Position numbers and translations under genes: made by a program
Source of the DNA: a virus
Taxonomy: Duplodnaviria; Caudoviricetes
Length of the DNA stretch: 53,563 nt
IMG/VR virus record: IMGVR_UViG_3300006128_000015
Coordinates: 1 to 53,563 of that record
Reading direction: 5' to 3' (one strand)
Notes under the pieces: generated by a model
Seen by the model: the letters and a program-made list of their open reading frames with translations, nothing else
Databases searched by the model: none
Told to the model about the DNA's origin: nothing
Shown here: in pieces, positions 1 to 53,563 of the stretch
How positions within the stretch are numbered: position 1 is the stretch's first letter
Layout of the letters: each line of letters starts with the position of its first letter

Positions 1-70
1 AGGAGTGTGGACGCGAATACCAGCGCCCCGCCCCACCCGCGATCTGCCGGGCTTTGGGGAGTGAGGGGTG

Positions 71-214
71 ATGACATGGCTTCGCTGGCAAATATCGCTT
101 GCCGCATGGTGGCTCTGGCTTAAGGTGACTCCAGAGAGCCCATTCAAGGCCGACATCGTGGATGCAGTATGCGCGCTTAGGCGGCTTTATCCGAAAAAGG
201 AACAACCCCAATGA
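71..214 (+). CDS. small hypothetical protein (47 aa, Trp-rich N-terminus)
   Basis: Not in the ORF track. Read manually as MTWLRWQISLAAWWLWLK...; GAGGGG upstream; ATGA overlap with the next ORF. Confidence 0.55.
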   Translation: MTWLRWQISLAAWWLWLKVTPESPFKADIVDAVCALRRLYPKKEQPQ

Positions 215-471
215 CCAATGACATTACACAAGCGGATGTGGACGCAGCCGTTGATTGGTACGCACCACGGCGGGGCAGGCGATCCCTATTGGCGGAATCC
301 TTCGCCGCTCACCGCCAAGCCGCCGAGCGTAAGCAAATCTTAATGTCGGAAGCATACCGCGAAGGTGTGCGCGCTGAACGGGATAGGATTGTGGAGTTTA
401 TCCGCAGCCGAGACAATTATGACTTTGACGACTTGGCGCACGATATTGCCGCAGGGGAGCACATGAAATGA
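211..471 (+). CDS. hypothetical phage protein
   Basis: AAGGA RBS; ATGA coupling on both sides. Confidence 0.75.
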   Translation: MTNDITQADVDAAVDWYAPRRGRRSLLAESFAAHRQAAERKQILMSEAYREGVRAERDRIVEFIRSRDNYDFDDLAHDIAAGEHMK

Positions 472-860
472 CTGACACCAACTACGGCACGTTCGTGCCC
501 ATCAAAAATGAAATAAACTATGCCATCACCTTCGCGAAACCTCCCGAGTGGTCAATATCGTTCAAACCAAACGGCACCATTGAGATGTCCGACAGTTTAA
601 GGGATCAGCCGGAAGAAGCAGCGCGCAAGTTTCTTGAACATCTCCAGAACCAATTTGCTCACATGGTTGGGGCCGCTCATGTTGAAGGCGTGAAGATGGG
701 GCTGGAGGCTGCGGCGAAGGCTGCTGACGAAAGCATTGATGCGCTATCTGACGATTGCTGCCTTGACCATGTGGGCGATGCTGTTGCCGCCATCCGCAAT
801 CTCGATGCGGAGGCTATTGTGAGGGAGGGAAATGACCCAACCCCAATACGGCGGCAATAA
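468..860 (+). CDS. hypothetical phage protein
   Basis: GGGGAG RBS; ATGA overlap with the previous ORF. Confidence 0.75.
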   Translation: MTDTNYGTFVPIKNEINYAITFAKPPEWSISFKPNGTIEMSDSLRDQPEEAARKFLEHLQNQFAHMVGAAHVEGVKMGLEAAAKAADESIDALSDDCCLDHVGDAVAAIRNLDAEAIVREGNDPTPIRRQ

Positions 861-877
861 GATAAGAAGGACGATTA

Positions 878-1186
878 ATGCCCGGAAACAAGAAAACCGC
901 AGAATGTTCCGTCTGTCAGAAACCTGTCGTACCCAATAAGACCGGGTTGTGTAGTCATCATGCACACCTAGACCCTGACATTCGTGCGGCCCGCGCCGAA
1001 CGGATGCGACAGCGTTGGTTGAATGGGCCCACGGCGCAGTTCCGTCGTGGTGGCGGGCATGTGAAGCTGGACGACATCCCTGCAGAAATGCTTGACGACT
1101 ATCGCAACCTGGCACGCAAGAGGTTTCGAGCTAACGACGCACGTAAGATACTGGGGCTGCCACCAAGGAAAGTAAGGAGCAAATGA
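878..1186 (+). CDS. small basic protein with a putative Zn-binding motif
   Basis: CSVC...CSHH; AAGGA RBS; overlaps the polymerase start. Confidence 0.7.
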   Translation: MPGNKKTAECSVCQKPVVPNKTGLCSHHAHLDPDIRAARAERMRQRWLNGPTAQFRRGGGHVKLDDIPAEMLDDYRNLARKRFRANDARKILGLPPRKVRSK

Positions 1187-3012
1187 TGGATATTATTACG
1201 GCGGATTTTGAAACGGCCTACTCCAAAGACTATTCATTAACTAAGGTAACCACTGAAGAATATATCCGCCACCCGGACTTCGAGGTGATTGGTGTAGCTG
1301 TGCAGGTTAACGACGGCGAGCCGCAGTGGTTCAGTGGGACCAAGGAGAATACCAAAGAATGGCTGGACCAGTTTGACTGGGGTAACTCCGTCGTTATCGC
1401 GCACAACGCCATGTTTGATGTGGCTATCCTTAGCTGGCATTTTGATATTAAGCCTAAGCGTATTGCAGACACGCTAAGTATGGCACGAGCGTTGCACGGT
1501 GCGGAAGGCATATCACTGTCACTCAAAAGCCTAGCAGAATATTACAAGCTCGGGATCAAGGGCGACGAGGTGCTTAACGCGCTAGGCAAACGCCGTATAG
1601 ATTTTAACAAGTGGGACTTGGCCGCCTACGGCAGCTACTGCTGCAATGACGTTGCGCTTACATACGCGCTGTTTGCAAAACTAGCGCCACAACTACCACC
1701 AACAGAAATGCGGCTAATCGACCTGACTATCCGTATGTTTTCAGAACCGGTGCTGGTCTTATATGAAGGGGGTTTAGCAGACCATCTGGAGAGCGTGAAG
1801 GACAAGAAGGCCGCGCTCATGGAGCTCGTGGACGCCGAGAAAACTGACATCATGTCTAACCCGAAGTTGGCGGGCCTGCTCCGCGATATGGGTGTCGAGC
1901 CGCCGATGAAAACTAGCCCCACGACGGGCAAAGAGACTTACGCTTTCGCTAAGAACGACGAGGCGTTTAAAGAGCTACTGGAGCATGAGAACCCCGCAGT
2001 GCAGGCGCTGGTTGCGGCTAGGCTGGGCGTTAAATCGACCCTCGAAGAAACCCGGACGCAGAGGTTTATCGACATTGCGAAGCGCGGGCGGCTACCAATT
2101 CCCCTACGCTACTACGCCGCACACACCGGGCGTTTTGGCGGCGACGACAAAATTAACATGCAAAATATTCCTCGGGGCTCGCCGCTCAAACATTGTATCG
2201 TTGCACCGTTGGGGCAGCTGTTGATTGACTGTGACTCGTCGCAGATTGAAGCGCGCACACTTGCATGGCTGGCGGGACAGGATGACTTGGTGCAAGCGTT
2301 CGAGAACGGGGAGGACGTATATAAGATTATGGCGTCTTCGATATATGGCAAGCCGGTAGAAGACATTACCAAGAGTGAACGGTTTGTAGGTAAAACAACG
2401 ATCCTCGGTGCAGGCTACGGGATGGGGGCCAAAAAGTTTCAAGCACAGCTGAAGACATTCGGGGTGGATACGGACCTAACCGAATGCGAGCGCATTATCC
2501 GCGTCTACCGAGAGACATATCCAAAAATCCCGGAGCTTTGGGCGCAAGCCGGGCGGGCACTGGAGGCTATGCTACAAAATGCGACTGCACCTATAGGTCG
2601 TGACGGGGTTGTAGAGGTAGTTACATGTAACCGGGTAAAGCTACCTAGCGGTCTGCACATCACCTACCCCAACCTTAGAAAGCAGAGCATGCTGGGGAGC
2701 CAGCATACGGAGACAGTCTACGACACCAAGAAGGGGCGTGCTGTTATCCCTAACCGGATATATGGCGGCAAGATGGTGGAGAATCTGTGCCAAGCGCTCG
2801 CGCGAATTATTATTGCTGAACAGATGCTGATGATTTCCCGTAGGTTCAAAGTAGCTATGACCGTGCACGATAGTGTGGTTGCCGTCATCCCCCAAAATGA
2901 GGTTGACAATGCCAAGGAGTTCGTCGAGACATGTATGCGGATACGGCCTAAATGGGCGATGGGATTGCCTCTCGGCTGTGAGAGCAAGGTAGGAGCAACT
3001 TATGGCGGATGA
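1183..3012 (+). CDS. polA: family A DNA polymerase with 3'-5' exonuclease
   Basis: Exonuclease motifs DFET, HNAMFD and YCCND; HTGRF; motif A DSSQIEAR; motif B RFVGKTTILGAGYG; motif C VHDS. Confidence 0.96.
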   Translation: MMDIITADFETAYSKDYSLTKVTTEEYIRHPDFEVIGVAVQVNDGEPQWFSGTKENTKEWLDQFDWGNSVVIAHNAMFDVAILSWHFDIKPKRIADTLSMARALHGAEGISLSLKSLAEYYKLGIKGDEVLNALGKRRIDFNKWDLAAYGSYCCNDVALTYALFAKLAPQLPPTEMRLIDLTIRMFSEPVLVLYEGGLADHLESVKDKKAALMELVDAEKTDIMSNPKLAGLLRDMGVEPPMKTSPTTGKETYAFAKNDEAFKELLEHENPAVQALVAARLGVKSTLEETRTQRFIDIAKRGRLPIPLRYYAAHTGRFGGDDKINMQNIPRGSPLKHCIVAPLGQLLIDCDSSQIEARTLAWLAGQDDLVQAFENGEDVYKIMASSIYGKPVEDITKSERFVGKTTILGAGYGMGAKKFQAQLKTFGVDTDLTECERIIRVYRETYPKIPELWAQAGRALEAMLQNATAPIGRDGVVEVVTCNRVKLPSGLHITYPNLRKQSMLGSQHTETVYDTKKGRAVIPNRIYGGKMVENLCQALARIIIAEQMLMISRRFKVAMTVHDSVVAVIPQNEVDNAKEFVETCMRIRPKWAMGLPLGCESKVGATYGG

Positions 3013-3256
3013 AATTCACCCTGTAGTGGCATTGTTGGTCGCGCGCCGTGAGTCACACCCGCAAGAGTTTGAAATACTCTATGAAAAGGGATGGAGCGCG
3101 GCGCAAGGGCAGGGGCGCTGGGAGGGTGCGTTGGCTATGCTCGGGTGGTATTTAAACCCCGCAGAACGCGAGCTTCTACATGCGAACCGGAGAGAGCTGA
3201 TATTTGATAAGGTGTATGAGTACGTAGCCGAGCGGCTGCTGGTAGGAGCAGACTAA
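3002..3256 (+). CDS. hypothetical protein, paralog of the next ORF
   Basis: AGGAGC RBS; motif HPVVALLVARRESHPQEF. Confidence 0.8.
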   Translation: MADEIHPVVALLVARRESHPQEFEILYEKGWSAAQGQGRWEGALAMLGWYLNPAERELLHANRRELIFDKVYEYVAERLLVGAD

Positions 3257-3705
3257 TGGATGAAGAAGAAACCCAAGAACACCCCGAGCAGGAGGTTCAC
3301 CCCGCAGTTCAACTTTTGCTGGCGCGGATGGACAGCCACCCCGAGGAGTTTAAGAGCGGCGGCACGTGGCATAGGTATTTCGAGCCCTACAAGGGCTACT
3401 GGAACGCCACCGAGAAGAAGCTCTTCAAGGCCAAGCAGCGTGAAATCCATATGCAGGCTATGCACGAAGAAGTGATGAAGAAGCTGTTTGGGGGGCCGAA
3501 ACAGGACCTTAACGAAGGTGTGTTGGAGTCGGTTACGCGCAATATTAAAAAGAACGCGGTCTACATCAGCCAACTTCAAGCCACGCAACAACAAGCAAAC
3601 GCGGCAATGTTAAATGCATTTAACACCAATACATACACTTTCCCCACCGACCCCATCCCGCAAAAACCCGGCCTTCTAGGCACGCTCAAAGGACTCATTA
3701 AGTGA
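3256..3705 (+). CDS. hypothetical protein, paralog of the previous ORF
   Basis: AGGAGC RBS; motif HPAVQLLLARMDSHPEEF; TAATG overlap. Confidence 0.8.
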   Translation: MDEEETQEHPEQEVHPAVQLLLARMDSHPEEFKSGGTWHRYFEPYKGYWNATEKKLFKAKQREIHMQAMHEEVMKKLFGGPKQDLNEGVLESVTRNIKKNAVYISQLQATQQQANAAMLNAFNTNTYTFPTDPIPQKPGLLGTLKGLIK

Positions 3706-4475
3706 CCAAGAAGAAACCAGTGACACCGAAGCCTAAGTCGGTTATTATCGCTACGCCTATGTACGGCGGCATGTGCGCCGGTATGTATGTTCATGGTCTG
3801 CTGACTACAGCGGACAAGATGCGCAGTAAGGGCATCAACGTGGGCTTCCTGCACATGTCCAATGAGAGCTTGATTACGCGTGCCCGCAATGAGTTGGTTC
3901 GCGTATTCTTGGAAGGGCAGAATGACTACCTCATGTTCATTGACGCCGACATCGGGTTCGATGGCGAGGCTGTAGCTGCGCTTGTTGATGCAGACGTGGA
4001 TATCGCATGCGGTATCTACCCCAAGAAGGAGATCGACTGGAAACAAATTGAAGCAGCAGCCAAGCGCGGCGAAGAAGGGTTGGAAGACTTCGGAGGCGCA
4101 TTTGTGCTGAATATGGCTGGTGACACCAGTGCCGAGACAAACGAAAAAGGGCTGATCGAAGTCCGCCACGGTGGCACGGGCTTCATGCTCATCAAGAGGA
4201 GGGTCTTCGAAGACCTCGCACCCCATGTGCACACGTACCGCATATCGTCTGTTATTGATGAAACATCAGGAGAACCAAGCAAACCACTTACACATGAATA
4301 CTTCGCTACCTCCATCGACCACAACGGAGTGCTTCTCTCAGAGGACTACCACTTCTGCGAGCTGTGGAGAAAGCATGGTGGGAAAATCTACGCCAACCCA
4401 TTCATAAAATTGTACCATGTTGGTACCTACGTCTACCAAGGAAACATCCTGCGGTCAGGCGGCAACCTCAAGTAA
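3702..4475 (+). CDS. GT-A fold (GT2-like) glycosyltransferase
   Basis: IIATPMY, ESLITRARN, FIDADI (DxD), GTGFMLIKR, SEDYHFC. Confidence 0.8.
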   Translation: MTKKKPVTPKPKSVIIATPMYGGMCAGMYVHGLLTTADKMRSKGINVGFLHMSNESLITRARNELVRVFLEGQNDYLMFIDADIGFDGEAVAALVDADVDIACGIYPKKEIDWKQIEAAAKRGEEGLEDFGGAFVLNMAGDTSAETNEKGLIEVRHGGTGFMLIKRRVFEDLAPHVHTYRISSVIDETSGEPSKPLTHEYFATSIDHNGVLLSEDYHFCELWRKHGGKIYANPFIKLYHVGTYVYQGNILRSGGNLK

Positions 4476-4487
4476 GGAGCAAATACC

Positions 4488-4925
4488 GTGGCTAGTAAAT
4501 ACAGCAGCGTTCGCAAGTACAACAAAAGCGGACACATCAAGGACTTCATTCAACGGAACCCTAACATAGCGCCCGTCATTGTGGCCCAGAAGTTTGGTAT
4601 CAAAGTGTCGTCCGTGTATAAGTACCGCAGCGCCGTTAACAAGGAGAAGCCTATCCTGCATCTTGTGCCGAACATGGAAGCAAAGGAAGACGGGGGCACC
4701 CAAGTGATCGAGACCGAAGCAGTTAATCATCCGCCCCACTACACAGACGGCGGCATTGAGACTATCGAGTTCATTCGTGCCAAGCTGACGCCGGAAGAGT
4801 TCCGTGGTTACTGTGTTGGCAACGCCCTCAAGTATTTGAGTCGCGCCGGTAAGAAGGGCGATGCATCGGAAGACCGCCGTAAGGCCGTCTGGTATCTGAG
4901 CTACCTTGAGGACCACACTGCGTGA
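4488..4925 (+). CDS. DUF3310 (SaV-like / T7 gp1.7-related) protein with an HTH-like N-terminal extension
   Basis: VNHPPHY...IETIEFI...GNALKYLSRAGKK...EDRRKAVWYL is the typical DUF3310 pattern. Confidence 0.85.
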   Translation: MASKYSSVRKYNKSGHIKDFIQRNPNIAPVIVAQKFGIKVSSVYKYRSAVNKEKPILHLVPNMEAKEDGGTQVIETEAVNHPPHYTDGGIETIEFIRAKLTPEEFRGYCVGNALKYLSRAGKKGDASEDRRKAVWYLSYLEDHTA

Positions 4926-5125
4926 CCAAGAACGAACGTAAGAACGCTCGCCTCGCAGAAGTGGCTAGGACTAAACTAGCGGCGCTAGATGATAAAGTAC
5001 TAGAGCGCCGCAAAGAAGAAGTAGAGCGGCAGCGAAAAGAACGTGAAGCGCTCTTGCTGCAGCAGGAAAAAGAGAAATACGGGTTAATTAAGCAGTATAA
5101 ACCCCTGAGCGAGATGGTGGCGTAA
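4922..5125 (+). CDS. small coiled-coil hypothetical protein
   Basis: GAGGA RBS; GTGA overlap; charged helical sequence. Confidence 0.7.
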   Translation: MTKNERKNARLAEVARTKLAALDDKVLERRKEEVERQRKEREALLLQQEKEKYGLIKQYKPLSEMVA

Positions 5126-5254
5126 ATGGAGAATCCAGTGCCTTATGTAGTAGCCGCATTCTTTTGCGTTGGCGTGTTTGTGTCTATTGGATGGGCACTG
5201 GATTTTATTATGTCGTTTCTGGAGCGGCTGTTTGATAAGGGGGGCGAACAGTGA
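5126..5254 (+). CDS. small membrane protein (42 aa)
   Basis: Not in the track. Reads MENPVPYVVAAFFCVGVFVSIGWALDFIMSFLERLFDKGGEQ and fills the gap exactly, with a GTGA overlap. Confidence 0.65.
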   Translation: MENPVPYVVAAFFCVGVFVSIGWALDFIMSFLERLFDKGGEQ

Positions 5255-5922
5255 CAGCTTGGTCATACAGCAGCATCAAAACTTTCGACCAATGCCCCAA
5301 GAAGTACTACCACCTTAAAGTAGCTAAAGACGTAAAGGATGTGCCGCATGAGGCGGCAATCTATGGGACTGACGTTCATGCGGCGGCTGAAGAATATGTT
5401 AAGAACGGTACACCCGTGCCAAAGAAGTACTCGGTTATCGCCCCTCTGGTAGAGACTCTTGCTAAGTTTCCCGGGGACAAATACACAGAACTTAAACTAG
5501 GTTTGGAGCAAACTTGTGGTGGGTATTCTGGATGCGACTTCTTTGCTGATAGTGTTTGGTACCGTGGCATCGTTGATCTACTTATTGTTAACGGAACCAC
5601 CGCACACTTGATAGACTACAAAACCGGGAAGAACGCAAAGTACGCCGACATGAAACAGCTGGACCTTATGGCCGGTGCCGTGTTCGTGCACTTCCCGGAA
5701 GTAGAGAAGATCAAGTCTGCACTAGCATACGTAGTTAGCGACGAGTTCATCAAGAAGACACACACCAAGGAAAACCTTGAAACCTACCTATCCGTGTTTG
5801 CTCCGCAGCTGGAAGCATTGGACGCCGCCCATGAAAATGGTGTATGGAATCCAAAGAGCAGCCCGTTGTGTGGTTGGTGCCCCGTTGAGGAGTGCCCGCA
5901 CTGGAGGCCACGGAGGCGGTGA
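5251..5922 (+). CDS. PD-(D/E)XK Cas4/RecB-like exonuclease
   Basis: WSYSSIKTFDQCP, GIVD...IDYKTG, QLDLMA, C-terminal CGWCP..ECP (four Cys, Fe-S staple pattern). Confidence 0.88.
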   Translation: MTAWSYSSIKTFDQCPKKYYHLKVAKDVKDVPHEAAIYGTDVHAAAEEYVKNGTPVPKKYSVIAPLVETLAKFPGDKYTELKLGLEQTCGGYSGCDFFADSVWYRGIVDLLIVNGTTAHLIDYKTGKNAKYADMKQLDLMAGAVFVHFPEVEKIKSALAYVVSDEFIKKTHTKENLETYLSVFAPQLEALDAAHENGVWNPKSSPLCGWCPVEECPHWRPRRR

Positions 5923-6224
5923 TGGCTAAGAAACGCGATTATACCCATTCGGATCAGTGGGAGGATAGCCCCCAGCAGGTGAAGAACCGCGAGATGCGCA
6001 ACGCCGCCCGACGGGAGCTGGCGCGCAAGGGGAAGGTCCGCAAGGGCGATGGCAAAGATGTGGACCATAAGAAGATGCTCGCTATGGGCGGCAAAAATGT
6101 TGGCAGCAACCTGCGGGTTGTGACCGAACGCGAGAACAGGTCTTTCCCACGCAACCCCAACAACACGCCGAAAAATAACGGTAAGGGGCCCGCCGAGCGC
6201 AAAAGCACAAAACGCGGTAAATAA
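5922..6224 (+). CDS. small HNH(N)-type endonuclease-like protein
   Basis: KGDGKDVDH...GG.N..SNLRV....NRS; likely start is ATG 5922 (TGATG overlap, GGAGG upstream). Confidence 0.75.
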   Translation: MAKKRDYTHSDQWEDSPQQVKNREMRNAARRELARKGKVRKGDGKDVDHKKMLAMGGKNVGSNLRVVTERENRSFPRNPNNTPKNNGKGPAERKSTKRGK

Positions 6225-6241
6225 CCGCACAAGGAGCAAAC

Positions 6242-7801
6242 GTGCAAATCATCGACGATAAAGTCCTGCTAGTCAGGACAAGCCGACCCGACCTTATCAC
6301 GGACAATATTAAAAAGAGCGCACTGCTCGAAGAGCATAACGGCATATTCAAAGTAGCGGTGCACTGGGGACTAAAGGAAGCCGAAGCGCTGGCTAAGCTC
6401 AGGGTAGAAGACGACGTCCCGTCGCCCCTGCTACGGGACTATAAGTGGACAGGTAAGCATAAACCGTTTGAACACCAAAAAACCACGGCATCATTTCTGT
6501 CGCTCCATCGGCGGGCGTTTTGTTTCAGTGAGGCCGGGACGGGTAAAACTGCCAGCGTAATCTGGGCCGCTGACTATCTGATGAAGCTGGGCTTGGTCAA
6601 GCGCGTGTTGGTGTTATGCCCGTTGTCGATTATGAAGGCTGCATGGCAGCGGGATTTGTTTACGTTTGCAATGCATCGTAGTTGTTGCGTGGCCCACGGT
6701 TCGGCTGAACAGCGCAAGAAAGCTATCGCTACCGGCTGCGAGTTCCTGATTATCAATTACGACGGGGTGGCTGTGGTGAAGGACGAGATTGCCGCTGGCG
6801 GCTTTGACTTGATCGTGGTGGACGAAGCAAACAGCCTGAAGAATGCCCAGACTAACCGCTGGAAGGTATTTAACCAGCTAGTTAAGGCTACCCTGCCGAG
6901 ACTATGGATGCTTACGGGTACACCCGCCGCGCAGTCTCCGGTTGATGCTTATGGCCTAGCCAAGCTAGTGAACCCCGAAGGGTGCCCACGTACATTCGCG
7001 GAATTTAGGGACTCCGTGCTTCGCAAGGTGACGCAGTTTAAATGGGTACCTAAACCAGACGCGCCCACGCGCGTACACAACTTGCTCCAACCCGCGATAA
7101 GGTTCGAGAAGAAAGATTGTTTGGACCTACCCGAAGTCATACATGTTCACCGAGATGCACCGCTAACGTCGCAGCAGATGGCGTACTACAAGAAGCTCAA
7201 GAACGATATGAGTTTCGAGGCAGACGGGGAGCGCATCAGTGCGCTGAACGCAGCGACCAATATTAACAAGCTACTGCAGATCAGCGGCGGGGCTGTTTAC
7301 ACGGATGATCGGGGCGTCGTTGAGTTTGACGTTAGCAACCGCCTGAACGCCGTTCTGGAAGTTATCGAGGAAGCTAGCCACAAGGTGCTGGTATTTGTGC
7401 CGTTCTCGCACACTATCGAGCTACTTAAGAAGCACTTGGAGAAACATAAAATACCATGTGCGGTCATTAATGGCGATGTATCTTTGAACCGGCGGAGCAG
7501 TTTAGTGGATCGGTTTCAAACCGAGAAAGACCCACACGTACTTATCATACAGCCGCAAGCGGCGAGTCATGGTCTTACGTTGACGGCGGCAGATACTGTC
7601 ATATGGTATGCGCCAGTTACGAGTGTCGAAACTTATTTGCAGGCTAACGCGCGGATTGACCGCCCCGGCCAGAAGAACGCTATGACCATCGTGCATATTA
7701 AGGGTAGCCCGGTGGAAGAGCGGCTCTACGACATGTTGCAGGACAACATTGCTAACCACGAAAAGCTCGTGGATTTATATCAGGCAGTCGTGTCAAATTA
7801 G
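6242..7801 (+). CDS. SNF2-family DNA helicase
   Basis: EAGTGKT, VVDEA, LTGTP, HGLTL, QANARIDRPGQ. Confidence 0.93.
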   Translation: MQIIDDKVLLVRTSRPDLITDNIKKSALLEEHNGIFKVAVHWGLKEAEALAKLRVEDDVPSPLLRDYKWTGKHKPFEHQKTTASFLSLHRRAFCFSEAGTGKTASVIWAADYLMKLGLVKRVLVLCPLSIMKAAWQRDLFTFAMHRSCCVAHGSAEQRKKAIATGCEFLIINYDGVAVVKDEIAAGGFDLIVVDEANSLKNAQTNRWKVFNQLVKATLPRLWMLTGTPAAQSPVDAYGLAKLVNPEGCPRTFAEFRDSVLRKVTQFKWVPKPDAPTRVHNLLQPAIRFEKKDCLDLPEVIHVHRDAPLTSQQMAYYKKLKNDMSFEADGERISALNAATNINKLLQISGGAVYTDDRGVVEFDVSNRLNAVLEVIEEASHKVLVFVPFSHTIELLKKHLEKHKIPCAVINGDVSLNRRSSLVDRFQTEKDPHVLIIQPQAASHGLTLTAADTVIWYAPVTSVETYLQANARIDRPGQKNAMTIVHIKGSPVEERLYDMLQDNIANHEKLVDLYQAVVSN

Positions 7802-7804
7802 TGG

Positions 7805-7833
7805 TTGACACTGTTAAATGTTATGTTTACTAG
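7805..7833 (+). promoter_or_regulatory. sigma70-like promoter
   Basis: TTGACA (7805-7810), 17 bp spacer, TACTAG (7828-7833), in an AT-rich intergenic gap. Confidence 0.65.
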
Positions 7834-7861
7834 TAGCCCCCCAAACCAAGAAGGAGCAAAC

Positions 7862-8266
7862 ATGGGGACCGAACCTACCGTAGATGAGCTGGTCCTCGCC
7901 TACCGCAACCTCAGGGATGCCAAGTACGCGAGTGAGAACAAACATAAGGAGGAAATGAAGGAGTATAACGCACAGCTTGATGCTATCTCGGCGCGCCTAC
8001 TAGAGATTTGTAACGCTCAGAATGTGGACGGTCTTCGGGCTTCCACAGGAACGGTCAGCCGACGCATAGTGACTAAGTATTGGACTAGCGACTGGTCGTC
8101 TATGTACGACTTTATCAAGGACCATAATGCTTTTTATCTTCTGGAGCAGCGCCTTAGCAACGGCAATATGAAGCAGTTCCTAGAAGATAACCCGGATGCC
8201 ATGCCCGTCGGCCTCAATGCCGATACTAAGTATACTATCCAAGTTCGTAAACCAACCAGCAAGTAA
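7862..8266 (+). CDS. conserved phage replication-module protein (coiled-coil N-terminus)
   Basis: Start moved to ATG 7862, which follows GAAGGAGCAAAC; lies between the helicase and the SSB. Confidence 0.8.
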   Translation: MGTEPTVDELVLAYRNLRDAKYASENKHKEEMKEYNAQLDAISARLLEICNAQNVDGLRASTGTVSRRIVTKYWTSDWSSMYDFIKDHNAFYLLEQRLSNGNMKQFLEDNPDAMPVGLNADTKYTIQVRKPTSK

Positions 8267-8276
8267 GGAGCAGACT

Positions 8277-8441
8277 ATGTACGGAGAAGTAGAAGATGGG
8301 TGGGACCCCGTAGGTGCACGAGAGGTTGCGCTGGGGCTGGCATGTGATGTGCTAGCGCCGTGTATGGTTAACCCGGCGGCAGCCGAGATCGTTGAGTTTG
8401 CAGAAGCATTTTATCAGTTCCTCAAAGGAGAAAAGAAGTGA
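8277..8441 (+). CDS. small hypothetical protein (54 aa)
   Basis: ATG 8277 follows AAGGAGCAGAC; GTGA overlap with the next ORF. Confidence 0.7.
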   Translation: MYGEVEDGWDPVGAREVALGLACDVLAPCMVNPAAAEIVEFAEAFYQFLKGEKK

Positions 8442-9337
8442 GCACTAACCTGTCCATCTTTAAGAACCCTAACGCCGTTGTCGCGGCTTCGGGCCGCACG
8501 TCCGCACTTGCCCAACAGATTGCCTCTGGTTCGGGTGGTATCCGCCGCATCACGACCGCCACGGGCGGCACGTTCAAGCGCATCGTGAATGGCGAACAGA
8601 TTGGTAAGGCTATCCGTGGCGAGTTCAACGCCATCATTGTGCACCAGATGCCCAAGGTCAGCCGCGAGTTTTACGCGAGCGAGTACGACGCGGATGCCAA
8701 ACCCACACTGCCTGATTGCTGGTCCAACCTAGGTGATCGCCCGGAAAGCAAGGCGGCAAACCCACAGGCAGCCAACTGCACTATGTGCCCGAAGAATGTG
8801 GACGGCTCGGGTGCTAAGGGCAAGGGGCGTGCCTGTCGGTTTAACCGCCGTATCGCTCTCCTGCTTGAGGGGGATGATACGGGCGAGGTCTATCAGCTCA
8901 AAATCCCGGCCAAGTCTTTGTTCGGTAAGGGGGAAGGAAACACCCATCCGTATGAGAGCTATGGCCGTTTTCTCGTGGCGAACGGTTCGGCACCTGATCT
9001 AGTGGTTACCACTATTGCTTATAGCCTCGAAGCAGATACCATGGAGCTTAACTTCACGGCGGCGCGACCCATTACGGACGAGGAATGGGAACTTGTACAG
9101 GCGGCGCAGGCTGACCCCGACACACAGCGGTATGTGTCTCTTACTGTGGCAGAAGCCGACGGGGTATCACGTAAGCCTAGTCCGGCCAAGGTGATTGCCG
9201 CCCCTGTGGAACCCGCTGATGAGGACGACGAGGTGCACGAGCCCAAGGCCGCCAAGCGCGCCCCGAAGGCGGAAGAAGCCCCCAAGCCTAAGGGTGATCT
9301 TGCAGCCATCGTTAATGCTTGGGCTGAGGACGACTAA
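8438..9337 (+). CDS. putative single-stranded DNA-binding protein
   Basis: PDCWS...CTMCP...RAC Cys cluster; flexible linker; acidic/aromatic C-terminus (NAWAEDD); position in the replication module. Confidence 0.65.
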   Translation: MSTNLSIFKNPNAVVAASGRTSALAQQIASGSGGIRRITTATGGTFKRIVNGEQIGKAIRGEFNAIIVHQMPKVSREFYASEYDADAKPTLPDCWSNLGDRPESKAANPQAANCTMCPKNVDGSGAKGKGRACRFNRRIALLLEGDDTGEVYQLKIPAKSLFGKGEGNTHPYESYGRFLVANGSAPDLVVTTIAYSLEADTMELNFTAARPITDEEWELVQAAQADPDTQRYVSLTVAEADGVSRKPSPAKVIAAPVEPADEDDEVHEPKAAKRAPKAEEAPKPKGDLAAIVNAWAEDD

Positions 9338-9567
9338 TGAGCCACGGATACAGCCTGCGGCTCCAAGCTCTGAATGGGAAGGCGGACCAACGTAAACTTG
9401 GTGTCCGCCTAGGGAAGGCGTGTATTGAACACAGCGTTCCTGTTTCGGTGGTCGCGCAGCGCATGGGTGTGTCTCGTACTACGGTGTATAATTGGTTCTG
9501 CGGGGTTACGACCCCGCAGGACTCCCTCACTGTAGTTATTGAGTCGTATATATCCAACCTGCAGTGA
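9337..9567 (+). CDS. Cro/XRE-like HTH protein
   Basis: VSVVAQRMGVSRTTVYNWFCG helix-turn-helix pattern. Confidence 0.8.
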   Translation: MSHGYSLRLQALNGKADQRKLGVRLGKACIEHSVPVSVVAQRMGVSRTTVYNWFCGVTTPQDSLTVVIESYISNLQ

Positions 9568-9629
9568 GGCATACGGCCTCGATTTATAAACCACACACTG
9601 CGGGGGGTAGCTTCCGCTAATGGGTAGCC

Positions 9630-12449
9630 ATGTCTGATTTCGACCTTCTATCTGCCGTTCAGCCCACAGGTGGTTGGTATGCTGTTGTGGGCATAAAGGA
9701 CGGCGCAGGCGTTAAACAAACTTTCGTAGAGACACGGGAGGAAGTCGAAGAGGTAGCCGGGCGGCTCCTAGAAAACCAATATAATGTGTTTTTCGGTGTA
9801 GCTAAATACGCAACTAATAGGGGGCGCAAGCAGGACAACGTCCAAGCACTTCAGGCATTGTGGGTAGACCTCGACTGTGGGGCTGGCAAACCCTACGCAG
9901 ACCAGAACGAAGCGATGGCCGCACTCAAGGAGTTCTGCGGAACCATCGGGTTGCCTAAGCCTATCATCGTTAACTCGGGGCGCGGGCTACACGTATACTG
10001 GTCGCTAGAGGAAGCGGTATCTCGGGCGGAGTGGGAGCCCGTCGCGGCGCGGCTTAAGGAGCTGTGTGATATACACAGTCTCCACGCTGACCCCAGCTGC
10101 TTCGAAGCGGCGCGCGTCCTACGCTTGCCGGGCACCTACAACTTTAAAGGTGACGAACCGCTTGGAGTCTCGGTAGTCGTCGAGAGCAAGAAGCGCACGA
10201 AACTAGAGGACCTGAAGTCACTTCTAGGCGTCAAGGAAAAGCCGATAGCGCACGACTTTGCGCGGCGCGAACTCAGTCCTCTGGCGCAACAGCTGCAAGC
10301 CAGCATCCAGTCCAGTTTTAGCAAGATTATGCGTCGGGGTGAGAAAGGATGCGCCCAACTTAATGCCTGCTATGCCGAGCGTGCGGAGCTGTCTGAGCCG
10401 CGTTGGTTCGACGCCCTGTCTGTTGCTAAGTTCTGTAAGGATAGGGATGTAGCTATCCACAAACTATCCGCAGACTATCCGGGTTACGACCCGGCGGAGG
10501 TAGACCGCAAGGTTCAGCATATCTTGGGGCCCCACACCTGCGCAGCATTCGACAAGAACAACCCGGGTCTATGTGATGAATGCCCTCACAAGGGTAAGTT
10601 CCGGTCCCCTATCGCCCTTGGCCGCGAGGTCGAAGCAGCGAGCGAGGAAGATAATAACGTATCTGTTTCTGGCGACAACGGGGAGCTTCTTGGCGAATAC
10701 CGTATACCTGAGTATCCCTTCCCGTACTTCCGGGGTAAGGGGGGCGGCATCTGGAAGAAGGGTACCGGGGAAGAAGCTGAGGACTTTCTTGTCTACGAGC
10801 ATGATCTGTATCTCGTTAAGCGCATGGAAGACCCCAACCTTGGCGCAGTAGTATTGATGCGCCTCCACCTCCCTTGCGACGGTGTTAAGGAAGTAGTTGT
10901 ACCCAGCGCTAAAATAAACGACGGCACCGAGCTACGGGGTATACTTGGGTTTCTGGACGTTGTAGCCACCAAGAAGCAGTTTGATCTGCTTGTAGACTTC
11001 ATAATTCGGTCTTTGAAGACATTGCAACATAAAAGGAGCGCAGAGCAAATGAGAAATCAGTTTGGGTGGGCCGACGGCGATAGCCGTTTTATTATCGGTG
11101 ACCGCGAGATTAGTGCAGATGGTACGCGAGCAAGTCCTCCGTCGTCAGTAACTTCTGCTATTGCACCTCATATGCAGACCGTGGGTACCTTCGAGAAGTG
11201 GAAGGAGGTGTTTGATATGTACGGCCTCCCGGGGCTTGAGGCTAACGCCTTCGCCGCCGCTACGGCTTTCGGTGCGCCGCTACTTAAGTTCTCCGGGCAG
11301 AAGGGCGCGATCATCAACCTGATCCACCCCAACTCGGGCACAGGTAAGACAACCATCCTGCACATGTGCAACTCGGTGTGGGGTAACCCAGACGCACTCT
11401 GCGCCAAGAAGGACGACACCTTTAACTCGAAGGTCCACAAGCTCGGTGTGCTGCGTAACTTGCCCGTCTGCTTTGATGAGATGTCTAACACAGAAGGCAA
11501 GCAGTTGTCTGAGCTGGCGTACCTTATCACACAGGGCATCGGTAAGGACCGAATGAAGGCGTCCTCTAACGAGCTGCGCGTCAACAACACCACGTGGCAG
11601 ACTATCGCACTGTGCTCGTCTAACCACTCGTTCTATGAAAAGCTGGAGGACCTGAAGGACTCACCGCAGGGTGAGATGATGCGTATCATTGAGCTGTACC
11701 TAGACTACTCCGACGCTATCGAGACCGGTGTAGCCAAGCACATGTTCGATCATCAGTTGAAGGAAAACTACGGCCACGCTGGCGACATCTATGCCCGGTT
11801 CTTGGTTGAGAACCACGAAGAGGTTAAAACTACCTATCTCAATATGCAGGGGATCATCGACCGGCGGCTTAATCTCACCCAGCGTGAGCGGTTCTGGTCT
11901 GCGACTGCAGCAGCTAACTTGACTGGCATCCACATCGCTATCCGCCTCGGGCTGTGCAAGTGGGACCTCGAACGTATTTACAAGTGGGTGTGCAAGCAAA
12001 TCCTCGAACTCAGGACTACCACTCTCCCGCCATTGGACGGGGCCCAGCAAATCCTTGCTGAGTTCATTTTGCGCCACATCGACAACACGCTAGTGATTAA
12101 CGACGAAGTAGACCTTCGCTCGGGTATGCGGTCTTTCGCGCTGTTGGAGCCGCGCCGCGACCTTAAGATCAGGTTTGAGCCGGACACTCAGAAGGTGTTT
12201 ATCCTAGCAAGCGCATTCAGGCGCGAGTGCCAGCTTCGTAACGCCAGCTATCGTGAGACGACGAAGGAGCTGAAAAACAAGGGCTTGCTATTCCCCAAGA
12301 GCGAAAACAAGCGGCTATCCAAGGGGACCAAGATCGGCACGCCTACGGTAGCTACGCTGGTGTTTGACGCTTCCCACAGCGAGTTTATCGACATCACTGA
12401 GCTTGTTGCCAACGAGAGAGAACCCGTCGATGAGAGTGTCGGGGATTAA
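9630..12449 (+). CDS. primase-helicase (RepB-like AEP primase, Cys cluster, DUF927-like P-loop helicase)
   Basis: WVDLDCG, VNSGRGLHVYW, RVLRLPGT; PHTC...CDECP; SGTGKTT and CFDE Walker motifs. Confidence 0.88.
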   Translation: MSDFDLLSAVQPTGGWYAVVGIKDGAGVKQTFVETREEVEEVAGRLLENQYNVFFGVAKYATNRGRKQDNVQALQALWVDLDCGAGKPYADQNEAMAALKEFCGTIGLPKPIIVNSGRGLHVYWSLEEAVSRAEWEPVAARLKELCDIHSLHADPSCFEAARVLRLPGTYNFKGDEPLGVSVVVESKKRTKLEDLKSLLGVKEKPIAHDFARRELSPLAQQLQASIQSSFSKIMRRGEKGCAQLNACYAERAELSEPRWFDALSVAKFCKDRDVAIHKLSADYPGYDPAEVDRKVQHILGPHTCAAFDKNNPGLCDECPHKGKFRSPIALGREVEAASEEDNNVSVSGDNGELLGEYRIPEYPFPYFRGKGGGIWKKGTGEEAEDFLVYEHDLYLVKRMEDPNLGAVVLMRLHLPCDGVKEVVVPSAKINDGTELRGILGFLDVVATKKQFDLLVDFIIRSLKTLQHKRSAEQMRNQFGWADGDSRFIIGDREISADGTRASPPSSVTSAIAPHMQTVGTFEKWKEVFDMYGLPGLEANAFAAATAFGAPLLKFSGQKGAIINLIHPNSGTGKTTILHMCNSVWGNPDALCAKKDDTFNSKVHKLGVLRNLPVCFDEMSNTEGKQLSELAYLITQGIGKDRMKASSNELRVNNTTWQTIALCSSNHSFYEKLEDLKDSPQGEMMRIIELYLDYSDAIETGVAKHMFDHQLKENYGHAGDIYARFLVENHEEVKTTYLNMQGIIDRRLNLTQRERFWSATAAANLTGIHIAIRLGLCKWDLERIYKWVCKQILELRTTTLPPLDGAQQILAEFILRHIDNTLVINDEVDLRSGMRSFALLEPRRDLKIRFEPDTQKVFILASAFRRECQLRNASYRETTKELKNKGLLFPKSENKRLSKGTKIGTPTVATLVFDASHSEFIDITELVANEREPVDESVGD

Positions 12450-12624
12450 TTACGAAGTAAACTGGCGTAAGTTCAAGCGGGGGGCGTCTATGTTCTTCCC
12501 CTGCTTGGACGCGCAGACCGCCAAGCGCGAAGTGCTGGCCGTCACCAGACGCCTACGAATAAAGACAGTCAGTAAAGCAGTTATTGTTGACGGTATCAGG
12601 GGTTTACGAATCTGGAGAGTGTGA
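12430..12624 (+). CDS. small basic hypothetical protein
   Basis: ATG 12430 is in frame with the track ORF; NWRKFKRGASMFFPCL...GLRIWRV. Confidence 0.7.
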   Translation: MRVSGINYEVNWRKFKRGASMFFPCLDAQTAKREVLAVTRRLRIKTVSKAVIVDGIRGLRIWRV

Positions 12625-12630
12625 TATTAC

Positions 12631-12695
12631 GGGGTTGGAAGTTTGCTCCTTCCCTCCCAACTTGGCCCCCGGTGTTAGCGCACCGGGGGTTTTTT
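12631..12695 (+). ncRNA. putative small antisense RNA (anti-RBS hairpin plus terminator)
   Basis: GTTTGCTCCTTC (12641-12652) is the reverse complement of the phage RBS GAAGGAGCAAAC. It sits in a stem-loop followed by an intrinsic terminator. Expression is inferred. Confidence 0.5.
12665..12695 (+). terminator. intrinsic terminator at the convergence of the two modules
   Basis: GCCCCCGGTGT-TAGC-GCACCGGGGGT followed by a T run. Confidence 0.9.
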
Positions 12696-15600
12696 ATTGT
12701 TCATCATACTCAGCGCGTACGTCGTAGTATCGCTTGTTGAACCGGCTGAAAATACGTTCTTCCCGGTCGCTAAACATTTTGGCTCGTTCTTTGCGAACCT
12801 GCGGGTCTTTCACTGCTTTAAGCATTTGCGCGCGGGCCCGGCTGAGTTCTGTCAGCTGTGTGCTAGCCATTTGGTAGGCCCCCAACACACGGGGGTCAGT
12901 CTCGAATGGGTACTTCTCTTTAGATTCCCGGAAGGCCAACGGTTCCTCTTTGCGTTGGTTGAGTAGTGCCTCGAAGCTAGGTACCCCCTCGGCGGTGTTT
13001 TTGTAGTAAGCAGCCATGGGGGCATATTCAGCACCTTGGCCAATGAACCCCTTAACCAAAGGCAGGCGTTCGGCTAGGGTCTTAGTGTCTTTATCTTTGC
13101 CGCTAGCAAAGTCGTCTATCTGCTTAGCGAACTGAAATGCACCGCCGCCATAACTCTCGATGAGGTGCTTGTAGCTCTCAGGGTGCAAATCAACCAGACC
13201 CGGCACACTGCCAGAACCGAAGGTTAGGTCGTTTACCTTACCCGCCAGCTCTTTATAGAACTCCGGTGTCCCTTCACGCCCCGATGCCGACGCAGCCTTA
13301 GTCTCCTTGTACTGATCCTTATAGATAGGCGAGTCAAAGAAATTACGGTTAGCCGCCAGCTGCGCGAAAGGTGCCACTAACGTAGGGGTGAGAGATGCGG
13401 CAATCTGGGTCCCCGTTTTACCGCGCGGCAGAGGGACCGGCGACAACAGTTCGCCCCATCCCCTAGCAACATCGGTAAGCGCAGCGCCCATATGGATAGC
13501 ACCATGTATGTGATTGGTCGCGCCATAGCCATACTCAGCCATTTTCTCACCCAGATAAAGGTAGGGTGTCGTGATGAAGGCCGCTGGCACCTTGATATAC
13601 TGGTCCGACTTATGGCCGTACCGGAGTATATAACTGTATAGTTTATCGTGGTCGGGAACATCCATCCAGTTAGGACGACCATCTTTATCATCGTCGTCAC
13701 TACCCATAGCAATATTCCACGCAGCAAGCATAGCACCCAGTGCTATCTGCGAGGCCATCAACTTCCTACCAATAGGGCTCAGTGGCATCTTTGCTGCGAT
13801 GCGTAGGGTATTAACCTTGGCGGTGGCAAACCAGTACAAGGCACCAAGCATCGGCCCCCGCTCGCCCATACGGCTAGTGTTGATATAGGAGTTGGCAGCC
13901 ATGTAGGCCGCTTCTTTCTCACTCATGCCGGTATCAAGTGCGGCCTTATATGCCGCCAGACGCACGCGAAGCTCGCCCATACGCACGAAGTTCTCTACGG
14001 CACCGAGGACAATCTTGGCCCGGTCTTTGCCAATAGCGAGCATATCACCTTGGTCACGCTTGGACATACCCTCCAGAAACTTCTGGTAGTGCTCGGCGGT
14101 ATCCTCAGCGGTGCGGAATGCTGTGTGGCTTGATGCACCGCCACTATCCAGCATTTGGTCAATAAGAAGCATAGTATGCGCTTGCGTGTCGGACTTCGGC
14201 TCGCGCTTCCAGATATGGTTCCACAGCGCGCCAGTAAGGTCTTTACCCGGGCCCCACATGGGGTTTAGGTTCTTGCCTACCTCTTTAGCATACTCCGTAT
14301 TACCAAAGGCAGGGCTGCTCTTGTCACCCACGGCCAGCTTGGCGTTCTTTAGTGCTTCGTCGGTGTCACGAATAATCATACGATCCAAGAACAGCGGACT
14401 GCGCTGGACGTTCAAAGACCGGAATACCGCGCCCCACTTGTTGACGACCCCCATAAACTTACCCAAGTCTTGGGGGCTTAGGTTCTCGAACATGCGCTTA
14501 AGCTGCGCACCCGCCTCGGTAGGCTGGAAGTCTAGGTAATGTGTGTTGCCATTGCGCTTAACGACGAGGTAGTCATCTGCTTCCTTGCGCATGTTAGACC
14601 GGATAGGGATACCGTCAGGATACTCTACACGCTCGCTGGGAATAACCCGCACCTTGGGGTTAGCATCGGTGTATGCTCTGACCACGTCCTTATATAGATC
14701 GGGTTCGGCTAACACATTCTCCAGCAGCTTCTGCCCAACCTCGTTCTTGGCGACACGTTGGGAGAGGGCCTTCGCATCTGCGATAAGGTTGATTGTGGGG
14801 CTGAACGGCATAGAGCCGCGACCCATGGCCTTACCTATAACAGCGGGATTGATACCGAGGTTCTGCCGGAATGTGGCCTCGTCGTGGGGGTTCTGGTCCC
14901 CGGCGGTATACATATCGCCATCTAGGGCGTGCCCCTTCAGCGCCGCATAGTTAGGTTGAGCTTTGCGCAGCTCGTCGGCCTGTTGTTTGGTGAGGAGCCC
15001 AGACTTAACGTACTCGTTCTGCGTGTAGTCGCGTAGAGCGTCATGCAGTTTGGCCGCCTTCTCAAGCGTGGGAGTCATGCCGTATTTATCGTATACCGCA
15101 AGGATACCCTTTGCCTGCGCGTCGGTGAGGCCAGAGCCACTTTCAAGGAACCGCGAGTTGCGCTCACCTACGATCTTATTACGGTCCACGGCACCGCGCG
15201 CCCACAGGTACATGTCTAGATCGGAGAGATTGACTTTCAGCGCCGCGAGCCCTTTAAACAGCGGGTCTACGTAGTCGCGGTCAATCTTAGCGGTCATACC
15301 GTTCTTCTTGTTTTTGACCAGTTCCGCTACAGCGCGCACCGACATATCGAACGGTAGCCGCGTAACACCGTACGCCTTAGCCAGCCAGCGATCCACGCTA
15401 TTAGATGCTTCCAAGTCGAAGACGTTCTTGGTCTTCTCGTCGGTAATGAGTTTCTGCAGCTTGGACTCGTTCTCCGCGATAGCGCCAAGCGTAGCATCCA
15501 CAGAACTGGTGGGCCCCTTCTTGCGTAACTCATCGCGCAGAGCTTGCACTTCTTCATCGTGGGCCCCCGGCCCGGTACCGCGTTCGACAGATGGGCCCGG

Positions 15601-18600
15601 ACGGGCTTCGGTTGCTTCTCCGATCTCGCTTGCGGCGCGGTCTACAACCGACATAATCTTTTCGACATAGTCTATCGCGGGCGCGGCTTCCGCTTCGGCC
15701 TTGGGCCCCTTACCGAAGATGCTCTTAACCGCGTCAACAAACCGCTGTAGCAGCGTGCGCGGCTGAGGCTCAGCCTTTGTAGGTTTCGGTGTAAGCTCGT
15801 CAATAACCTTGCGGAACTCAGGGTTAGTGTAAACCTCCGAGGCAAACTCGTGCGCATCGGTAAACCCGTAGTGGGCCTTCATCTCCTCAGGCGCAAGGAA
15901 CTCGAACAGCTTCCACAGGTGCTGCAGCTCTTTACCGATTGGTGTACTGTTCTCGATATGCCAGCTAGTTAACCCATGCACGATTTCATGCAGTGGGATA
16001 TGATCCAGTGTCATCTGCTGATTGAGGTACACCGTCTTAGTGCGCGGATCGTAGACGCCTTCTAGATTAGGGACGTCTTCTAGGCGTTCGCCCTCCCTGC
16101 GCGCCACAAGCCTGATAGTATCCGAGTCAACTACCAACACGCGCATATCAGGCGCAACAGCCAGAATACGTTGGGCAATCTCCGCAAGCGGGCCACCCCG
16201 GTTGATAATATCCTGCAGTACCGCGTGCGCACTCTGTGTCTCTTGGGCCACCCGAAGCGAGTGCTGCGCCGACTCCGTACGCTCCCCGGTAACCAAGTCC
16301 GTTGCAAGCCTCGGGGCCATAGGAGTTTCGACCCGCAAGGCTGCTTTCTGCATGTCGCGCTCGCGCGCGGTTATCTCACCAGCCTTATATGCAGCATCAA
16401 TCTGCCGCAGTTTCTCTTGGCGCGTGGCAACACGGGCTTGTGCTTCCCTACCCGCTGCGTTGGCAATATCTGACCGAGCGGCATCCAGTGCAGCATTACC
16501 TTGTTCGATAGCCGCTTTGAGCTGCGCCTTTTCTTTGGGGGCCGTGGCGTTCTGGAGTTGCTCGGCCTTGTCGTTGACGTCGGCCTGAAGACTAAGCACC
16601 TTGGTCCAACGGGCTTGCTGTGAGGGAGGCAGTGCATTGAGGTCTTCTTTCGACCCCGGCACGCGCATCATGTTGAGCACTTCACCCACATCTTGGTCGG
16701 ATACGAGGTTGTTATTCCGTAGGGTATTGAGCTGGCTGGTAACTTTTTGCTCATCCTGCATACCCTGAGTAAGCTCAGCAGCACCCTCAACCGGGCGGCC
16801 CATTTGGGTACCCATCATACCCTTGCGGGTTTCGTTCACGCCGCGCGCTACACCGGGGGTAACCTTGGTAATGGGAACAGGGGGGACTTCTTCGGCGGGT
16901 GTAGGGGAAGGAATGACTTCTTCGGGGGGTGCAGCACCAGCACCAGCACCGCCCCCAGCCGGAGTTAGAATAGGGGTTTCCGTAGTGGGCTTAGTAACCG
17001 CAGTCTCTTTTACGGTTTTGCTAGGCGGCGCTTCAGGTGCACCTTCTGTAAGGGCGGCGGCCTTGGCTTCGAGATACTTATTGAACGTACCAGCCCACTT
17101 AGGGTCGCGCGCAAATGCCTCGCTCTCGGGTGTCATCCCGAACTTCTTTAGCGTAGCCTCGATGCTGGCGATTGTTTCGTGTGGGTTTGCAGCTTCAGGC
17201 ACTTTCGCGGGTGCCGCCACGGGCACCCCAGTCGCCTCCGCCCCAGCGGGCTTTTGTGCGGGTATACCCCCCGCCGCAGGTTCTCCCGTGACGCCTAAAG
17301 GATGCCACTCTTCCAGCGGGCCTTCGCGCGGGGGGTATGTACCCGCACCGATACGTTGTTCTAGTTCTCCGCTGGGCCCAAACACGTCATTCAACCCGGC
17401 TGCGCGCCGTTCATGGGTAAGCAGTCCCATGAGCTCATCCTGCGTAAGCGGATCAAGGCCGCGCGCGGCGAGCTCTTTTTGCGTGGTGTGCAGTCGCTCC
17501 AACGGGTCCCCAGTAGTCTGGTCCAATATACGTTGGGCGATAGGTAGGCGGTCTTGCAGCCGCTGGGCCTGTATCAGGGCATCGACCGAAGTTTTTGCGT
17601 TTTCTGAAGCCACTAGCTGGCGCAGCTGGTTAATGTCTACGTGCTGGCCTACAGCCGCATCCCGCTGTTCTTGTGTGATATCCCCACGTTGGAATGCTTG
17701 ATTATACAGCTCAACCATACCTCGGTTGTACTGCACCATTTTACCAAACCGGAGTTTCTCTTCCGGTGTCATGTTCGGATCAAGCCCGTTGGCACTGAGG
17801 GCGCTCGAAAGCATGCCCTCTTGGTTCCCGGTACCTGTAAAGGTTTCCGGGTGTGCGGCTACGGCCTGAAATACATTTTGGCGCGCATTAAACGCATCTG
17901 TAGCCGCAGCCTGTTGAGCGTTTTGTTGGAGGAGTTCGGGAGACACTCCGGGAGCGGGCTCGCCCACTGTCACGCCGGGTTGCGCTTTTGCCTTGGCTTG
18001 TTCGGCCATGTAGTCCGTTACAATGGACTTGCTCTCAAGCCACACCCGCAGGCGTGGGTCTGATACGTTATCTACACCACCTTGCGCAAATTCATTTTGG
18101 GCCTGACGCAGACGCAACTTACTCGCACGGCCAGCCATATCCGATACATAGTCAGCCGCGCCCGATACGTTGCCTTGAGACAGCGAGCTGGTGAGCTTGT
18201 CCGTTGCTTGGTTGATTAAGTTAGTATGCTTTTCGGTGTCGTCGCCCGCAGCCGCCTCTAGGCGCCCCCTAATCATATCCTGACTGAAAGCATCAGAGAG
18301 GTGGCGCTCACCCACACCCGCATTCATCTGCCCCGTCTCAAAAACCGCGCCGAGGTCCGAGAGAGCACTAGCGTACTCTGCAGGAGACGATGCACCCGCC
18401 GTGAATCCGGTTTTGTTGGCCGTAGCGGCCTTGTCGGCGGGTGCTCCCTGCTCCGTCTCCGCGCGGGTATCCCGGGCATTACGTAACCATTCCGCGCCGC
18501 CGTGGAGAAGGGCGCCACCACCAGAAGTAACGCCGCCCAGAATAGCACCGGATAGGGCCGACTCTGGTACACCCTGCCAAACAGAGCGTGTAGGGTCGTA

Positions 18601-19380
18601 GTTCTGCTGTGCGACTATATTTTCGCCTAGTGTGGAGCCACCCATTAGCGCACCCGCGCCGACAGCATGCGCCCCAACTTCTCCGGCAACGCGCGCTGCG
18701 CCAGTTAGGCCCTTAGTAGCCGCCCCAGCGAGCCTCTCCCCGGGGTTAAGCAGCCCGATAATCCCCTGCACCCCGGCGTTTTCAAACCCAGCGCGTTCTG
18801 CTTCGGCGTCGCTTTTGCCTTTAGCTACTGCCTCGTCGTGTGCTTCTTGGTAGCCCTGCGCCGCGAAGATAGGCGCTACACCCGCGCCGCCAGTAAGAGC
18901 TCCCGCCGTGATTATGGGTACAAAACCACCCACCCCGCTCGCGACCTGTTCCGCCAAGTTCGGGTTACTCACCGCGTGTCGAGCCGCATCGGCCCGAAGT
19001 TGCGCCGCAGCTTTCGCTGCTAGGGCTTCTTGCTCTTTATCTTGACCTGTAAGGCGGTCTATCAGGGTGACGGGAGTAGGGATATATTCACTGAGTTTCT
19101 GCGCACCCTGTCCGGCGGCAGCTAAACCTGTCTCCAGCCCGCTAAGCGCGGAACTACCAAGCCGTTTCGCTTCACCCCAAACCCCAGTGTCTTGTGGCTT
19201 AGCCGGTTGCGGGGCGATCAACGGGCCTTGGTCCGGCTGCGGGGCAGTAGGCTGCTGCGGCACTCCCATATTGTAATAGGTATGCGCTACATAGGCGATA
19301 GCTTGGTCTTGCGTGGCGCCGTCGGGGGTATTGACGCGATACACCTTGCCATCAGGCCCCGTGACATTAAATGCTGGCAT
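12694..19380 (-). CDS. large polyvalent / internal virion (ejected) protein, 2228 aa
   Basis: Gly/Ala-rich hydrophobic N-terminal region; zincin-like HEIVH...HEFASE motif; C-terminal NRNFFDSPIY segment resembling LPD38; last gene of the virion module. Confidence 0.75.
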   Translation of the reverse strand: MPAFNVTGPDGKVYRVNTPDGATQDQAIAYVAHTYYNMGVPQQPTAPQPDQGPLIAPQPAKPQDTGVWGEAKRLGSSALSGLETGLAAAGQGAQKLSEYIPTPVTLIDRLTGQDKEQEALAAKAAAQLRADAARHAVSNPNLAEQVASGVGGFVPIITAGALTGGAGVAPIFAAQGYQEAHDEAVAKGKSDAEAERAGFENAGVQGIIGLLNPGERLAGAATKGLTGAARVAGEVGAHAVGAGALMGGSTLGENIVAQQNYDPTRSVWQGVPESALSGAILGGVTSGGGALLHGGAEWLRNARDTRAETEQGAPADKAATANKTGFTAGASSPAEYASALSDLGAVFETGQMNAGVGERHLSDAFSQDMIRGRLEAAAGDDTEKHTNLINQATDKLTSSLSQGNVSGAADYVSDMAGRASKLRLRQAQNEFAQGGVDNVSDPRLRVWLESKSIVTDYMAEQAKAKAQPGVTVGEPAPGVSPELLQQNAQQAAATDAFNARQNVFQAVAAHPETFTGTGNQEGMLSSALSANGLDPNMTPEEKLRFGKMVQYNRGMVELYNQAFQRGDITQEQRDAAVGQHVDINQLRQLVASENAKTSVDALIQAQRLQDRLPIAQRILDQTTGDPLERLHTTQKELAARGLDPLTQDELMGLLTHERRAAGLNDVFGPSGELEQRIGAGTYPPREGPLEEWHPLGVTGEPAAGGIPAQKPAGAEATGVPVAAPAKVPEAANPHETIASIEATLKKFGMTPESEAFARDPKWAGTFNKYLEAKAAALTEGAPEAPPSKTVKETAVTKPTTETPILTPAGGGAGAGAAPPEEVIPSPTPAEEVPPVPITKVTPGVARGVNETRKGMMGTQMGRPVEGAAELTQGMQDEQKVTSQLNTLRNNNLVSDQDVGEVLNMMRVPGSKEDLNALPPSQQARWTKVLSLQADVNDKAEQLQNATAPKEKAQLKAAIEQGNAALDAARSDIANAAGREAQARVATRQEKLRQIDAAYKAGEITARERDMQKAALRVETPMAPRLATDLVTGERTESAQHSLRVAQETQSAHAVLQDIINRGGPLAEIAQRILAVAPDMRVLVVDSDTIRLVARREGERLEDVPNLEGVYDPRTKTVYLNQQMTLDHIPLHEIVHGLTSWHIENSTPIGKELQHLWKLFEFLAPEEMKAHYGFTDAHEFASEVYTNPEFRKVIDELTPKPTKAEPQPRTLLQRFVDAVKSIFGKGPKAEAEAAPAIDYVEKIMSVVDRAASEIGEATEARPGPSVERGTGPGAHDEEVQALRDELRKKGPTSSVDATLGAIAENESKLQKLITDEKTKNVFDLEASNSVDRWLAKAYGVTRLPFDMSVRAVAELVKNKKNGMTAKIDRDYVDPLFKGLAALKVNLSDLDMYLWARGAVDRNKIVGERNSRFLESGSGLTDAQAKGILAVYDKYGMTPTLEKAAKLHDALRDYTQNEYVKSGLLTKQQADELRKAQPNYAALKGHALDGDMYTAGDQNPHDEATFRQNLGINPAVIGKAMGRGSMPFSPTINLIADAKALSQRVAKNEVGQKLLENVLAEPDLYKDVVRAYTDANPKVRVIPSERVEYPDGIPIRSNMRKEADDYLVVKRNGNTHYLDFQPTEAGAQLKRMFENLSPQDLGKFMGVVNKWGAVFRSLNVQRSPLFLDRMIIRDTDEALKNAKLAVGDKSSPAFGNTEYAKEVGKNLNPMWGPGKDLTGALWNHIWKREPKSDTQAHTMLLIDQMLDSGGASSHTAFRTAEDTAEHYQKFLEGMSKRDQGDMLAIGKDRAKIVLGAVENFVRMGELRVRLAAYKAALDTGMSEKEAAYMAANSYINTSRMGERGPMLGALYWFATAKVNTLRIAAKMPLSPIGRKLMASQIALGAMLAAWNIAMGSDDDDKDGRPNWMDVPDHDKLYSYILRYGHKSDQYIKVPAAFITTPYLYLGEKMAEYGYGATNHIHGAIHMGAALTDVARGWGELLSPVPLPRGKTGTQIAASLTPTLVAPFAQLAANRNFFDSPIYKDQYKETKAASASGREGTPEFYKELAGKVNDLTFGSGSVPGLVDLHPESYKHLIESYGGGAFQFAKQIDDFASGKDKDTKTLAERLPLVKGFIGQGAEYAPMAAYYKNTAEGVPSFEALLNQRKEEPLAFRESKEKYPFETDPRVLGAYQMASTQLTELSRARAQMLKAVKDPQVRKERAKMFSDREERIFSRFNKRYYDVRAEYDEQ

Positions 19381-19395
19381 GCAAGTACCCCTTAA

Positions 19396-20847
19396 TTAGT
19401 GTACAGGGGTAGCAGAGAAACCGGCAAAAGGCGACCCCGTATTCTGTCCTTGCGCACTATGGCCGTACTGAGCGCCGCCTTGACCACCCCCGGATATTTT
19501 ACCGAGCGCTGTATATTGCTGAGCCTGTTCCGGGGGCATGCCAACTAGGCCGATAAAGTTCTGCCTATAGAGGTTGTTGGCGTACTGCACCTTTTTGGCT
19601 GGGTCAGTTATACCTTGATAGTCATAGTCCGTTTTAAGCTGTTCTATCGTGGCAGCCTGCGCCTGCCGGGCGCCCCCCATAACCTGCATAGTAATCTGGC
19701 GATTAGCCGCTGCGCCTTCGGCACCCGCACGCATACCTTCCGCCTTCAGCGCGTACCCGCCGCGCAGGTTCTCTACTTGGACCGCCGAGGCCGCGCGCTG
19801 CGCCTCAATAGCTTGCTGGCTCTGGCGATTGCGCTCGTCTTCCGAAGCCTTTGTCCCGATACCAAATACGGCCAGAGTTTCTTGAGCGCGCTGCGCCGCC
19901 TGTGTATTTCGACCGGCTTCGATATCTGCAAGACCCTTGTTGATCTGGTCCTGACGCGCGTAGATATCTTTCTCACCCTGAACATAACCCGGCACGGCGG
20001 CGGCGATCCCGTTAGCCAGACCACGAGTGAACGACGGGCTACTCATCAGACCGCTAGCAAGCTGTAGGAGGGCGATGCCCTGAACTTGGTTCTGCCCCTT
20101 GTCGGGGTCAGATTGCTGTTGCAATAACTGTTGCTCTCGCGCGTCGGCATACTTGGTCTGTGGAGCCCCAAACAGCTTGCTAACTAGGCCAGCATTATTC
20201 TGCGATAGCAGGCTGCTAGTATCAATACCGTAGGTAGAAGCAAACTGGTTATTAGCGGCGGGAGCCTGTGGGGAAGTGGTATTGGGGTCAGCCGTAGCTA
20301 CTTGGGTATCCCCACTCCCGTCAAAGTGTTTAACATCCCCACCATCACCGAAAGCGATAATGCCACCCTGAGCGTACTGGTTGCCGTCGGTTTCCTTGAA
20401 CATGTCATCAGGGATAGGAAGCGCCGCGACACCGCCCACACCATCCGACTGCGTACCGGGTACGGGGTTAGATACTTCACCGCCGATAGCCATATGCTGA
20501 ACAGGAGCACTGGGAGCCCCTTGCGGGGCCATCATCTGAGGGGGCGCACCGAGACCCGCCGGAGGCGGTACGGGAGACTGGGGGTGAACCCCCTGAGGAG
20601 GAGCACCAAATGGCACAGGAGCCGCAGGCTTGGGCGGAGCCATAACTTGCTGGGCAACCGTCTGGTGGGGAGCCTGCTCGGCCTGCGCTGCACTGCGCAT
20701 ACGGTCGATGAACATACCAGCCATGATACCGGCGGTGGGATCAACAACCCCCAGCTGCATAGCCTGCGCGATGCGCTGCTTATCGCCGCCATATTCCATG
20801 GCAACAGCTTCAGGGGACTGAATCTTAAACGGTGCCGCTTCCATCAT
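19396..20847 (-). CDS. putative DNA ejection / internal virion protein
   Basis: Gln/Ala/Pro-rich with coiled coils and YAQGG-type motifs; podoviral core position. Confidence 0.65.
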   Translation of the reverse strand: MMEAAPFKIQSPEAVAMEYGGDKQRIAQAMQLGVVDPTAGIMAGMFIDRMRSAAQAEQAPHQTVAQQVMAPPKPAAPVPFGAPPQGVHPQSPVPPPAGLGAPPQMMAPQGAPSAPVQHMAIGGEVSNPVPGTQSDGVGGVAALPIPDDMFKETDGNQYAQGGIIAFGDGGDVKHFDGSGDTQVATADPNTTSPQAPAANNQFASTYGIDTSSLLSQNNAGLVSKLFGAPQTKYADAREQQLLQQQSDPDKGQNQVQGIALLQLASGLMSSPSFTRGLANGIAAAVPGYVQGEKDIYARQDQINKGLADIEAGRNTQAAQRAQETLAVFGIGTKASEDERNRQSQQAIEAQRAASAVQVENLRGGYALKAEGMRAGAEGAAANRQITMQVMGGARQAQAATIEQLKTDYDYQGITDPAKKVQYANNLYRQNFIGLVGMPPEQAQQYTALGKISGGGQGGAQYGHSAQGQNTGSPFAGFSATPVH

Positions 20848-20855
20848 CGGTTCCC

Positions 20856-21980
20856 TTAACTAGCCAGCTTGCTGAGACCCAGCCCGGCAACACCCAACGA
20901 CGCCGCTGTTTGGGCCGCACTTGGTTCCGCCATATACGTCGTTGACGTAGAGCTGGGGCTGATAGGCAGCCCATGCAGGATGCCACTGTAATAGCTAAGC
21001 TGCTGCATCGGGTAATTGAGCTGGTTCTGGAAGTTTAGGTACTGTTGGTTGAGCAATGTTTGGTTCTGGGCCTGCTGCTGCTGCCCCACTGCCGACTGCG
21101 CTTGCAGGTTCTGAAGGTTTGCATTCTGTGCAGCGGACCCGGCCCCTGTAAGAGCGTAAGCTGCTTGGTTAGCCTGCGAGAGACCCTGAAGACCAAGGTT
21201 AGCGCCAAACTGCTGGGCCTGCGACCCATATTGCTGTGCCTGAAGGGAGTTCTGAGCATTAGCTAGCTGCGCCTGCAAGTCCTGACCAGAACCCAACTGT
21301 TGAACGCCAAGGTTAGCCTGCAGGTTAGCCAAGTTAGCTTGTTGCCCCAGCTGGTTCTGTGTGTTGAACTCGTTCTGTGCGTTAGCGAAGGCGCCCTGCG
21401 TGTTGGTGGCGTTAATGTTGGCCAGCTGCGTTTGCAGGTTCATATTGTTCTGAGTATTAGTCAGCGCGGAATTGCTACCGCCGTATGTACCCTGTGCCGC
21501 CTGCGCGAGGTTATTCTGTACTTGATTCTGGTTGGCGTTGCGCAGTGCTGCCTTTGTCTGGACGTCCGTAACATTCTGCATGTACGGAGACATATATTGA
21601 TTGACCGCGTTCTGGTCGAACTGTTGCGGCCCTTGGGCTTGGTAGTTAGTCAGGCTAGGCGCTTGCGCTTGCTGAGCGTTAAACTGCATCGGCGTGTACG
21701 TGTTACCAATATTAAGCGCCTGAGCGCCAGCCGTACTAGCCAGATTGGACGCCGTCCCATATTGACTGGGGGCTTGCAGCCCCATAGCAGCTTGCTGCGC
21801 GGCTAACTGATCCGGTGTAAAGTTAGCAACCTGCTGCCCTTGGTAGGGAGTATATGCCTGATTGGATAGCCCCTGAGCCTGCGCAAACGCCTGCATGACG
21901 TACGGTTGTGCGTACGCCGGAAGGTTAGAAGTATTAGTAGTAGACTGAACCTGCTGTGTGCCGCCACCGCCACTAGACAT
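20856..21980 (-). CDS. putative DNA ejection / pilot protein
   Basis: Q/N/A-rich; NQYMSPYMQNV; hydrophobic Gly-rich C-terminus. Confidence 0.7.
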   Translation of the reverse strand: MSSGGGGTQQVQSTTNTSNLPAYAQPYVMQAFAQAQGLSNQAYTPYQGQQVANFTPDQLAAQQAAMGLQAPSQYGTASNLASTAGAQALNIGNTYTPMQFNAQQAQAPSLTNYQAQGPQQFDQNAVNQYMSPYMQNVTDVQTKAALRNANQNQVQNNLAQAAQGTYGGSNSALTNTQNNMNLQTQLANINATNTQGAFANAQNEFNTQNQLGQQANLANLQANLGVQQLGSGQDLQAQLANAQNSLQAQQYGSQAQQFGANLGLQGLSQANQAAYALTGAGSAAQNANLQNLQAQSAVGQQQQAQNQTLLNQQYLNFQNQLNYPMQQLSYYSGILHGLPISPSSTSTTYMAEPSAAQTAASLGVAGLGLSKLAS

Positions 21981-21981
21981 A

Positions 21982-22419
21982 TTACGCTCCTATACCTGCG
22001 TCACCGGCAGGAAGTTCGAATAGCTGCCACAGCGGTTTGTAGCCGTCAGCCTTAAAAATCTTCGACCACCCAAGGCGGCCATTAGCTTCGATGCCGTCGC
22101 ACTGGTTATCATAAGCCCAGCACTTCATTACCCGAAGCATCTCTTCTTTCCAGTCAAACCCATCTTCGCCGCCACAGAACATCAAATAGAGATACTTCTT
22201 GCGTGGGTAAGTAACAATCGTGGTTACGACTATGCCTTTTATAACCGACCCTTCGTAAGCAATCCAGAGTAAATACTTGCCGTCAAGGATAAGGTCTAGC
22301 ACATCTTCCGGTTCAAAGCGACCATAGGAGTAGTCTGTCGATAGTTTTACGTAGTGCGCAATCTTGGGCCATACACCTAGGACACAGTCCATCGGTACTA
22401 CGCTAACTTGGGCAGCCAT
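21982..22419 (-). CDS. GNAT-like virion-associated protein (T7 gp13-like position)
   Basis: Alpha/beta pattern with LWI...GIVVT...YPRKK...GG...GRLGW; synteny. Confidence 0.55.
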   Translation of the reverse strand: MAAQVSVVPMDCVLGVWPKIAHYVKLSTDYSYGRFEPEDVLDLILDGKYLLWIAYEGSVIKGIVVTTIVTYPRKKYLYLMFCGGEDGFDWKEEMLRVMKCWAYDNQCDGIEANGRLGWSKIFKADGYKPLWQLFELPAGDAGIGA

Positions 22420-23309
22420 TATGCGAGACCCTTGCGCAACCCAGTATCCTGACCGCGCTTAGCTTTCTTGCGCGCGTTCTCTGCCTTCTTCATAAGAGCG
22501 TATAGTTTCTGGGTGCCCTTACTGTGGCTACCACTGCCTAGGCGCGCTACCGCTTCGGGGTCGAACTTAACTTCATCACGCGCCACGCGGGCCTTCTGGG
22601 TGCCGCCGATACTAGCAGGGATAGAGTCGCTTACACCATCACCGGGGCCGTGCAGGGGGTGACCACCCCAACGAGCAAGAAGGTCTTGACCCGCACTACT
22701 ACTACCGTTGCCCAATTCCGATACCGTGCGGGCATCCACAATGAACGAGCCGTCCTTAATGGGCATCGCGCCGCCACGGGCGTAATTGGAAATTGCCGGT
22801 AACCCCTTGATCTGGCTAGTGCCGTTAGGGTTGTTACCTACCTGTTGCGCGGGTGCAGGCGGCGGAATCTGCGGGGCTTGGAATTGGGGGGCGTTCATGT
22901 TTGCGCGCATAGCCGCAATCGGGTCTTGGGGAGCCATAAACTCGGGGTTATTGCCCGTGCTGGCCATAGTTTCCGCCGCAGGTTGGGGAACCGTCTGGTT
23001 CGGAGGAGAAGGTTGGTTGATTGGGCCACCAGAAGCGTACCCAGTGGGCATATTACCTACACCACCAAACTGATTGATTTTGTTCGCCGGGGCAGTCTCA
23101 TATACGTACGGGTTGTTGTTCTTGTCCAGCAACTGCATGTTATAGGTATTGAAGAACTGCGCTTCCTGCGTCGGCGCTTGGTACACGCCGTTGGGGCCCA
23201 TAACGAGCTGGCTGGCTTGAGGATTAACTGTACGGGGGGCATAATGATATGGCCCGTTGTAGATGGGTACTTGCTGCTGGGGGCCGCTACCGGGCGAGTG
23301 GGACATCAT
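22419..23309 (-). CDS. C-terminal part of a putative ejection protein
   Basis: GPGDGVSDSIPA motif; in frame with 23382-23999 across a single TAA. Confidence 0.7.
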   Translation of the reverse strand: MMSHSPGSGPQQQVPIYNGPYHYAPRTVNPQASQLVMGPNGVYQAPTQEAQFFNTYNMQLLDKNNNPYVYETAPANKINQFGGVGNMPTGYASGGPINQPSPPNQTVPQPAAETMASTGNNPEFMAPQDPIAAMRANMNAPQFQAPQIPPPAPAQQVGNNPNGTSQIKGLPAISNYARGGAMPIKDGSFIVDARTVSELGNGSSSAGQDLLARWGGHPLHGPGDGVSDSIPASIGGTQKARVARDEVKFDPEAVARLGSGSHSKGTQKLYALMKKAENARKKAKRGQDTGLRKGLA

Positions 23310-23381
23310 ATCCGAGACACCACCGAGAAGGCCGAGGCCCGCAGCGTAGGGGGCGTACTTAGCCGCAGTGGCACTATCTAG

Positions 23382-23999
23382 TTAAGAGCCGGGTTCAAAC
23401 GGTGCTCTGGAAGCCGCAATCGTGCGTTGAAGAAGATTACCGGAGTTTGCTAGGTTAGTAGCACCAGCAGCACCAGTAGCCGTAGCCGTACCGCCCAATG
23501 CGGAAGCAACGTCAGAGCCGTACAGCGCACTAGCCTCCTCGGCAGACAACCCCCCAAGTGCACCAGCAGCACCAGCAGCACCAGCACCAGCACCAGAGGC
23601 CGCGCCAGTAGTAGCACCCGTAGCAGCACTCGCACCGCTAGCCGCGCCCGAAGCCAAACCAGTAGCAAGCGAAGCGCCGCCGAACGCGCCGAGGCCAGCC
23701 ATAAGGCCCTTGGTAAGACTACCAGTAGCGGCGGTATCAGCAGCACCCACAAGACCCGCTGCGGCAAGAGTTCCCACGCCGGGAATCATACTCAGCAACG
23801 CACCACCAAGCATAGGTAGCAAGCCGCTAAGGAAGCTAGCTTCGGGGAGGCCCGTCTCGGGGTTAATAGTCAGCGAACCACCAGCAGCTCTGGCGAGAGA
23901 CTGAAGACCACCAACTTCACCGGGTGTCATATGGACGAGCATAGTATCTTCGCCGCGACCCCGCGACTGCACGTGCTTAGCCATCTGCGAATAGGGCAT
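23382..23999 (-). CDS. N-terminal part of a putative ejection protein
   Basis: GRGEDTMLVHMTPGEV...TINPETGLPEA followed by Gly/Ala-rich hydrophobic helices. Confidence 0.75.
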   Translation of the reverse strand: MPYSQMAKHVQSRGRGEDTMLVHMTPGEVGGLQSLARAAGGSLTINPETGLPEASFLSGLLPMLGGALLSMIPGVGTLAAAGLVGAADTAATGSLTKGLMAGLGAFGGASLATGLASGAASGASAATGATTGAASGAGAGAAGAAGALGGLSAEEASALYGSDVASALGGTATATGAAGATNLANSGNLLQRTIAASRAPFEPGS

Positions 24000-24012
24000 A
24001 CTCTACCGTCCT

Positions 24013-24969
24013 CTAGTGTATCTTGACGCTTATACTACCAATTTGCCCAAAACCAAAGACCGGAAGTGGTGCAACATAAGTAGTCAGCGGGAACCGGCTG
24101 GAGATGTACTGCACTTCCAGAATAACAGACGGCGTGGCGGGTATAGCCGGAGTCACGCCCGCAGAATAGGTAACCGCCGATAGGGCCGCAACACTCGTCG
24201 TAGTCGCCGTGGACCCCCAGATAACCTCAATGTAGTCGTTCGCAGCAAGCTGAATAGTAAAGGGAGTAACCGCACACAATGCCGCAGGAGTACCGGCATT
24301 CTTTCGGGCCGGAATACTAAACTGAGTATTGGACGAAGCTATATCCGTGCCGTTCTTGCGAAACCAGAGGTTGATTAATTCAGTACCAGTAGAAGAACTC
24401 GTGAACTGAATGCTAGGTATGAACTGATACACGCCCGCATACTGCACGGTCACACGGCTATTACTTACTACACTGATCCCGTCTGGGAAGTTATTTACGT
24501 TATAGGTTATCGCAACTGCTTGGTCGATTGCCGAAAGTGTCTGGTTTGCTGTGCTCTGCAGGTCGTTATATGGTTTCCAGACGTTGCGCCCATCACCATA
24601 GAGGTAGTCGGCGTAGACGTTACCCACATCAACGTCGGTAGCTACCATGCGTCCGACTAGTGCCCCATATGCGATCAGGGCTGACGTCTTGATGCCGTTT
24701 GATGCTTGGTAGCCGATAGTCCCATACTGCGATTCAAGCGTTGTGGTGTTTACATCAGTAGCAGTTACGTTAGTTCCGGAGATCGTCGTACCCGCAAAAG
24801 AGCCGCCAATGAAAGTAGTGGCGGTGTACTGCTGTGCGTGATTAGGTGTAGCAGAGTCCAGCTGTGCAAAGTAAATCTCCAAAGCACGAATAAGCTGCCG
24901 CAGGTATTGCGGGTCGTACTCCCCAGAAGGGTTGGGTAGCGGAGGCGCTTTGAATTGATCTAAGGCCAT
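24013..24969 (-). CDS. tail-associated protein with a C-terminal beta-sandwich (C1q/BclA-like)
   Basis: N-terminal PPLP...YDPQY helix; AGVYQF...LAANDYIEV. Confidence 0.55.
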   Translation of the reverse strand: MALDQFKAPPLPNPSGEYDPQYLRQLIRALEIYFAQLDSATPNHAQQYTATTFIGGSFAGTTISGTNVTATDVNTTTLESQYGTIGYQASNGIKTSALIAYGALVGRMVATDVDVGNVYADYLYGDGRNVWKPYNDLQSTANQTLSAIDQAVAITYNVNNFPDGISVVSNSRVTVQYAGVYQFIPSIQFTSSSTGTELINLWFRKNGTDIASSNTQFSIPARKNAGTPAALCAVTPFTIQLAANDYIEVIWGSTATTTSVAALSAVTYSAGVTPAIPATPSVILEVQYISSRFPLTTYVAPLPVFGFGQIGSISVKIH

Positions 24970-24972
24970 AGG

Positions 24973-26946
24973 TTAACGCTTGCCATCAGCACGCACATCA
25001 AGTCTAGGTGAGCCCATCTGCCACTGAGACCCAAGTGCACTGGACCCAATCTGCAATGCCATCTGCCTCGCGCGGGCGCGAATAAACACCTGATCCGTGT
25101 ATGGGGTTACGTTGACTGTAGTGAGCCCCGACCCCGTTACGTTAGCGTTGTCCTCGGGAAAATTAGAGGGGGTGTTACCGGGGAAGTTTCGGAAGTACAT
25201 AGACATCGTAACTTGGGCGTTAGTGTTGGTAGACCCCTCAAACCCTATGTCGGGCACAAGGCGGCGACTAATCATAAACTGCTCGCCGTCGTCCAAGTCA
25301 AAATCATTAGAGCGGATATATGACACCATGGGTAGGCCGTCCGCATCCGCTCCGTCCTCGTGGTTGTACAGAATACCTGATTGGGTGGTAGTATTGTTTT
25401 GCCCCGTGTAAGCCGCCTGCGGCCAATGCCGAGTAGGCGTATCGAGCCAAGCAGTGCGCGCCAGCGTGCCATAATACCAGACCTTATCCAGATAATTGAA
25501 TACTACGTACGCGTTGTTCCAACTAGAATCTGCTGTAGGGTAGAACCACCACACTTCGTTCCACTGCTCGTTAGTACCACACACAACTTGTTCAGCTTGG
25601 TCGTTATTGATGTTCATGAATACATGGTTGCGCAAAGTACACGGTAGCGTCTCTACTCGCCCGGTGTAGGCATAGAACTTATCTTGGCCCATCCAGTACA
25701 CAATACTTGCTGCCGTAGCCGTACAGCGGGGGGATATGATTGAGATATTGTCGGCGTATTCTTGTAGTGCGAAGACAGAAGTTGTCCCGGTGAATTGAAG
25801 CGTATAAAGCGCTTGATCCGTCCATACGAGGATTTCCTGCCGGGTAGGCATAGCGCAGACGATACGCGAGCCGCGAGATACACGGATATAACCAGCAGCA
25901 CTATAGGTCGTGCCATCAGCAAGCGTTCCGGGGGTCCATTGCGCCGGGTTACTCTGGTCAGACCAACGAATAAGCAGGGGATCAAAAGTCGAAGGGCTAG
26001 TCTGCCCGTATGGCACTGCGCCAAACGCCAATACAATCTGATACTGCTGTGCAACCATAGACTGCATAACTTGCGACGGAACCGCGTTGGGGTCGTAGTT
26101 TGGACTACCCATGTTTGTAGCGACTTGGGCCAACGTAATGGCTCTGGTGTTCAACGCAGAAGTGGGGTCAGTCGTAGCTCCGCGCGCCCAGTAATACATC
26201 ACACCATTGCGCAGGTTAGCAATCAGGTCGTTGTCGTAGTTGCTAAGAAACCAATCATCTTGCTGTTCGTTGATACCACCAGCAGTAGAGCCCAGACCCC
26301 ACGCATCGCGGCCCCAATCACCAGCGCCCCAACCATAACCTAGCGTAGCCGAAGCATTACCCGGCGGAATCTCAAATGAGATACTAATACCCGTGCCGCC
26401 CTGAGCAGAGGTAGTAGACGTAGCGTTGGTGGTCGTCACGAAAGTAAACGTATTAGCACCCGTAACTGTAATCTCTTGGTTACCATTGATCTGGCTTACC
26501 GGAATACCGCCGATAGAAGTGCCCGCCACCCCCACAATGGTTACAAACGAGTTGCTTTCTGCTCCATGCCCCGTAGCGAGTGTGATGGTTACAACGCTAG
26601 AGTTGTTCGTTGTGCTTACGCAGTTGTTGGTGTTGGACCCCGTTAACGTCGGGTTTGCGTCGCGTAGGGGTGTGATATCGCTGTAGTACCCATTACCAGC
26701 TTCAATATAGAGCTTGTTGTTGGTGCCCAGTGCGAGGAAGTTATCACTAAACGTGGTAACCCAGTTCCACATCTGACGGCATACGCCATAGAAGCGGTTA
26801 GTCGTAACGCTGACCCAGCCGCCCAATTTTTCGGGGAACCCGGAACGGAACCTGATTTGGTCACACGCATACCAGCCGCCTTCGCCAGAATAGTTAGTCT
26901 GGTCTCGGTTAACACCCGGTCGGAACTGTAGTTTAATAAAAGTCAT
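24973..26946 (-). CDS. tail nozzle / DNA stabilization protein
   Basis: 657 aa, beta-rich; LIRWSDQ, EILVWTD, NEVWWFYP, WYYGTLARTAW; synteny. Confidence 0.7.
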   Translation of the reverse strand: MTFIKLQFRPGVNRDQTNYSGEGGWYACDQIRFRSGFPEKLGGWVSVTTNRFYGVCRQMWNWVTTFSDNFLALGTNNKLYIEAGNGYYSDITPLRDANPTLTGSNTNNCVSTTNNSSVVTITLATGHGAESNSFVTIVGVAGTSIGGIPVSQINGNQEITVTGANTFTFVTTTNATSTTSAQGGTGISISFEIPPGNASATLGYGWGAGDWGRDAWGLGSTAGGINEQQDDWFLSNYDNDLIANLRNGVMYYWARGATTDPTSALNTRAITLAQVATNMGSPNYDPNAVPSQVMQSMVAQQYQIVLAFGAVPYGQTSPSTFDPLLIRWSDQSNPAQWTPGTLADGTTYSAAGYIRVSRGSRIVCAMPTRQEILVWTDQALYTLQFTGTTSVFALQEYADNISIISPRCTATAASIVYWMGQDKFYAYTGRVETLPCTLRNHVFMNINNDQAEQVVCGTNEQWNEVWWFYPTADSSWNNAYVVFNYLDKVWYYGTLARTAWLDTPTRHWPQAAYTGQNNTTTQSGILYNHEDGADADGLPMVSYIRSNDFDLDDGEQFMISRRLVPDIGFEGSTNTNAQVTMSMYFRNFPGNTPSNFPEDNANVTGSGLTTVNVTPYTDQVFIRARARQMALQIGSSALGSQWQMGSPRLDVRADGKR

Positions 26947-28277
26947 TAGCGGAGCTCAGACCAATAATAGAGCGTTGGTGTGCCGTTAATTCTATAATAC
27001 CCGTTGTTCGGTACGATGAACGCAATCTGGGCGTGGTACTGAAAGTCAGAAAGCGTAATCCACGTAGAGCCATCGTTGGAGACCTGAAAGCCGTACGCAG
27101 TATTACCGCTGTCTGCTTGGATAGCGACCATGATTGGCCGCCCCGTAGTGTTTTGGTAGCTGGTGTTCACCGAGCGGGCTGGAACCTGCCACGTTTGCCC
27201 CACGCCGATAATCGTTGAGGATGCAGCTGCACCGAGGGACGTCAAAGCCGCAGCTGTCGTATTAGCCCCAGTACCACCGTTCGCTACCGGTAGGATACCC
27301 GTAACCTGAGACTGTAAGTTGACGCCCGTGAGTGTGCCGCCAAGCGTAAGGCTGCCCGAAGACGTAACCGTCCCGGTAAGAGTGATACCATTAACCGCAC
27401 CAGTGCCGCCCACAGAAGTAACTGTACCGCCCGGGTTTGTGGCCGCGATGGTGATACCGCCCGTGTTGGAGTTGGTAATGGTGATGTTAGACCCGGCGGT
27501 GAGCGTGGATAGCGCAAAAGCCCCGGTATTGGTGCCGACGGGAATCGTCCCCGCCGTAGGGGCGGTATTAAATCCCGTACCACCCGAAGCAATAGACAAC
27601 GGGGTAGTTAGACCAGAGATGTTGCCGCCCGTAATGGTGGCATTCGAAGAAGTTATGTTAGTCGAGGTGATGTTAGATGAGGTGATGTTAGACGAGGTGA
27701 TATTGGAGGAAGTCAGGCTTACACCAGAGACACTACCACCAGTAATAGCAACACCCGAAGCCGCTTGAGTGGACATAGTGCCGAGACCCAGCGCCGACTG
27801 CGCGGAAGCCTGAGTGTTACCTCCAGTACCGCCCGAGGCAATGCCCAGCGGAGAGCCGAGCGACAAAGACGATAGATAGGTAACTACGTCCTTCACGTTA
27901 GTGCCGTCGTTAAACACCCAGACGGTTTTACCTGCCGGGACGGCGATTCCAGTGCCCGTAGCATTTTTGACTGTAATAGTGCCATCAGTGCCGTTGTTGA
28001 CGATGTACGCTTTCTCGGTAGACGGGACCACGAGGTTATACCCAGACGTGGCAGTGCCAGTGAGATTCAGCCGCAGGTTGCGAGCTGTCTGCGAAGCGTT
28101 AGTGTCCGTAAGCGTCAGTGTGACGTTAGCATTAGAGAAAGCTACATCCGCCGACCCAGTAATAGCCTCTTCAATAGCCGTGCCCAAATTAAGGTTGGTA
28201 ACCGTACCCCACGTAGTAGAGTTTTCGCCGGTAGCCATGAGCTGGATTTTAAGTGTGGGGCTGTACGTACTAGACAT
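26946..28277 (-). CDS. tail fibre protein
   Basis: Thr/Ser/Gly-rich; repeated L.(I/V)A.GGTG; TSSNI repeats; C-terminal GVGQTWQ...YQNTTGRPI tip domain. Confidence 0.8.
   Translation of the reverse strand: MSSTYSPTLKIQLMATGENSTTWGTVTNLNLGTAIEEAITGSADVAFSNANVTLTLTDTNASQTARNLRLNLTGTATSGYNLVVPSTEKAYIVNNGTDGTITVKNATGTGIAVPAGKTVWVFNDGTNVKDVVTYLSSLSLGSPLGIASGGTGGNTQASAQSALGLGTMSTQAASGVAITGGSVSGVSLTSSNITSSNITSSNITSTNITSSNATITGGNISGLTTPLSIASGGTGFNTAPTAGTIPVGTNTGAFALSTLTAGSNITITNSNTGGITIAATNPGGTVTSVGGTGAVNGITLTGTVTSSGSLTLGGTLTGVNLQSQVTGILPVANGGTGANTTAAALTSLGAAASSTIIGVGQTWQVPARSVNTSYQNTTGRPIMVAIQADSGNTAYGFQVSNDGSTWITLSDFQYHAQIAFIVPNNGYYRINGTPTLYYWSELR
27640..27715 (-). repeat. 15-bp coding tandem repeat (TSSNI x about 5)
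   Basis: GAGGTGATGTTAGA-like units on the + strand; protein LTSSNITSSNITSSNITSTNITSSNA. Confidence 0.85.
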
Positions 28278-28286
28278 CTTCGTTCC

Positions 28287-29048
28287 TTACGTCGGTATTT
28301 GAACCCAGACTACAGTGTTACCTTCGTTAATCTGTGCCCATGTAGCACTACTGCTTTCGTCTATAGGCGACCAATTAGGCGTTTGGCTCTCGTTAATTAA
28401 GCCCCATGCAAGCGGGGTAGAGATAAGTCCCTGTGCTTGTACACCATTTACTAGGGCTTGAACACTAATCTTGACGGAAGCCACACCGACTGCGCCAGAA
28501 GCAGAAACACCAGTAGCCGCGACATTGGCCGGGAAGGTAATACTGACCGACCCAATCGAGCCAGAAGCATTTACCCCCGTAGCGTTATTGTTAGCCGCAC
28601 CAGAGGCGCTTGACTGGTCTACACTCCCAGAAGCAGAAACACCAGAGATGGATACACTAACCGTGCCGGAGGTAGTAGCGGCCCCGATAGAACCCGCAGC
28701 GGTAATACCAGAGAGTGTTGCGGTAGCATCCGCCGACGTACTCGCTGACCCAATCAAGCCAGAAGCAGAAACCCCAGTAGCGCTTACGTTTATTTGGACA
28801 GCGGCTGTGGCGGAACCAACCGACCCAAAAGCCGAGACACCCGTAGTGCCGACATTAGCTGCAGCGGAAGTAGTAGCAGAACCAACAACACCAGAGGCCG
28901 AGACCCCGGTAACCGCTATATTGGCAGTTAGGTTAGTAGCTACTGTGCCGAGCGAGCCCGAAGCGGAAACACCAGTAACATTTACACTGATGTTATTGGA
29001 ACCGAGACTAGCAAACGGGGCCGCCGCAAAGGGGGTAAAGCCGAACAT
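28287..29048 (-). CDS. repetitive virion fibre-like protein
   Basis: About 9 repeats of roughly 24 aa with a (T/S)GVSASG.(V/I)G core; starts MFGFTPFA. Confidence 0.75.
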   Translation of the reverse strand: MFGFTPFAAAPFASLGSNNISVNVTGVSASGSLGTVATNLTANIAVTGVSASGVVGSATTSAAANVGTTGVSAFGSVGSATAAVQINVSATGVSASGLIGSASTSADATATLSGITAAGSIGAATTSGTVSVSISGVSASGSVDQSSASGAANNNATGVNASGSIGSVSITFPANVAATGVSASGAVGVASVKISVQALVNGVQAQGLISTPLAWGLINESQTPNWSPIDESSSATWAQINEGNTVVWVQIPT

Positions 29049-29068
29049 ATATTACCCCCTTTCTTTAA

Positions 29069-29299
29069 CTACTTGCTTTTTGGGCAGTCGTTCTCGCAGA
29101 CGCAAACCCACTGGCTATTGTGGTGCTCTATCTGTTTAACCGTTGGCGCGCTATCCAACTTGCTATTGTACATGATCGGCGCAGCAATTCGGCAATAATC
29201 ACTTACTGTTTTGGGCGGCATCAAACCGGCTGCGCAAGCGCTCGTCACGAACAGGGTCGGGAGTACTGACAGCTTCCTCAGCCTTGACCACATTAACAT
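29069..29299 (-). CDS. o-spanin (Rz1-like lipoprotein)
   Basis: Basic N-terminus, hydrophobic stretch and lipobox-like VTSAC; overlaps the i-spanin in another frame. Confidence 0.7.
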   Translation of the reverse strand: MLMWSRLRKLSVLPTLFVTSACAAGLMPPKTVSDYCRIAAPIMYNSKLDSAPTVKQIEHHNSQWVCVCENDCPKSK

Positions 29300-29408
29300 T
29301 CAGTACCTCCTCAACTTGCTGCCGCCCCTGTGCCTCTAGCTTGCTGTTTTGGTAAGCCGCGAACAGCTTGTTCAACAAAGAAAACAGGGACGACAGAAGC
29401 TGCAGCAT
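29199..29408 (-). CDS. i-spanin (Rz-like)
   Basis: Hydrophobic N-terminal helix then a short coiled coil; follows the holin. Confidence 0.65.
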   Translation of the reverse strand: MLQLLSSLFSLLNKLFAAYQNSKLEAQGRQQVEEVLNVNVVKAEEAVSTPDPVRDERLRSRFDAAQNSK

Positions 29409-29410
29409 GA

Positions 29411-29617
29411 TTAGGCCTTCGGGGCTGCCGGAGCAGCAGGAGCCACAACCTTACCGCCATCAATGAAGAAAGCAGCAAGACCAGCGAGGGCCGCGACAAC
29501 CGCCGAAATAGCCTGATAGGCCGGGGTCGAAAGACCAAGCGCGGTAGCGAAAACTCCAAGACCTGCGTACGAAGATGGCTGAGTCAGCATCTTCAGGATA
29601 TAGTTAACGAAGTTCAT
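29411..29617 (-). CDS. holin-like membrane protein
   Basis: Two hydrophobic segments; lies between the endolysin and the spanins. Confidence 0.7.
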   Translation of the reverse strand: MNFVNYILKMLTQPSSYAGLGVFATALGLSTPAYQAISAVVAALAGLAAFFIDGGKVVAPAAPAAPKA

Positions 29618-30048
29618 TTCACTTCTCCTACTTGTTTAAGCCAAGCCCCCGCATCAAAACTGGGGCAGGCTTTCTGTACTCCCGGCCAATCGTGATGTCC
29701 AAGGATAATAATACCGGGGTATCTTTCCTTGTATATCTTAACAATCTCTAGAAGTGAAGCCTTCTGGGCGTCTGTGCGCGTGTCTTTGGGGGTCTTGTTG
29801 TCCTTGCAGACACCGCCTACGTAACATACACCAATATTGCCGGTATTATGACCACCCACATGAGCACCAAGCTGGTCGTCTTTAAGCGTCTGATGTTTTG
29901 ATCCATCGAGTTCTACTACCCAGTGGTAAGATGTCTGGCCGAATTTGGCCTTGTCCCAAGCACAAAGCTGCTCCGCAGTAACGAACCGCCCCTCGGGAGT
30001 GGCTGCACAATGAATGGTAAGGTGCGTTATAGGGCCAAGCTGTGCCAT
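29614..30048 (-). CDS. endolysin, N-acetylmuramoyl-L-alanine amidase (T7 lysozyme-like)
   Basis: TIHCAAT, SYHW, GAHVGGHN..NIGVCYVGG, GHHD, KACPSFD; likely start is ATG 30048 (TAATG overlap). Confidence 0.92.
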   Translation of the reverse strand: MAQLGPITHLTIHCAATPEGRFVTAEQLCAWDKAKFGQTSYHWVVELDGSKHQTLKDDQLGAHVGGHNTGNIGVCYVGGVCKDNKTPKDTRTDAQKASLLEIVKIYKERYPGIIILGHHDWPGVQKACPSFDAGAWLKQVGEVK

Positions 30049-30377
30049 TACTGACTCCAAGGCAACGGGGGTGTTACTACAGGCGGCGCGGAAATAGCAG
30101 CAAGCTGCGTGTCCACATTCCCCTCGCACTGCGCCACACCGTCGGGGTCGAGGGATTCCTGCACCCATCCGGTCACTCGATCCTGCGTCAATTCTGCGTA
30201 CGGGATATACGGCTCTGCGGGATCAAGGGTGACTTGAGTGTTGCCGCTGGTGCTGCAAGTATTCACCCCGTCTGTCCCAGACAGCATCCAATAGACCGCA
30301 AACACGACATCGGCGTAGCTATCCTGCGTGGGGTAGCAGTCCATCCGAGTGATCGTCCAAGTGTAAGTGTTTGCCAT
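30048..30377 (-). CDS. tail fibre-associated small acidic protein
   Basis: YTWTI...VV..VYW...IPYAELT...V.GWV...LPW; follows the fibre genes. Confidence 0.7.
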   Translation of the reverse strand: MANTYTWTITRMDCYPTQDSYADVVFAVYWMLSGTDGVNTCSTSGNTQVTLDPAEPYIPYAELTQDRVTGWVQESLDPDGVAQCEGNVDTQLAAISAPPVVTPPLPWSQ

Positions 30378-30386
30378 TGGTAGCCC

Positions 30387-31004
30387 TTAGAACATGAGAA
30401 GCATTGCGCTAGTCGCTGGTTGCTGTTTGAATGAAAATGCTACAGCACCCAGATTATTGCCGCCACTGAATGTAGCCGTTCTAGCCGTTGTTGTGCTTGC
30501 TGTGGCTTGGTTTTCATCGACAATTAGCAGCCCGCCGCCGGTTCCCGCGACAGCCGCCTGATTGATGCGTGTCGTAGTGCTGGCCGGGGCGGTGATTGTG
30601 GTATTAACGGATGCAGAGCAACCATACACCGAAATGACAAGATCATTTGCCGCCGTGGTCGTTTGGGTGTTTGTCGCAATCGAAGTGGCCGAGGCGCTGG
30701 CGTAAGTCGCGGAGGTATCTATGCCGTAGATGCCGCGATAGCACAGCATGACTGATCGTGCGGTAGCAGACCCACCGGCCAGCGTTACAGATGATTCACT
30801 GGCCCCAGCGAACTTATAGAACGCATACGCGTAGTTACCCGCCGAGATAGCAGTCCAGCCAGTCGGTGTGGATGTTAATGCACTGCTGCTTTCTAGACAG
30901 ATGACCAAAAGATCGCCCGCAGCGTATCCGGCAGGGACAGGAACTGTAGCACTAGCACCAGTCTGAATAGCGCCCGCTGCAATGTATGACCAGTTCTGCG
31001 CCAT
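30387..31004 (-). CDS. putative tail fibre / receptor-binding accessory protein
   Basis: Ser/Thr/Ala-rich beta protein; AGDLLV, PTGWT. Confidence 0.65.
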   Translation of the reverse strand: MAQNWSYIAAGAIQTGASATVPVPAGYAAGDLLVICLESSSALTSTPTGWTAISAGNYAYAFYKFAGASESSVTLAGGSATARSVMLCYRGIYGIDTSATYASASATSIATNTQTTTAANDLVISVYGCSASVNTTITAPASTTTRINQAAVAGTGGGLLIVDENQATASTTTARTATFSGGNNLGAVAFSFKQQPATSAMLLMF

Positions 31005-31005
31005 A

Positions 31006-32580
31006 TTACTGCTGCGCCACGGCTACAACGTCCCAGAAGCTATCCTGAGAGTTGTAGATGCACCCGACATATAGAACCTTAGAGATAACCGTTGTTGCGG
31101 GAAGCGTTACGCCCACAGCGCGATAAGCGCCCGAAGTGGTCGTCCAAGTCAACGCTTGTGCCGTGCCGTTGTCCTTGAAGCGGAGCATCAGTTTTTGACC
31201 GTCCACCGGAGTGCCGCTTGGGGCCGCGATAGTGGCAGTGGCAGCAAGGGCCGTCACGGTGTATTGGTTAGTCGTACCCGCAGTCGGCGTGATCGTGCTG
31301 CCCGAGGTGGTAGATGCACTAAGACCCTGCACCGATCCGTTGATGGTGACGACACCGGGGGCCGCAGTGGAGCCGATAGCAATGGCCGTGGTTGAGCCGC
31401 TTAGGCCGCCCGTGCCGATGTTGACGGTTTTGGTATTGCCGGAGGTGGTTGCTGAGGTTGAATAATTCGCAGTGGTAGCCCCATTCGGGCCTGTGATATT
31501 AATAACACCTGTTGCGTTGAAAGTACCGCCGCTTACTGTTAATGCGCCGAGCAGCGCGTTATCTGCGCCGATTGCGTAAAGATTGCCCGACCCACTTACA
31601 TTTGTGCCTCTAGCCGGGTTTTTGAAATATGTACCATAAATGTTAGTGACGGTAATAGCATTCGTTGCAGCATAAGTCTCTGTATCAAACAAGTTCATGT
31701 AGGCGGTTGTTACGGTGCCAGATGCTACGGTGCTATTGTCTGTGAATGTTGCCGCAGACTGGATCAGACCGACGCCATTGGTAGACCAAGCCGCAAGCGT
31801 AGCGCCGATGGGTGCGAAAGTAATGCGCCCGTTTACCGTGGTGGTTTGGGTCGCGCCTGATACGGACGATCCGATAGTGATGGCTGTCGTGGAGCCGCTT
31901 AGACCGCCCGTACCGATGTTGACGGTTTTGGTTGAGCCGGAGGTGGTTGCGGCGGCTGAATAGTTATCGGCATGGGTGGAGGTCAGCGTTCCGAGGTTGA
32001 CACTATCAGCACCCAAGGCATATTTGGTCGTTGCCGTGACATTCGTGCCCGCAGTCGGCGCTGTAAAATACGTCCCATAAAGGTTTGTGACCGTAACGCT
32101 GGTATTTGTCGCGGCGTAAGTCTGCGCGCCAAACAAGTTCATGTAGGCGGTCGTCACCGTGCCTGATGCGGCGGTGCTGGTGTCGGTATATGTCGTGGCG
32201 CTCTGGATCAAGCCAACGCCGTTGGTCGTCCACGCCGCCGCAGAGGTTGCCGTGCCGCCGAACGTGGCGGCATCCTTGGAGATTTGTTTCTCGGCGGGGT
32301 AAGTGCAGAACACCGTAGACGTGCCGGACAATGTGATGGCCGCACCGGAATTGCTAGAGGACAGGATCGTTGTGCGCGAAAGCGTGGTGCCGGAAGCGGT
32401 GTAAGTGCCGATCCCGACTTCCCATGCCGAGCCGCTGGTCAGCGTGTAGTAGGTGGTGTTACCGTCACCGATAGCCGCGAAAGATTGAAACCCCGTGGGC
32501 GGGGAGTTGGCAAGTGTGATCGTCCCCGTGCCCGTGGTTGTGGTCGTATCCTGAACGCGGTCAGCAAAGGCAAGAGCCAT
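31006..32580 (-). CDS. tail fibre protein with an internal duplication
   Basis: MAL..ADRV..TTTTTGTGT N-terminus, WEVGIGTY, VFCTYPAEK; two copies of a roughly 130-150 aa unit. Confidence 0.8.
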   Translation of the reverse strand: MALAFADRVQDTTTTTGTGTITLANSPPTGFQSFAAIGDGNTTYYTLTSGSAWEVGIGTYTASGTTLSRTTILSSSNSGAAITLSGTSTVFCTYPAEKQISKDAATFGGTATSAAAWTTNGVGLIQSATTYTDTSTAASGTVTTAYMNLFGAQTYAATNTSVTVTNLYGTYFTAPTAGTNVTATTKYALGADSVNLGTLTSTHADNYSAAATTSGSTKTVNIGTGGLSGSTTAITIGSSVSGATQTTTVNGRITFAPIGATLAAWSTNGVGLIQSAATFTDNSTVASGTVTTAYMNLFDTETYAATNAITVTNIYGTYFKNPARGTNVSGSGNLYAIGADNALLGALTVSGGTFNATGVINITGPNGATTANYSTSATTSGNTKTVNIGTGGLSGSTTAIAIGSTAAPGVVTINGSVQGLSASTTSGSTITPTAGTTNQYTVTALAATATIAAPSGTPVDGQKLMLRFKDNGTAQALTWTTTSGAYRAVGVTLPATTVISKVLYVGCIYNSQDSFWDVVAVAQQ

Positions 32581-33062
32581 TATGCAATCCTAATAATGGC
32601 AGTCGTATTCGTAGCCGACGGGAATATCACCGTAAAGTTACCATTAGTCGCGGTCGTATCAGCACCGAAATCCAACACGCACACCGCAGAATTGGTAAGG
32701 GTGGTGTTAGCATTGCTGTTGGCCTTCGGAGTGCTATTGTAGATCATAGCCCCACGCGCCGTCAGGGTGACGTTAGCAAAAGTCAGGTTGCTGAAGTTAG
32801 TAAACCCAGTACCCGCCGACGAGGAAGTGTTAACCGCAGTCACGCCAAGATTGGTTAGGGCCGCGCCACCTGCCGTGTAGTTTGTACCAGTAGCTTCACC
32901 AGTGGCCGTGTAAGCCGTAGCGTTAGCGTCAATCGTGGACGACGACGTGTACAAAGCCATCTTGAAAGTGCTGGCGCCCGTCTGGCCAGTAGGGCGGAAG
33001 TCGTGCACGGCGAGCATTACCTCGCCTTTGAAGCTGGTGCACATTGCTTGCGTCAGAGCCAT
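32580..33062 (-). CDS. conserved virion structural protein
   Basis: MALTQAMCTSFK...FKMALYT...NYTAGG...ARGAMIYN...VLDFG. Confidence 0.75.
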   Translation of the reverse strand: MALTQAMCTSFKGEVMLAVHDFRPTGQTGASTFKMALYTSSSTIDANATAYTATGEATGTNYTAGGAALTNLGVTAVNTSSSAGTGFTNFSNLTFANVTLTARGAMIYNSTPKANSNANTTLTNSAVCVLDFGADTTATNGNFTVIFPSATNTTAIIRIA

Positions 33063-33063
33063 A

Positions 33064-33492
33064 TTAACCGTTCCTTCTTAAGTAATCCGCCGCCTTAAGA
33101 ACGGCTTCCAAGGTATCACCGAGCATACCGAGCCCACGATTACACTTATCGCATAGAAGCCCGCGCACTTTGCTTGTATCATGGCAATGGTCTACTGAGA
33201 AGTGCTTAGTACGTGTACCCAGAGTATCTGTGCCACAAACAGCACACGCGCCACCTTGCTGTTCTAACATTTGGGTATAGTCTTCGACAGTAATTCCGTA
33301 CCGGCGCTTAAAGTTCGTTCGGCGGTCCTTCTCCTGCGCCTTTACTTTGTTGTTTGCCCGCCACTTCCTAGCGTACGAGTTCATACATGGTTTGCAATAG
33401 GGGTGGCCGTTTGTGTGCCTTCTCGACGGCGGATTACCAAAACTATCCAAGGGTTTCAGCTCTCGACAGCTTTTGCACTCCTTTAGCTCCAC
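33064..33492 (-). CDS. endonuclease VII-type (His-Me finger) endonuclease, probably homing
   Basis: YGIT..DY..ML..Q...CAVC...VDHCH...VRGLLCDKCN.GLG; N-terminal CxxC pairs. Confidence 0.88.
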   Translation of the reverse strand: MELKECKSCRELKPLDSFGNPPSRRHTNGHPYCKPCMNSYARKWRANNKVKAQEKDRRTNFKRRYGITVEDYTQMLEQQGGACAVCGTDTLGTRTKHFSVDHCHDTSKVRGLLCDKCNRGLGMLGDTLEAVLKAADYLRRNG

Positions 33493-33494
33493 AA

Positions 33495-33782
33495 CTAGGC
33501 ATCCAGTATCGGAATGAGCTCAGGGTGCCCTAGTCGGTGAAACTTGTTTACCAGCGTCACATTACGTGAGTTTACGGCCTCATGTAGGGCACCCACCAGC
33601 ACCTGTCGGATACTGTCCTTGAAGGCTTCTACTTGGTCGCGGATGGCCGGGTGAGCATTGCTACCCACGAAGATTATCTTATCCAGCGCCATCTCTGCGA
33701 TCTCCTCGGGCGTATACCCGCGTTCGCTAGTGGTTCTAACGGTAACAGTCCCGCCTGTAATAGAGGCAATGCTATCTAACAT
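33495..33782 (-). CDS. conserved hypothetical protein
   Basis: V.TT..RG.TPEEIAE.A.DKII...HP.IRDQ..AFK. Confidence 0.75.
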   Translation of the reverse strand: MLDSIASITGGTVTVRTTSERGYTPEEIAEMALDKIIFVGSNAHPAIRDQVEAFKDSIRQVLVGALHEAVNSRNVTLVNKFHRLGHPELIPILDA

Positions 33783-33797
33783 ACGTTCCCTTTGCGC

Positions 33798-34460
33798 TTA
33801 CTTCACCGGATATCTAACCTGAGGCGTCCTGTAATTATCCTCGCGGTTCTTACCCTCAGCGTATTCCTTAAGGAGTGCAAGAGCTTCGTCATACCGCTTC
33901 TGATACTGAGCAATAACGTCTGCTTCACCCTTCATATAGGTATACGCTTCCAGTAGCGAACCATAGAGCAGCACTGAGTCAAAATTGTTACCGAGCCACG
34001 AGGTATTGGAAACCGTGATTGACGGCGGGTAGTAGAAGTAATGTAGCTCCATCTGATAGGCTTGGTCCGGTGTGGGGCCTAGAAGGTATGAGTTCTGGTC
34101 GAACATGGCGTAGTGTGTCGGGGTACCCGACGAGTTGGGGTAAGGGAATGCCTCACGGATGAAGCTGACATCCTTGTTAAGTAAATAACTATAAGCCCCC
34201 GTAGTGGGATCAATTACCGCCAACGAGAAATTGGCTAGCCAGTCCGAAGGGACGGCAAGGTATTTATTAGACCCCGTCGTGCTGCCAGTTACATTCTTGC
34301 GGAGTTCCAGCAGCTGAACGGAGTTGAAAATACGCTGCTCAGCTTCCATAATGAACGTATTGATCTGTTGCGTAGTCGTAAGCCCACCCGAACCTGTGTT
34401 GGCTGGGAAAGAGTTTTCTGTGTACGCAACAATCGTCTCAACGAGCGTAGGGTAGTCCAT
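33798..34460 (-). CDS. head-tail adaptor / tail tubular A-like protein
   Basis: FI..AEQRI, LGPTPD..Y..ELHY, LLYGSLLEA; synteny. Confidence 0.7.
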   Translation of the reverse strand: MDYPTLVETIVAYTENSFPANTGSGGLTTTQQINTFIMEAEQRIFNSVQLLELRKNVTGSTTGSNKYLAVPSDWLANFSLAVIDPTTGAYSYLLNKDVSFIREAFPYPNSSGTPTHYAMFDQNSYLLGPTPDQAYQMELHYFYYPPSITVSNTSWLGNNFDSVLLYGSLLEAYTYMKGEADVIAQYQKRYDEALALLKEYAEGKNREDNYRTPQVRYPVK

Positions 34461-34465
34461 ACCAA

Positions 34466-34669
34466 TTAGCCCATCTTGGTGCTATGTTTATTACCCTTGG
34501 TAGCCGCACCAGTTCCGCGCGTCTTTACCGTCTGAGTGCTAGCTACGTTGTTGGGGTAGCCATTGTTACCGAGGTCGGTGTTTTTGCCGCCAGAGGCGGA
34601 ATGGGGCTTGGCGTAGACGCTGGCAGCACCAACTTCTTTACCGCCCATTTTTTTGCTAAACTTAACCAT
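34466..34669 (-). CDS. small basic protein
   Basis: Lys/Gly-rich; TRGTGAATKG. Confidence 0.7.
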   Translation of the reverse strand: MVKFSKKMGGKEVGAASVYAKPHSASGGKNTDLGNNGYPNNVASTQTVKTRGTGAATKGNKHSTKMG

Positions 34670-34790
34670 TCTTGTTCACCTTGGTTTCGTTAACCTTGAC
34701 CTTCTTGACTTCACTCTTTTGATTGGCAATCTTAGCAAGATTACGCCCCAGCTTCCTCAGCTGCTCGTTAGTTTTACCACCCTTAGCCAT
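34662..34790 (-). CDS. small basic protein (42 aa)
   Basis: Not in the track. Reads MAKGGKTNEQLRKLGRNLAKIANQK...; AAGGAG RBS. Confidence 0.7.
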   Translation of the reverse strand: MAKGGKTNEQLRKLGRNLAKIANQKSEVKKVKVNETKVNKNG

Positions 34791-34800
34791 GACTTACTCC

Positions 34801-35190
34801 TTAACTAATCTGCACTGTTGCAACGCCGATCTGTCCACCCGCTTGTAGCGCATTTTCGAGCCCGGATAAACCCAGAGGATTATTAAGCCCTACTGGATTC
34901 CAACCCCATTGAATCACTCTACTACCTTCGCTCGGGTTTCCGTTGATGTTCAGACCCGCTTGGTAGTAGCTATGATCCCCGCGCGGGTTACGGATAGCTT
35001 GTGGGTCATCAACTGGGTACATGCCAAGTTGCAACTGCGGATGGTCCGGGTTCCAGCATTCGGGGCAAGCGAGAGTATTTACGTTTTTGGTTTTAATGAC
35101 GAGCTGTTTCAGCTCCTTGAGTTTATATCGCTCACCGCAAATATCGCATTCTGAGATTGCCCACTTACCAGAGGCAAACCGATTAGGCAT
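34801..35190 (-). CDS. conserved Zn-ribbon protein
   Basis: CDICG...CPECWNPDHPQL. Confidence 0.75.
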   Translation of the reverse strand: MPNRFASGKWAISECDICGERYKLKELKQLVIKTKNVNTLACPECWNPDHPQLQLGMYPVDDPQAIRNPRGDHSYYQAGLNINGNPSEGSRVIQWGWNPVGLNNPLGLSGLENALQAGGQIGVATVQIS

Positions 35191-35674
35191 CTGCCTTCTC
35201 CTTCGCGGGCTTAGCCTCAGTCTTCATAGAGGCCCGAATAGCCCGCAGCTCATATGCAATATCCACACGCCGCCCCTGTACTTCCTCGGGTATGGGGTTG
35301 CTGGGGCCGCCATACTTACGCCCATCTGGACTCGTCAGCGGATACTGCAAAGCTACATTGATTTGCTCGCGCTTGACCACGGTGTAATCTTTAATAGCGG
35401 CTAGAAACTCCGCCGCCTCGCGGTTACGCGTAACCCATGTGTACTGTACGGCCCAGCGTCTGCCGTTGGGCGTGCGGCAGTCGGATGTTTTTATTGCGCC
35501 TCCAAACCGCTTCAGGAACAGTTCCAAACACGGCAAGCTAGTCTGCGTTACCGTTGCGTGAAGCGAAGTCCTAAATCCGTGCCTACACTTCTTCTCCTTG
35601 GAAATCTCTACGATAACACACCCTTCACCGTCGAAGAATCCCGCAGCCCAAGCTAGAAACAGTTCATCCCGCAT
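35183..35674 (-). CDS. single-motif LAGLIDADG homing endonuclease, free-standing
   Basis: LAWAAGFFDGEGC, VTQT, FGG.I, Y.VVK..Q. Confidence 0.88.
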   Translation of the reverse strand: MRDELFLAWAAGFFDGEGCVIVEISKEKKCRHGFRTSLHATVTQTSLPCLELFLKRFGGAIKTSDCRTPNGRRWAVQYTWVTRNREAAEFLAAIKDYTVVKREQINVALQYPLTSPDGRKYGGPSNPIPEEVQGRRVDIAYELRAIRASMKTEAKPAKEKADA

Positions 35675-35677
35675 ATA

Positions 35678-36385
35678 TCACCTAAAGTACTGGCGCGGGG
35701 CAATCCGCAGCGCAGCTTTCTCTCGGTCCTCGTCAGCGGCCAACTGCCACTGCTCGTCGTACATCTGCTTGAGCATCGGGATACGCTGCATAGCATCGGG
35801 AAGTTTTACTGATAAATGGTACGCAAGACCCGCGATCATGGCCGGAAGGAAGCGGAAGGGGATATCCTCGGTCTCAACACCGCTACCAGCATCCTGAATG
35901 CGGCGCAGCCGCCAGTAGACAAAGGTATAATAGTTGCTCTGATCTGGTGCGGGCCACACATTGATTGTTGGGTTCTGAATACCCGTAGGCGTAGTGGCGC
36001 CAGATTGTCGGTTAATCCACACCTGAATAGGGCGCCCCTGCGCGTTCTTGTTAGGGATCGTCGAGTAGGTATCGACACTGATACGAGTGATATTAATATC
36101 CGTCTGCTGCACACCAGTCTGAGTGCGAATCACATGCTCGGCAAGATCAATAGTGTCCACCGGGAGCGTGTAAGTAATCTGCCCCTGCACCATAGGGATC
36201 GAGCCCTGCTCGATAGTCCAGAGATTAATACCCTTATTGGCCCACTCTACAGTAAGCAGGTTCAGGCTGCGCCGCGCAGTGCGAAGATCATAACCAGTGC
36301 GAACCTCGGCACCGCAACGCTCGAAGGCTTCCTCAACAATATCGTTGAGGTTCATATTGAACGCAGAGGTACCAGTAGTCGTCAT
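35678..36385 (-). CDS. head-tail connector / adaptor-like protein
   Basis: IVEEAFERCG, ARRSLNLL..EWAN.G.NLWT, GRP.Q, VWPAPD, IPFRF. Confidence 0.7.
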   Translation of the reverse strand: MTTTGTSAFNMNLNDIVEEAFERCGAEVRTGYDLRTARRSLNLLTVEWANKGINLWTIEQGSIPMVQGQITYTLPVDTIDLAEHVIRTQTGVQQTDINITRISVDTYSTIPNKNAQGRPIQVWINRQSGATTPTGIQNPTINVWPAPDQSNYYTFVYWRLRRIQDAGSGVETEDIPFRFLPAMIAGLAYHLSVKLPDAMQRIPMLKQMYDEQWQLAADEDREKAALRIAPRQYFR

Positions 36386-36864
36386 TTAGCTGGACCTTGT
36401 GGAAGTGCAGCAAGGCCGCCGACTGGGGCGGAAGTCTGGCCCGGTACCCCGCTCATAATCATTTGCCCCAACTGCTGGTTAGTAGCGTTCAGGGGGGTAC
36501 CGCCGCCCATACCAATATTAGCGGTGGCAGGATTAGGGTGGACCTGACCATACGGCGAATTAATAACTTGTCCGGCGGGTACCGGGCCACCAAGCGGGCT
36601 CATCTGGCCCGGAGGCGCATAGCCCGGAGGCACCATGCCTTGCCACCCCTGAGGAAGCTGTTGCGGTTGTCCCGGCTGCATCTGACCCCAATGGTGACGC
36701 TGAGCATCCTGATCCATACCCGGATGGTGCATAAAGCCCTGCGGCCCCTGCCCCGGAGTCGGACCGCCCATAGTATACCCGGGGGGTACCATACCCTGCC
36801 AATTAGAAGGAAGCGGTTGTCCCGACCCTTGGGCCTGACCGCCAGCGCCACCACCACCGCTCAT
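36382..36864 (-). CDS. Gly/Pro/Gln/Met-rich low-complexity protein
   Basis: Coupled to both neighbours by ATGA overlaps; LP..WQGMVPPGY occurs twice. Confidence 0.7.
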   Translation of the reverse strand: MSGGGGAGGQAQGSGQPLPSNWQGMVPPGYTMGGPTPGQGPQGFMHHPGMDQDAQRHHWGQMQPGQPQQLPQGWQGMVPPGYAPPGQMSPLGGPVPAGQVINSPYGQVHPNPATANIGMGGGTPLNATNQQLGQMIMSGVPGQTSAPVGGLAALPQGPAK

Positions 36865-37376
36865 TTCTTCTTCCTTACACCAGAGAGGACCTGCGCGAAC
36901 CGTGCGCGCTGGCCGAGTTTACCGGGCTTCTTAGCCGCAGCAGCAATCTTGCTCGCCGGGATTTTCTCGCCCTTGGGAACACCGAGCTGTGCGTGAAGGG
37001 CACCGGGCTTCTTGATAGCCTTCTTGATGTTCAGCTTGGCCTTACCACCCTTAGCATACTCGGACACCTTGTCGGGGCTATCCTTGCGGGTGATGGTCTT
37101 GCCCTTGGGCATCTTTGAGGGGGACATATCCCCCATACCACGACTCGGTCTCACGGTCTTCCCCTTAGCTTCGCCGCCCTTCTTGAGACCGGCATCTTTC
37201 GGCAACTTCTGCCCTACAATGTTAGTAGTGTGCGCGCGGTTTACGTACCGCTCCTCGCGGCCCTTCATAGGGGAGTTAATCGAACGCGGGAGACGCTCGC
37301 CTCCAATTTTCCCCGCACGGGGCATCACCTCAGTGCGTTCGACGCTTTCGTCGTTGGGATTATTGGAGGCGGCCAT
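36861..37376 (-). CDS. basic Lys-rich protein
   Basis: YAKGG; IKKAIKKPGALH..LGV..G.KIP...GKLGQRAR. Confidence 0.75.
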   Translation of the reverse strand: MAASNNPNDESVERTEVMPRAGKIGGERLPRSINSPMKGREERYVNRAHTTNIVGQKLPKDAGLKKGGEAKGKTVRPSRGMGDMSPSKMPKGKTITRKDSPDKVSEYAKGGKAKLNIKKAIKKPGALHAQLGVPKGEKIPASKIAAAAKKPGKLGQRARFAQVLSGVRKKK

Positions 37377-37377
37377 C

Positions 37378-37965
37378 TTAGCAAACCTTCGTCTTGGTCT
37401 TACCCTTGGATTCGATACCGCCAGCCGACGTACGGAACACCGAACCGCCCTTGGCGTACTTCTGACCAGGGCCCTTGGTCTCCTTAACAGTCGGGCCGCT
37501 ATCGCTCTTGTTGCCAGTAGTCAGACCGCCCTTGGCGTACTTCTTCATCACGCCGCCCTTCTTCTTACCAGTAGTCAGACCAACCGATTTACCATCGTCG
37601 TCTCGTGCCCCAAGAGCGCGGGTCTTGCCCTTCCTAGCGATGCCGTCATCCGCCTTCTTGTTGGGCAGCAGGCCGCCAGAGGCTTTCCGCATACCACCAC
37701 CGCTGCATGCTTTCTTCACAACCTTACCGCCCTTCTTCATACCCGGAGCACCGCCGGGAGCCCCACCAGACATATCAGGACCAGCGCCACCAGCGGGCGG
37801 AGCAGGAGGAGCACCAGCACCCATAGGGCCCGGGCCACCGGGGCCACCGGGGCCACCAGCACCGCCCAGCGCAGCGCGCATAGCAAGAGCACGACCAAGA
37901 CCGGCAAGGGCCGACTTGGCACCACCCGCCGGTTTACCTTTACCCATCTTCATCGACTTAGCCAT
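37378..37965 (-). CDS. basic Lys/Gly-rich protein with repeated xxGG motifs
   Basis: MKKGG, YAKGG x2, DGIARKGKT. Confidence 0.75.
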   Translation of the reverse strand: MAKSMKMGKGKPAGGAKSALAGLGRALAMRAALGGAGGPGGPGGPGPMGAGAPPAPPAGGAGPDMSGGAPGGAPGMKKGGKVVKKACSGGGMRKASGGLLPNKKADDGIARKGKTRALGARDDDGKSVGLTTGKKKGGVMKKYAKGGLTTGNKSDSGPTVKETKGPGQKYAKGGSVFRTSAGGIESKGKTKTKVC

Positions 37966-38141
37966 TATACTATCTTCCCTTTGGTTTTACCACGTTCAGC
38001 GATACCGTCGGCCCGCTTGGATACGGAACCCCCAGTTTTGAACTTCGTGGGCTTCATGCCCGGATGGTCGTGCTTCTCATGCTTATGGATCATGGAGGCG
38101 ATCATCTTTTTGTCTTCTGCGGCGTCATCGTGCTTAGCCAT
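37965..38141 (-). CDS. small basic protein (58 aa)
   Basis: Start moved to ATG 38141 (MAKHDD); FKTGG.V..RADGIA.RGKTKG. Confidence 0.75.
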   Translation of the reverse strand: MAKHDDAAEDKKMIASMIHKHEKHDHPGMKPTKFKTGGSVSKRADGIAERGKTKGKIV

Positions 38142-38388
38142 TTTTGTTCTTCCCCATATCGTCGATCTTCGTCTCAAGCCGTAGGATGCTAGCATCAATC
38201 CGGTCTACGATCCGATCCAGAGCCGAATTAACTTCCGCACGAGTGACGTGGTCCCGAGCAAACTCCTCACGCGTCCGGTTCACTAGAGTAGTCAATGCGT
38301 CTAGATGGCTTAGCTTACTCTGCACGAGAAAGCCAGTAATAGCCAGAAGGCACATCGTAACAAGGTTCCAAATAGTAGGCATTTCCAT
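38134..38388 (-). CDS. small membrane-anchored coiled-coil protein
   Basis: Hydrophobic N-terminus; NRTREE.A.D.VT..E; RLE.KID. Confidence 0.7.
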   Translation of the reverse strand: MEMPTIWNLVTMCLLAITGFLVQSKLSHLDALTTLVNRTREEFARDHVTRAEVNSALDRIVDRIDASILRLETKIDDMGKNKNG

Positions 38389-38389
38389 G

Positions 38390-38644
38390 CTAGCAATCCC
38401 ACGCGCGAAGAGATTTATTGATGCGGCTATTAGGGTCGTTGGCTGTCTTCTTTGACGTCAACTTCTTCTTCATCCCGGACATCCGGGCACAGAATGACTT
38501 TTTGCGTGGGCCACCTTCGGGCTGCGGGGCCTTCAGCCCCGGCTTCCCCGGATTGGCCTTGTTGTAGGAGGCGCGGCCCTTGGCATTGAGGCCACCTTTC
38601 GGGTTCTTGCCTTCCTTACGGGTCCAAGCGGGAGTCTTAGCCAT
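38390..38644 (-). CDS. conserved small basic phage protein (DUF6321-like)
   Basis: AWTRKEGKNPKGGLNAKGRASY...RKKSFCARM...SLRAWDC. Confidence 0.75.
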   Translation of the reverse strand: MAKTPAWTRKEGKNPKGGLNAKGRASYNKANPGKPGLKAPQPEGGPRKKSFCARMSGMKKKLTSKKTANDPNSRINKSLRAWDC

Positions 38645-39381
38645 TACGCAGCCTCCTCGACAGCCGGGACGATCATCGGATATAGGACATCATTACCAAA
38701 ATTACCGACGTACTCCTGCACGCCCATATGACCCAGCGAGATGGTGGGGTCGATCCATACCTCATAACCAAGCTCGCGGGCGCGGTCACAGAACAGGAAG
38801 TCTTCGCCTACGTAGCCTTCTTCGGTCAGAGCGAAGTCAAATAGGCAAGGTACCATGCGATTGGTTCGCGCATCGTGGTACTTCCACTCGGGGTGGGCTA
38901 CTGTCATATCCTCAAATACTTTGCGCTGTACCAGCATAAATGCGGTGGCTACGCGCTTGGCCCGTACTAGACCCATGCCGTTCATAGAGAGCTGGCCGTC
39001 CTCGTCGTGGTCGAGAGTAGCGATATAAACTTTGTCGGTGCTGCGAGTGCGAGGCACAGCAGCTACAATACCCATGTTAGGGTTCTCAGCCCACGCCATC
39101 AGGCGGAAGATATCTTCTGGCTCAAAGTTGATATCGGAGTCAACGAACAGCAAATAGTCACAGTGCGACTCAAGCAAATCCTGCACAAGCAGGTTGCGGG
39201 CGCGGGAAACGACCGAGCATCCGCAGATGCTCCCGATCTGGATATCAATACCGTGGGCAGCCGCCTTACCAGCAAACTGAGCCAACGACACCGCCAGCTT
39301 CAGAGATACCTTAAAATCATACGCCGGAAGAGCTACAAAAATGCTCTTACCAGCTAAGTCGAAACCCTTTTGCGCCCGCAT
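38644..39381 (-). CDS. GT-A fold glycosyltransferase in the virion module
   Basis: VALPAY, SVVSRARN, FVDSDI (DxD), TAFMLVQR, GEDFLFC. Confidence 0.8.
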   Translation of the reverse strand: MRAQKGFDLAGKSIFVALPAYDFKVSLKLAVSLAQFAGKAAAHGIDIQIGSICGCSVVSRARNLLVQDLLESHCDYLLFVDSDINFEPEDIFRLMAWAENPNMGIVAAVPRTRSTDKVYIATLDHDEDGQLSMNGMGLVRAKRVATAFMLVQRKVFEDMTVAHPEWKYHDARTNRMVPCLFDFALTEEGYVGEDFLFCDRARELGYEVWIDPTISLGHMGVQEYVGNFGNDVLYPMIVPAVEEAA

Positions 39382-39384
39382 ATA

Positions 39385-39690
39385 TCACCCATAAATAACC
39401 GTGGCGGATGCCACGTTGGTGACCGTACCATATACGCCAGTGCGGGCAAGTACACCTTCACCGGGAAGCAAAAGGTAAGTATTACCCGCATTAGCGGCTG
39501 TAGGGGTGTTGATCGTAGCAAGCGTAGCCCCACCATTACCGTCGGTAATAACTACAGACCCAGCAGAAGCGCCGCTAACAATGTACACGCCTTTAACGCG
39601 CACACGACCAATATTGACGCTACTCTGGTCCTGAAATGCCCCCGTTGAGGTGAGGGGCTGGCTTACTTTGACGTCTGTTTGCATGGTCAT
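39385..39690 (-). CDS. small virion protein
   Basis: MQTDVK...RVKGV...LPGEGVL...VIYG; GAAGGAG RBS. Confidence 0.75.
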   Translation of the reverse strand: MTMQTDVKVSQPLTSTGAFQDQSSVNIGRVRVKGVYIVSGASAGSVVITDGNGGATLATINTPTAANAGNTYLLLPGEGVLARTGVYGTVTNVASATVIYG

Positions 39691-39720
39691 TCGCTTTCTC
39701 CTTCAGAGATTAAACTCTAA

Positions 39721-40245
39721 TTAGGAAGTGGCGAACGGAGTAGCCAGCGTGCCCGAACCAATGATCTGCCCCTGCACCAGATAGGTGTTGGCCGCAATAG
39801 CAACAACGCTGACAACCGAACCAGCAATACCGCCGGTCGTGGTGCCGTTCAGATTGACCGAGCGAATCGTCGTACCATTAGCAACGTACGTGCTGGTAGC
39901 GCCGCCAGCGGCAGCAATGTCCACCGAACCAAGCAGGTAGTCGCCAGTGCCGGTAACGATCTTAACCGCAGTGGCAGTCGAAGGCAGCACGAAGTTGTAC
40001 ACGACGCCTTGGTTGTTGGTATTGGAGGGGTCCTGACCGGGGCCGGACGACTGCCCGTTAGCAGTAACATTAACCGCCGGAAGAGTGATCGTGGCGGTAG
40101 CCGCAGTAATAGACAGGTAACGACCCGCATGCAGAGCGGGGTCAAGCGTCAGCGTAGCAGTCGAAACAGGAACGACTGCACTGGGGCCCTGCTGGTACAG
40201 GCCCGACAGCGAACGAACGGGACCCTGAAAAGTAGTACGAGGCAT
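39721..40245 (-). CDS. virion (head fibre / decoration-like) protein
   Basis: TTFQGPVRS...HAGR...ITLPA...LNGTTTGG...ATPF. Confidence 0.75.
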   Translation of the reverse strand: MPRTTFQGPVRSLSGLYQQGPSAVVPVSTATLTLDPALHAGRYLSITAATATITLPAVNVTANGQSSGPGQDPSNTNNQGVVYNFVLPSTATAVKIVTGTGDYLLGSVDIAAAGGATSTYVANGTTIRSVNLNGTTTGGIAGSVVSVVAIAANTYLVQGQIIGSGTLATPFATS

Positions 40246-40257
40246 GATTTATCTCCG

Positions 40258-40329
40258 CGTAGTAGCACATCCTCGTACAGTCTCTACTACGTCTGCTAGG
40301 CCAGTCTGTACGAGTATTAATCCTAGACG
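40258..40329 (-). ncRNA. structured leader RNA (predicted double pseudoknot)
   Basis: Three interleaved complementary pairs of 5, 9 and 8 bp, ending at the GGAG RBS. Confidence 0.6.
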
Positions 40330-40336
40330 TATTGCT

Positions 40337-40365
40337 GTGGTACCACGTTGTTGTGTAGTTGGAAA
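40337..40365 (-). promoter_or_regulatory. possible promoter for the structured leader
   Basis: TTTCCA, 17 bp spacer, TACCAC with an extended TG, on the - strand. Confidence 0.4.
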
Positions 40366-40369
40366 GTAG

Positions 40370-41212
40370 TTATTTGTAGCGGAAGACAAGTCCCGCGTGC
40401 GGGCCTTTAGCTAGAGGCTTACCGGATACTAGCGCACGCCGCAGCGTGGGCATCTTCAAGCCGTAGTAGTTGAGCACCGCCGTCAGACTAGGAAACTCAG
40501 TATTAGTAGTCACTTCCATTACGGCTTTGCTCATCTTCAACTTAGACTCTTCTGTGTGCTGTTTGCCCAGCCAGTTCTGATTGCCTGTGTTGGCCTCCGC
40601 CAGCTTGCGGCGGTGTTCTTCGGTACGGGCGTGCCCCTTTGCATTCTGATTACCCTTAAGCGCTTCAGACATACGTTTCCGCGTCTCTTCAGAAGGCACG
40701 AACTTACCCCCGCGCCCCTCGGCCAAAACGCGCTGTACTTTAGCACTGATTTTGGCTTTAGTTTCTTCCGCGTGTGCTTTACCCCGGCGTGGCTGGTAAT
40801 CGGGGTCTTCATACCGCCGCTTTACACCGGCAGATATAGCCGTGAGCTCACTTTCTTTTTTGGGGCGTTCAAAATTAGGGTGCAGCTCTCTAGCTACCCC
40901 ACGCCACGGTGCACCCGACCGAAGCCCCGCGTTATAGCAACACGGTTGCCCGACATACTCTTGCAGCCAACGATCTTCCGCCGCTTGTAGGCTTGCTACG
41001 TCTGCGACTTCTTCCATGATCTCAAACTTAAAGCACTCCTCACCGTATTTATTCCATGCGGCTTGAAGATGCGGTGTATGATGAACCCCCCGCCGAAGTT
41101 TGCTGCGGTGTGTACGGAACCGCTCCTTCGAGTTGATGGTACTCCCCACATAAAACTTTTGGTTAACTATGTTGCGTATGCGGTAGATGACGGGGTGAGT
41201 GGATTTAGACAC
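40370..41212 (-). CDS. GIY-YIG homing endonuclease with NUMOD3-like repeats
   Basis: VIY.I.N......YVGS....ERF..H, HLQAAWNKYG; repeated HxEE(T/S)K.K(I/M)S; likely start is GTG 41212 after GGGAG. Confidence 0.9.
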   Translation of the reverse strand: MSKSTHPVIYRIRNIVNQKFYVGSTINSKERFRTHRSKLRRGVHHTPHLQAAWNKYGEECFKFEIMEEVADVASLQAAEDRWLQEYVGQPCCYNAGLRSGAPWRGVARELHPNFERPKKESELTAISAGVKRRYEDPDYQPRRGKAHAEETKAKISAKVQRVLAEGRGGKFVPSEETRKRMSEALKGNQNAKGHARTEEHRRKLAEANTGNQNWLGKQHTEESKLKMSKAVMEVTTNTEFPSLTAVLNYYGLKMPTLRRALVSGKPLAKGPHAGLVFRYK

Positions 41213-41239
41213 AGGTAATCTCCCATTCGGTATAAGTCT

Positions 41240-41267
41240 TATATACAAACAACACCGAGTGGGTCAA
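41240..41267 (-). promoter_or_regulatory. promoter of the GIY-YIG gene
   Basis: TTGACC, 16 bp spacer, TATATA, immediately downstream of the capsid terminator. Confidence 0.55.
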
Positions 41268-41272
41268 TACCT

Positions 41273-41307
41273 AAAAAGAAACCCCCCGGATTTCTCCGAG
41301 GGGTCTC
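41273..41307 (-). terminator. intrinsic terminator after the major capsid gene
   Basis: GACCCCTCGGA-GAAA-TCCGGGGGGTT followed by TCTTTTT on the - strand. Confidence 0.88.
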
Positions 41308-41331
41308 CAAAAACCTAGGGTTTTTAAAGGT

Positions 41332-42237
41332 TTAGCCCTGCGAGCCGTAAACCCCGAGCGGATCAGACCATCCGAAGCTATAACGCTCACGGGCCTTGTA
41401 ACGGACGTTGCCCGTGTCGAAGTCTCCATCCATGGAGTTCGCCAGCGGCGAACGGACGAAGTGCTTCAGACCGTTAGGAACGTCCGTGGTCAGGAACCAC
41501 GACAGGTTGTTGGTCAGGAAGTGGTTGACCGCGTAACCATCAGGGATCGACCCGTTGTTCTTCAGGGCGTTGACGTCGTTATCGGCAGTCGAGACGCGCA
41601 GTTCGGTCTCAAGCAGTCGGGTAGCAACGAACATCAGGCTCGGGGGAACAATGAGCTTCTTCGGCTTCGCAGCGATCAGCAGGCCACGTTCGTCGGTCCA
41701 AGCGGCAATCTGAATCACGGCGGCTTCGAGGGCCGTCTCGTTCAGGTCAGCGTTGGTCGCGGAGGTGTTGCTGTTGACGCCACCGGTAACCACCGGGTGC
41801 GAGGTCGAGAAGAGGGGCTGACCATCACCACCAGCGTAGCTCGAATTGAACCCGTTGTTGAGGATGTTAGCGCCCTTAACCTGCTTGGTATAGGCCATGG
41901 CGCGAGCCAGAGCCTTGGTGTAGCGGGACGACAGCGAGTCGTAGAGGTTATCCTCAATCGCTTCTTCCGTCAGCGAGAACCCGAGGGCAATCGTTTCGTG
42001 GTTGTAGCGAGCGGTGAAAACTTCCTGCGCGTTGTCGTACGCAATAGCCGAACCTTCGTTCTTAACCGGAGCAGCCGAGAAGCCCGACAGCTTGGTTTCT
42101 TCTTCGAACGAACGCTCAGAGGTCTCAGTCTCGAAGATTTCCTTATGCTCTTCGCCGTAGCGAGCATATTCCAGACCGAACAGGGCGTTCAGACCGGGGA
42201 GGAGTTCCTTGAGAAGTTGTGCGCGTGAAATCGCCAT
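41332..42237 (-). CDS. major capsid protein
   Basis: MAISRAQLLKELLPGLNALFGLEY, EEAIEDNLY, KLIVPP, DFDTGNVRYKARERYSFG; strong RBS and its own terminator. Confidence 0.92.
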   Translation of the reverse strand: MAISRAQLLKELLPGLNALFGLEYARYGEEHKEIFETETSERSFEEETKLSGFSAAPVKNEGSAIAYDNAQEVFTARYNHETIALGFSLTEEAIEDNLYDSLSSRYTKALARAMAYTKQVKGANILNNGFNSSYAGGDGQPLFSTSHPVVTGGVNSNTSATNADLNETALEAAVIQIAAWTDERGLLIAAKPKKLIVPPSLMFVATRLLETELRVSTADNDVNALKNNGSIPDGYAVNHFLTNNLSWFLTTDVPNGLKHFVRSPLANSMDGDFDTGNVRYKARERYSFGWSDPLGVYGSQG

Positions 42238-42249
42238 GATTTAATCTCC

Positions 42250-42843
42250 TTACACGCCGGTCGGGTTGAGGTACTGGTGCATACCCTGATTCCACTTGAC
42301 CACGACTTCCGTATAGGTGCCGGGGGCAGACTGGGTTTCAGAGATGGCGTCGATAACGCGCACCGGGAACGTGGAGGTGGTGCCAGTGGTGCCGCTAATA
42401 GCAACGCCGGAGTCACCAGTGATCGTGTTACCAGCGTTCTGAACCAGCACGGCGTTCTCACCCACGTTAGCGCGAGTGACATAGCCAATGGTGGTACCAG
42501 ACGAAACCACGGCCACCTTGTACAGCGCGTCCGGGTCATCCTGCACAAAGGCAACGGTGTCGGTCACGTTGGTGGTACCGGGGTAGTACTGGCGGAAGGT
42601 CTTGCCGAACACCGGGTCGGTGAACGAGCAACCGAGGAACACGCCCACGGGGGTAGCAGCCGAAGTACCGGTGTCCTTGTCGAGCGTACCGCCGCTGTTG
42701 AGCTTCACGACGTCACCAAAGTAAATGGCAGTCGAGGAGTTCACAGCAATGGGGATCGAACGAGTGGCACCAGCAAACACCTGCCCGCCGATCAGATTGA
42801 TCGGAATGAGGCCATAGGGCCCCGTAACAGAAGGATATGCCAT
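42250..42843 (-). CDS. capsid cement / decoration-type protein
   Basis: PYGL.P...GG, IY.GDVV, GVFLGC, DDPD..Y.V; directly upstream of the capsid gene. Confidence 0.7.
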   Translation of the reverse strand: MAYPSVTGPYGLIPINLIGGQVFAGATRSIPIAVNSSTAIYFGDVVKLNSGGTLDKDTGTSAATPVGVFLGCSFTDPVFGKTFRQYYPGTTNVTDTVAFVQDDPDALYKVAVVSSGTTIGYVTRANVGENAVLVQNAGNTITGDSGVAISGTTGTTSTFPVRVIDAISETQSAPGTYTEVVVKWNQGMHQYLNPTGV

Positions 42844-42859
42844 ATTCTAAGCTCCTAGC

Positions 42860-43312
42860 TTAAGATTTGCCTTTACCAAACGACGTCGTAGACCGCTTCT
42901 CACGGAACAGAGGCATACGAGAGTCGTTCTCTTTCATGAAGTTATTGTCTACGGCGTCCGACTGAGCTGCGGTGCTGTTGGCGTAATACTCACGCCGCTG
43001 TTCCACAAATTCGGTCGGGGCTTTACAGAGCAACAACCCACCTACTTCGATATTATCCTTGAACCGGCTATCCGGGTCAGCGAGCATCTTGAACTTAGGT
43101 TGTTCTTCGATCCCCACTGCCTCCCAGCCCTCACGAAGAGCTGCAGACAGATTACGGGGGTCTTTCATACCCAAGGTCGAGACACGCACCCAACGGTAGT
43201 CGTATCCGGGCTGCCTGTCGGGCTCCGGCAACAGAGAAGCTGGCTGCCACTTTTTAGGACGCGAGGCGTCTTCACGGGTATCCAGTTCACGAGTCAGTCG
43301 ATTCTGTGTCAT
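42860..43312 (-). CDS. conserved head-module protein
   Basis: W.P.S.LP.P, YRWVR, LREGWE.V, I.VGGLLLCK, DNNFM. Confidence 0.8.
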   Translation of the reverse strand: MTQNRLTRELDTREDASRPKKWQPASLLPEPDRQPGYDYRWVRVSTLGMKDPRNLSAALREGWEAVGIEEQPKFKMLADPDSRFKDNIEVGGLLLCKAPTEFVEQRREYYANSTAAQSDAVDNNFMKENDSRMPLFREKRSTTSFGKGKS

Positions 43313-43314
43313 GT

Positions 43315-44244
43315 TTAACGCTCCATCTTCATAACTTCCTGAGCATATTGCTCAGGCGTAAGGCCCAGTTTCTTCGCAATCATAATCTGTGACTGCTTCA
43401 GCACGATCTTTTTGGAGGATGTACTTCTGGAGGCTGGCGCGACAACATTCGCAGTCCGGCTGGCCTGTTTGGTGCCAGTAGGCTTTTCAGGTTCCCCGAA
43501 GTATTCAGGGAAGCGCTTGCGCATCGTTGTGTCGATGGCTTGCCAATATTCGTCAGTACCGGCGTGGTTGTTACCATACTGCTTAATGAGCTTTTGATGA
43601 AGCCCAAGTGCCGCAGCGGTCATTTCTTCATCCGAACCCCACCACTCATTGCGCTCTTGCCACGCCAGTGCTTTACGGTCAGGAGTAGGTACATTAACCT
43701 GCGGTTGTGGTAGTTGTACTTCAGGCTCAGTGTTTTGTAAAGTAGGCTGGTAATTACTTAGCTGATTAAGCCTATAGCTAGCGTTCTGCATGGCTTCTTG
43801 GGCGGCGATCAGCTTTTCAGAGTCACCAGACTCATATGCTTCCTTGTACGCGCGCCTTGCCTGTTCAGCTTCGAGCTTGGCTGCCTGCTGCCAGCTACCC
43901 ACCAAAGACTGCTCGCCCTGCGACAGGGTTGCTTTCAGGCGGCGGTTTTCGTCGAAGATGCGCTGAGCAACAGAGATGGCTTCCTGCTGTTCACGGAAAG
44001 CCCGTTCCTTTTCCCGGCGCTCATCGTGCCAGACCTTCTTCATCTGCTTGAGACGAGTCTTTACCTTATCGGAATACTCTTCAAGCTCGTCGGCATCCAA
44101 CTCCTCGACAATATCCTTAGGCATAGGCTCTCGCCCACGGTCCTCCTCAGGAGTATCGTCCTCTACTTCAATTACGGGTTTTTCCTCGCCTTCGATCTCA
44201 AAGTCGAAGTCGTCCTTGTGTTCAATATTCATTGCTACCTCCAT
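43315..44244 (-). CDS. capsid scaffolding protein
   Basis: Acidic coiled coil; W...N.W.G; C-terminal IAKKLGLTPEQYA; lies between the portal and capsid genes. Confidence 0.78.
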   Translation of the reverse strand: MEVAMNIEHKDDFDFEIEGEEKPVIEVEDDTPEEDRGREPMPKDIVEELDADELEEYSDKVKTRLKQMKKVWHDERREKERAFREQQEAISVAQRIFDENRRLKATLSQGEQSLVGSWQQAAKLEAEQARRAYKEAYESGDSEKLIAAQEAMQNASYRLNQLSNYQPTLQNTEPEVQLPQPQVNVPTPDRKALAWQERNEWWGSDEEMTAAALGLHQKLIKQYGNNHAGTDEYWQAIDTTMRKRFPEYFGEPEKPTGTKQASRTANVVAPASRSTSSKKIVLKQSQIMIAKKLGLTPEQYAQEVMKMER

Positions 44245-44693
44245 TAACCCCGACTAATTCCACGGGGGTCTTCAACGACAGCCTCAACAGAATCGTCGTT
44301 AATCAGGCGAAACTCACGACCATGAATCTTCACCCGGCTGCCCGCATGAGGGCGCGTAAGAATGAAGTCACCTTCCTTACACCACGGACCGCTGGGGAAC
44401 CGCGAGGCATCCTTGAAAGCATCAGGGCCGACCTTGAGCACAAACAGTACCGGAGTAGTGAGCTCTTCGTAGTGCTTGGTAATATCGGCCTTAAACAGGC
44501 CGCCAGCCGTCTTCTCTTCCACCTCGGGGATGGCGCAGAGGAGCCTATAACCAGAAGGGTCCGGAAGCTGCTGAGCTTTGCGCTCGTCGTCCTGCGGGAG
44601 GATGGTAGCATTGTCGATGTCGTTAACATCGGAGGCGAGAAAAATCTCGGGCATCTCAGGAAGGGTATTGTCCCCTACAGTATCAATCATCAT
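44244..44693 (-). CDS. groES: GroES-like co-chaperonin
   Basis: P.GYRLL...EEKTAGGL...VLKVGPDA...KEGD.I...G....G.E.RLINDD.V.AVV; likely start is ATG 44693. Confidence 0.85.
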   Translation of the reverse strand: MMIDTVGDNTLPEMPEIFLASDVNDIDNATILPQDDERKAQQLPDPSGYRLLCAIPEVEEKTAGGLFKADITKHYEELTTPVLFVLKVGPDAFKDASRFPSGPWCKEGDFILTRPHAGSRVKIHGREFRLINDDSVEAVVEDPRGISRG

Positions 44694-44877
44694 CTTGTTC
44701 CATTCGTTGCGCGGTGTCTGCAATCAAAGTATTCGCCATCAGCAAACCGCGATAAATGCCAGCAGCGTACTTATAGGCACCGAAATCCTCGGCACGGCCC
44801 ATAGCCGTATCTTGTTCGATTACCCTAAGTTCTTCTTGTATCTTGCTTGAAAGATACTGGAGTAGGTCATTACTCAT
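44683..44877 (-). CDS. small conserved head-module protein
   Basis: G.A.DF..YKY..G..RGL; coupled to the portal gene. Confidence 0.75.
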   Translation of the reverse strand: MSNDLLQYLSSKIQEELRVIEQDTAMGRAEDFGAYKYAAGIYRGLLMANTLIADTAQRMEQDDD

Positions 44878-47468
44878 TCGTTATCCTCTGTTTGAGAGTC
44901 ATCTTCGTCAGGCTCTTGTGGTGCCTGCGCTTGCTGCGCCTGTTGGGCGTTCTGAAGTAGGTCCATGCCGTGTTGGTGGGCTTGTTGCTGTTGCTGCAGA
45001 CCGAGCTGGCTTGCCTTGTGCACGCTATCCCAGTTAAGTTGCGTGGACTTGTATGCCGCGTCGATGCCCGCTTGGAGGCCCGACATCTGGCTCTTCATGT
45101 CGATATTAGCCTTATCAGAGGCGATCTTGGCACCTGCTTGGAGACCCGCGATTTCCTTCGACGCTGCGATACGTTCTTTCTCAATCTCAACATGGTCGGC
45201 TTTAGCCGCTGCCTCAACAGCCAGCTTCTGCTTCTTGAGTTCGAGCTCACCCTGCTTAATCTGCAACTCTTGCTGCTGCATCTGGACGAGGGGGTCTTGG
45301 GCGGTCTGCTGGTTCTTCTGCTGCTGGGCCTCTGCTTGGTTTTTCTGAAGGAGCTGCTGCGCGGCGGCGGCGGCCAGACGCGATACCTGTACTTCGATAT
45401 CTGGGGACATCGGCGCGTTGGGTGCCGGATAAGGTACGCCCGCCTGCTCTTCGATCTGCCTACGATACTCGAAGGCCACATGTTCACTGACGTGAGCCGC
45501 CATAGCTGCCTGCATGGCCCCCGCATTAGGGTTCTGCCCCACAAGCTGCATGATCTTGGGGTCTTGCATAGCCGCCGTATGGACCGCAATATGTGCTTGG
45601 TGGTCCTGCTCAATGAACGCTTTGACCGGCTTGCCGTTAATGATGTCCATATTCTCAGACACAGGATCACACGGCTTCATATCATCGCCGTCCTTAAGCG
45701 GGACGAGCTTCTCGGCGTTCTTGATACCCAATACTTCGAGCATCTGGCGGTGCAGGAATGGAAGATTATAAAGCTGCGGAGCCGTCTGGGCGAGCTGAAG
45801 AACCGCCTGATACTGGACGATCTTCTGCGCCATCGTGGCGGCATTAGGATCACTGACCGGAATTACATCGACGAGGTCGTAGTCAGCCTTCTTGGCCTTA
45901 GAGGTAGCATTAACCGGGGTGTAGTCGTAATCCTCGGGGGAGTAGTCACGGATGATATCCCGTAGGAGACGAAACTCCTGTTTCATCGCGTAGTGGATAC
46001 GCGCCTGCACCGCGCTCATGGCCTTCAGTGTGCGCTCAAGAATTGCCAGCGTGGTACCCACGGGCGCTTGGCCCGACATATCACTAATCTGCATGTCGGC
46101 TGCACCGGCAAACCGACGGCCTTCCTCCACGATATTCTGAAGGAGCGCAAACAGAACCTGACTTGGCTCCTTATACGGCAGCGGCATGATATTATCACGC
46201 ATAGTACCGCTAGCGACGTCCACGTCGCGCCATTCTGCCGGGCTGATGGGCGTATCATCGCCCTTAACCCTCAGACCCTTAGTCTTGAAGCCGCCCGGAA
46301 GGTTACTGAGAGTGCCAGCATCAACAAGCTGACGAATAATGCTGGTACCAGACTTAGCAAAAGCACCGACAAGATGAATAAGGCCGAAAGCGTAGAACCC
46401 AAAGCCCGGAACGTACGAGTAGTGTACGAAATGATTGCGCTTGAGTTTCTTCTTGTCAGTCGGGTCCCAATTTCGGCGTATCGCCAAGATGGTCTGCGTA
46501 GATTTCTCAATAGTAACGACATAAGGAAGCGCAATCTCGTCCTCAGACTCATCTTTAGCCTCCTCATCATCGCCCAATACGAGCTCAACGTGCATCTCAA
46601 GGAGCTTAAAACGGTCATCTGTGGACGCCCTAAAGCCCATTTTCTCGGCAATTTTCTTCTCGATTTCGTCAAAAGTATCGACGGGGTCACCAAGGTCCAC
46701 ATCTCGGTAGAACCCCGCCGCCTGCAGGCGCCTAAGCTCATTAGGAGTCTTACGCATTACGTGGGTAATACGCGGCGACGTCTCCAACGAAGTGGCACCA
46801 TAGGGCACAACGACGTCTTCTGCAGGAACATACATTGATACCTGACGCCCCAAGGTGGGGTCGTAGTATACCTTCTTGAACGCGTTACCAGATAGACCCA
46901 GACCCCACAGCATGCGCTCATGCTCGGGGCGATACTCAACCATCCGGTCGGTAAGCTGGTAGTTCATGTCGTCTTGTACGCGTTTTGCGGCTTTGGTTAC
47001 CTGTGGGGTCTCTTCACCGACAATCTCTACGCGGACAGGCCCCTGTGCAGGGAAGGTCTCCATCATGGTCTCGGCCTGAAACTTAACCAGAGCCTCACTC
47101 AGAAGGGGGTGGTGCACACCACAAGCGCCCGGCCAAGGCTCGGTACGGTCTTCGACCTTCATACCAAGCAACTCAAGGCCGTCTACATAGGTCTGAATCC
47201 AGTCTTTCCGCGAGGACATATCGTCGTCGAAGTCGCCAAGCAGGTCACCGGCAAGCTCCGTAAGTGCGCCCTCGTCCATATCTTCAGCGAGGTTCTCGGC
47301 AAAATCATCGCCGTCCTCATCAGGGTCAATATGAAGCAGGTGATGGCCCGCAATACTCAAATCAACACTCTCGGGGTCCTCGATTTCAATTTCGAGCGCC
47401 GGTTCTTGGTTCAGATGGTCCGATTGCAGGCCAATAGGGGCTTGGTTAAGTGACTTGAAGACCGACAT
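44874..47468 (-). CDS. portal protein
   Basis: 864 aa downstream of the terminase; SRKDW...Y..GL.LLG, PW.GA.GV.HP, MNYQL, F.KVYYD; Gln-rich coiled-coil tail. Confidence 0.88.
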   Translation of the reverse strand: MSVFKSLNQAPIGLQSDHLNQEPALEIEIEDPESVDLSIAGHHLLHIDPDEDGDDFAENLAEDMDEGALTELAGDLLGDFDDDMSSRKDWIQTYVDGLELLGMKVEDRTEPWPGACGVHHPLLSEALVKFQAETMMETFPAQGPVRVEIVGEETPQVTKAAKRVQDDMNYQLTDRMVEYRPEHERMLWGLGLSGNAFKKVYYDPTLGRQVSMYVPAEDVVVPYGATSLETSPRITHVMRKTPNELRRLQAAGFYRDVDLGDPVDTFDEIEKKIAEKMGFRASTDDRFKLLEMHVELVLGDDEEAKDESEDEIALPYVVTIEKSTQTILAIRRNWDPTDKKKLKRNHFVHYSYVPGFGFYAFGLIHLVGAFAKSGTSIIRQLVDAGTLSNLPGGFKTKGLRVKGDDTPISPAEWRDVDVASGTMRDNIMPLPYKEPSQVLFALLQNIVEEGRRFAGAADMQISDMSGQAPVGTTLAILERTLKAMSAVQARIHYAMKQEFRLLRDIIRDYSPEDYDYTPVNATSKAKKADYDLVDVIPVSDPNAATMAQKIVQYQAVLQLAQTAPQLYNLPFLHRQMLEVLGIKNAEKLVPLKDGDDMKPCDPVSENMDIINGKPVKAFIEQDHQAHIAVHTAAMQDPKIMQLVGQNPNAGAMQAAMAAHVSEHVAFEYRRQIEEQAGVPYPAPNAPMSPDIEVQVSRLAAAAAQQLLQKNQAEAQQQKNQQTAQDPLVQMQQQELQIKQGELELKKQKLAVEAAAKADHVEIEKERIAASKEIAGLQAGAKIASDKANIDMKSQMSGLQAGIDAAYKSTQLNWDSVHKASQLGLQQQQQAHQHGMDLLQNAQQAQQAQAPQEPDEDDSQTEDNE

Positions 47469-47731
47469 TACTTGTTCCTCAGCGTAGCAGCATTGGTGTG
47501 GGGGTTATACTTATAATCACTTTTAGGTTTGCCCGACTTCTTGGACGCGCGGTCTATAGCCCGTTCTTCGGCAGTCATAGCGTCGCGCTTCTTCCCTTTG
47601 GCCGTGAGGTTGCCGTTAGGCTTCATATCCCCACGACCAATAAGCAAGGCTCGGGCAAGCCCTTCGCTACCAACCTGCGCTGTAAGGCGCGGCAACAACT
47701 CGTGTGCGCCAATATGAGCCCTAGTAACCAC
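47468..47731 (-). CDS. small basic hypothetical protein
   Basis: Single-base overlaps with the terminase and portal genes. Confidence 0.65.
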   Translation of the reverse strand: MVTRAHIGAHELLPRLTAQVGSEGLARALLIGRGDMKPNGNLTAKGKKRDAMTAEERAIDRASKKSGKPKSDYKYNPHTNAATLRNK

Positions 47732-49266
47732 TAATAAAACCCCTGCCCACGGTGGCTCTTGAAGTAACGCAATTCATCCGGTTCGTCTAGGTTAGTAGTA
47801 ATGTAACCGCCCTTACGGAACCTCATCATGGCCATACTTACAGTATCGGTGTAGTCGTCATGTTCAGCGCCGGGAAAACTGGCTACTTCTTCAATCACTT
47901 CTTCGGCCCACCGAGTAGCAGGGGCCCATACCCGTCCAGACGCAAAGAGGTCGCTTACAGCATTCAACCGGCTTATCTTGTCGTTGCCTCGGCTAGGAGT
48001 GAACTCCTGCACCGGAATACCCATCGACCGCATCTCGTAGATCAAAGGTGCGCCGGAAGCCTTCTTCTCGATTATCACGCTGTCCGGCTGCCATTCTTTG
48101 TACTCCTCGATGGCGCACTGCTTCAATGATGGGAACTCCATGCGGTCCCGAAAGGCGTTGAGGAGGATGATGTTGGCCTGTGGTGTACCTGTATCGTCGG
48201 GCTGGTAGAACACACCCCATGTAGTACACGCCGAATAGTCGGCGCGCTGGTGCTTCTCGAAAGCAGTATCCCATGCCTGCAGGATAAAGTCGCAGTTGGG
48301 TGGGTCGTCGCGGTCCCATATCTGCCACCATTCGCGCTTCACAATAGCGCTGGCATCCCCAGTCGGGTTTTGTTGGTACTGCGCCATCCACTTGGAATTA
48401 GGCAGTTCTTCTTTAAGGACTTCAAGCTCGGCCATCGGCCAAAACTCAGGCCACAGCGGGTTACCGCTAGGGAGGATGGCGGGAAACTCAATGACTTCCC
48501 ACTCGTCGCCGCCGCGCTGAGCAGCGGCCTTTAATACCTGTGCAGTTAGGTCTCGCTTCGACCATCGCGTCATAACGATGATAATTGCCCCACCCGGCTG
48601 CAAACGCTGCCGTGGACCTGAGGTGTACCACTCGTAAGTCTTGTCGTAGATGTCGGGGTTTACTTCAGCTAGCGCAGCTTCCTGTTCACTGTGAGGGTCG
48701 TCAATTATGAGAAGATCAGCACCTTTACCGGTAACTGCACCTCCCACACCGATAGCGAAGTAATCACCCCCTTTCGATGTATTCCACCGCCCGGCTGCCT
48801 TGCTATCCGTAGATAGAGACAAACCGGGGAAGACCCGGTGGTATTGGTCGGTATCGACCAGATTTCGAACCTTACGCCCGAATCCTACAGCAAGTTCTGC
48901 TGTGTGGCTAGTCTGAATTACTTTCTTGCCGGGGTATTTTCCGAGAAACCATGCAGGTAATAGGTAGGACGCAAACTCACTTTTTGTGTGGCGAGGCGGC
49001 ATGTTGATAATGAGGCGCTTACACTCGCCGCGAGCCACCCGTTCAAACGCTTCCGCCATCTTGGCATGGTGCCTACCCCCGATAAACGATGGCCACATCT
49101 GTTTGACGAAGCCAAGAAACTTATCTTGTGCCTGCTTAACCGCCTTCAGCTCTTCCAGCTTGTCCAGCTCGGCCAGCAGCTTCTCCTGCTCTGGTAGAGA
49201 CAAGAGGTGCAGTACCTTCGGGATATCCTTGATGGATATGTTGTCCAGCAGGGGGTTGGAAGCCAT
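47731..49266 (-). CDS. terL: terminase large subunit
   Basis: IINMPPRHTKS (Walker A), LIIDDP (Walker B), MTRW, WDTA, IEKKASG, HDDYTD nuclease motif. Confidence 0.95.
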   Translation of the reverse strand: MASNPLLDNISIKDIPKVLHLLSLPEQEKLLAELDKLEELKAVKQAQDKFLGFVKQMWPSFIGGRHHAKMAEAFERVARGECKRLIINMPPRHTKSEFASYLLPAWFLGKYPGKKVIQTSHTAELAVGFGRKVRNLVDTDQYHRVFPGLSLSTDSKAAGRWNTSKGGDYFAIGVGGAVTGKGADLLIIDDPHSEQEAALAEVNPDIYDKTYEWYTSGPRQRLQPGGAIIIVMTRWSKRDLTAQVLKAAAQRGGDEWEVIEFPAILPSGNPLWPEFWPMAELEVLKEELPNSKWMAQYQQNPTGDASAIVKREWWQIWDRDDPPNCDFILQAWDTAFEKHQRADYSACTTWGVFYQPDDTGTPQANIILLNAFRDRMEFPSLKQCAIEEYKEWQPDSVIIEKKASGAPLIYEMRSMGIPVQEFTPSRGNDKISRLNAVSDLFASGRVWAPATRWAEEVIEEVASFPGAEHDDYTDTVSMAMMRFRKGGYITTNLDEPDELRYFKSHRGQGFY

Positions 49267-49631
49267 TACTTCGTTGCTTCCCGCAGTGCATCGCGGATGC
49301 GATTACGCTCCGACTGCTCCCACTCACGTCGCTTCTCTACTTCGGGGTCGTGTTCCCAGTCCTCAAACTTCTTGTCCCAGTGCTTGTTCTGCTTCTCGTA
49401 GAGCTTCTTGAGCGCTTCGGTCTGGCCCGGGACATAAACTAGTTGTTCTTTAGTTGGCTGAGCATAGGTACGCAGCCACCAACCAAGGTGGAGTTTCTTC
49501 GTGCGCTTGCTATACCGCATCTCGATCCGCAACGGGCCGCACAACATCTGGCAGCCTACGGACAAACTCCGCCACGGGTAGAAGTTGAAGCCTTGACGGA
49601 TAGGCTCGCCCTCTTCACGAATATAGAACAT
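49266..49631 (-). CDS. hypothetical protein
   Basis: Fills the gap; TAATG overlap with terL. Confidence 0.65.
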   Translation of the reverse strand: MFYIREEGEPIRQGFNFYPWRSLSVGCQMLCGPLRIEMRYSKRTKKLHLGWWLRTYAQPTKEQLVYVPGQTEALKKLYEKQNKHWDKKFEDWEHDPEVEKRREWEQSERNRIRDALREATK

Positions 49632-49636
49632 ACCTA

Positions 49637-49825
49637 CTACTCTTCCACGTCCATGGCCTGCATCGTCAAATCCATCTTTATCATATCTAGGGCACCTACA
49701 ACAGCGGCTACGGGCACGTGGTGTACATGCTCATTAACAACCCGCGCCAAATCACGCATCAGGTTCTGAACCTCGGGATAATGCGGGGCGTAGCCCATAG
49801 ATACCACGTTGCTATCTTCACTCAC
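49637..49825 (-). CDS. small hypothetical protein
   Basis: GAGGG RBS; overlaps the upstream gene. Confidence 0.65.
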   Translation of the reverse strand: MSEDSNVVSMGYAPHYPEVQNLMRDLARVVNEHVHHVPVAAVVGALDMIKMDLTMQAMDVEE

Positions 49826-50429
49826 CCTCTATATCTCCCGTATTCTCGGCGTCTACCTCTTCAAACTCTGCGTCGTGAATCCCAAGCTCTTCCTCTAGGT
49901 CCATACCCAGAGGCTTAATATCTACTACTTCGGCGTTCAGCAGGCGCTTGACTCGCTCCTTAATGGCGTTCTCAAGGCTCTCGGGACTGTTGTAGTTGAT
50001 GTTAATCTCGCTCTTGCTGGTGAAGAGCCCAATATCGCTGTGCTTGCCGAGGAGCTCAATGGCCTTAAGTTCGTACTTAGCATCACCGCAGTCAGCTAGT
50101 TCAAGCAACTTAGTAGTTAGTGCTGTGCGCACTTGGACCACATCCATCGCCATTGATTGCCCATAGGATTTCAGGAACGCCGCTGCACCGAGCGCGGTGG
50201 GCAGGCTCTTTAGCAAGCCAGACTTCTGGTCCTTGATGGCCGACTCTAATAGGCGCTTCTCTTCTTTGAGTGTGGCGGGGTCAACCTCTACCGGGGCCCC
50301 TAGGGATTCGAGTAGCTCTGCCGTATTAGCGGCTGCCATCAACTCGTCAGCAAAAGAATTTAGCTCTTCGTCGTCTGTGCTGTAGGGGACTGGGTGGTCG
50401 TTACTAGGTTCTATCTTAACAACAGCCAT
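49818..50429 (-). CDS. putative terminase small subunit
   Basis: Helical; ELKAIELLGK....LF motif; acidic tail; upstream of terL. Confidence 0.6.
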   Translation of the reverse strand: MAVVKIEPSNDHPVPYSTDDEELNSFADELMAAANTAELLESLGAPVEVDPATLKEEKRLLESAIKDQKSGLLKSLPTALGAAAFLKSYGQSMAMDVVQVRTALTTKLLELADCGDAKYELKAIELLGKHSDIGLFTSKSEININYNSPESLENAIKERVKRLLNAEVVDIKPLGMDLEEELGIHDAEFEEVDAENTGDIEGE

Positions 50430-50460
50430 GAATAAGCATCCGCTTGTAGGAGCAAGGCGC

Positions 50461-50490
50461 TATATAGGCACGCAGATAGTAGTTAGTAAA
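50461..50490 (-). promoter_or_regulatory. possible late-module promoter
   Basis: TTTACT, 18 bp spacer, TATATA on the - strand, upstream of the terS-like gene. Confidence 0.45.
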
Positions 50491-50496
50491 GGGGTA

Positions 50497-50823
50497 TTAT
50501 TCTGGCGGTAGATGTGGGCACTTCTTCTGGCTACGTACCTCATGGTGTAGCTCTTTGAGCTCTTTAAATTCGGCCAATAGTACTTCATGGTCTTGCTGGG
50601 CCCGCAGTTCCCCCTCTTTGCCCAGTACCGATTGCCCTACCATGATGAGCGGTAAGAATATTAGCTGCAAGAACGCACTCGATACATACTGAACTATAGG
50701 GCTAATACTGGGGAAGAAGATCGGGGACACAGTCAAGAACGCAAATATATACACGCACCACATGGTGCCTACGGCCTTAGTAGCCCTAGCTGCGATCCAG
50801 TTATTTACGTCGTCAAGGGTCAT
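50497..50823 (-). CDS. DUF1003-like membrane protein
   Basis: IA..AT..VGTMW, two hydrophobic helices, LQL..LPLIMVGQ, RA..D. Confidence 0.65.
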   Translation of the reverse strand: MTLDDVNNWIAARATKAVGTMWCVYIFAFLTVSPIFFPSISPIVQYVSSAFLQLIFLPLIMVGQSVLGKEGELRAQQDHEVLLAEFKELKELHHEVRSQKKCPHLPPE

Positions 50824-50829
50824 CCCACA

Positions 50830-50858
50830 TTTATACTATACCTGCGCACGGGACTCAA
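50830..50858 (-). promoter_or_regulatory. sigma70-like promoter, probably leaderless
   Basis: TTGAGT, 17 bp spacer, TATAAA; the ATG lies 6 nt downstream of the -10 box. Confidence 0.55.
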
Positions 50859-50937
50859 CGGGTCCCTTATAGGGGGGTGTTTCTGGAACGCGATACTTAT
50901 TAAACGAACTACAAAAAACATAGGGGGTGGGGGGTGT

Positions 50938-50998
50938 AAAACTGAAATCGTGTCGTCGGATGTGCAAAACTGAAATCGTGTCGTCGGATGTGTAAAAC
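50938..50998. repeat. 28-bp tandem direct repeat (about 2.2 copies)
   Basis: AAAACTGAAATCGTGTCGTCGGATGTGY at 50938 and 50966. Confidence 0.92.
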
Positions 50999-51103
50999 AG
51001 TATGTAATATACAATGCGGAGTCCCATCTGGTGCTTTGGGGGGTGCCCCGCCCGTGGGGTCGCCCGGCGCTGGAAACAATGCCACCCTGCCACCACCCCG
51101 CGC

Positions 51104-51122
51104 GCCTAACGGCGTGTTAGGC
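51104..51122. promoter_or_regulatory. operator-like palindrome
   Basis: GCCTAAC-GGCGT-GTTAGGC; related copies at 51878, 52069, 52730 and 52798. Confidence 0.6.
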
Positions 51123-51237
51123 CGATAAAACCTAACAGAATCAAAGGCTTGCGATTTATCTTGCTTTATGTGCTACGTTTACCCCATAAGGATCATGCAG
51201 CGATGATGCTGCACATTAACGTAATGGAGCAAACGAC

Positions 51238-51807
51238 ATGACTGTTACCACTAAGAAAGCCTCTAAGGCTGAAGTCGCCCGTAATCAAACGGCCAAGGCC
51301 CATGCGCTTGCCAATACTAAGGCAATCGAGGTTACATGGGAAACCGCCTACGATAACGTGGTGAAAGGCGTTGGTTCGGAATTAGGCGCGGCGCGCATTT
51401 TGGGTGCCAAGCTCAACGAAGAATTTGCTGCTGAGATGGCTGCTTTTCAGTGCCACTGGTCATCTTTCACCACGGCGAATTGCCGGACGGACAACGAAAA
51501 GGCTATCCTCGCCCGGATTGAAGGGCACCGCAAAGCGATTCAGGCCATTGCGGAAGCCAGGCTAGGAACTGACGCGCGGGATATTCCGTGGAGCCGCGCC
51601 AAGGCTGCGAGTAAGGAATTGTTTGGGATAAAGCGTTTGGAGGCGACGCCTAAGCCACTGGAAAGCCGGATCAAGGAAACGCTGATCAAGCTAGGCAAGG
51701 CCGGACGGAAAGAGGAGCGGCCCACTGAAAGCGAGTTTACGCTTTGCAGTGAGATTGAACGGTTGCTTGTGACCTATTTCAAGTACGATACCTCACAGCT
51801 TGGCTAA
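51238..51807 (+). CDS. hypothetical early protein
   Basis: GGAGCAAAC RBS; monocistronic with its own terminator. Confidence 0.8.
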   Translation: MTVTTKKASKAEVARNQTAKAHALANTKAIEVTWETAYDNVVKGVGSELGAARILGAKLNEEFAAEMAAFQCHWSSFTTANCRTDNEKAILARIEGHRKAIQAIAEARLGTDARDIPWSRAKAASKELFGIKRLEATPKPLESRIKETLIKLGKAGRKEERPTESEFTLCSEIERLLVTYFKYDTSQLG

Positions 51808-51830
51808 TCACTTAGCTATCTAATCACCCG

Positions 51831-51861
51831 CCCCGCTAGGTTCGCCTAGCGGGGTTTTTTT
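51831..51861 (+). terminator. intrinsic terminator
   Basis: CCCCGCTAGG-TTCG-CCTAGCGGGG-TTTTTTT. Confidence 0.93.
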
Positions 51862-51951
51862 GTGCCTGCGCTCCGCGCCTAACGCCTGTTAGGTGATTAG
51901 CTAGTCCGCGCTTGAGCAGCACCTTGTATGTCTCATCCACCTAACCACCCA

Positions 51952-51983
51952 CCCCGCCAACCAGCCCCGCCAACCAGCCCCGC
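51952..51983. repeat. 13-bp C-rich tandem repeat
   Basis: CCCCGCCAACCAG x2 plus CCCCGC. Confidence 0.85.
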
Positions 51984-52038
51984 GTTATGACAGTGTTCAA
52001 AAGTTGTTAAGCGGCGACGCCGAGCGGTGATGACAGTG

Positions 52039-52568
52039 ATGTTATAATGTTAAGTGGATACGCAGCGACCTAACCAACGGTTAGATTGTTATACTGTTAT
52101 AATGTTAGCTGTTTTGGGGGTAATTTGAGGCTCCTAATGTTATAATGTGATATGTTATGAAACTAAGGTTGTTATAATGTTAACGTAACATTTGGTTCAA
52201 AACTAACCTAATGTTATATTGTTCATTCAAATGTTATTATCTTATCGATGAACATTAGATATGTAGACGCTAATCCTAATGTTATGTAAAAACGCATAAC
52301 AAATACCATAACATTAATCATAACATTATAAGCTACTGAAACTAAACGAAAAAACGGGTAATGTTATTTGTTATGTTTTTTTGAGGGTGCGCGGGCGATT
52401 TCCGCGTTTGAGGCACTGTGCAAGTGGAAGCTGAGCAGCCGTTGTAATGTTGAAAACCCCTATTATTATATTATTATATCATTACTACTACTAACACTAA
52501 GAAATCATTACGTTTTTTTCCGATTTCAAATGTTATTTTTAATGTTATGAAAAACCAAACATAACATT
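52039..52568. repeat. AT-rich array of AATGTTA(T) repeats; candidate replication origin
   Basis: 14 exact heptamers by manual count (10 forward, 4 reverse) plus degenerate TGTTAT copies, in a non-coding AT-rich island. Confidence 0.8.
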
Positions 52569-52660
52569 ACCCCTCGCTGCGCTCAGCCTGCTTCTCTCCG
52601 CTGCGCTTCGCTCCACTCAACTCCGTTTGCAGACTACTCTGCAAACCGAACCCACATCCA

Positions 52661-52689
52661 TTGACCCAAGCTATTTATTGTGCTACTAT
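52661..52689 (+). promoter_or_regulatory. sigma70-like early promoter
   Basis: TTGACC, 17 bp spacer, TACTAT with an extended TG. Confidence 0.8.
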
Positions 52690-52761
52690 AAAAGAAAAAA
52701 TCAGAGTACAGGGGGGCCGACCATTTCGGCCTAACGAGTGGTTAGATTTTAGGAGCGAACG

Positions 52762-52974
52762 ATGAAGCACAAGAAAGAGATTATTGACCCCGCCGACCCT
52801 AACGGGCGGTTAGAATTGGCCGCCGCCTTCGGCTGGCCTGCTGCATGGGATGCGTGCATTAAGGTGCTAACCGCACGAGAGGCAAAGGAGACCGACCGGC
52901 GCAAGAAGGTACGGCTGCGCCTGATGCTACTCAATGCACAAACCCAATACGAAGTAGTGACGAGCAACACCTAA
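52762..52974 (+). CDS. hypothetical early protein
   Basis: AGGAGCGAAC RBS downstream of the promoter. Confidence 0.7.
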   Translation: MKHKKEIIDPADPNGRLELAAAFGWPAAWDACIKVLTAREAKETDRRKKVRLRLMLLNAQTQYEVVTSNT

Positions 52975-52989
52975 CAAAGGAGCAGACCA

Positions 52990-53166
52990 ATGACCGAGTT
53001 TAAGTTTAGCAAAGAGCAACTGGATGCCGTTGCCCTACTGAGAGAAGCAGGCTGTGCCGTGGTCGTGTTCGACCCTGAGGAGCTCAAGGGGGTCGAGGAT
53101 AAGATCGACGACATCGAGGAGCGCCTGATCGAGCTGGGTTGGGACGTGATCGAGTATTGGAGGTAG
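52990..53166 (+). CDS. small acidic hypothetical protein (58 aa)
   Basis: Not in the track. Reads MTEFKFSKEQLDAVALLREAGCAVVVFDPEEL...; AAGGAGCAGAC RBS. Confidence 0.75.
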   Translation: MTEFKFSKEQLDAVALLREAGCAVVVFDPEELKGVEDKIDDIEERLIELGWDVIEYWR

Positions 53167-53167
53167 T

Positions 53168-53362
53168 ATGCACTGGTGTGTGCAGTGCGGGGGAGATGTC
53201 GCGCCTCGACGTGCAGACTTAGGTTACTTAACTTGCCTAACCTGTGGCGACCGCGAAGCAAGGAGCGTGAGGCACACCGTCGTGCCTATGAACAAGTCCA
53301 ACTACACAGTGATTACTAACCTAACAGAGTTAGCACAGCTGAACCCGAAAGGAGTGAGGTGA
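53168..53362 (+). CDS. small Zn-finger protein
   Basis: CVQCG...LGY.TCLTCG, VPMNKSNY; GGAGGT RBS. Confidence 0.75.
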   Translation: MHWCVQCGGDVAPRRADLGYLTCLTCGDREARSVRHTVVPMNKSNYTVITNLTELAQLNPKGVR

Positions 53363-53363
53363 A

Positions 53364-53563
53364 GTGGAAGCTAAACCAAGGGAACCGCCCGCAGTTCCGG
53401 AACTCCTCTGGCCCAAGTTAGTGGAGGGCTCGAAGACCTTCGCCGGATACGGATACGGATACAGAGACGGATACGGAGACGGATACGGATACGGAAACGG
53501 AAACGGAGACGGAAACAAAGACGGAGACGGATACGAAAACGGAGACGGAGACGGATACGGAGA
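53364..53563 (+). CDS. Gly-(Tyr/Asp/Asn) repeat protein, truncated by the window end
   Basis: GTG after GAGGTG; ...KTFAGYGYGYRDGYGDGYGYGNGNGDG... Confidence 0.65.
   Translation, partial: MEAKPREPPAVPELLWPKLVEGSKTFAGYGYGYRDGYGDGYGYGNGNGDGNKDGDGYENGDGDGYG
53445..53563 (+). repeat. hexamer tandem repeat GGA-[T/G/A]AC
   Basis: About 20 units running to the window end. Confidence 0.95.

What the first reader, a model, noticed from the sequence alone, without database searches (positions are those of the whole stretch)
12631..12695. Candidate phage-encoded anti-RBS small RNA targeting about 10 of its own early/replication genes
Seen in the sequence: an extended RBS precedes many + strand genes. 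Copies are AAGGAGCAAAT (1174, pol; 4474), AGGAGCAACT (2991), AGGAGCAGACT (3244), AAGGAGCAAAC (6231, helicase), GAAGGAGCAAAC (7850), AAGGAGCAGACT (8265), GGAGCAAAC (51226), AGGAGCGAAC (52751) and AAGGAGCAGAC (52977). The 3' end of the + module contains GTTTGCTCCTTC (12641-12652), a 12/12 reverse complement of the 7850 site. It lies in a hairpin (GGAAG/CTTCC, or GTTGG/CCAAC) that exposes UUUGCUC in the loop, directly ahead of an intrinsic terminator. Read on the - strand, no start codon follows it, so it is not itself an RBS. Established knowledge: the 16S anti-SD explains AGGAG but not the CAAAC extension, and UUUG fits the YUNR U-turn of antisense recognition loops. Almost all target variants in the extension are A>G or C>U, which preserve G-U pairing with GUUUG; that is expected for RNA-RNA pairing rather than protein binding. 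The late-gene RBSs I inspected (AGGAGAT, AGGAGAA, AGGAGTA, AGGAGCTT, AGGAGCGT) lack the extension. Inference: a trans-acting sRNA, either 3'-UTR derived or from a TTTACG/TATTAC promoter at 12603-12630, shuts off early/middle translation as a regulon-wide developmental switch.
Basis: partly seen in the sequence, partly recalled or inferred. Interest (0 to 1): 0.88.

Follow-up and report, generated by a model that had tools for sequence, protein, structure and literature searches.

The report
Phage small RNA that masks ribosome sites
An uncultivated phage, like many of its relatives, carries a short hairpin RNA gene at the end of its replication operon whose loop matches the ribosome-binding site of that operon's first gene, and the two sequences change together across relatives, which is strong evidence that the RNA switches the gene down.

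Summary
GTTTGCTCCTTC (12641-12652, +) is the exact reverse complement of the ribosome site at 7850-7861. It sits in a 5-bp/7-nt-loop hairpin directly ahead of a +-strand terminator.

Comparative data make it a real element. The same module follows a conserved 64-aa gene in relatives: promoter-like hexamers, anti-RBS hairpin, CU-rich spacer, terminator. Four of the 5 stem pairs show compensatory changes.

The loop and 3' arm stay complementary to the translation initiation region (TIR) of one orthologous gene, a Mu Gam/Gp157-like gene (window 7862-8266). This holds through at least 3 independent coordinated substitutions plus three-way stem/TIR changes. Overall, 58 of 69 unique phages have at least 9 bp, against 19% of shuffled-flank controls.

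The regulon-wide claim is only partly supported. In this phage 11 of 16 early GGAG sites pair over at least 9 bp, against 0 of 14 late sites. Its clade is enriched for such sites, but shared ancestry could explain that.

No expression data exist. It is a new, widespread phage sRNA family and a new variant of a known kind; the P1/P7 c4 RNA and CU-rich anti-SD sRNAs are closest.

The parts
12603..12630 (+). Promoter-like element of the small RNA. The -35-like TTTACG (12603-12608) lies inside the last codons (G-L-R) of the 64-aa gene. A 16-nt spacer follows, then the -10-like TATTAC (12625-12630), preceded by TGA (stop codon = TGn).
   Evidence: Sequence. All 48 unique elements have a TAtaNt hexamer 0-7 nt after the stop codon: 24 are TATACT, and 23 have TTTACG as the -35. 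In relative L006 the tool calls TTTACG-16-TATACT with TG. In the window itself the tool's scan does NOT call a promoter, because TATTAC lacks T at position 6.
12637..12653 (+). Anti-RBS hairpin: 5' arm GGAAG (12637-12641), loop UUUGCUC (12642-12648), 3' arm CUUCC (12649-12653). The predicted 5' end of the RNA is at about 12637.
   Evidence: Fold. In 24 distinct sequences 98.3% of 120 cells are paired, 4 of 5 pairs show compensatory changes, and 0 of 500 shuffles do as well. The hairpin starts 6 nt (14), 7 nt (6) or 9 nt (3) after the -10-like hexamer in the 23 one-hairpin elements.
12641..12652 (+). Seed GUUUGCUCCUUC, complementary 12 of 12 to 7850-7861.
   Evidence: The duplex energy of the contiguous helix is -19.6 kcal/mol.
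12654..12663 (+). CU-rich single-stranded spacer (CUCCCAACUU). Together with the 3' arm it reads CCUUCCCUCCC, a second anti-SD-like motif.
   Evidence: This stretch is what aligns to the aSD motif of the sub-threshold Rfam mmgR model. Spacers are CU-rich in relatives.
12664..12695 (+). Intrinsic terminator: GC-rich 12-pair hairpin at 12664-12691 with T-run at 12690-12695. The stop codon of the convergent 2228-aa late gene (12694-12696, - strand) lies in the T-run.
   Evidence: The T-run is on + in the 48 unique elements with a terminator-like T-run (of 61 family members), because the detection regex requires one on the + strand. In 35 distinct terminator stems the non-Watson-Crick pairs are 8 G.U and 0 A.C on +.
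12430..12624 (+). Conserved 64-aa gene of unknown function that always precedes the RNA. Its C-terminal GLR(I/V)WR codons carry the -35-like hexamer.
   Evidence: No Pfam or PHROG match and no match in cultured phages.
7850..7861 (+). Primary target: the TIR GAAGGAGCAAAC immediately before the ATG at 7862.
   Evidence: covariation with the loop.
7862..8266 (+). Target gene: 134-aa Mu Gam / Siphovirus Gp157-like protein, a putative DNA-end-binding host-nuclease inhibitor.
   Evidence: PF07352 gives sub-threshold hits in 17 of 22 orthologues (best 2.7e-4) and DUF7307 in 15 of 22 (best 5.7e-8). The AF2 model has pLDDT 90. BFVD matches include 'Siphovirus Gp157' at 6.5e-5 and 'Host-nuclease inhibitor' at 3.2e-4. 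No PDB match.
7805..7817 (+). TTGACA -35 hexamer inside a near-palindrome (TTGACACTGTTAA), about 50 nt before the target start codon. It is a likely promoter/operator that makes the target the first gene of the operon.
   Evidence: TTGAC is at this position in 88 of 96 unique orthologous upstream regions. The -10 score is 4 of 6 or better in 72 of the 88, and a TTGACnnnGT[CT]AA palindrome is present in 37. The window's own -10 is poor and the tool scan does not call it.
6231..6241 (+). Candidate secondary target: helicase TIR AAGGAGCAAAC (11 bp).
   Evidence: The same match is seen at the helicase TIR in L048, L111, L147, L154, L158, L163, L168, L172, L187 and L216.
1174..1184 (+). Candidate secondary target: DNA polymerase TIR AAGGAGCAAAU (11 bp with 1 G.U).
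3244..3254 (+). Candidate secondary target: TIR AGGAGCAGACU (11 bp with G.U).
4474..4484 (+). Candidate secondary target: TIR AAGGAGCAAAU (11 bp with 1 G.U).
8265..8276 (+). Candidate secondary target: TIR AAGGAGCAGACU of the 54-aa gene (12 bp with G.U).
   Evidence: The orthologous gene in L009, L187 and L216 also matches.
51226..51234 (+). Candidate secondary target: TIR GGAGCAAAC (9 bp).
52751..52760 (+). Candidate secondary target: TIR AGGAGCGAAC (10 bp with G.U).
52977..52987 (+). Candidate secondary target: TIR AAGGAGCAGAC (11 bp with G.U).

Best explanation
A small RNA of about 59 nt (roughly 12637-12695, + strand) is encoded at the very end of the phage's replication operon. It is either made from its own weak sigma70-type promoter, whose -35 lies in the last codons of the 64-aa gene and whose -10 overlaps its stop codon, or released as the operon's 3' end.

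Its 5' hairpin displays UUUGCUC in the loop. The loop plus the 3' arm (GUUUGCUCCUUC) base-pair with the Shine-Dalgarno region and spacer (-12 to -1) of the Gam/Gp157-like gene at 7862. That gene is the promoter-proximal gene of the same operon.

Pairing probably starts as a loop-to-TIR kissing contact and spreads into the 3' arm by displacing the 5' arm. It hides the SD from the 30S subunit and so represses translation of that gene. Knock-on decay or polarity on the downstream replication genes is likely. The result is an RNA feedback on the operon that encodes it.

In this phage and its UUUG-loop clade the same seed also fits many other early TIRs (polymerase, helicase and others), so it probably damps several early genes at once.

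What is shown:
- the structure and its conservation;
- the strand of the terminator;
- the complementarity and its maintenance by coordinated substitutions.

What is inferred:
- that the RNA is made;
- the direction of the effect (repression);
- polarity;
- multi-target action and timing.
For: 1. Conserved module. The element follows the 64-aa gene in 24 of 26 primase-ascertained relatives with downstream DNA. It is present in 35 of 117 loci found by a hairpin pattern scan and in 26 of 46 unique helicase-ascertained metagenome loci.

2. Hairpin. In 24 distinct sequences, 98.3% of cells are paired and 4 of 5 pairs show double changes: GGAAG/CUUCC, GAGAG/CUCUC, GACAG/CUGUC, GUAAG/CUUAC, GGAUG/CAUUC, AACAAG/CUUGUU. 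None of 500 shuffles does as well.

3. Strand. The T-run is on + only, and the terminator stems hold 8 G.U against 0 A.C.

4. Target covariation. Each loop class matches its own phage's TIR for the same orthologous gene:
- UUUG with GGAGCAAAC
- UUAG with GGAGCUAA(C)
- CUAG with GGAGCUAGC
- AAUCG with GGAGCGAUU
- UUCG with GGAGCGAAC
- AUUG with GGAGCAAUC
- UUG with GGAGCAAU
- ACCUCU with AGAGGUAA
In 34 unique pairs the variable position +5 is Watson-Crick in 33. At positions 4-8 there are 11 G.U against 2 A.C. On a primase tree the sRNA base changes 3 times and the TIR base 4 times at +5, three of them together.

5. Three-way changes of 5' arm, 3' arm and TIR flank occur in L013 (GUAAG/CUUAC/UAAGGAG), L154 (GAGAG/CUCUC/AGAGGAG) and L158 (GGAAAG/CUUUCC/GAAAGGAG, 13 bp).

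6. Overall complementarity. Of 69 unique phages, 58 have at least 9 bp and 39 have at least 11 bp. With TIR flanks shuffled and GGAG kept, the figures are 19% and 3.7%. In a permutation of own against foreign TIRs, p is about 5e-5, without control for relatedness.

7. Target position. The target TIR lies in a short leader behind a conserved TTGACA-16-TATAcT promoter, present in 88 of 96 upstream regions.

8. Window-specific. Eleven of 16 early GGAG TIRs pair over at least 9 bp, against 0 of 14 late ones.
Against: - No expression data: no RNA run was available, so neither a discrete transcript nor its ends are shown.
- The window's own promoters are sub-consensus and fail the tool's scan, both for the sRNA (TATTAC) and for the target (poor -10).
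- The -35-like hexamer overlaps conserved codons, so part of its conservation comes from coding.
- Whole-element folding energy is on average lower for the reverse complement, in 35 of 48 elements.
- Exceptions exist. Eleven of 69 phages with an element have less than 9 bp to the target TIR, for example L052, L106 and L160. Twenty of 46 helicase-ascertained relatives show no terminator or element at this place.
- For secondary targets, GGAGCAAA-type TIRs also occur in phages whose loop does not match them. The clade enrichment is confounded by shared descent.
Confidence: 0.75

Rival explanations
1. There is no separate small RNA. The anti-RBS hairpin acts only in cis as the 3' untranslated end of the long operon mRNA, folding back over about 4.8 kb onto the leader of the first cistron.
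For: No terminator lies between the primase/64-aa genes and the element, so the operon transcript must carry it. The window's own sRNA promoter is weak and is not called by the scan. Target and element are always in one operon, 4.63-4.85 kb apart in the 26 pattern-ascertained loci.
Against: A -10-like hexamer (TATACT in 24 of 48) is conserved in non-coding sequence just after the stop codon and sits 6-9 nt before the hairpin in 23 of 23 one-hairpin elements. The tool calls it as a promoter in L006. The constant distance is explained by gene order. An AU-rich stretch there could equally be a processing site, which would also release a small RNA.
Confidence: 0.12
2. The two sites are a DNA-level inverted repeat recognised by a DNA-binding protein (for example the operon's 76-aa HTH protein) or kept alike by gene conversion. 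RNA pairing would then be incidental.
For: As double-stranded DNA the two sites are the same 11-13-bp sequence in opposite orientation. An HTH protein is encoded in the operon.
Against: One site coincides exactly with an SD and spacer. The other is the loop and arm of a hairpin with compensatory stem changes, next to a terminator. Where the sites differ, the mismatches are mostly G.U in the + RNA sense: 11 G.U against 2 A.C. A DNA repeat does not predict that. The three-way covariation with the 5' arm has no meaning for a DNA site. A different conserved palindrome (TTGACnnnGTCAA) is the obvious operator candidate.
Confidence: 0.04
3. The functional strand is the - strand. Read-through of the late operon past the U-less hairpin yields an RNA that carries a copy of the early TIR (GGAAGGAGCAAAC) and acts as a decoy for ribosomes or for a TIR-binding factor.
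For: On the - strand the terminator hairpin has no U-tract, so read-through is likely. Whole-element MFE is slightly better on - in 35 of 48 elements.
Against: The T-run, the G.U pairs of the terminator (8 against 0) and the promoter-like hexamers are all oriented for +. The G.U against A.C asymmetry of the loop-TIR pairs fits + RNA. A decoy would need identity to the TIR, and identity is what DNA complementarity gives anyway, so this reading predicts nothing extra.
Confidence: 0.04
4. Chance or generic feature: a pyrimidine-rich hairpin ahead of a terminator that merely resembles an anti-SD. The shared RBS extension would then be just the clade's preferred strong initiation site with an A-rich spacer.
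For: A-rich spacers after AGGAG are common. GGAGCAAA sites occur in relatives whose loop does not match.
Against: An exact 12-mer match is expected about 0.003 times per strand in 53.6 kb (my arithmetic), and the reversed control occurs 0 times. The loop and the orthologous TIR change together in many lineages.
Confidence: 0.03

Closest known systems
c4 antisense RNA of phages P1 and P7 (immI; Rfam C4 family)
   Same: It is a phage-encoded small RNA, encoded on the same strand and in the same operon as its target. Loop sequences pair with the ribosome-binding region of a phage mRNA and block translation. Specificity between related phages is set by matched changes in RNA and target (review PMC12197685, passages seen). 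The polarity on downstream genes is my recollection.
   Different: No sequence or structure match was found: nothing at Rfam gathering score and no C4 row at E <= 10. c4 lies upstream of its target, is processed, and serves immunity in temperate phages. Here the RNA is at the operon's 3' end with a terminator and a promoter-like element. It has one pairing loop and targets a replication-module gene, with possible extra targets.
CU-rich anti-Shine-Dalgarno (aSD) sRNAs of alpha-proteobacteria (MmgR/alpha-r8, AbcR1/2, NfeR1) and similar C-rich sRNAs
   Same: These are short RNAs with CU-rich aSD motifs in loops or unpaired regions plus a Rho-independent terminator. They pair with the TIRs of several mRNAs (review PMC7143759, passages seen). 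The best, sub-threshold, Rfam hit is mmgR RF00519, aligned over its whole length to 12630-12704.
   Different: The score of 24.8 bits is below the gathering score of 41, so it is not a member. Those are chromosomal host regulators of metabolism. This one is phage-borne, and its seed extends beyond the SD into a gene-specific spacer that co-varies with one phage gene.
3'UTR-derived sRNAs with a promoter inside the upstream coding region (DapZ, MicL type; recalled, not looked up here)
   Same: The promoter-like hexamers lie in or at the end of the preceding ORF. The RNA shares the mRNA's terminator, and the seed lies upstream of the terminator hairpin.
   Different: Those act on unrelated genes elsewhere in the genome. 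Here the target is the first cistron of the very operon that carries the RNA, which makes a feedback loop.
T4 RegA translational repressor
   Same: It gives a functional picture of one phage factor competing with ribosomes at the TIRs of many (about 30) early mRNAs (review PMC3014915, passages seen). That is what the regulon-wide reading would amount to.
   Different: RegA is a protein that recognises AU-rich sites around the AUG. Here the factor would be an RNA acting by base pairing, and multi-target action is not shown.
Cis-encoded phage antisense RNAs (P22 sar, lambda OOP)
   Same: They are phage RNAs that pair with a phage mRNA, around an RBS in the case of sar (review PMC12197685, mentions sar only as a regulatory antisense RNA of phage P22; that sar pairs around the ant RBS, and lambda OOP as an example, are my recollection).
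   Different: Those are transcribed from the opposite strand of their target and are fully complementary. This RNA is encoded 4.8 kb away on the same strand and has an 11-13-nt seed.

Membership tests
C4 antisense RNA (P1/P7, Rfam) | Match to the family covariance model | tested here: not met
   No Rfam family reaches gathering score in the window. C4 is not among the 13 rows at E <= 10 for 12540-12740.
C4 antisense RNA (P1/P7, Rfam) | Loop(s) complementary to the RBS region of a gene in the same operon, with matched RNA/target changes between related phages | tested here: met
   There is one loop, not two.
C4 antisense RNA (P1/P7, Rfam) | Encoded upstream of the target and released by processing; part of an immunity region of a temperate phage | tested here: not met
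   The element lies 4.8 kb downstream of its target, at the operon end. Processing and lifestyle were not tested.
MmgR / alpha-r8 (Rfam RF00519) | Covariance-model score at or above the gathering score (41 bits) | tested here: not met
   24.8 bits, E = 0.0014-0.0023.
MmgR / alpha-r8 (Rfam RF00519) | Unpaired CU-rich aSD motif plus terminator | tested here: met
   CCUUCCCUCCC aligns to the model's UUUcCUCCCU. Terminator.
Trans-acting base-pairing sRNA (general kind) | Seed complementary to the target TIR and maintained by covariation | tested here: met
Trans-acting base-pairing sRNA (general kind) | Rho-independent terminator on the RNA strand | tested here: met
Trans-acting base-pairing sRNA (general kind) | Own promoter or defined processing site giving a discrete small transcript | tested here: inconclusive
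   A conserved -10-like hexamer sits 6-9 nt before the hairpin and is called as a promoter in L006, but not in the window.
Trans-acting base-pairing sRNA (general kind) | Detected transcript; effect on target translation; chaperone (Hfq/ProQ) dependence | not testable with these tools
   No RNA run was available. The host is unknown.
Mu Gam / Siphovirus Gp157 (target protein) | Pfam match at the curated threshold | tested here: not met
   The window protein's best hit is DUF7307 at E = 0.078, 13.3 bits against a cut-off of 27. PF07352 is matched below threshold in 17 of 22 orthologues, best 2.7e-4.
Mu Gam / Siphovirus Gp157 (target protein) | Fold: long N-terminal helix plus C-terminal alpha/beta domain, like annotated Gam/Gp157 proteins | tested here: inconclusive
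   The AF2 model has pLDDT 90. Foldseek against BFVD gives 17 hits at E <= 1e-3, including 'Siphovirus Gp157' and 'Host-nuclease inhibitor', with TM 0.4-0.7. Nothing in the PDB.

The most novel reading that the evidence does not exclude
One phage small RNA acts as an RNA counterpart of T4 RegA. From the end of the replication operon it base-pairs with a shared, extended ribosome-binding site (AAGGAGCARAY) on about ten early genes (polymerase, helicase, the Gam-like gene and others) and shuts down early translation as its level rises. It also closes a feedback loop on its own operon. The extended RBS would then be a regulon 'address label' that co-evolves with the loop: GGAGCAAAC in UUUG-loop phages, GGAGCUAAC in L228, GGAGCAACU in the UUG-loop phages.
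Probability: 0.35. Interest if true: 0.82.

Novelty: new variant of a known kind. Interest (0 to 1): 0.68.

Why it matters
Few small RNAs of lytic-type phages have a known target, and most phage sRNAs described so far come from prophages and act on host genes (passages in PMC4933390; review PMC12197685).

Here sequence comparison alone delivers a complete, testable pair: an sRNA family not in Rfam, its seed, its conserved target site and natural compensatory variants. It is found in about 100 uncultivated freshwater and marine phage contigs. The helicase scan alone reported 536 related stretches.

It points to RNA-level feedback on a replication operon, and on a putative host-nuclease inhibitor. 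In one clade it may amount to an RNA-based early-gene regulon.

The natural loop/TIR variants form ready-made orthogonal repressor-operator pairs that could be tested, and used, in ordinary laboratory hosts.

Tried and rejected
- Whole-sRNA duplex scans were not usable. One search timed out after 12 loci. One search gave 432 + strand 'sites' at -13 kcal/mol or lower because interior loops are allowed, so I switched to contiguous, register-anchored pairing.
- The strand test by whole-element MFE went against the + strand, in 35 of 48 elements. I kept it as evidence against and used helix-specific G.U against A.C counts instead.
- MAFFT could not place the 1-nt loop-length difference. The stem counts therefore use 7-nt-loop sequences only: 25 of the roughly 35 unbiased sequences. 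The AAUCG-loop clade, the UUG-loop phages, L158 and L229 were left out.
- I built no covariance model.
- RNA evidence: no RNA holder was listed for 11900-13300.
- Cultured relatives:
  - No DNA match in the phage collection.
  - The closest primase is Pseudomonas phage Rollin at 28% aa, and its convergent genes overlap with no room for the element.
  - The 64-aa gene has no match.
  - Nothing was found in genome contigs, so the host stays unknown.
- PDB sequence and fold searches for the target protein found nothing.
- My recollection that PAK_P3 sRNA2 targets many RBSs was wrong. The paper reports only single 11-nt matches.
- I considered a tiny - strand ORF behind the SD-like sequence and rejected it.
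- Supplementary files of papers were not consulted.
- The literature statement 'not described' rests on searches only.
Full report
WHAT THE WINDOW IS
The window is a linear IMG/VR virus record of 53,563 bases, estimated 84% complete.
- The + strand carries the replication genes from about 51.2 kb, wrapping round to 12.6 kb. They include a family-A DNA polymerase at 1183-3012, a helicase at 6242-7801 and a primase-helicase at 9630-12449.
- The - strand, 12694-50823, carries the structural genes (terminase, a 2228-aa protein with an LPD38 domain, and others).
- No cultured phage is close. There is no DNA match. The polymerase is 38% identical to Rhizobium phage RHph_TM3_14A, and the primase 28% identical to Pseudomonas phage Rollin.

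THE OBSERVATION
- The 12-mer at 12641-12652 is the exact reverse complement of 7850-7861 and occurs nowhere else.
- It forms the loop (UUUGCUC) and 3' arm (CUUCC) of a 5-bp hairpin at 12637-12653. A CU-rich spacer follows, then a strong +-strand terminator at 12664-12691 with its T-run.
- The element sits between the stop of a 64-aa gene (12624) and the stop of the convergent 2228-aa late gene (12694-12696).
- GGAGCRRAY occurs 13 times, against 3.5 +/- 1.8 expected, with 0 of 100 shuffles reaching 13.
- Nine of the ten + strand copies precede start codons.
- Of 16 early GGAG-type initiation sites, 11 can pair with the hairpin over 9 or more contiguous bp (Watson-Crick plus G.U). None of the 14 late sites exceeds 7 bp.

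RELATIVES
I fetched relatives in three independent ways.
1. By primase protein from viral contigs: 34 loci at 43-61% aa identity (best segment).
2. By the degenerate hairpin pattern: 117 new loci. Of these, 35 have the 64-aa gene upstream and so belong to the family. The remaining 82 lack a detectable 64-aa gene; a few of them (L051, L096, L141) still show the terminator and are probably family members cut at the contig edge, and the rest look unrelated.
3. By helicase protein from metagenome contigs: 80 loci at 63-79%.
Sets 1 and 3 are blind to the RNA and to the RBS. Set 2 fixes the stem but not the loop's variable bases or the RBS.

A CONSERVED RNA GENE
Downstream of the conserved 64-aa gene, nearly all relatives that have DNA there show the same order:
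- a -35-like hexamer (TTTACG in 23 of 48 unique elements) inside the last codons GLR(I/V)WR;
- a spacer of 16-18 nt;
- a -10-like hexamer just after the stop codon (TATACT in 24 of 48);
- then, after 6-9 nt, the hairpin (14 at 6 nt, 6 at 7 nt, 3 at 9 nt, out of 23 one-hairpin elements);
- a CU-rich spacer;
- a GC-rich hairpin with a T-run.

Promoter evidence is mixed.
- The tool's promoter scan calls TTTACG-16-TATACT with an upstream TG in L006, ending 6 nt before the hairpin.
- It does not call the window's TTTACG-16-TATTAC.
- The window's promoter is therefore sub-consensus, and part of the -35 conservation comes from coding.

Other architectural points.
- Some clades carry an extra 5' hairpin with a CUCC loop.
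- The anti-RBS stem is kept by compensatory change. In 24 distinct sequences from the blind sets, 98.3% of 120 cells pair. Four of 5 pairs show changes on both sides (9 cells). None of 500 shuffles reaches any measure, and slid controls fall to 28-74% paired (smaller set).
- The terminator works on the + strand. The T-run is on +, and 35 distinct stems contain 8 G.U and 0 A.C.
- Against this, whole-element folding energy is a little lower for the reverse complement in 35 of 48 elements. I attribute that to the purine-rich complement of the CU-rich unpaired parts, but it remains a contrary result.

THE TARGET
In each phage the loop plus 3' arm is complementary to the initiation site of one and the same orthologue, the 130-148-aa gene that is 7862-8266 in the window (orthology). 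The match follows the loop:

| Loop / anti-SD | TIR of the orthologous gene | Phages |
|---|---|---|
| UUUG | GGAGCAAAC | window, L009, L011 and many others |
| UUAG | GGAGCUAA(C) | L012 group, L025, L087, L228 |
| CUAG | UAAGGAGCUAGC | L013 |
| AAUCG | GGAGCGAUU | L005, L091 |
| GGUCG | GGAGCGAUU, through two G.U | L004 |
| UUCG | GGAGCGAAC | L066 |
| AUUG | GGAGCAAUCU | L217 |
| UUG | GGAGCAAU | L164, L169 |
| ACCUCU | AGAGGUAA, a changed SD core | L195, L197 |

Quantitatively:
- In a register anchored on GGAG/CUCC, 34 unique pairs are Watson-Crick at the variable position +5 in 33 cases.
- Positions 4-8 hold 11 G.U against 2 A.C and 12 other mismatches, many of the last from two outliers, L052 and L106.
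- On a primase tree of 46 rows, the sRNA base at +5 changes 3 times and the TIR base 4 times. Three changes are shared (A to G, A/G to U, U to G in L066), and the fourth is the outlier L052.
- Further coordinated changes occur at +7 and +8 (L013, and the AAUCG clade).
- Three-way changes link the 5' arm, the 3' arm and the TIR's 5' flank. L013 has GUAAG/CUUAC with UAAGGAG. L154 has GAGAG/CUCUC with AGAGGAG. L158 has GGAAAG/CUUUCC with GAAAGGAG, giving 13 bp.
- Over all 69 unique phages with both element and gene, 58 have 9 bp or more, 51 have 10 or more and 39 have 11 or more. In the blind sets alone, 36 of 46 have 9 or more and 21 of 46 have 11 or more. With the TIR flanks shuffled and GGAG kept, the figures are 19%, 8.9% and 3.7%.
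- A permutation of own against foreign TIRs gives p of about 5e-5, but it ignores relatedness.

Exceptions:
- Eleven of 69 phages with an element have less than 9 bp. In some of these the start codon may be mis-assigned (L106, L166, L229).
- Twenty of 46 helicase-ascertained relatives, mostly the more distant ones, have no terminator or element at this place. Nineteen of those 20 also lack a GGAGC-type TIR. So I found no case of 'extension kept, hairpin lost' on a scale that would refute the idea.

WHAT THE TARGET IS AND WHERE IT SITS
The protein has no curated family match of its own.
- Of 22 orthologues, 17 hit Pfam Phage_Mu_Gam below threshold, 15 hit DUF7307 (best 5.7e-8) and 15 hit the Mu_Gam/Sipho_Gp157 domain.
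- An AlphaFold model (pLDDT 90) has a 47-residue N-terminal helix and an alpha/beta domain.
- It matches viral models named 'Siphovirus Gp157' and 'Host-nuclease inhibitor' but nothing in the PDB.
- I therefore call it Gam/Gp157-like. The nuclease-inhibitor function is inferred.

About 50 nt before its start codon, 88 of 96 unique orthologous upstream regions carry TTGAC(A).
- A -10 hexamer of 4 of 6 or better follows at 16-18 nt in 72 of the 88. Several relatives have 11-12 of 12 matches.
- This places the -10 mostly 22-34 nt before the AUG.
- The target site therefore lies in a short leader, and the Gam-like gene is the first gene of a unit that runs through the primase and the 64-aa gene to the RNA and its terminator.
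- In the window the -35 is perfect (7805-7810) but the -10 is poor, and the scan does not call it.

MECHANISM
The most economical reading is this. An RNA carrying the hairpin, whether a roughly 59-nt primary or processed sRNA or at least the operon's 3' end, pairs with the leader of the operon's first cistron over 11-13 bp that include the SD (-19.6 kcal/mol for the window's helix). It excludes the 30S subunit and represses translation.
- Because the 3' arm is shared between the stem and the target duplex, pairing must start at the loop and open the stem. The three-way covariation fits that.
- Feedback on the whole operon through decay or polarity is an inference, by analogy with c4 of P1/P7.
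- The direction of the effect (repression) follows from the SD being inside the duplex. It is not shown.

THE REGULON QUESTION
For it:
- The window has 10 further early TIRs with 9-12 bp to the seed and no late one.
- Across all sets, 49 of 253 unique non-target TIRs pair over 10 or more bp with their own phage's seed, against 14.7 expected with seeds of other loop classes. Most of this signal is the UUUG class, 36 of 115 against 7.1.
- The helicase TIR matches in at least ten UUUG-loop phages.
- L155 has 5 extra sites.
- L228 (UUAG loop) has two extra GGAGCUAAC sites of 12 and 14 bp.
- The UUG-loop phages L164 and L169 have extra GGAGCAACU sites of 11 bp.

Against it:
- Outside the UUUG class the excess is small: 13 of 138 against about 7.6.
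- GGAGCAAA-type sites occur where the loop does not match them, for example the 292-309-aa gene of L012, L013 and L021.
- The first Fisher test (11 of 43 against 4 of 84, p = 0.001) draws 5 of its 11 from the window itself.
- Related phages share sites by descent.

Physically the RNA cannot tell an 11-bp helicase site from the 12-bp primary site, so some effect is expected. I put the regulon reading at about 0.35-0.4.

COMPARISON WITH KNOWN SYSTEMS
- Rfam has no family for the element.
- The best sub-threshold hit is mmgR (24.8 against 41 bits), aligned through the CU-rich aSD motif and the terminator. That shows likeness to CU-rich anti-SD sRNAs, not membership.
- The closest functional precedent is the c4 RNA of P1/P7. 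T4 RegA is the protein analogue of the regulon reading.
- The PAK_P3 small RNAs are not a precedent.
- Literature searches found no description of this family. For the four papers read I saw passages only. For all others I saw only search listings.

VERDICT
This is a real, conserved, structured RNA element with a co-evolving target site. It is a new phage sRNA family and a new variant of a known regulatory kind.

Noticed in passing
window 7805-7817; loci: The -35 of the conserved promoter before the Gam-like gene lies in a near-palindrome, TTGACnnnGT(C/T)AA, present in 37 of 88 regions that have TTGAC. It looks like an operator. A 76-aa HTH protein (window 9337-9567, sub-threshold HTH_23 and similar) is encoded in the same operon and could be its binder.
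   Followed up: partly
window 12430-12624: A 64-aa ORF with no family match always precedes the RNA gene. Conserved motifs are NW.xF..G.SFFIPC and GLR(I/V)WR at the C-terminus. Its function is unknown, and a role with the RNA is possible.
   Followed up: partly
window 12664-12697, - strand: Read on the - strand, the terminator hairpin has no U-tract, and the late 2228-aa gene stops inside the A-run. Late transcription may run on and produce RNA fully antisense to the small RNA and to the end of the early operon.
   Followed up: no
L012 1831-1855; L014 697-726: In the two-hairpin clade, the RNA stretch from the inter-hairpin CU-rich region through the anti-RBS hairpin is about 22 nt imperfectly complementary to a second initiation region with two SD-like motifs (genes of 130-150 aa). 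Energies are -29 and -33 kcal/mol. This is a possible second conserved target there.
   Followed up: no
L013 9769-9797: The first hairpin of the L013 RNA has a long imperfect complementarity (-36.7 kcal/mol) to a site inside or near the 75-aa gene upstream of the primase.
   Followed up: no
window 5505-5513 and 5796-5804: Inside one + strand gene (5251-5922) there is a GGAGCAAAC not followed by a gene start. About 290 nt downstream lies its reverse complement GTTTGCTCC, an internal pair with the same sequence as the RBS/loop pair.
   Followed up: no
L009 1397-1472: A tRNA-Leu(UAA) gene sits directly before the Gam-like gene's RBS in this relative, in place of the promoter seen elsewhere.
   Followed up: partly
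window 40370-41248, - strand: A GIY-YIG-type homing endonuclease ORF (PHROG 314, 2e-35) lies within the late gene block.
   Followed up: no
window 12694-19380, - strand: A very large (2228-aa) late protein with a C-terminal LPD38 'large polyvalent protein' domain (PF18857, 4e-24). It ends 1 nt from the RNA's terminator T-run.
   Followed up: no

Follow-up and report, generated by a model that had tools for sequence, protein, structure and literature searches.

Genomic context of the leader

The window analysed here, i.e. the whole 53,563-nt stretch of viral DNA, carries on its minus strand a major capsid protein gene of the Mu-like gpT type, an intrinsic-terminator-like hairpin with a T-run, a free-standing homing endonuclease gene, a short leader element and an open reading frame (ORF) of 174 amino acids (Table 1). 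The homing endonuclease gene, an insertion that separates the leader from the capsid gene, belongs to the context and lies outside the RNA itself. Judging by the sequence, its start is likelier to be the GTG at 41212, which lies behind GGGAG, than the TTG at 41248 given in the ORF list. The gap that holds the element, from the endonuclease gene to the 174-aa ORF, is 124 nt long.

Table 1. Genes, signals and parts of the leader, in window coordinates; arms and motifs of the leader are given as minus-strand RNA.
Feature	Position	Strand	Details
Major capsid protein gene, Mu-like gpT type	41332..42237	-	PHROG 371; Pfam Phage_capsid_4 and Mu-like_gpT
Intrinsic-terminator-like hairpin with T-run, after the capsid gene	41277..41308	-	
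Putative promoter TTGACC-16 nt-TATATA before the endonuclease gene	41240..41267	-	Read from the sequence; a stricter scan was silent
Free-standing GIY-YIG + NUMOD3 homing endonuclease gene	40370..41212	-	PHROG 314 2.1e-35; Pfam GIY-YIG 7.8e-12, NUMOD3 1.2e-18
Whole leader element	40257..40326	-	Five predicted helices, forming two pseudoknots around a central helix
Helix a	CUAGG 40326-40322 and CCUAG 40300-40296	-	Window sequence
A/U-rich linker AUUAAUA, between the 5' arms of a and b	40315..40321	-	Sequence variable yet A/U-rich across alignments
Helix b, 9 bp	5' arm CUCGUACAG 40314-40306 and 3' arm CUGUACGAG 40280-40272	-	Window sequence
Hairpin e	40293..40304	-	CUG 40304-40302, G 40301, loop arm CCUAG 40300-40296, CAG 40295-40293
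Helix c, 8 bp in the window	5' arm CGUAGUAG 40291-40284 and 3' arm CUACUACG 40265-40258	-	
Conserved junction AGA, before the 3' arm of b	40281..40283	-	AGA in 258/284 parsed sequences; CGA in 15/284
Hairpin d	40257..40268	-	GUG 40268-40266, loop CUACUA 40265-40260 (3' arm of helix c), CGC 40259-40257
Shine-Dalgarno (SD) GGAG	40253..40256	-	Directly 3' of hairpin d; 1 nt after helix c
AUG of the downstream gene	40245-40243	-	
Putatively regulated gene, 174-aa ORF; probable capsid-surface (decoration, cement or spike) protein	39721..40245	-	N-terminal arm M-x-x-T-T-F-x-G-P-V

Architecture of the leader

On the minus-strand RNA the three perfect helices follow one another in the order a-b-a'-c-b'-c', exactly as quoted in the original prediction save for a trivial offset (its string starts at 40328, not 40329), and the statement that helix c ends 1 nt before GGAG is confirmed in the sequence. 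Two small hairpins add to this arrangement: hairpin e, whose 6-nt loop consists of one nucleotide (N) plus the 3' arm of helix a, and hairpin d, whose loop is the 3' arm of helix c. The family-wide core of the 5' arm of c is UAGUAG (40289-40284), and it is preceded by a conserved AC (40292-40291); in the window, positions 40259-40258 can lengthen helix c to 8 bp instead of joining hairpin d. Conserved unpaired positions are the A before e, the AC after e and the AGA before the 3' arm of b. Helices a, b, c and e use no nucleotide twice. Two extra 5-bp pairings that the window allows, CGUCU/AGACG and UAGCA/UGCUA, were discarded, as they are not kept across classes.

To assess how often such pairing arises by chance, we shuffled the 72 nt 100,000 times at the mononucleotide level. 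Perfect helices reached 8 bp or more in 1,787 of the shuffles and 9 bp or more in 421, while a crossing pair of perfect helices, one with 8 bp or more and the other with 9 bp or more, was found in a single shuffle, which bears out the earlier claim that this density of pairing is unlikely by chance. None of the 100,000 had a further crossing helix of 5 bp or more. Nested-only folding of the 130-nt intergenic RNA, computed with a program that ignores pseudoknots, gave an ordinary value (-28.2 kcal/mol; z = -0.39), and the outer helix of the nested fold is made of upstream sequence that is specific to the window and not conserved.

Distribution of the leader

When the region was compared by blastn with 50,697 phage records, the sole match was Phage DSL-LC04, and it covered the leader only (103 nt, 77.9% identity). 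In this phage, which has no endonuclease gene at this place, the leader stands after the capsid gene and a terminator and before a gene that carries the annotation 'cement protein', and its pairwise alignment with the window contains three compensatory changes in helix b. A class II leader gave no blastn match against the phage records.

Scanning viral contigs with three DNA core patterns yielded at least 120 matches for each. Among the matches listed there were 104 distinct segments for the canonical core, 89 for the variant core in which the first base of helix c differs (3 of them chance-like) and 113 for the core with CUAGG as the loop of e (4 chance-like: L338, L380, L412 and L449). A scan of genome contigs added seven matches in MAGs of unrelated phyla, which are probably binned phage contigs and carry no host information. 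We also used a covariance model, R1, that finds one match in the whole window (40224-40336, 109.8 bits). Cultured phages reached through their capsid protein were matched by R1 in Pelagibacter phages HTVC023P (E 3.7e-10) and HTVC027P (E 1.7e-4), and Planktothrix phage Pag-Yong1, reached in the same way, gave no R1 match; Phage 023Pt_psg01 and Roseobacter phage CRP-902 scored E 0.03 and E 0.76. By these sequence matches, the leader occurs in very many lake and ocean phages. The size of this family, its tie to one gene family, hairpins d and e and the adjacent homing endonuclease gene all go beyond the original prediction.

Covariation of the helices

The canonical set, A2, comprises 104 sequences. 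All nine pairs of helix b changed on both sides in this set, with 95.0% of the cells paired. Neither helix a nor the inner 6 bp of c shows any variation in A2, and hairpin e (CUG/CAG) is invariant too. Of the two outer base pairs that helix c has in the window, one is formed in just 12 and the other in 27 of the 104 sequences. The middle pair of hairpin d (GNG/CNC) is UA in 91, CG in 10, UG in 2 and AU in 1 of the 104, and it is unpaired in 0. Over a broader sample, all three pairs of hairpin d were formed in 147 of 232 sequences vs 21.6% in the control; the hairpin is absent or different in most marine members.

The three pattern scans together gave 293 distinct segments, and helix b is kept at 7 or more of its 9 pairs in 289 of them. 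G-U pairs are frequent in this helix and fit the coding (minus) strand as the RNA. For helix c, the two arms of the same member form a perfect run of at least 6 bp in 249 of 289 cases, vs 688 of 5,780 in a control that paired arms with those of other members. At least 12 distinct compensatory arm pairs were present among 34 listed runs, for example UAGUAG/CUACUA, GUAUAG/CUAUAC, ACAUGC/GCAUGU, AUGCAA/UUGCAU, CAUACA/UGUAUG, CUUAUA/UAUAAG and CCUCAA/UUGAGG.

Because the search patterns had fixed a and e, a sample independent of the RNA was drawn from viral contigs through the peptide M[AG]xTTFxGPV. At least 600 stretches matched, and 76 loci were confirmed. The five-helix form is present in 49 (one of them a duplicate), 18 carry a reduced form, 7 a form like that of CRP-902, and 2 are truncated. 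The reduced form lacks a and e and consists of b plus CCUAG paired with CUAGGAGG, i.e. the SD; the CRP-902-like form has one hairpin and a strand that pairs with the start codon. Alignment A6 (51 sequences) combines the window, L177 and L190 with the 48 remaining five-helix loci; the duplicate was dropped, as were the truncated loci and those of the reduced and CRP-902-like forms.

A6, like A4, was fitted to a model in which b, e and d were already present and a and c absent, and its figures are to be read with this in mind: helix b changed on both sides at 9/9 pairs (98.0% of cells paired), hairpin e at 3/3 (100%) and helix a at 4/5 (88%, a value lowered by register slips). The covariation score of A6 was 0.770, vs 0.223 for shuffles (0/500 reach it) and at most 0.139 for controls with slid partners. 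When the count was made free of register, 50 of 51 sequences had 5 or more consecutive Watson-Crick pairs between their 5' region and the loop of hairpin e, vs 76 of 2,110 control pairings. For helix a, over 10 different arm pairs were recorded (among them CUAGG/CCUAG, CCUAG/CUAGG, CCGGG/CCCGG, CCGGA/UCCGG, CUGGG/CCCAG, CUGAG/CUCAG, CCAAG/CUUGG and UCGGGG/CCCCGA), and the stem of hairpin e comes in six types: CUG/CAG, CAG/CUG, CCG/CGG, CGG/CCG, CCA/UGG and UCG/CGA.

Two readings of these data were set aside. The view of helices a and e as an invariant 'aptamer' sequence proved to be an artefact of the search patterns, given that both covary in the peptide-selected sample. An apparent 'strand swap' of helix a between freshwater and marine members goes back to a CUAG palindrome with the fifth G-C pair on either side, and is weak evidence alone.

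Covariation in homologues had been proposed as one check on the original prediction, and all three helices a, b and c do covary. As far as comparative sequence data can tell, this is one evolutionarily conserved knotted RNA, with covarying helices a, b and c plus hairpins d and e, and given its conservation with compensatory changes across hundreds of related phage contigs it is more than a product of chance. The prediction had left the choice between linked pseudoknots and mutually exclusive states. Since a, b and c have no nucleotide in common and compensatory changes preserve each of them, linked pseudoknots are favoured and exclusive states disfavoured, i.e. we infer one knotted fold in which all helices would coexist over a set of alternative states.

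Contact with the ribosome-binding site

The position of the 3' arm of helix c was read in 284 parsed sequences. In 208 it stops 0-6 nt short of an SD-like tetramer, whereas it runs into the SD itself in 16 and into the AUG in 24, of which L109 at least is misparsed. For 30 sequences the start could not be located, and the last 6 were classed as 'other'. Measured from the end of this arm, the SD-like tetramer begins within 0-5 nt in 218 of 232 sequences. The pairing itself reaches the translation signals in a number of variants. In some subclasses the SD is the pairing partner (CCUCAA with UUGAGG), and in many variants the 3' strand of d is formed by the first 3 nt of the SD, e.g. CUC/GAG-G or CUU/AAG-G. 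Pairing with the start codon is compensated as well: GCCA pairs with AUGGC in 23 sequences and CCCA with AUGGG in 1, and the peptide-selected loci offer UAGCCA with AUGGCUA vs ACCCA with AUGGGU.

Transcription signals

The original prediction had a promoter candidate just upstream of the leader, a point that found no support in the window, where a search for two-hexamer sigma-70-type promoters returned 0 sites within 39600-41450. Relatives that lack the endonuclease insertion do have a -10 element 7-8 nt before helix a. In the marine class, at least 5 of 6 positions match TATAAT in 79 of 102 members, and the hexamer ends 7-8 nt before helix a in 69 of these 79; a 5' leader with a TATAAT-like hexamer of its own is thus seen in 69 of the 102 and not in the window. 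In the freshwater class, a match of at least 5/6 is present in 59 of 182 members, and the gap is 7-11 nt in 44 of the 59. The marine spacing puts the predicted +1 at the first paired base, so that helix a is the probable start of the leader.

As a rule, an intrinsic terminator lies ahead of the leader. Among 112 loci with a classifiable upstream gene, 90 have the capsid gene there (40-92% identity), 10 a GIY-YIG-like gene and 12 another ORF, with Endonuclease_7 recognised in one (L030) of six such ORFs that were scanned. As the gene order reads, wherever a gene has been inserted, in the window as in other loci, the leader has to lie inside a longer RNA or arise by processing.

One gene family downstream

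The leader precedes one gene family, whose proteins start with M-A-x-T-T-F-x-G-P-V. We fetched 80 loci through a divergent capsid protein alone, and R1 matched exactly 5 of them, the same 5 that encode the M-A-x-T-T-F-x-G-P-V gene; the other 75, with different downstream genes, gave 0 matches. Conversely, 66 of the 76 peptide-fetched loci scored R1 E <= 0.01, the weaker matches being due in part to the ~22 nt of coding sequence that R1 spans. Since the presence of R1 tracks the M-A-x-T-T-F-x-G-P-V gene and not the capsid gene, the element belongs to the decoration gene.

The 174-aa protein of the window had no sequence match in PHROG, Pfam or PDB. Its AlphaFold2 model (built with 16 homologues) has a pLDDT of 76, with residues 1-18 disordered, and its best structural match is 9ny6_C, the capsid spike of Pseudomonas phage Pa223 (Z 10.8; rmsd 2.2 A over 98 residues; Foldseek E 7.9e-5); gp9/gp10-like virion domains come within some 1-2 Z units of this match. 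The model thus suggests a virion-surface protein, which is likely but not proven. The leader had been described as abutting the RBS of a virion gene: GGAG does adjoin it, and through 9ny6_C the gene is probably a virion gene.

The downstream proteins are diverse. Only 22 of 109 complete ones align with that of the window over roughly the whole length of the latter (43-73% identity), and the remainder share only the first 10-59 residues. The conserved unit is hence the leader plus about 16-30 codons, with the rest of the protein swapped.

Candidate functions

We favour, at odds only slightly better than even (a probability of about 0.5), a role of the leader as a gene-specific translational operator for the capsid-surface protein gene. 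In such an operator the central 9-bp helix b would hold inside it the 3-bp hairpin e, whose 6-nt loop would pair with the extreme 5' segment (helix a), and would be followed by the 3-bp hairpin d, whose 6-nt loop would pair with a strand inside b (helix c). The knot would hold the ribosome-binding region in or against the pseudoknot, and as hairpin d and helix c end at the SD, it would decide how easily the 30S subunit loads. A trans-acting factor that recognises the conserved junction would probably strengthen or release the knot; candidates would be the free decoration protein, another phage or host protein, the ribosome or a small ligand. The effect on translation, its sign and the existence of an effector are what we infer here.

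Several observations temper this operator. The window and the commonest class appear to leave the SD unpaired, so that occlusion would be only steric there, and a helix stacked beside the SD could equally aid 30S binding. The N-terminal arm of the decoration protein is not notably basic, which weakens the variant in which the protein regulates its own synthesis, and no RNA-binding domain was recognised in the protein with PHROG or Pfam. The reduced form, lacking a and e, suggests that part of the fold is dispensable.

The main rival, tentative at best, would be a protector or stabiliser of the 5' end, in which the transcript's first nucleotides are tucked into the knot and an abundant late mRNA is shielded from 5'-end-dependent decay by RNase E/RppH or RNase J, much as by the 5' stem-loops of ompA or, in topology, by exonuclease-resistant viral RNAs; any effect on translation would be indirect. 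The promoter spacing, which puts the predicted +1 at the first paired base in the marine class and leaves the short gap seen in the freshwater class, is what one would expect of such a device, and the terminator that usually lies upstream means that the gene needs a stable message of its own. Yet the window has no promoter near the leader and a homing endonuclease gene upstream of it, so that the knot is internal to a longer RNA, as it likewise is in the 22 of 112 loci with a non-capsid ORF upstream and in L124-type loci. Moreover, a stabiliser would need neither conserved junction nucleotides nor a helix aimed at the SD or AUG, and the element is used by a single gene family.

Complex pseudoknotted RNAs with conserved junctions usually serve in ligand sensing, catalysis or specific protein binding. 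A bolder version of the regulatory role would make the knot a sensor of a new riboregulator class, its junction binding the decoration protein or a small ligand, or else a new class of self-cleaving ribozyme; we regard this as somewhat unlikely. A conserved, covarying, aptamer-like fold in a 5' leader, as in a riboswitch, is indeed found here. As for an expression platform, c and d abut or overlap the SD or AUG, and there is no conserved mutually exclusive pairing; the helices do not appear to compete for nucleotides, so no switch is visible in the sequences. If true, the sensor would couple the synthesis of decoration protein to capsid assembly or to the state of the host in highly abundant lake and ocean phages.

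A self-cleaving ribozyme, or a site of specific RNase processing, would free the decoration message from that of the capsid or endonuclease gene, but we regard either role for the element as quite improbable. Its compact pseudoknotted fold and conserved unpaired purines would suit such an activity, as would its place between two cistrons in promoter-proximal and internal contexts alike; against it stand the reduced form, which retains only b and c, and the lack of a match to any Rfam ribozyme family at E <= 10 in the window or E <= 1 in eight variant loci. The models of the small self-cleaving ribozymes (twister, pistol, hatchet, HDV-like and hammerhead) found no match in the window or in these loci. 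The strand order of HDV-like ribozymes appears to differ from that of the leader, and an HDV-like topology was rejected on this ground.

Least probable of all is a feature acting at the DNA level, i.e. a recombination linker or homing-endonuclease target with incidental inverted repeats, for although endonuclease-type or unknown ORFs lie just upstream in 22 of 112 loci and only the leader and the first 16-30 codons are common while the remaining protein is swapped, most loci have no endonuclease gene and the arms vary freely yet stay complementary, with G-U pairs on one strand, which DNA recognition does not predict and which, as covariation, argues against a DNA-level role as the sole explanation.

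Whichever role it has, the leader is an uncatalogued RNA, with five covarying helices in ~70 nt tied to a single family of virion genes. It offers a compact and testable case of how tailed phages may set the dose or timing of a capsid-surface protein after the terminator of the capsid gene, and possibly a natural part for translational control. It also marks a module boundary, with conservation of the leader and ~16-30 codons, exchange of the remaining protein and insertion of homing endonuclease genes just upstream.

Comparison with known RNAs

A search of region 39900-40700 of the window with Rfam 15 (4,227 models, E <= 10) found nothing on the element; the only match, MAT2A_C (17.6 bits vs a gathering threshold of 47), lies outside it, at 40641-40697 on the plus strand. 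In the eight variant loci (43,199 nt, E <= 1) there was likewise no match on the leader, the only one being L20_leader (26.7 bits vs 58.7), upstream of the leader in L332. These searches agree with the earlier statement that the RNA cannot be assigned to a named family. Literature searches by keyword and by sequence string brought up no description of the motif, the string matches being unrelated primers. Among published work, one report describes a glutamine riboswitch in a myophage (PMC9004378), and the main text of Weinberg 2017 discusses no capsid-gene motif (PMC5737381).

In its setting, the leader can be placed beside several known systems. One that resembles it in location would be the Mu-gpT-DE RNA motif, which Weinberg and colleagues reportedly described in 2017 downstream of the Mu-like gpT major-head gene. 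The likeness is one of location only: both would follow a Mu-like gpT capsid gene, whereas no Rfam match falls on the leader and the element tracks the gene that it precedes, not that of the capsid. A second group acts on the 5' ends of RNAs: the stem-loops of the ompA 5' UTR are 5' stabilisers, and xrRNAs are exonuclease-resistant viral RNAs with two pseudoknots, one of which involves the 5' end. The leader shares with these the base-paired 5'-terminal nucleotides, and with xrRNA also the two pseudoknots, but it is often internal to the transcript, as in this window, and is directed at the RBS.

Autogenous operators built on pseudoknots include the leader of T4 gene 32, E. coli rpsO (bound by S15) and the alpha operon (bound by S4), the S4 site being a double pseudoknot. 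Like them, the leader has a gene-specific pseudoknot near an RBS, and the free pool of a structural protein could feed back on it; unlike them, it has an unrelated sequence and topology and precedes the gene of a protein without a recognised RNA-binding domain. The riboswitches of the H-type pseudoknot kind (preQ1-II, SAM-II, SAM-V, guanidine-III and NAD+-II) are short leaders with covarying stems whose 3'-most strand lies at or on the SD. Our leader resembles them in being short, in its covarying stems and conserved junction nucleotides, and in the position of its 3'-most pseudoknot strand at or on the SD. It departs from them in having no Rfam match, in building two pseudoknots from hairpin loops that pair with upstream strands, and in preceding a virion-protein gene instead of a metabolic or transport gene, with no ligand suggested. 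Although no named family matches it, the comparison suggests that the leader would work in the manner of pseudoknot riboswitches or autogenous operators.

Variant forms of the leader

In helix b of the double-pseudoknot leader, the pair one below the top is repeatedly non-standard, usually with an A facing a G (columns 34/62 of the alignment of canonical leaders, A2, and 37/72 of the later model-fitted alignment, A4). Among the matches listed, this position is unpaired in 15 of the 104 sequences of A2 and in 24 of the 94 of A4; instead of being noise, the mismatch may reflect conservation of a non-canonical pair.

We observed a reduced type of leader in the phages HTVC027P (L331, ~2985-3050) and 023Pt_psg01 (L335, ~2975-3030) and in part of the related loci L487-L520. 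It keeps helix b and the conserved GACGCGUAUAGUCGACGG module (within which L507 bears one compensatory change), lacks helices a and e, and its CCUAG-AGA pairs straight onto the Shine-Dalgarno (SD) sequence CUAGGAGG. In other subclasses the partner of the inner strand is the start codon region, in place of the upstream loop, with pairings such as UAGCCA/AUGGCUA, ACCCA/AUGGGU or GCCA/AUGGC, and the SD sits in a small hairpin of its own. These comprise CRP-902 (L334, ~2470-2550), L493, L494, L501, L522, L525, L528 and L529, as well as class II loci, e.g. L214 and L269.

Canonical leaders were also seen in contigs that binning had assigned to MAGs from Chitinophagales, Ignavibacteria, Microbacteriaceae, Chloroflexota, Dehalococcoidia and Alphaproteobacteria (L204-L210). 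These are probably mis-binned phage contigs, and hence we made no host call from their MAG taxonomy.

The probable capsid-surface protein family

In the window's protein (39721-40245, - strand) and about 200 related loci, conservation is limited to the first 16-30 residues (M-A-x-T-T-F-S/Q-G-P-V-x-S-x-N-G-F); the rest, from ~60 to >300 residues, is often unrelated between loci. Residues 1-18 of the window's 174-aa protein are disordered in the structure model. The family looks like a conserved capsid-anchoring arm joined to swappable surface domains.

An insertion slot upstream of the leader

Features between the capsid gene and the leader
Feature	Position	Strand	Context
Second small hairpin, AAAAACC-CUA-GGUUUUU	41310-41331	-	Abuts capsid stop codon, upstream of terminator
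Promoter-like TTGACC-16-TATATA	41267-41240	-	Upstream of endonuclease gene
GGGAG	41224-41220	-	Between promoter-like site and GTG 41212
Free-standing GIY-YIG + NUMOD3 homing endonuclease gene	40370-41248 (ORF list)	-	Between capsid-gene terminator and leader

The slot holding the endonuclease gene is an insertion hot spot. Among the matches listed, a non-capsid ORF lies there in 22 of 112 leader loci, ending ~12 nt or more upstream of helix a; ten of the 22 are GIY-YIG-like, and the remainder includes the Endonuclease_7 ORF of L030. Grouped with the window for this slot are L041, L046, L058, L062, L067, L071, L080, L091, L122 and L030. The second small hairpin, at the capsid stop codon, holds a further CCUAGG.

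The ORF list starts the endonuclease at TTG 41248. Given the promoter-like site, the GGGAG and the GTG itself, GTG 41212 is the more likely start, which would give the N terminus M-S-K-S-T-H-P-V-I-Y-R-I-R-N. The conserved leader DNA is a candidate for the homing target.
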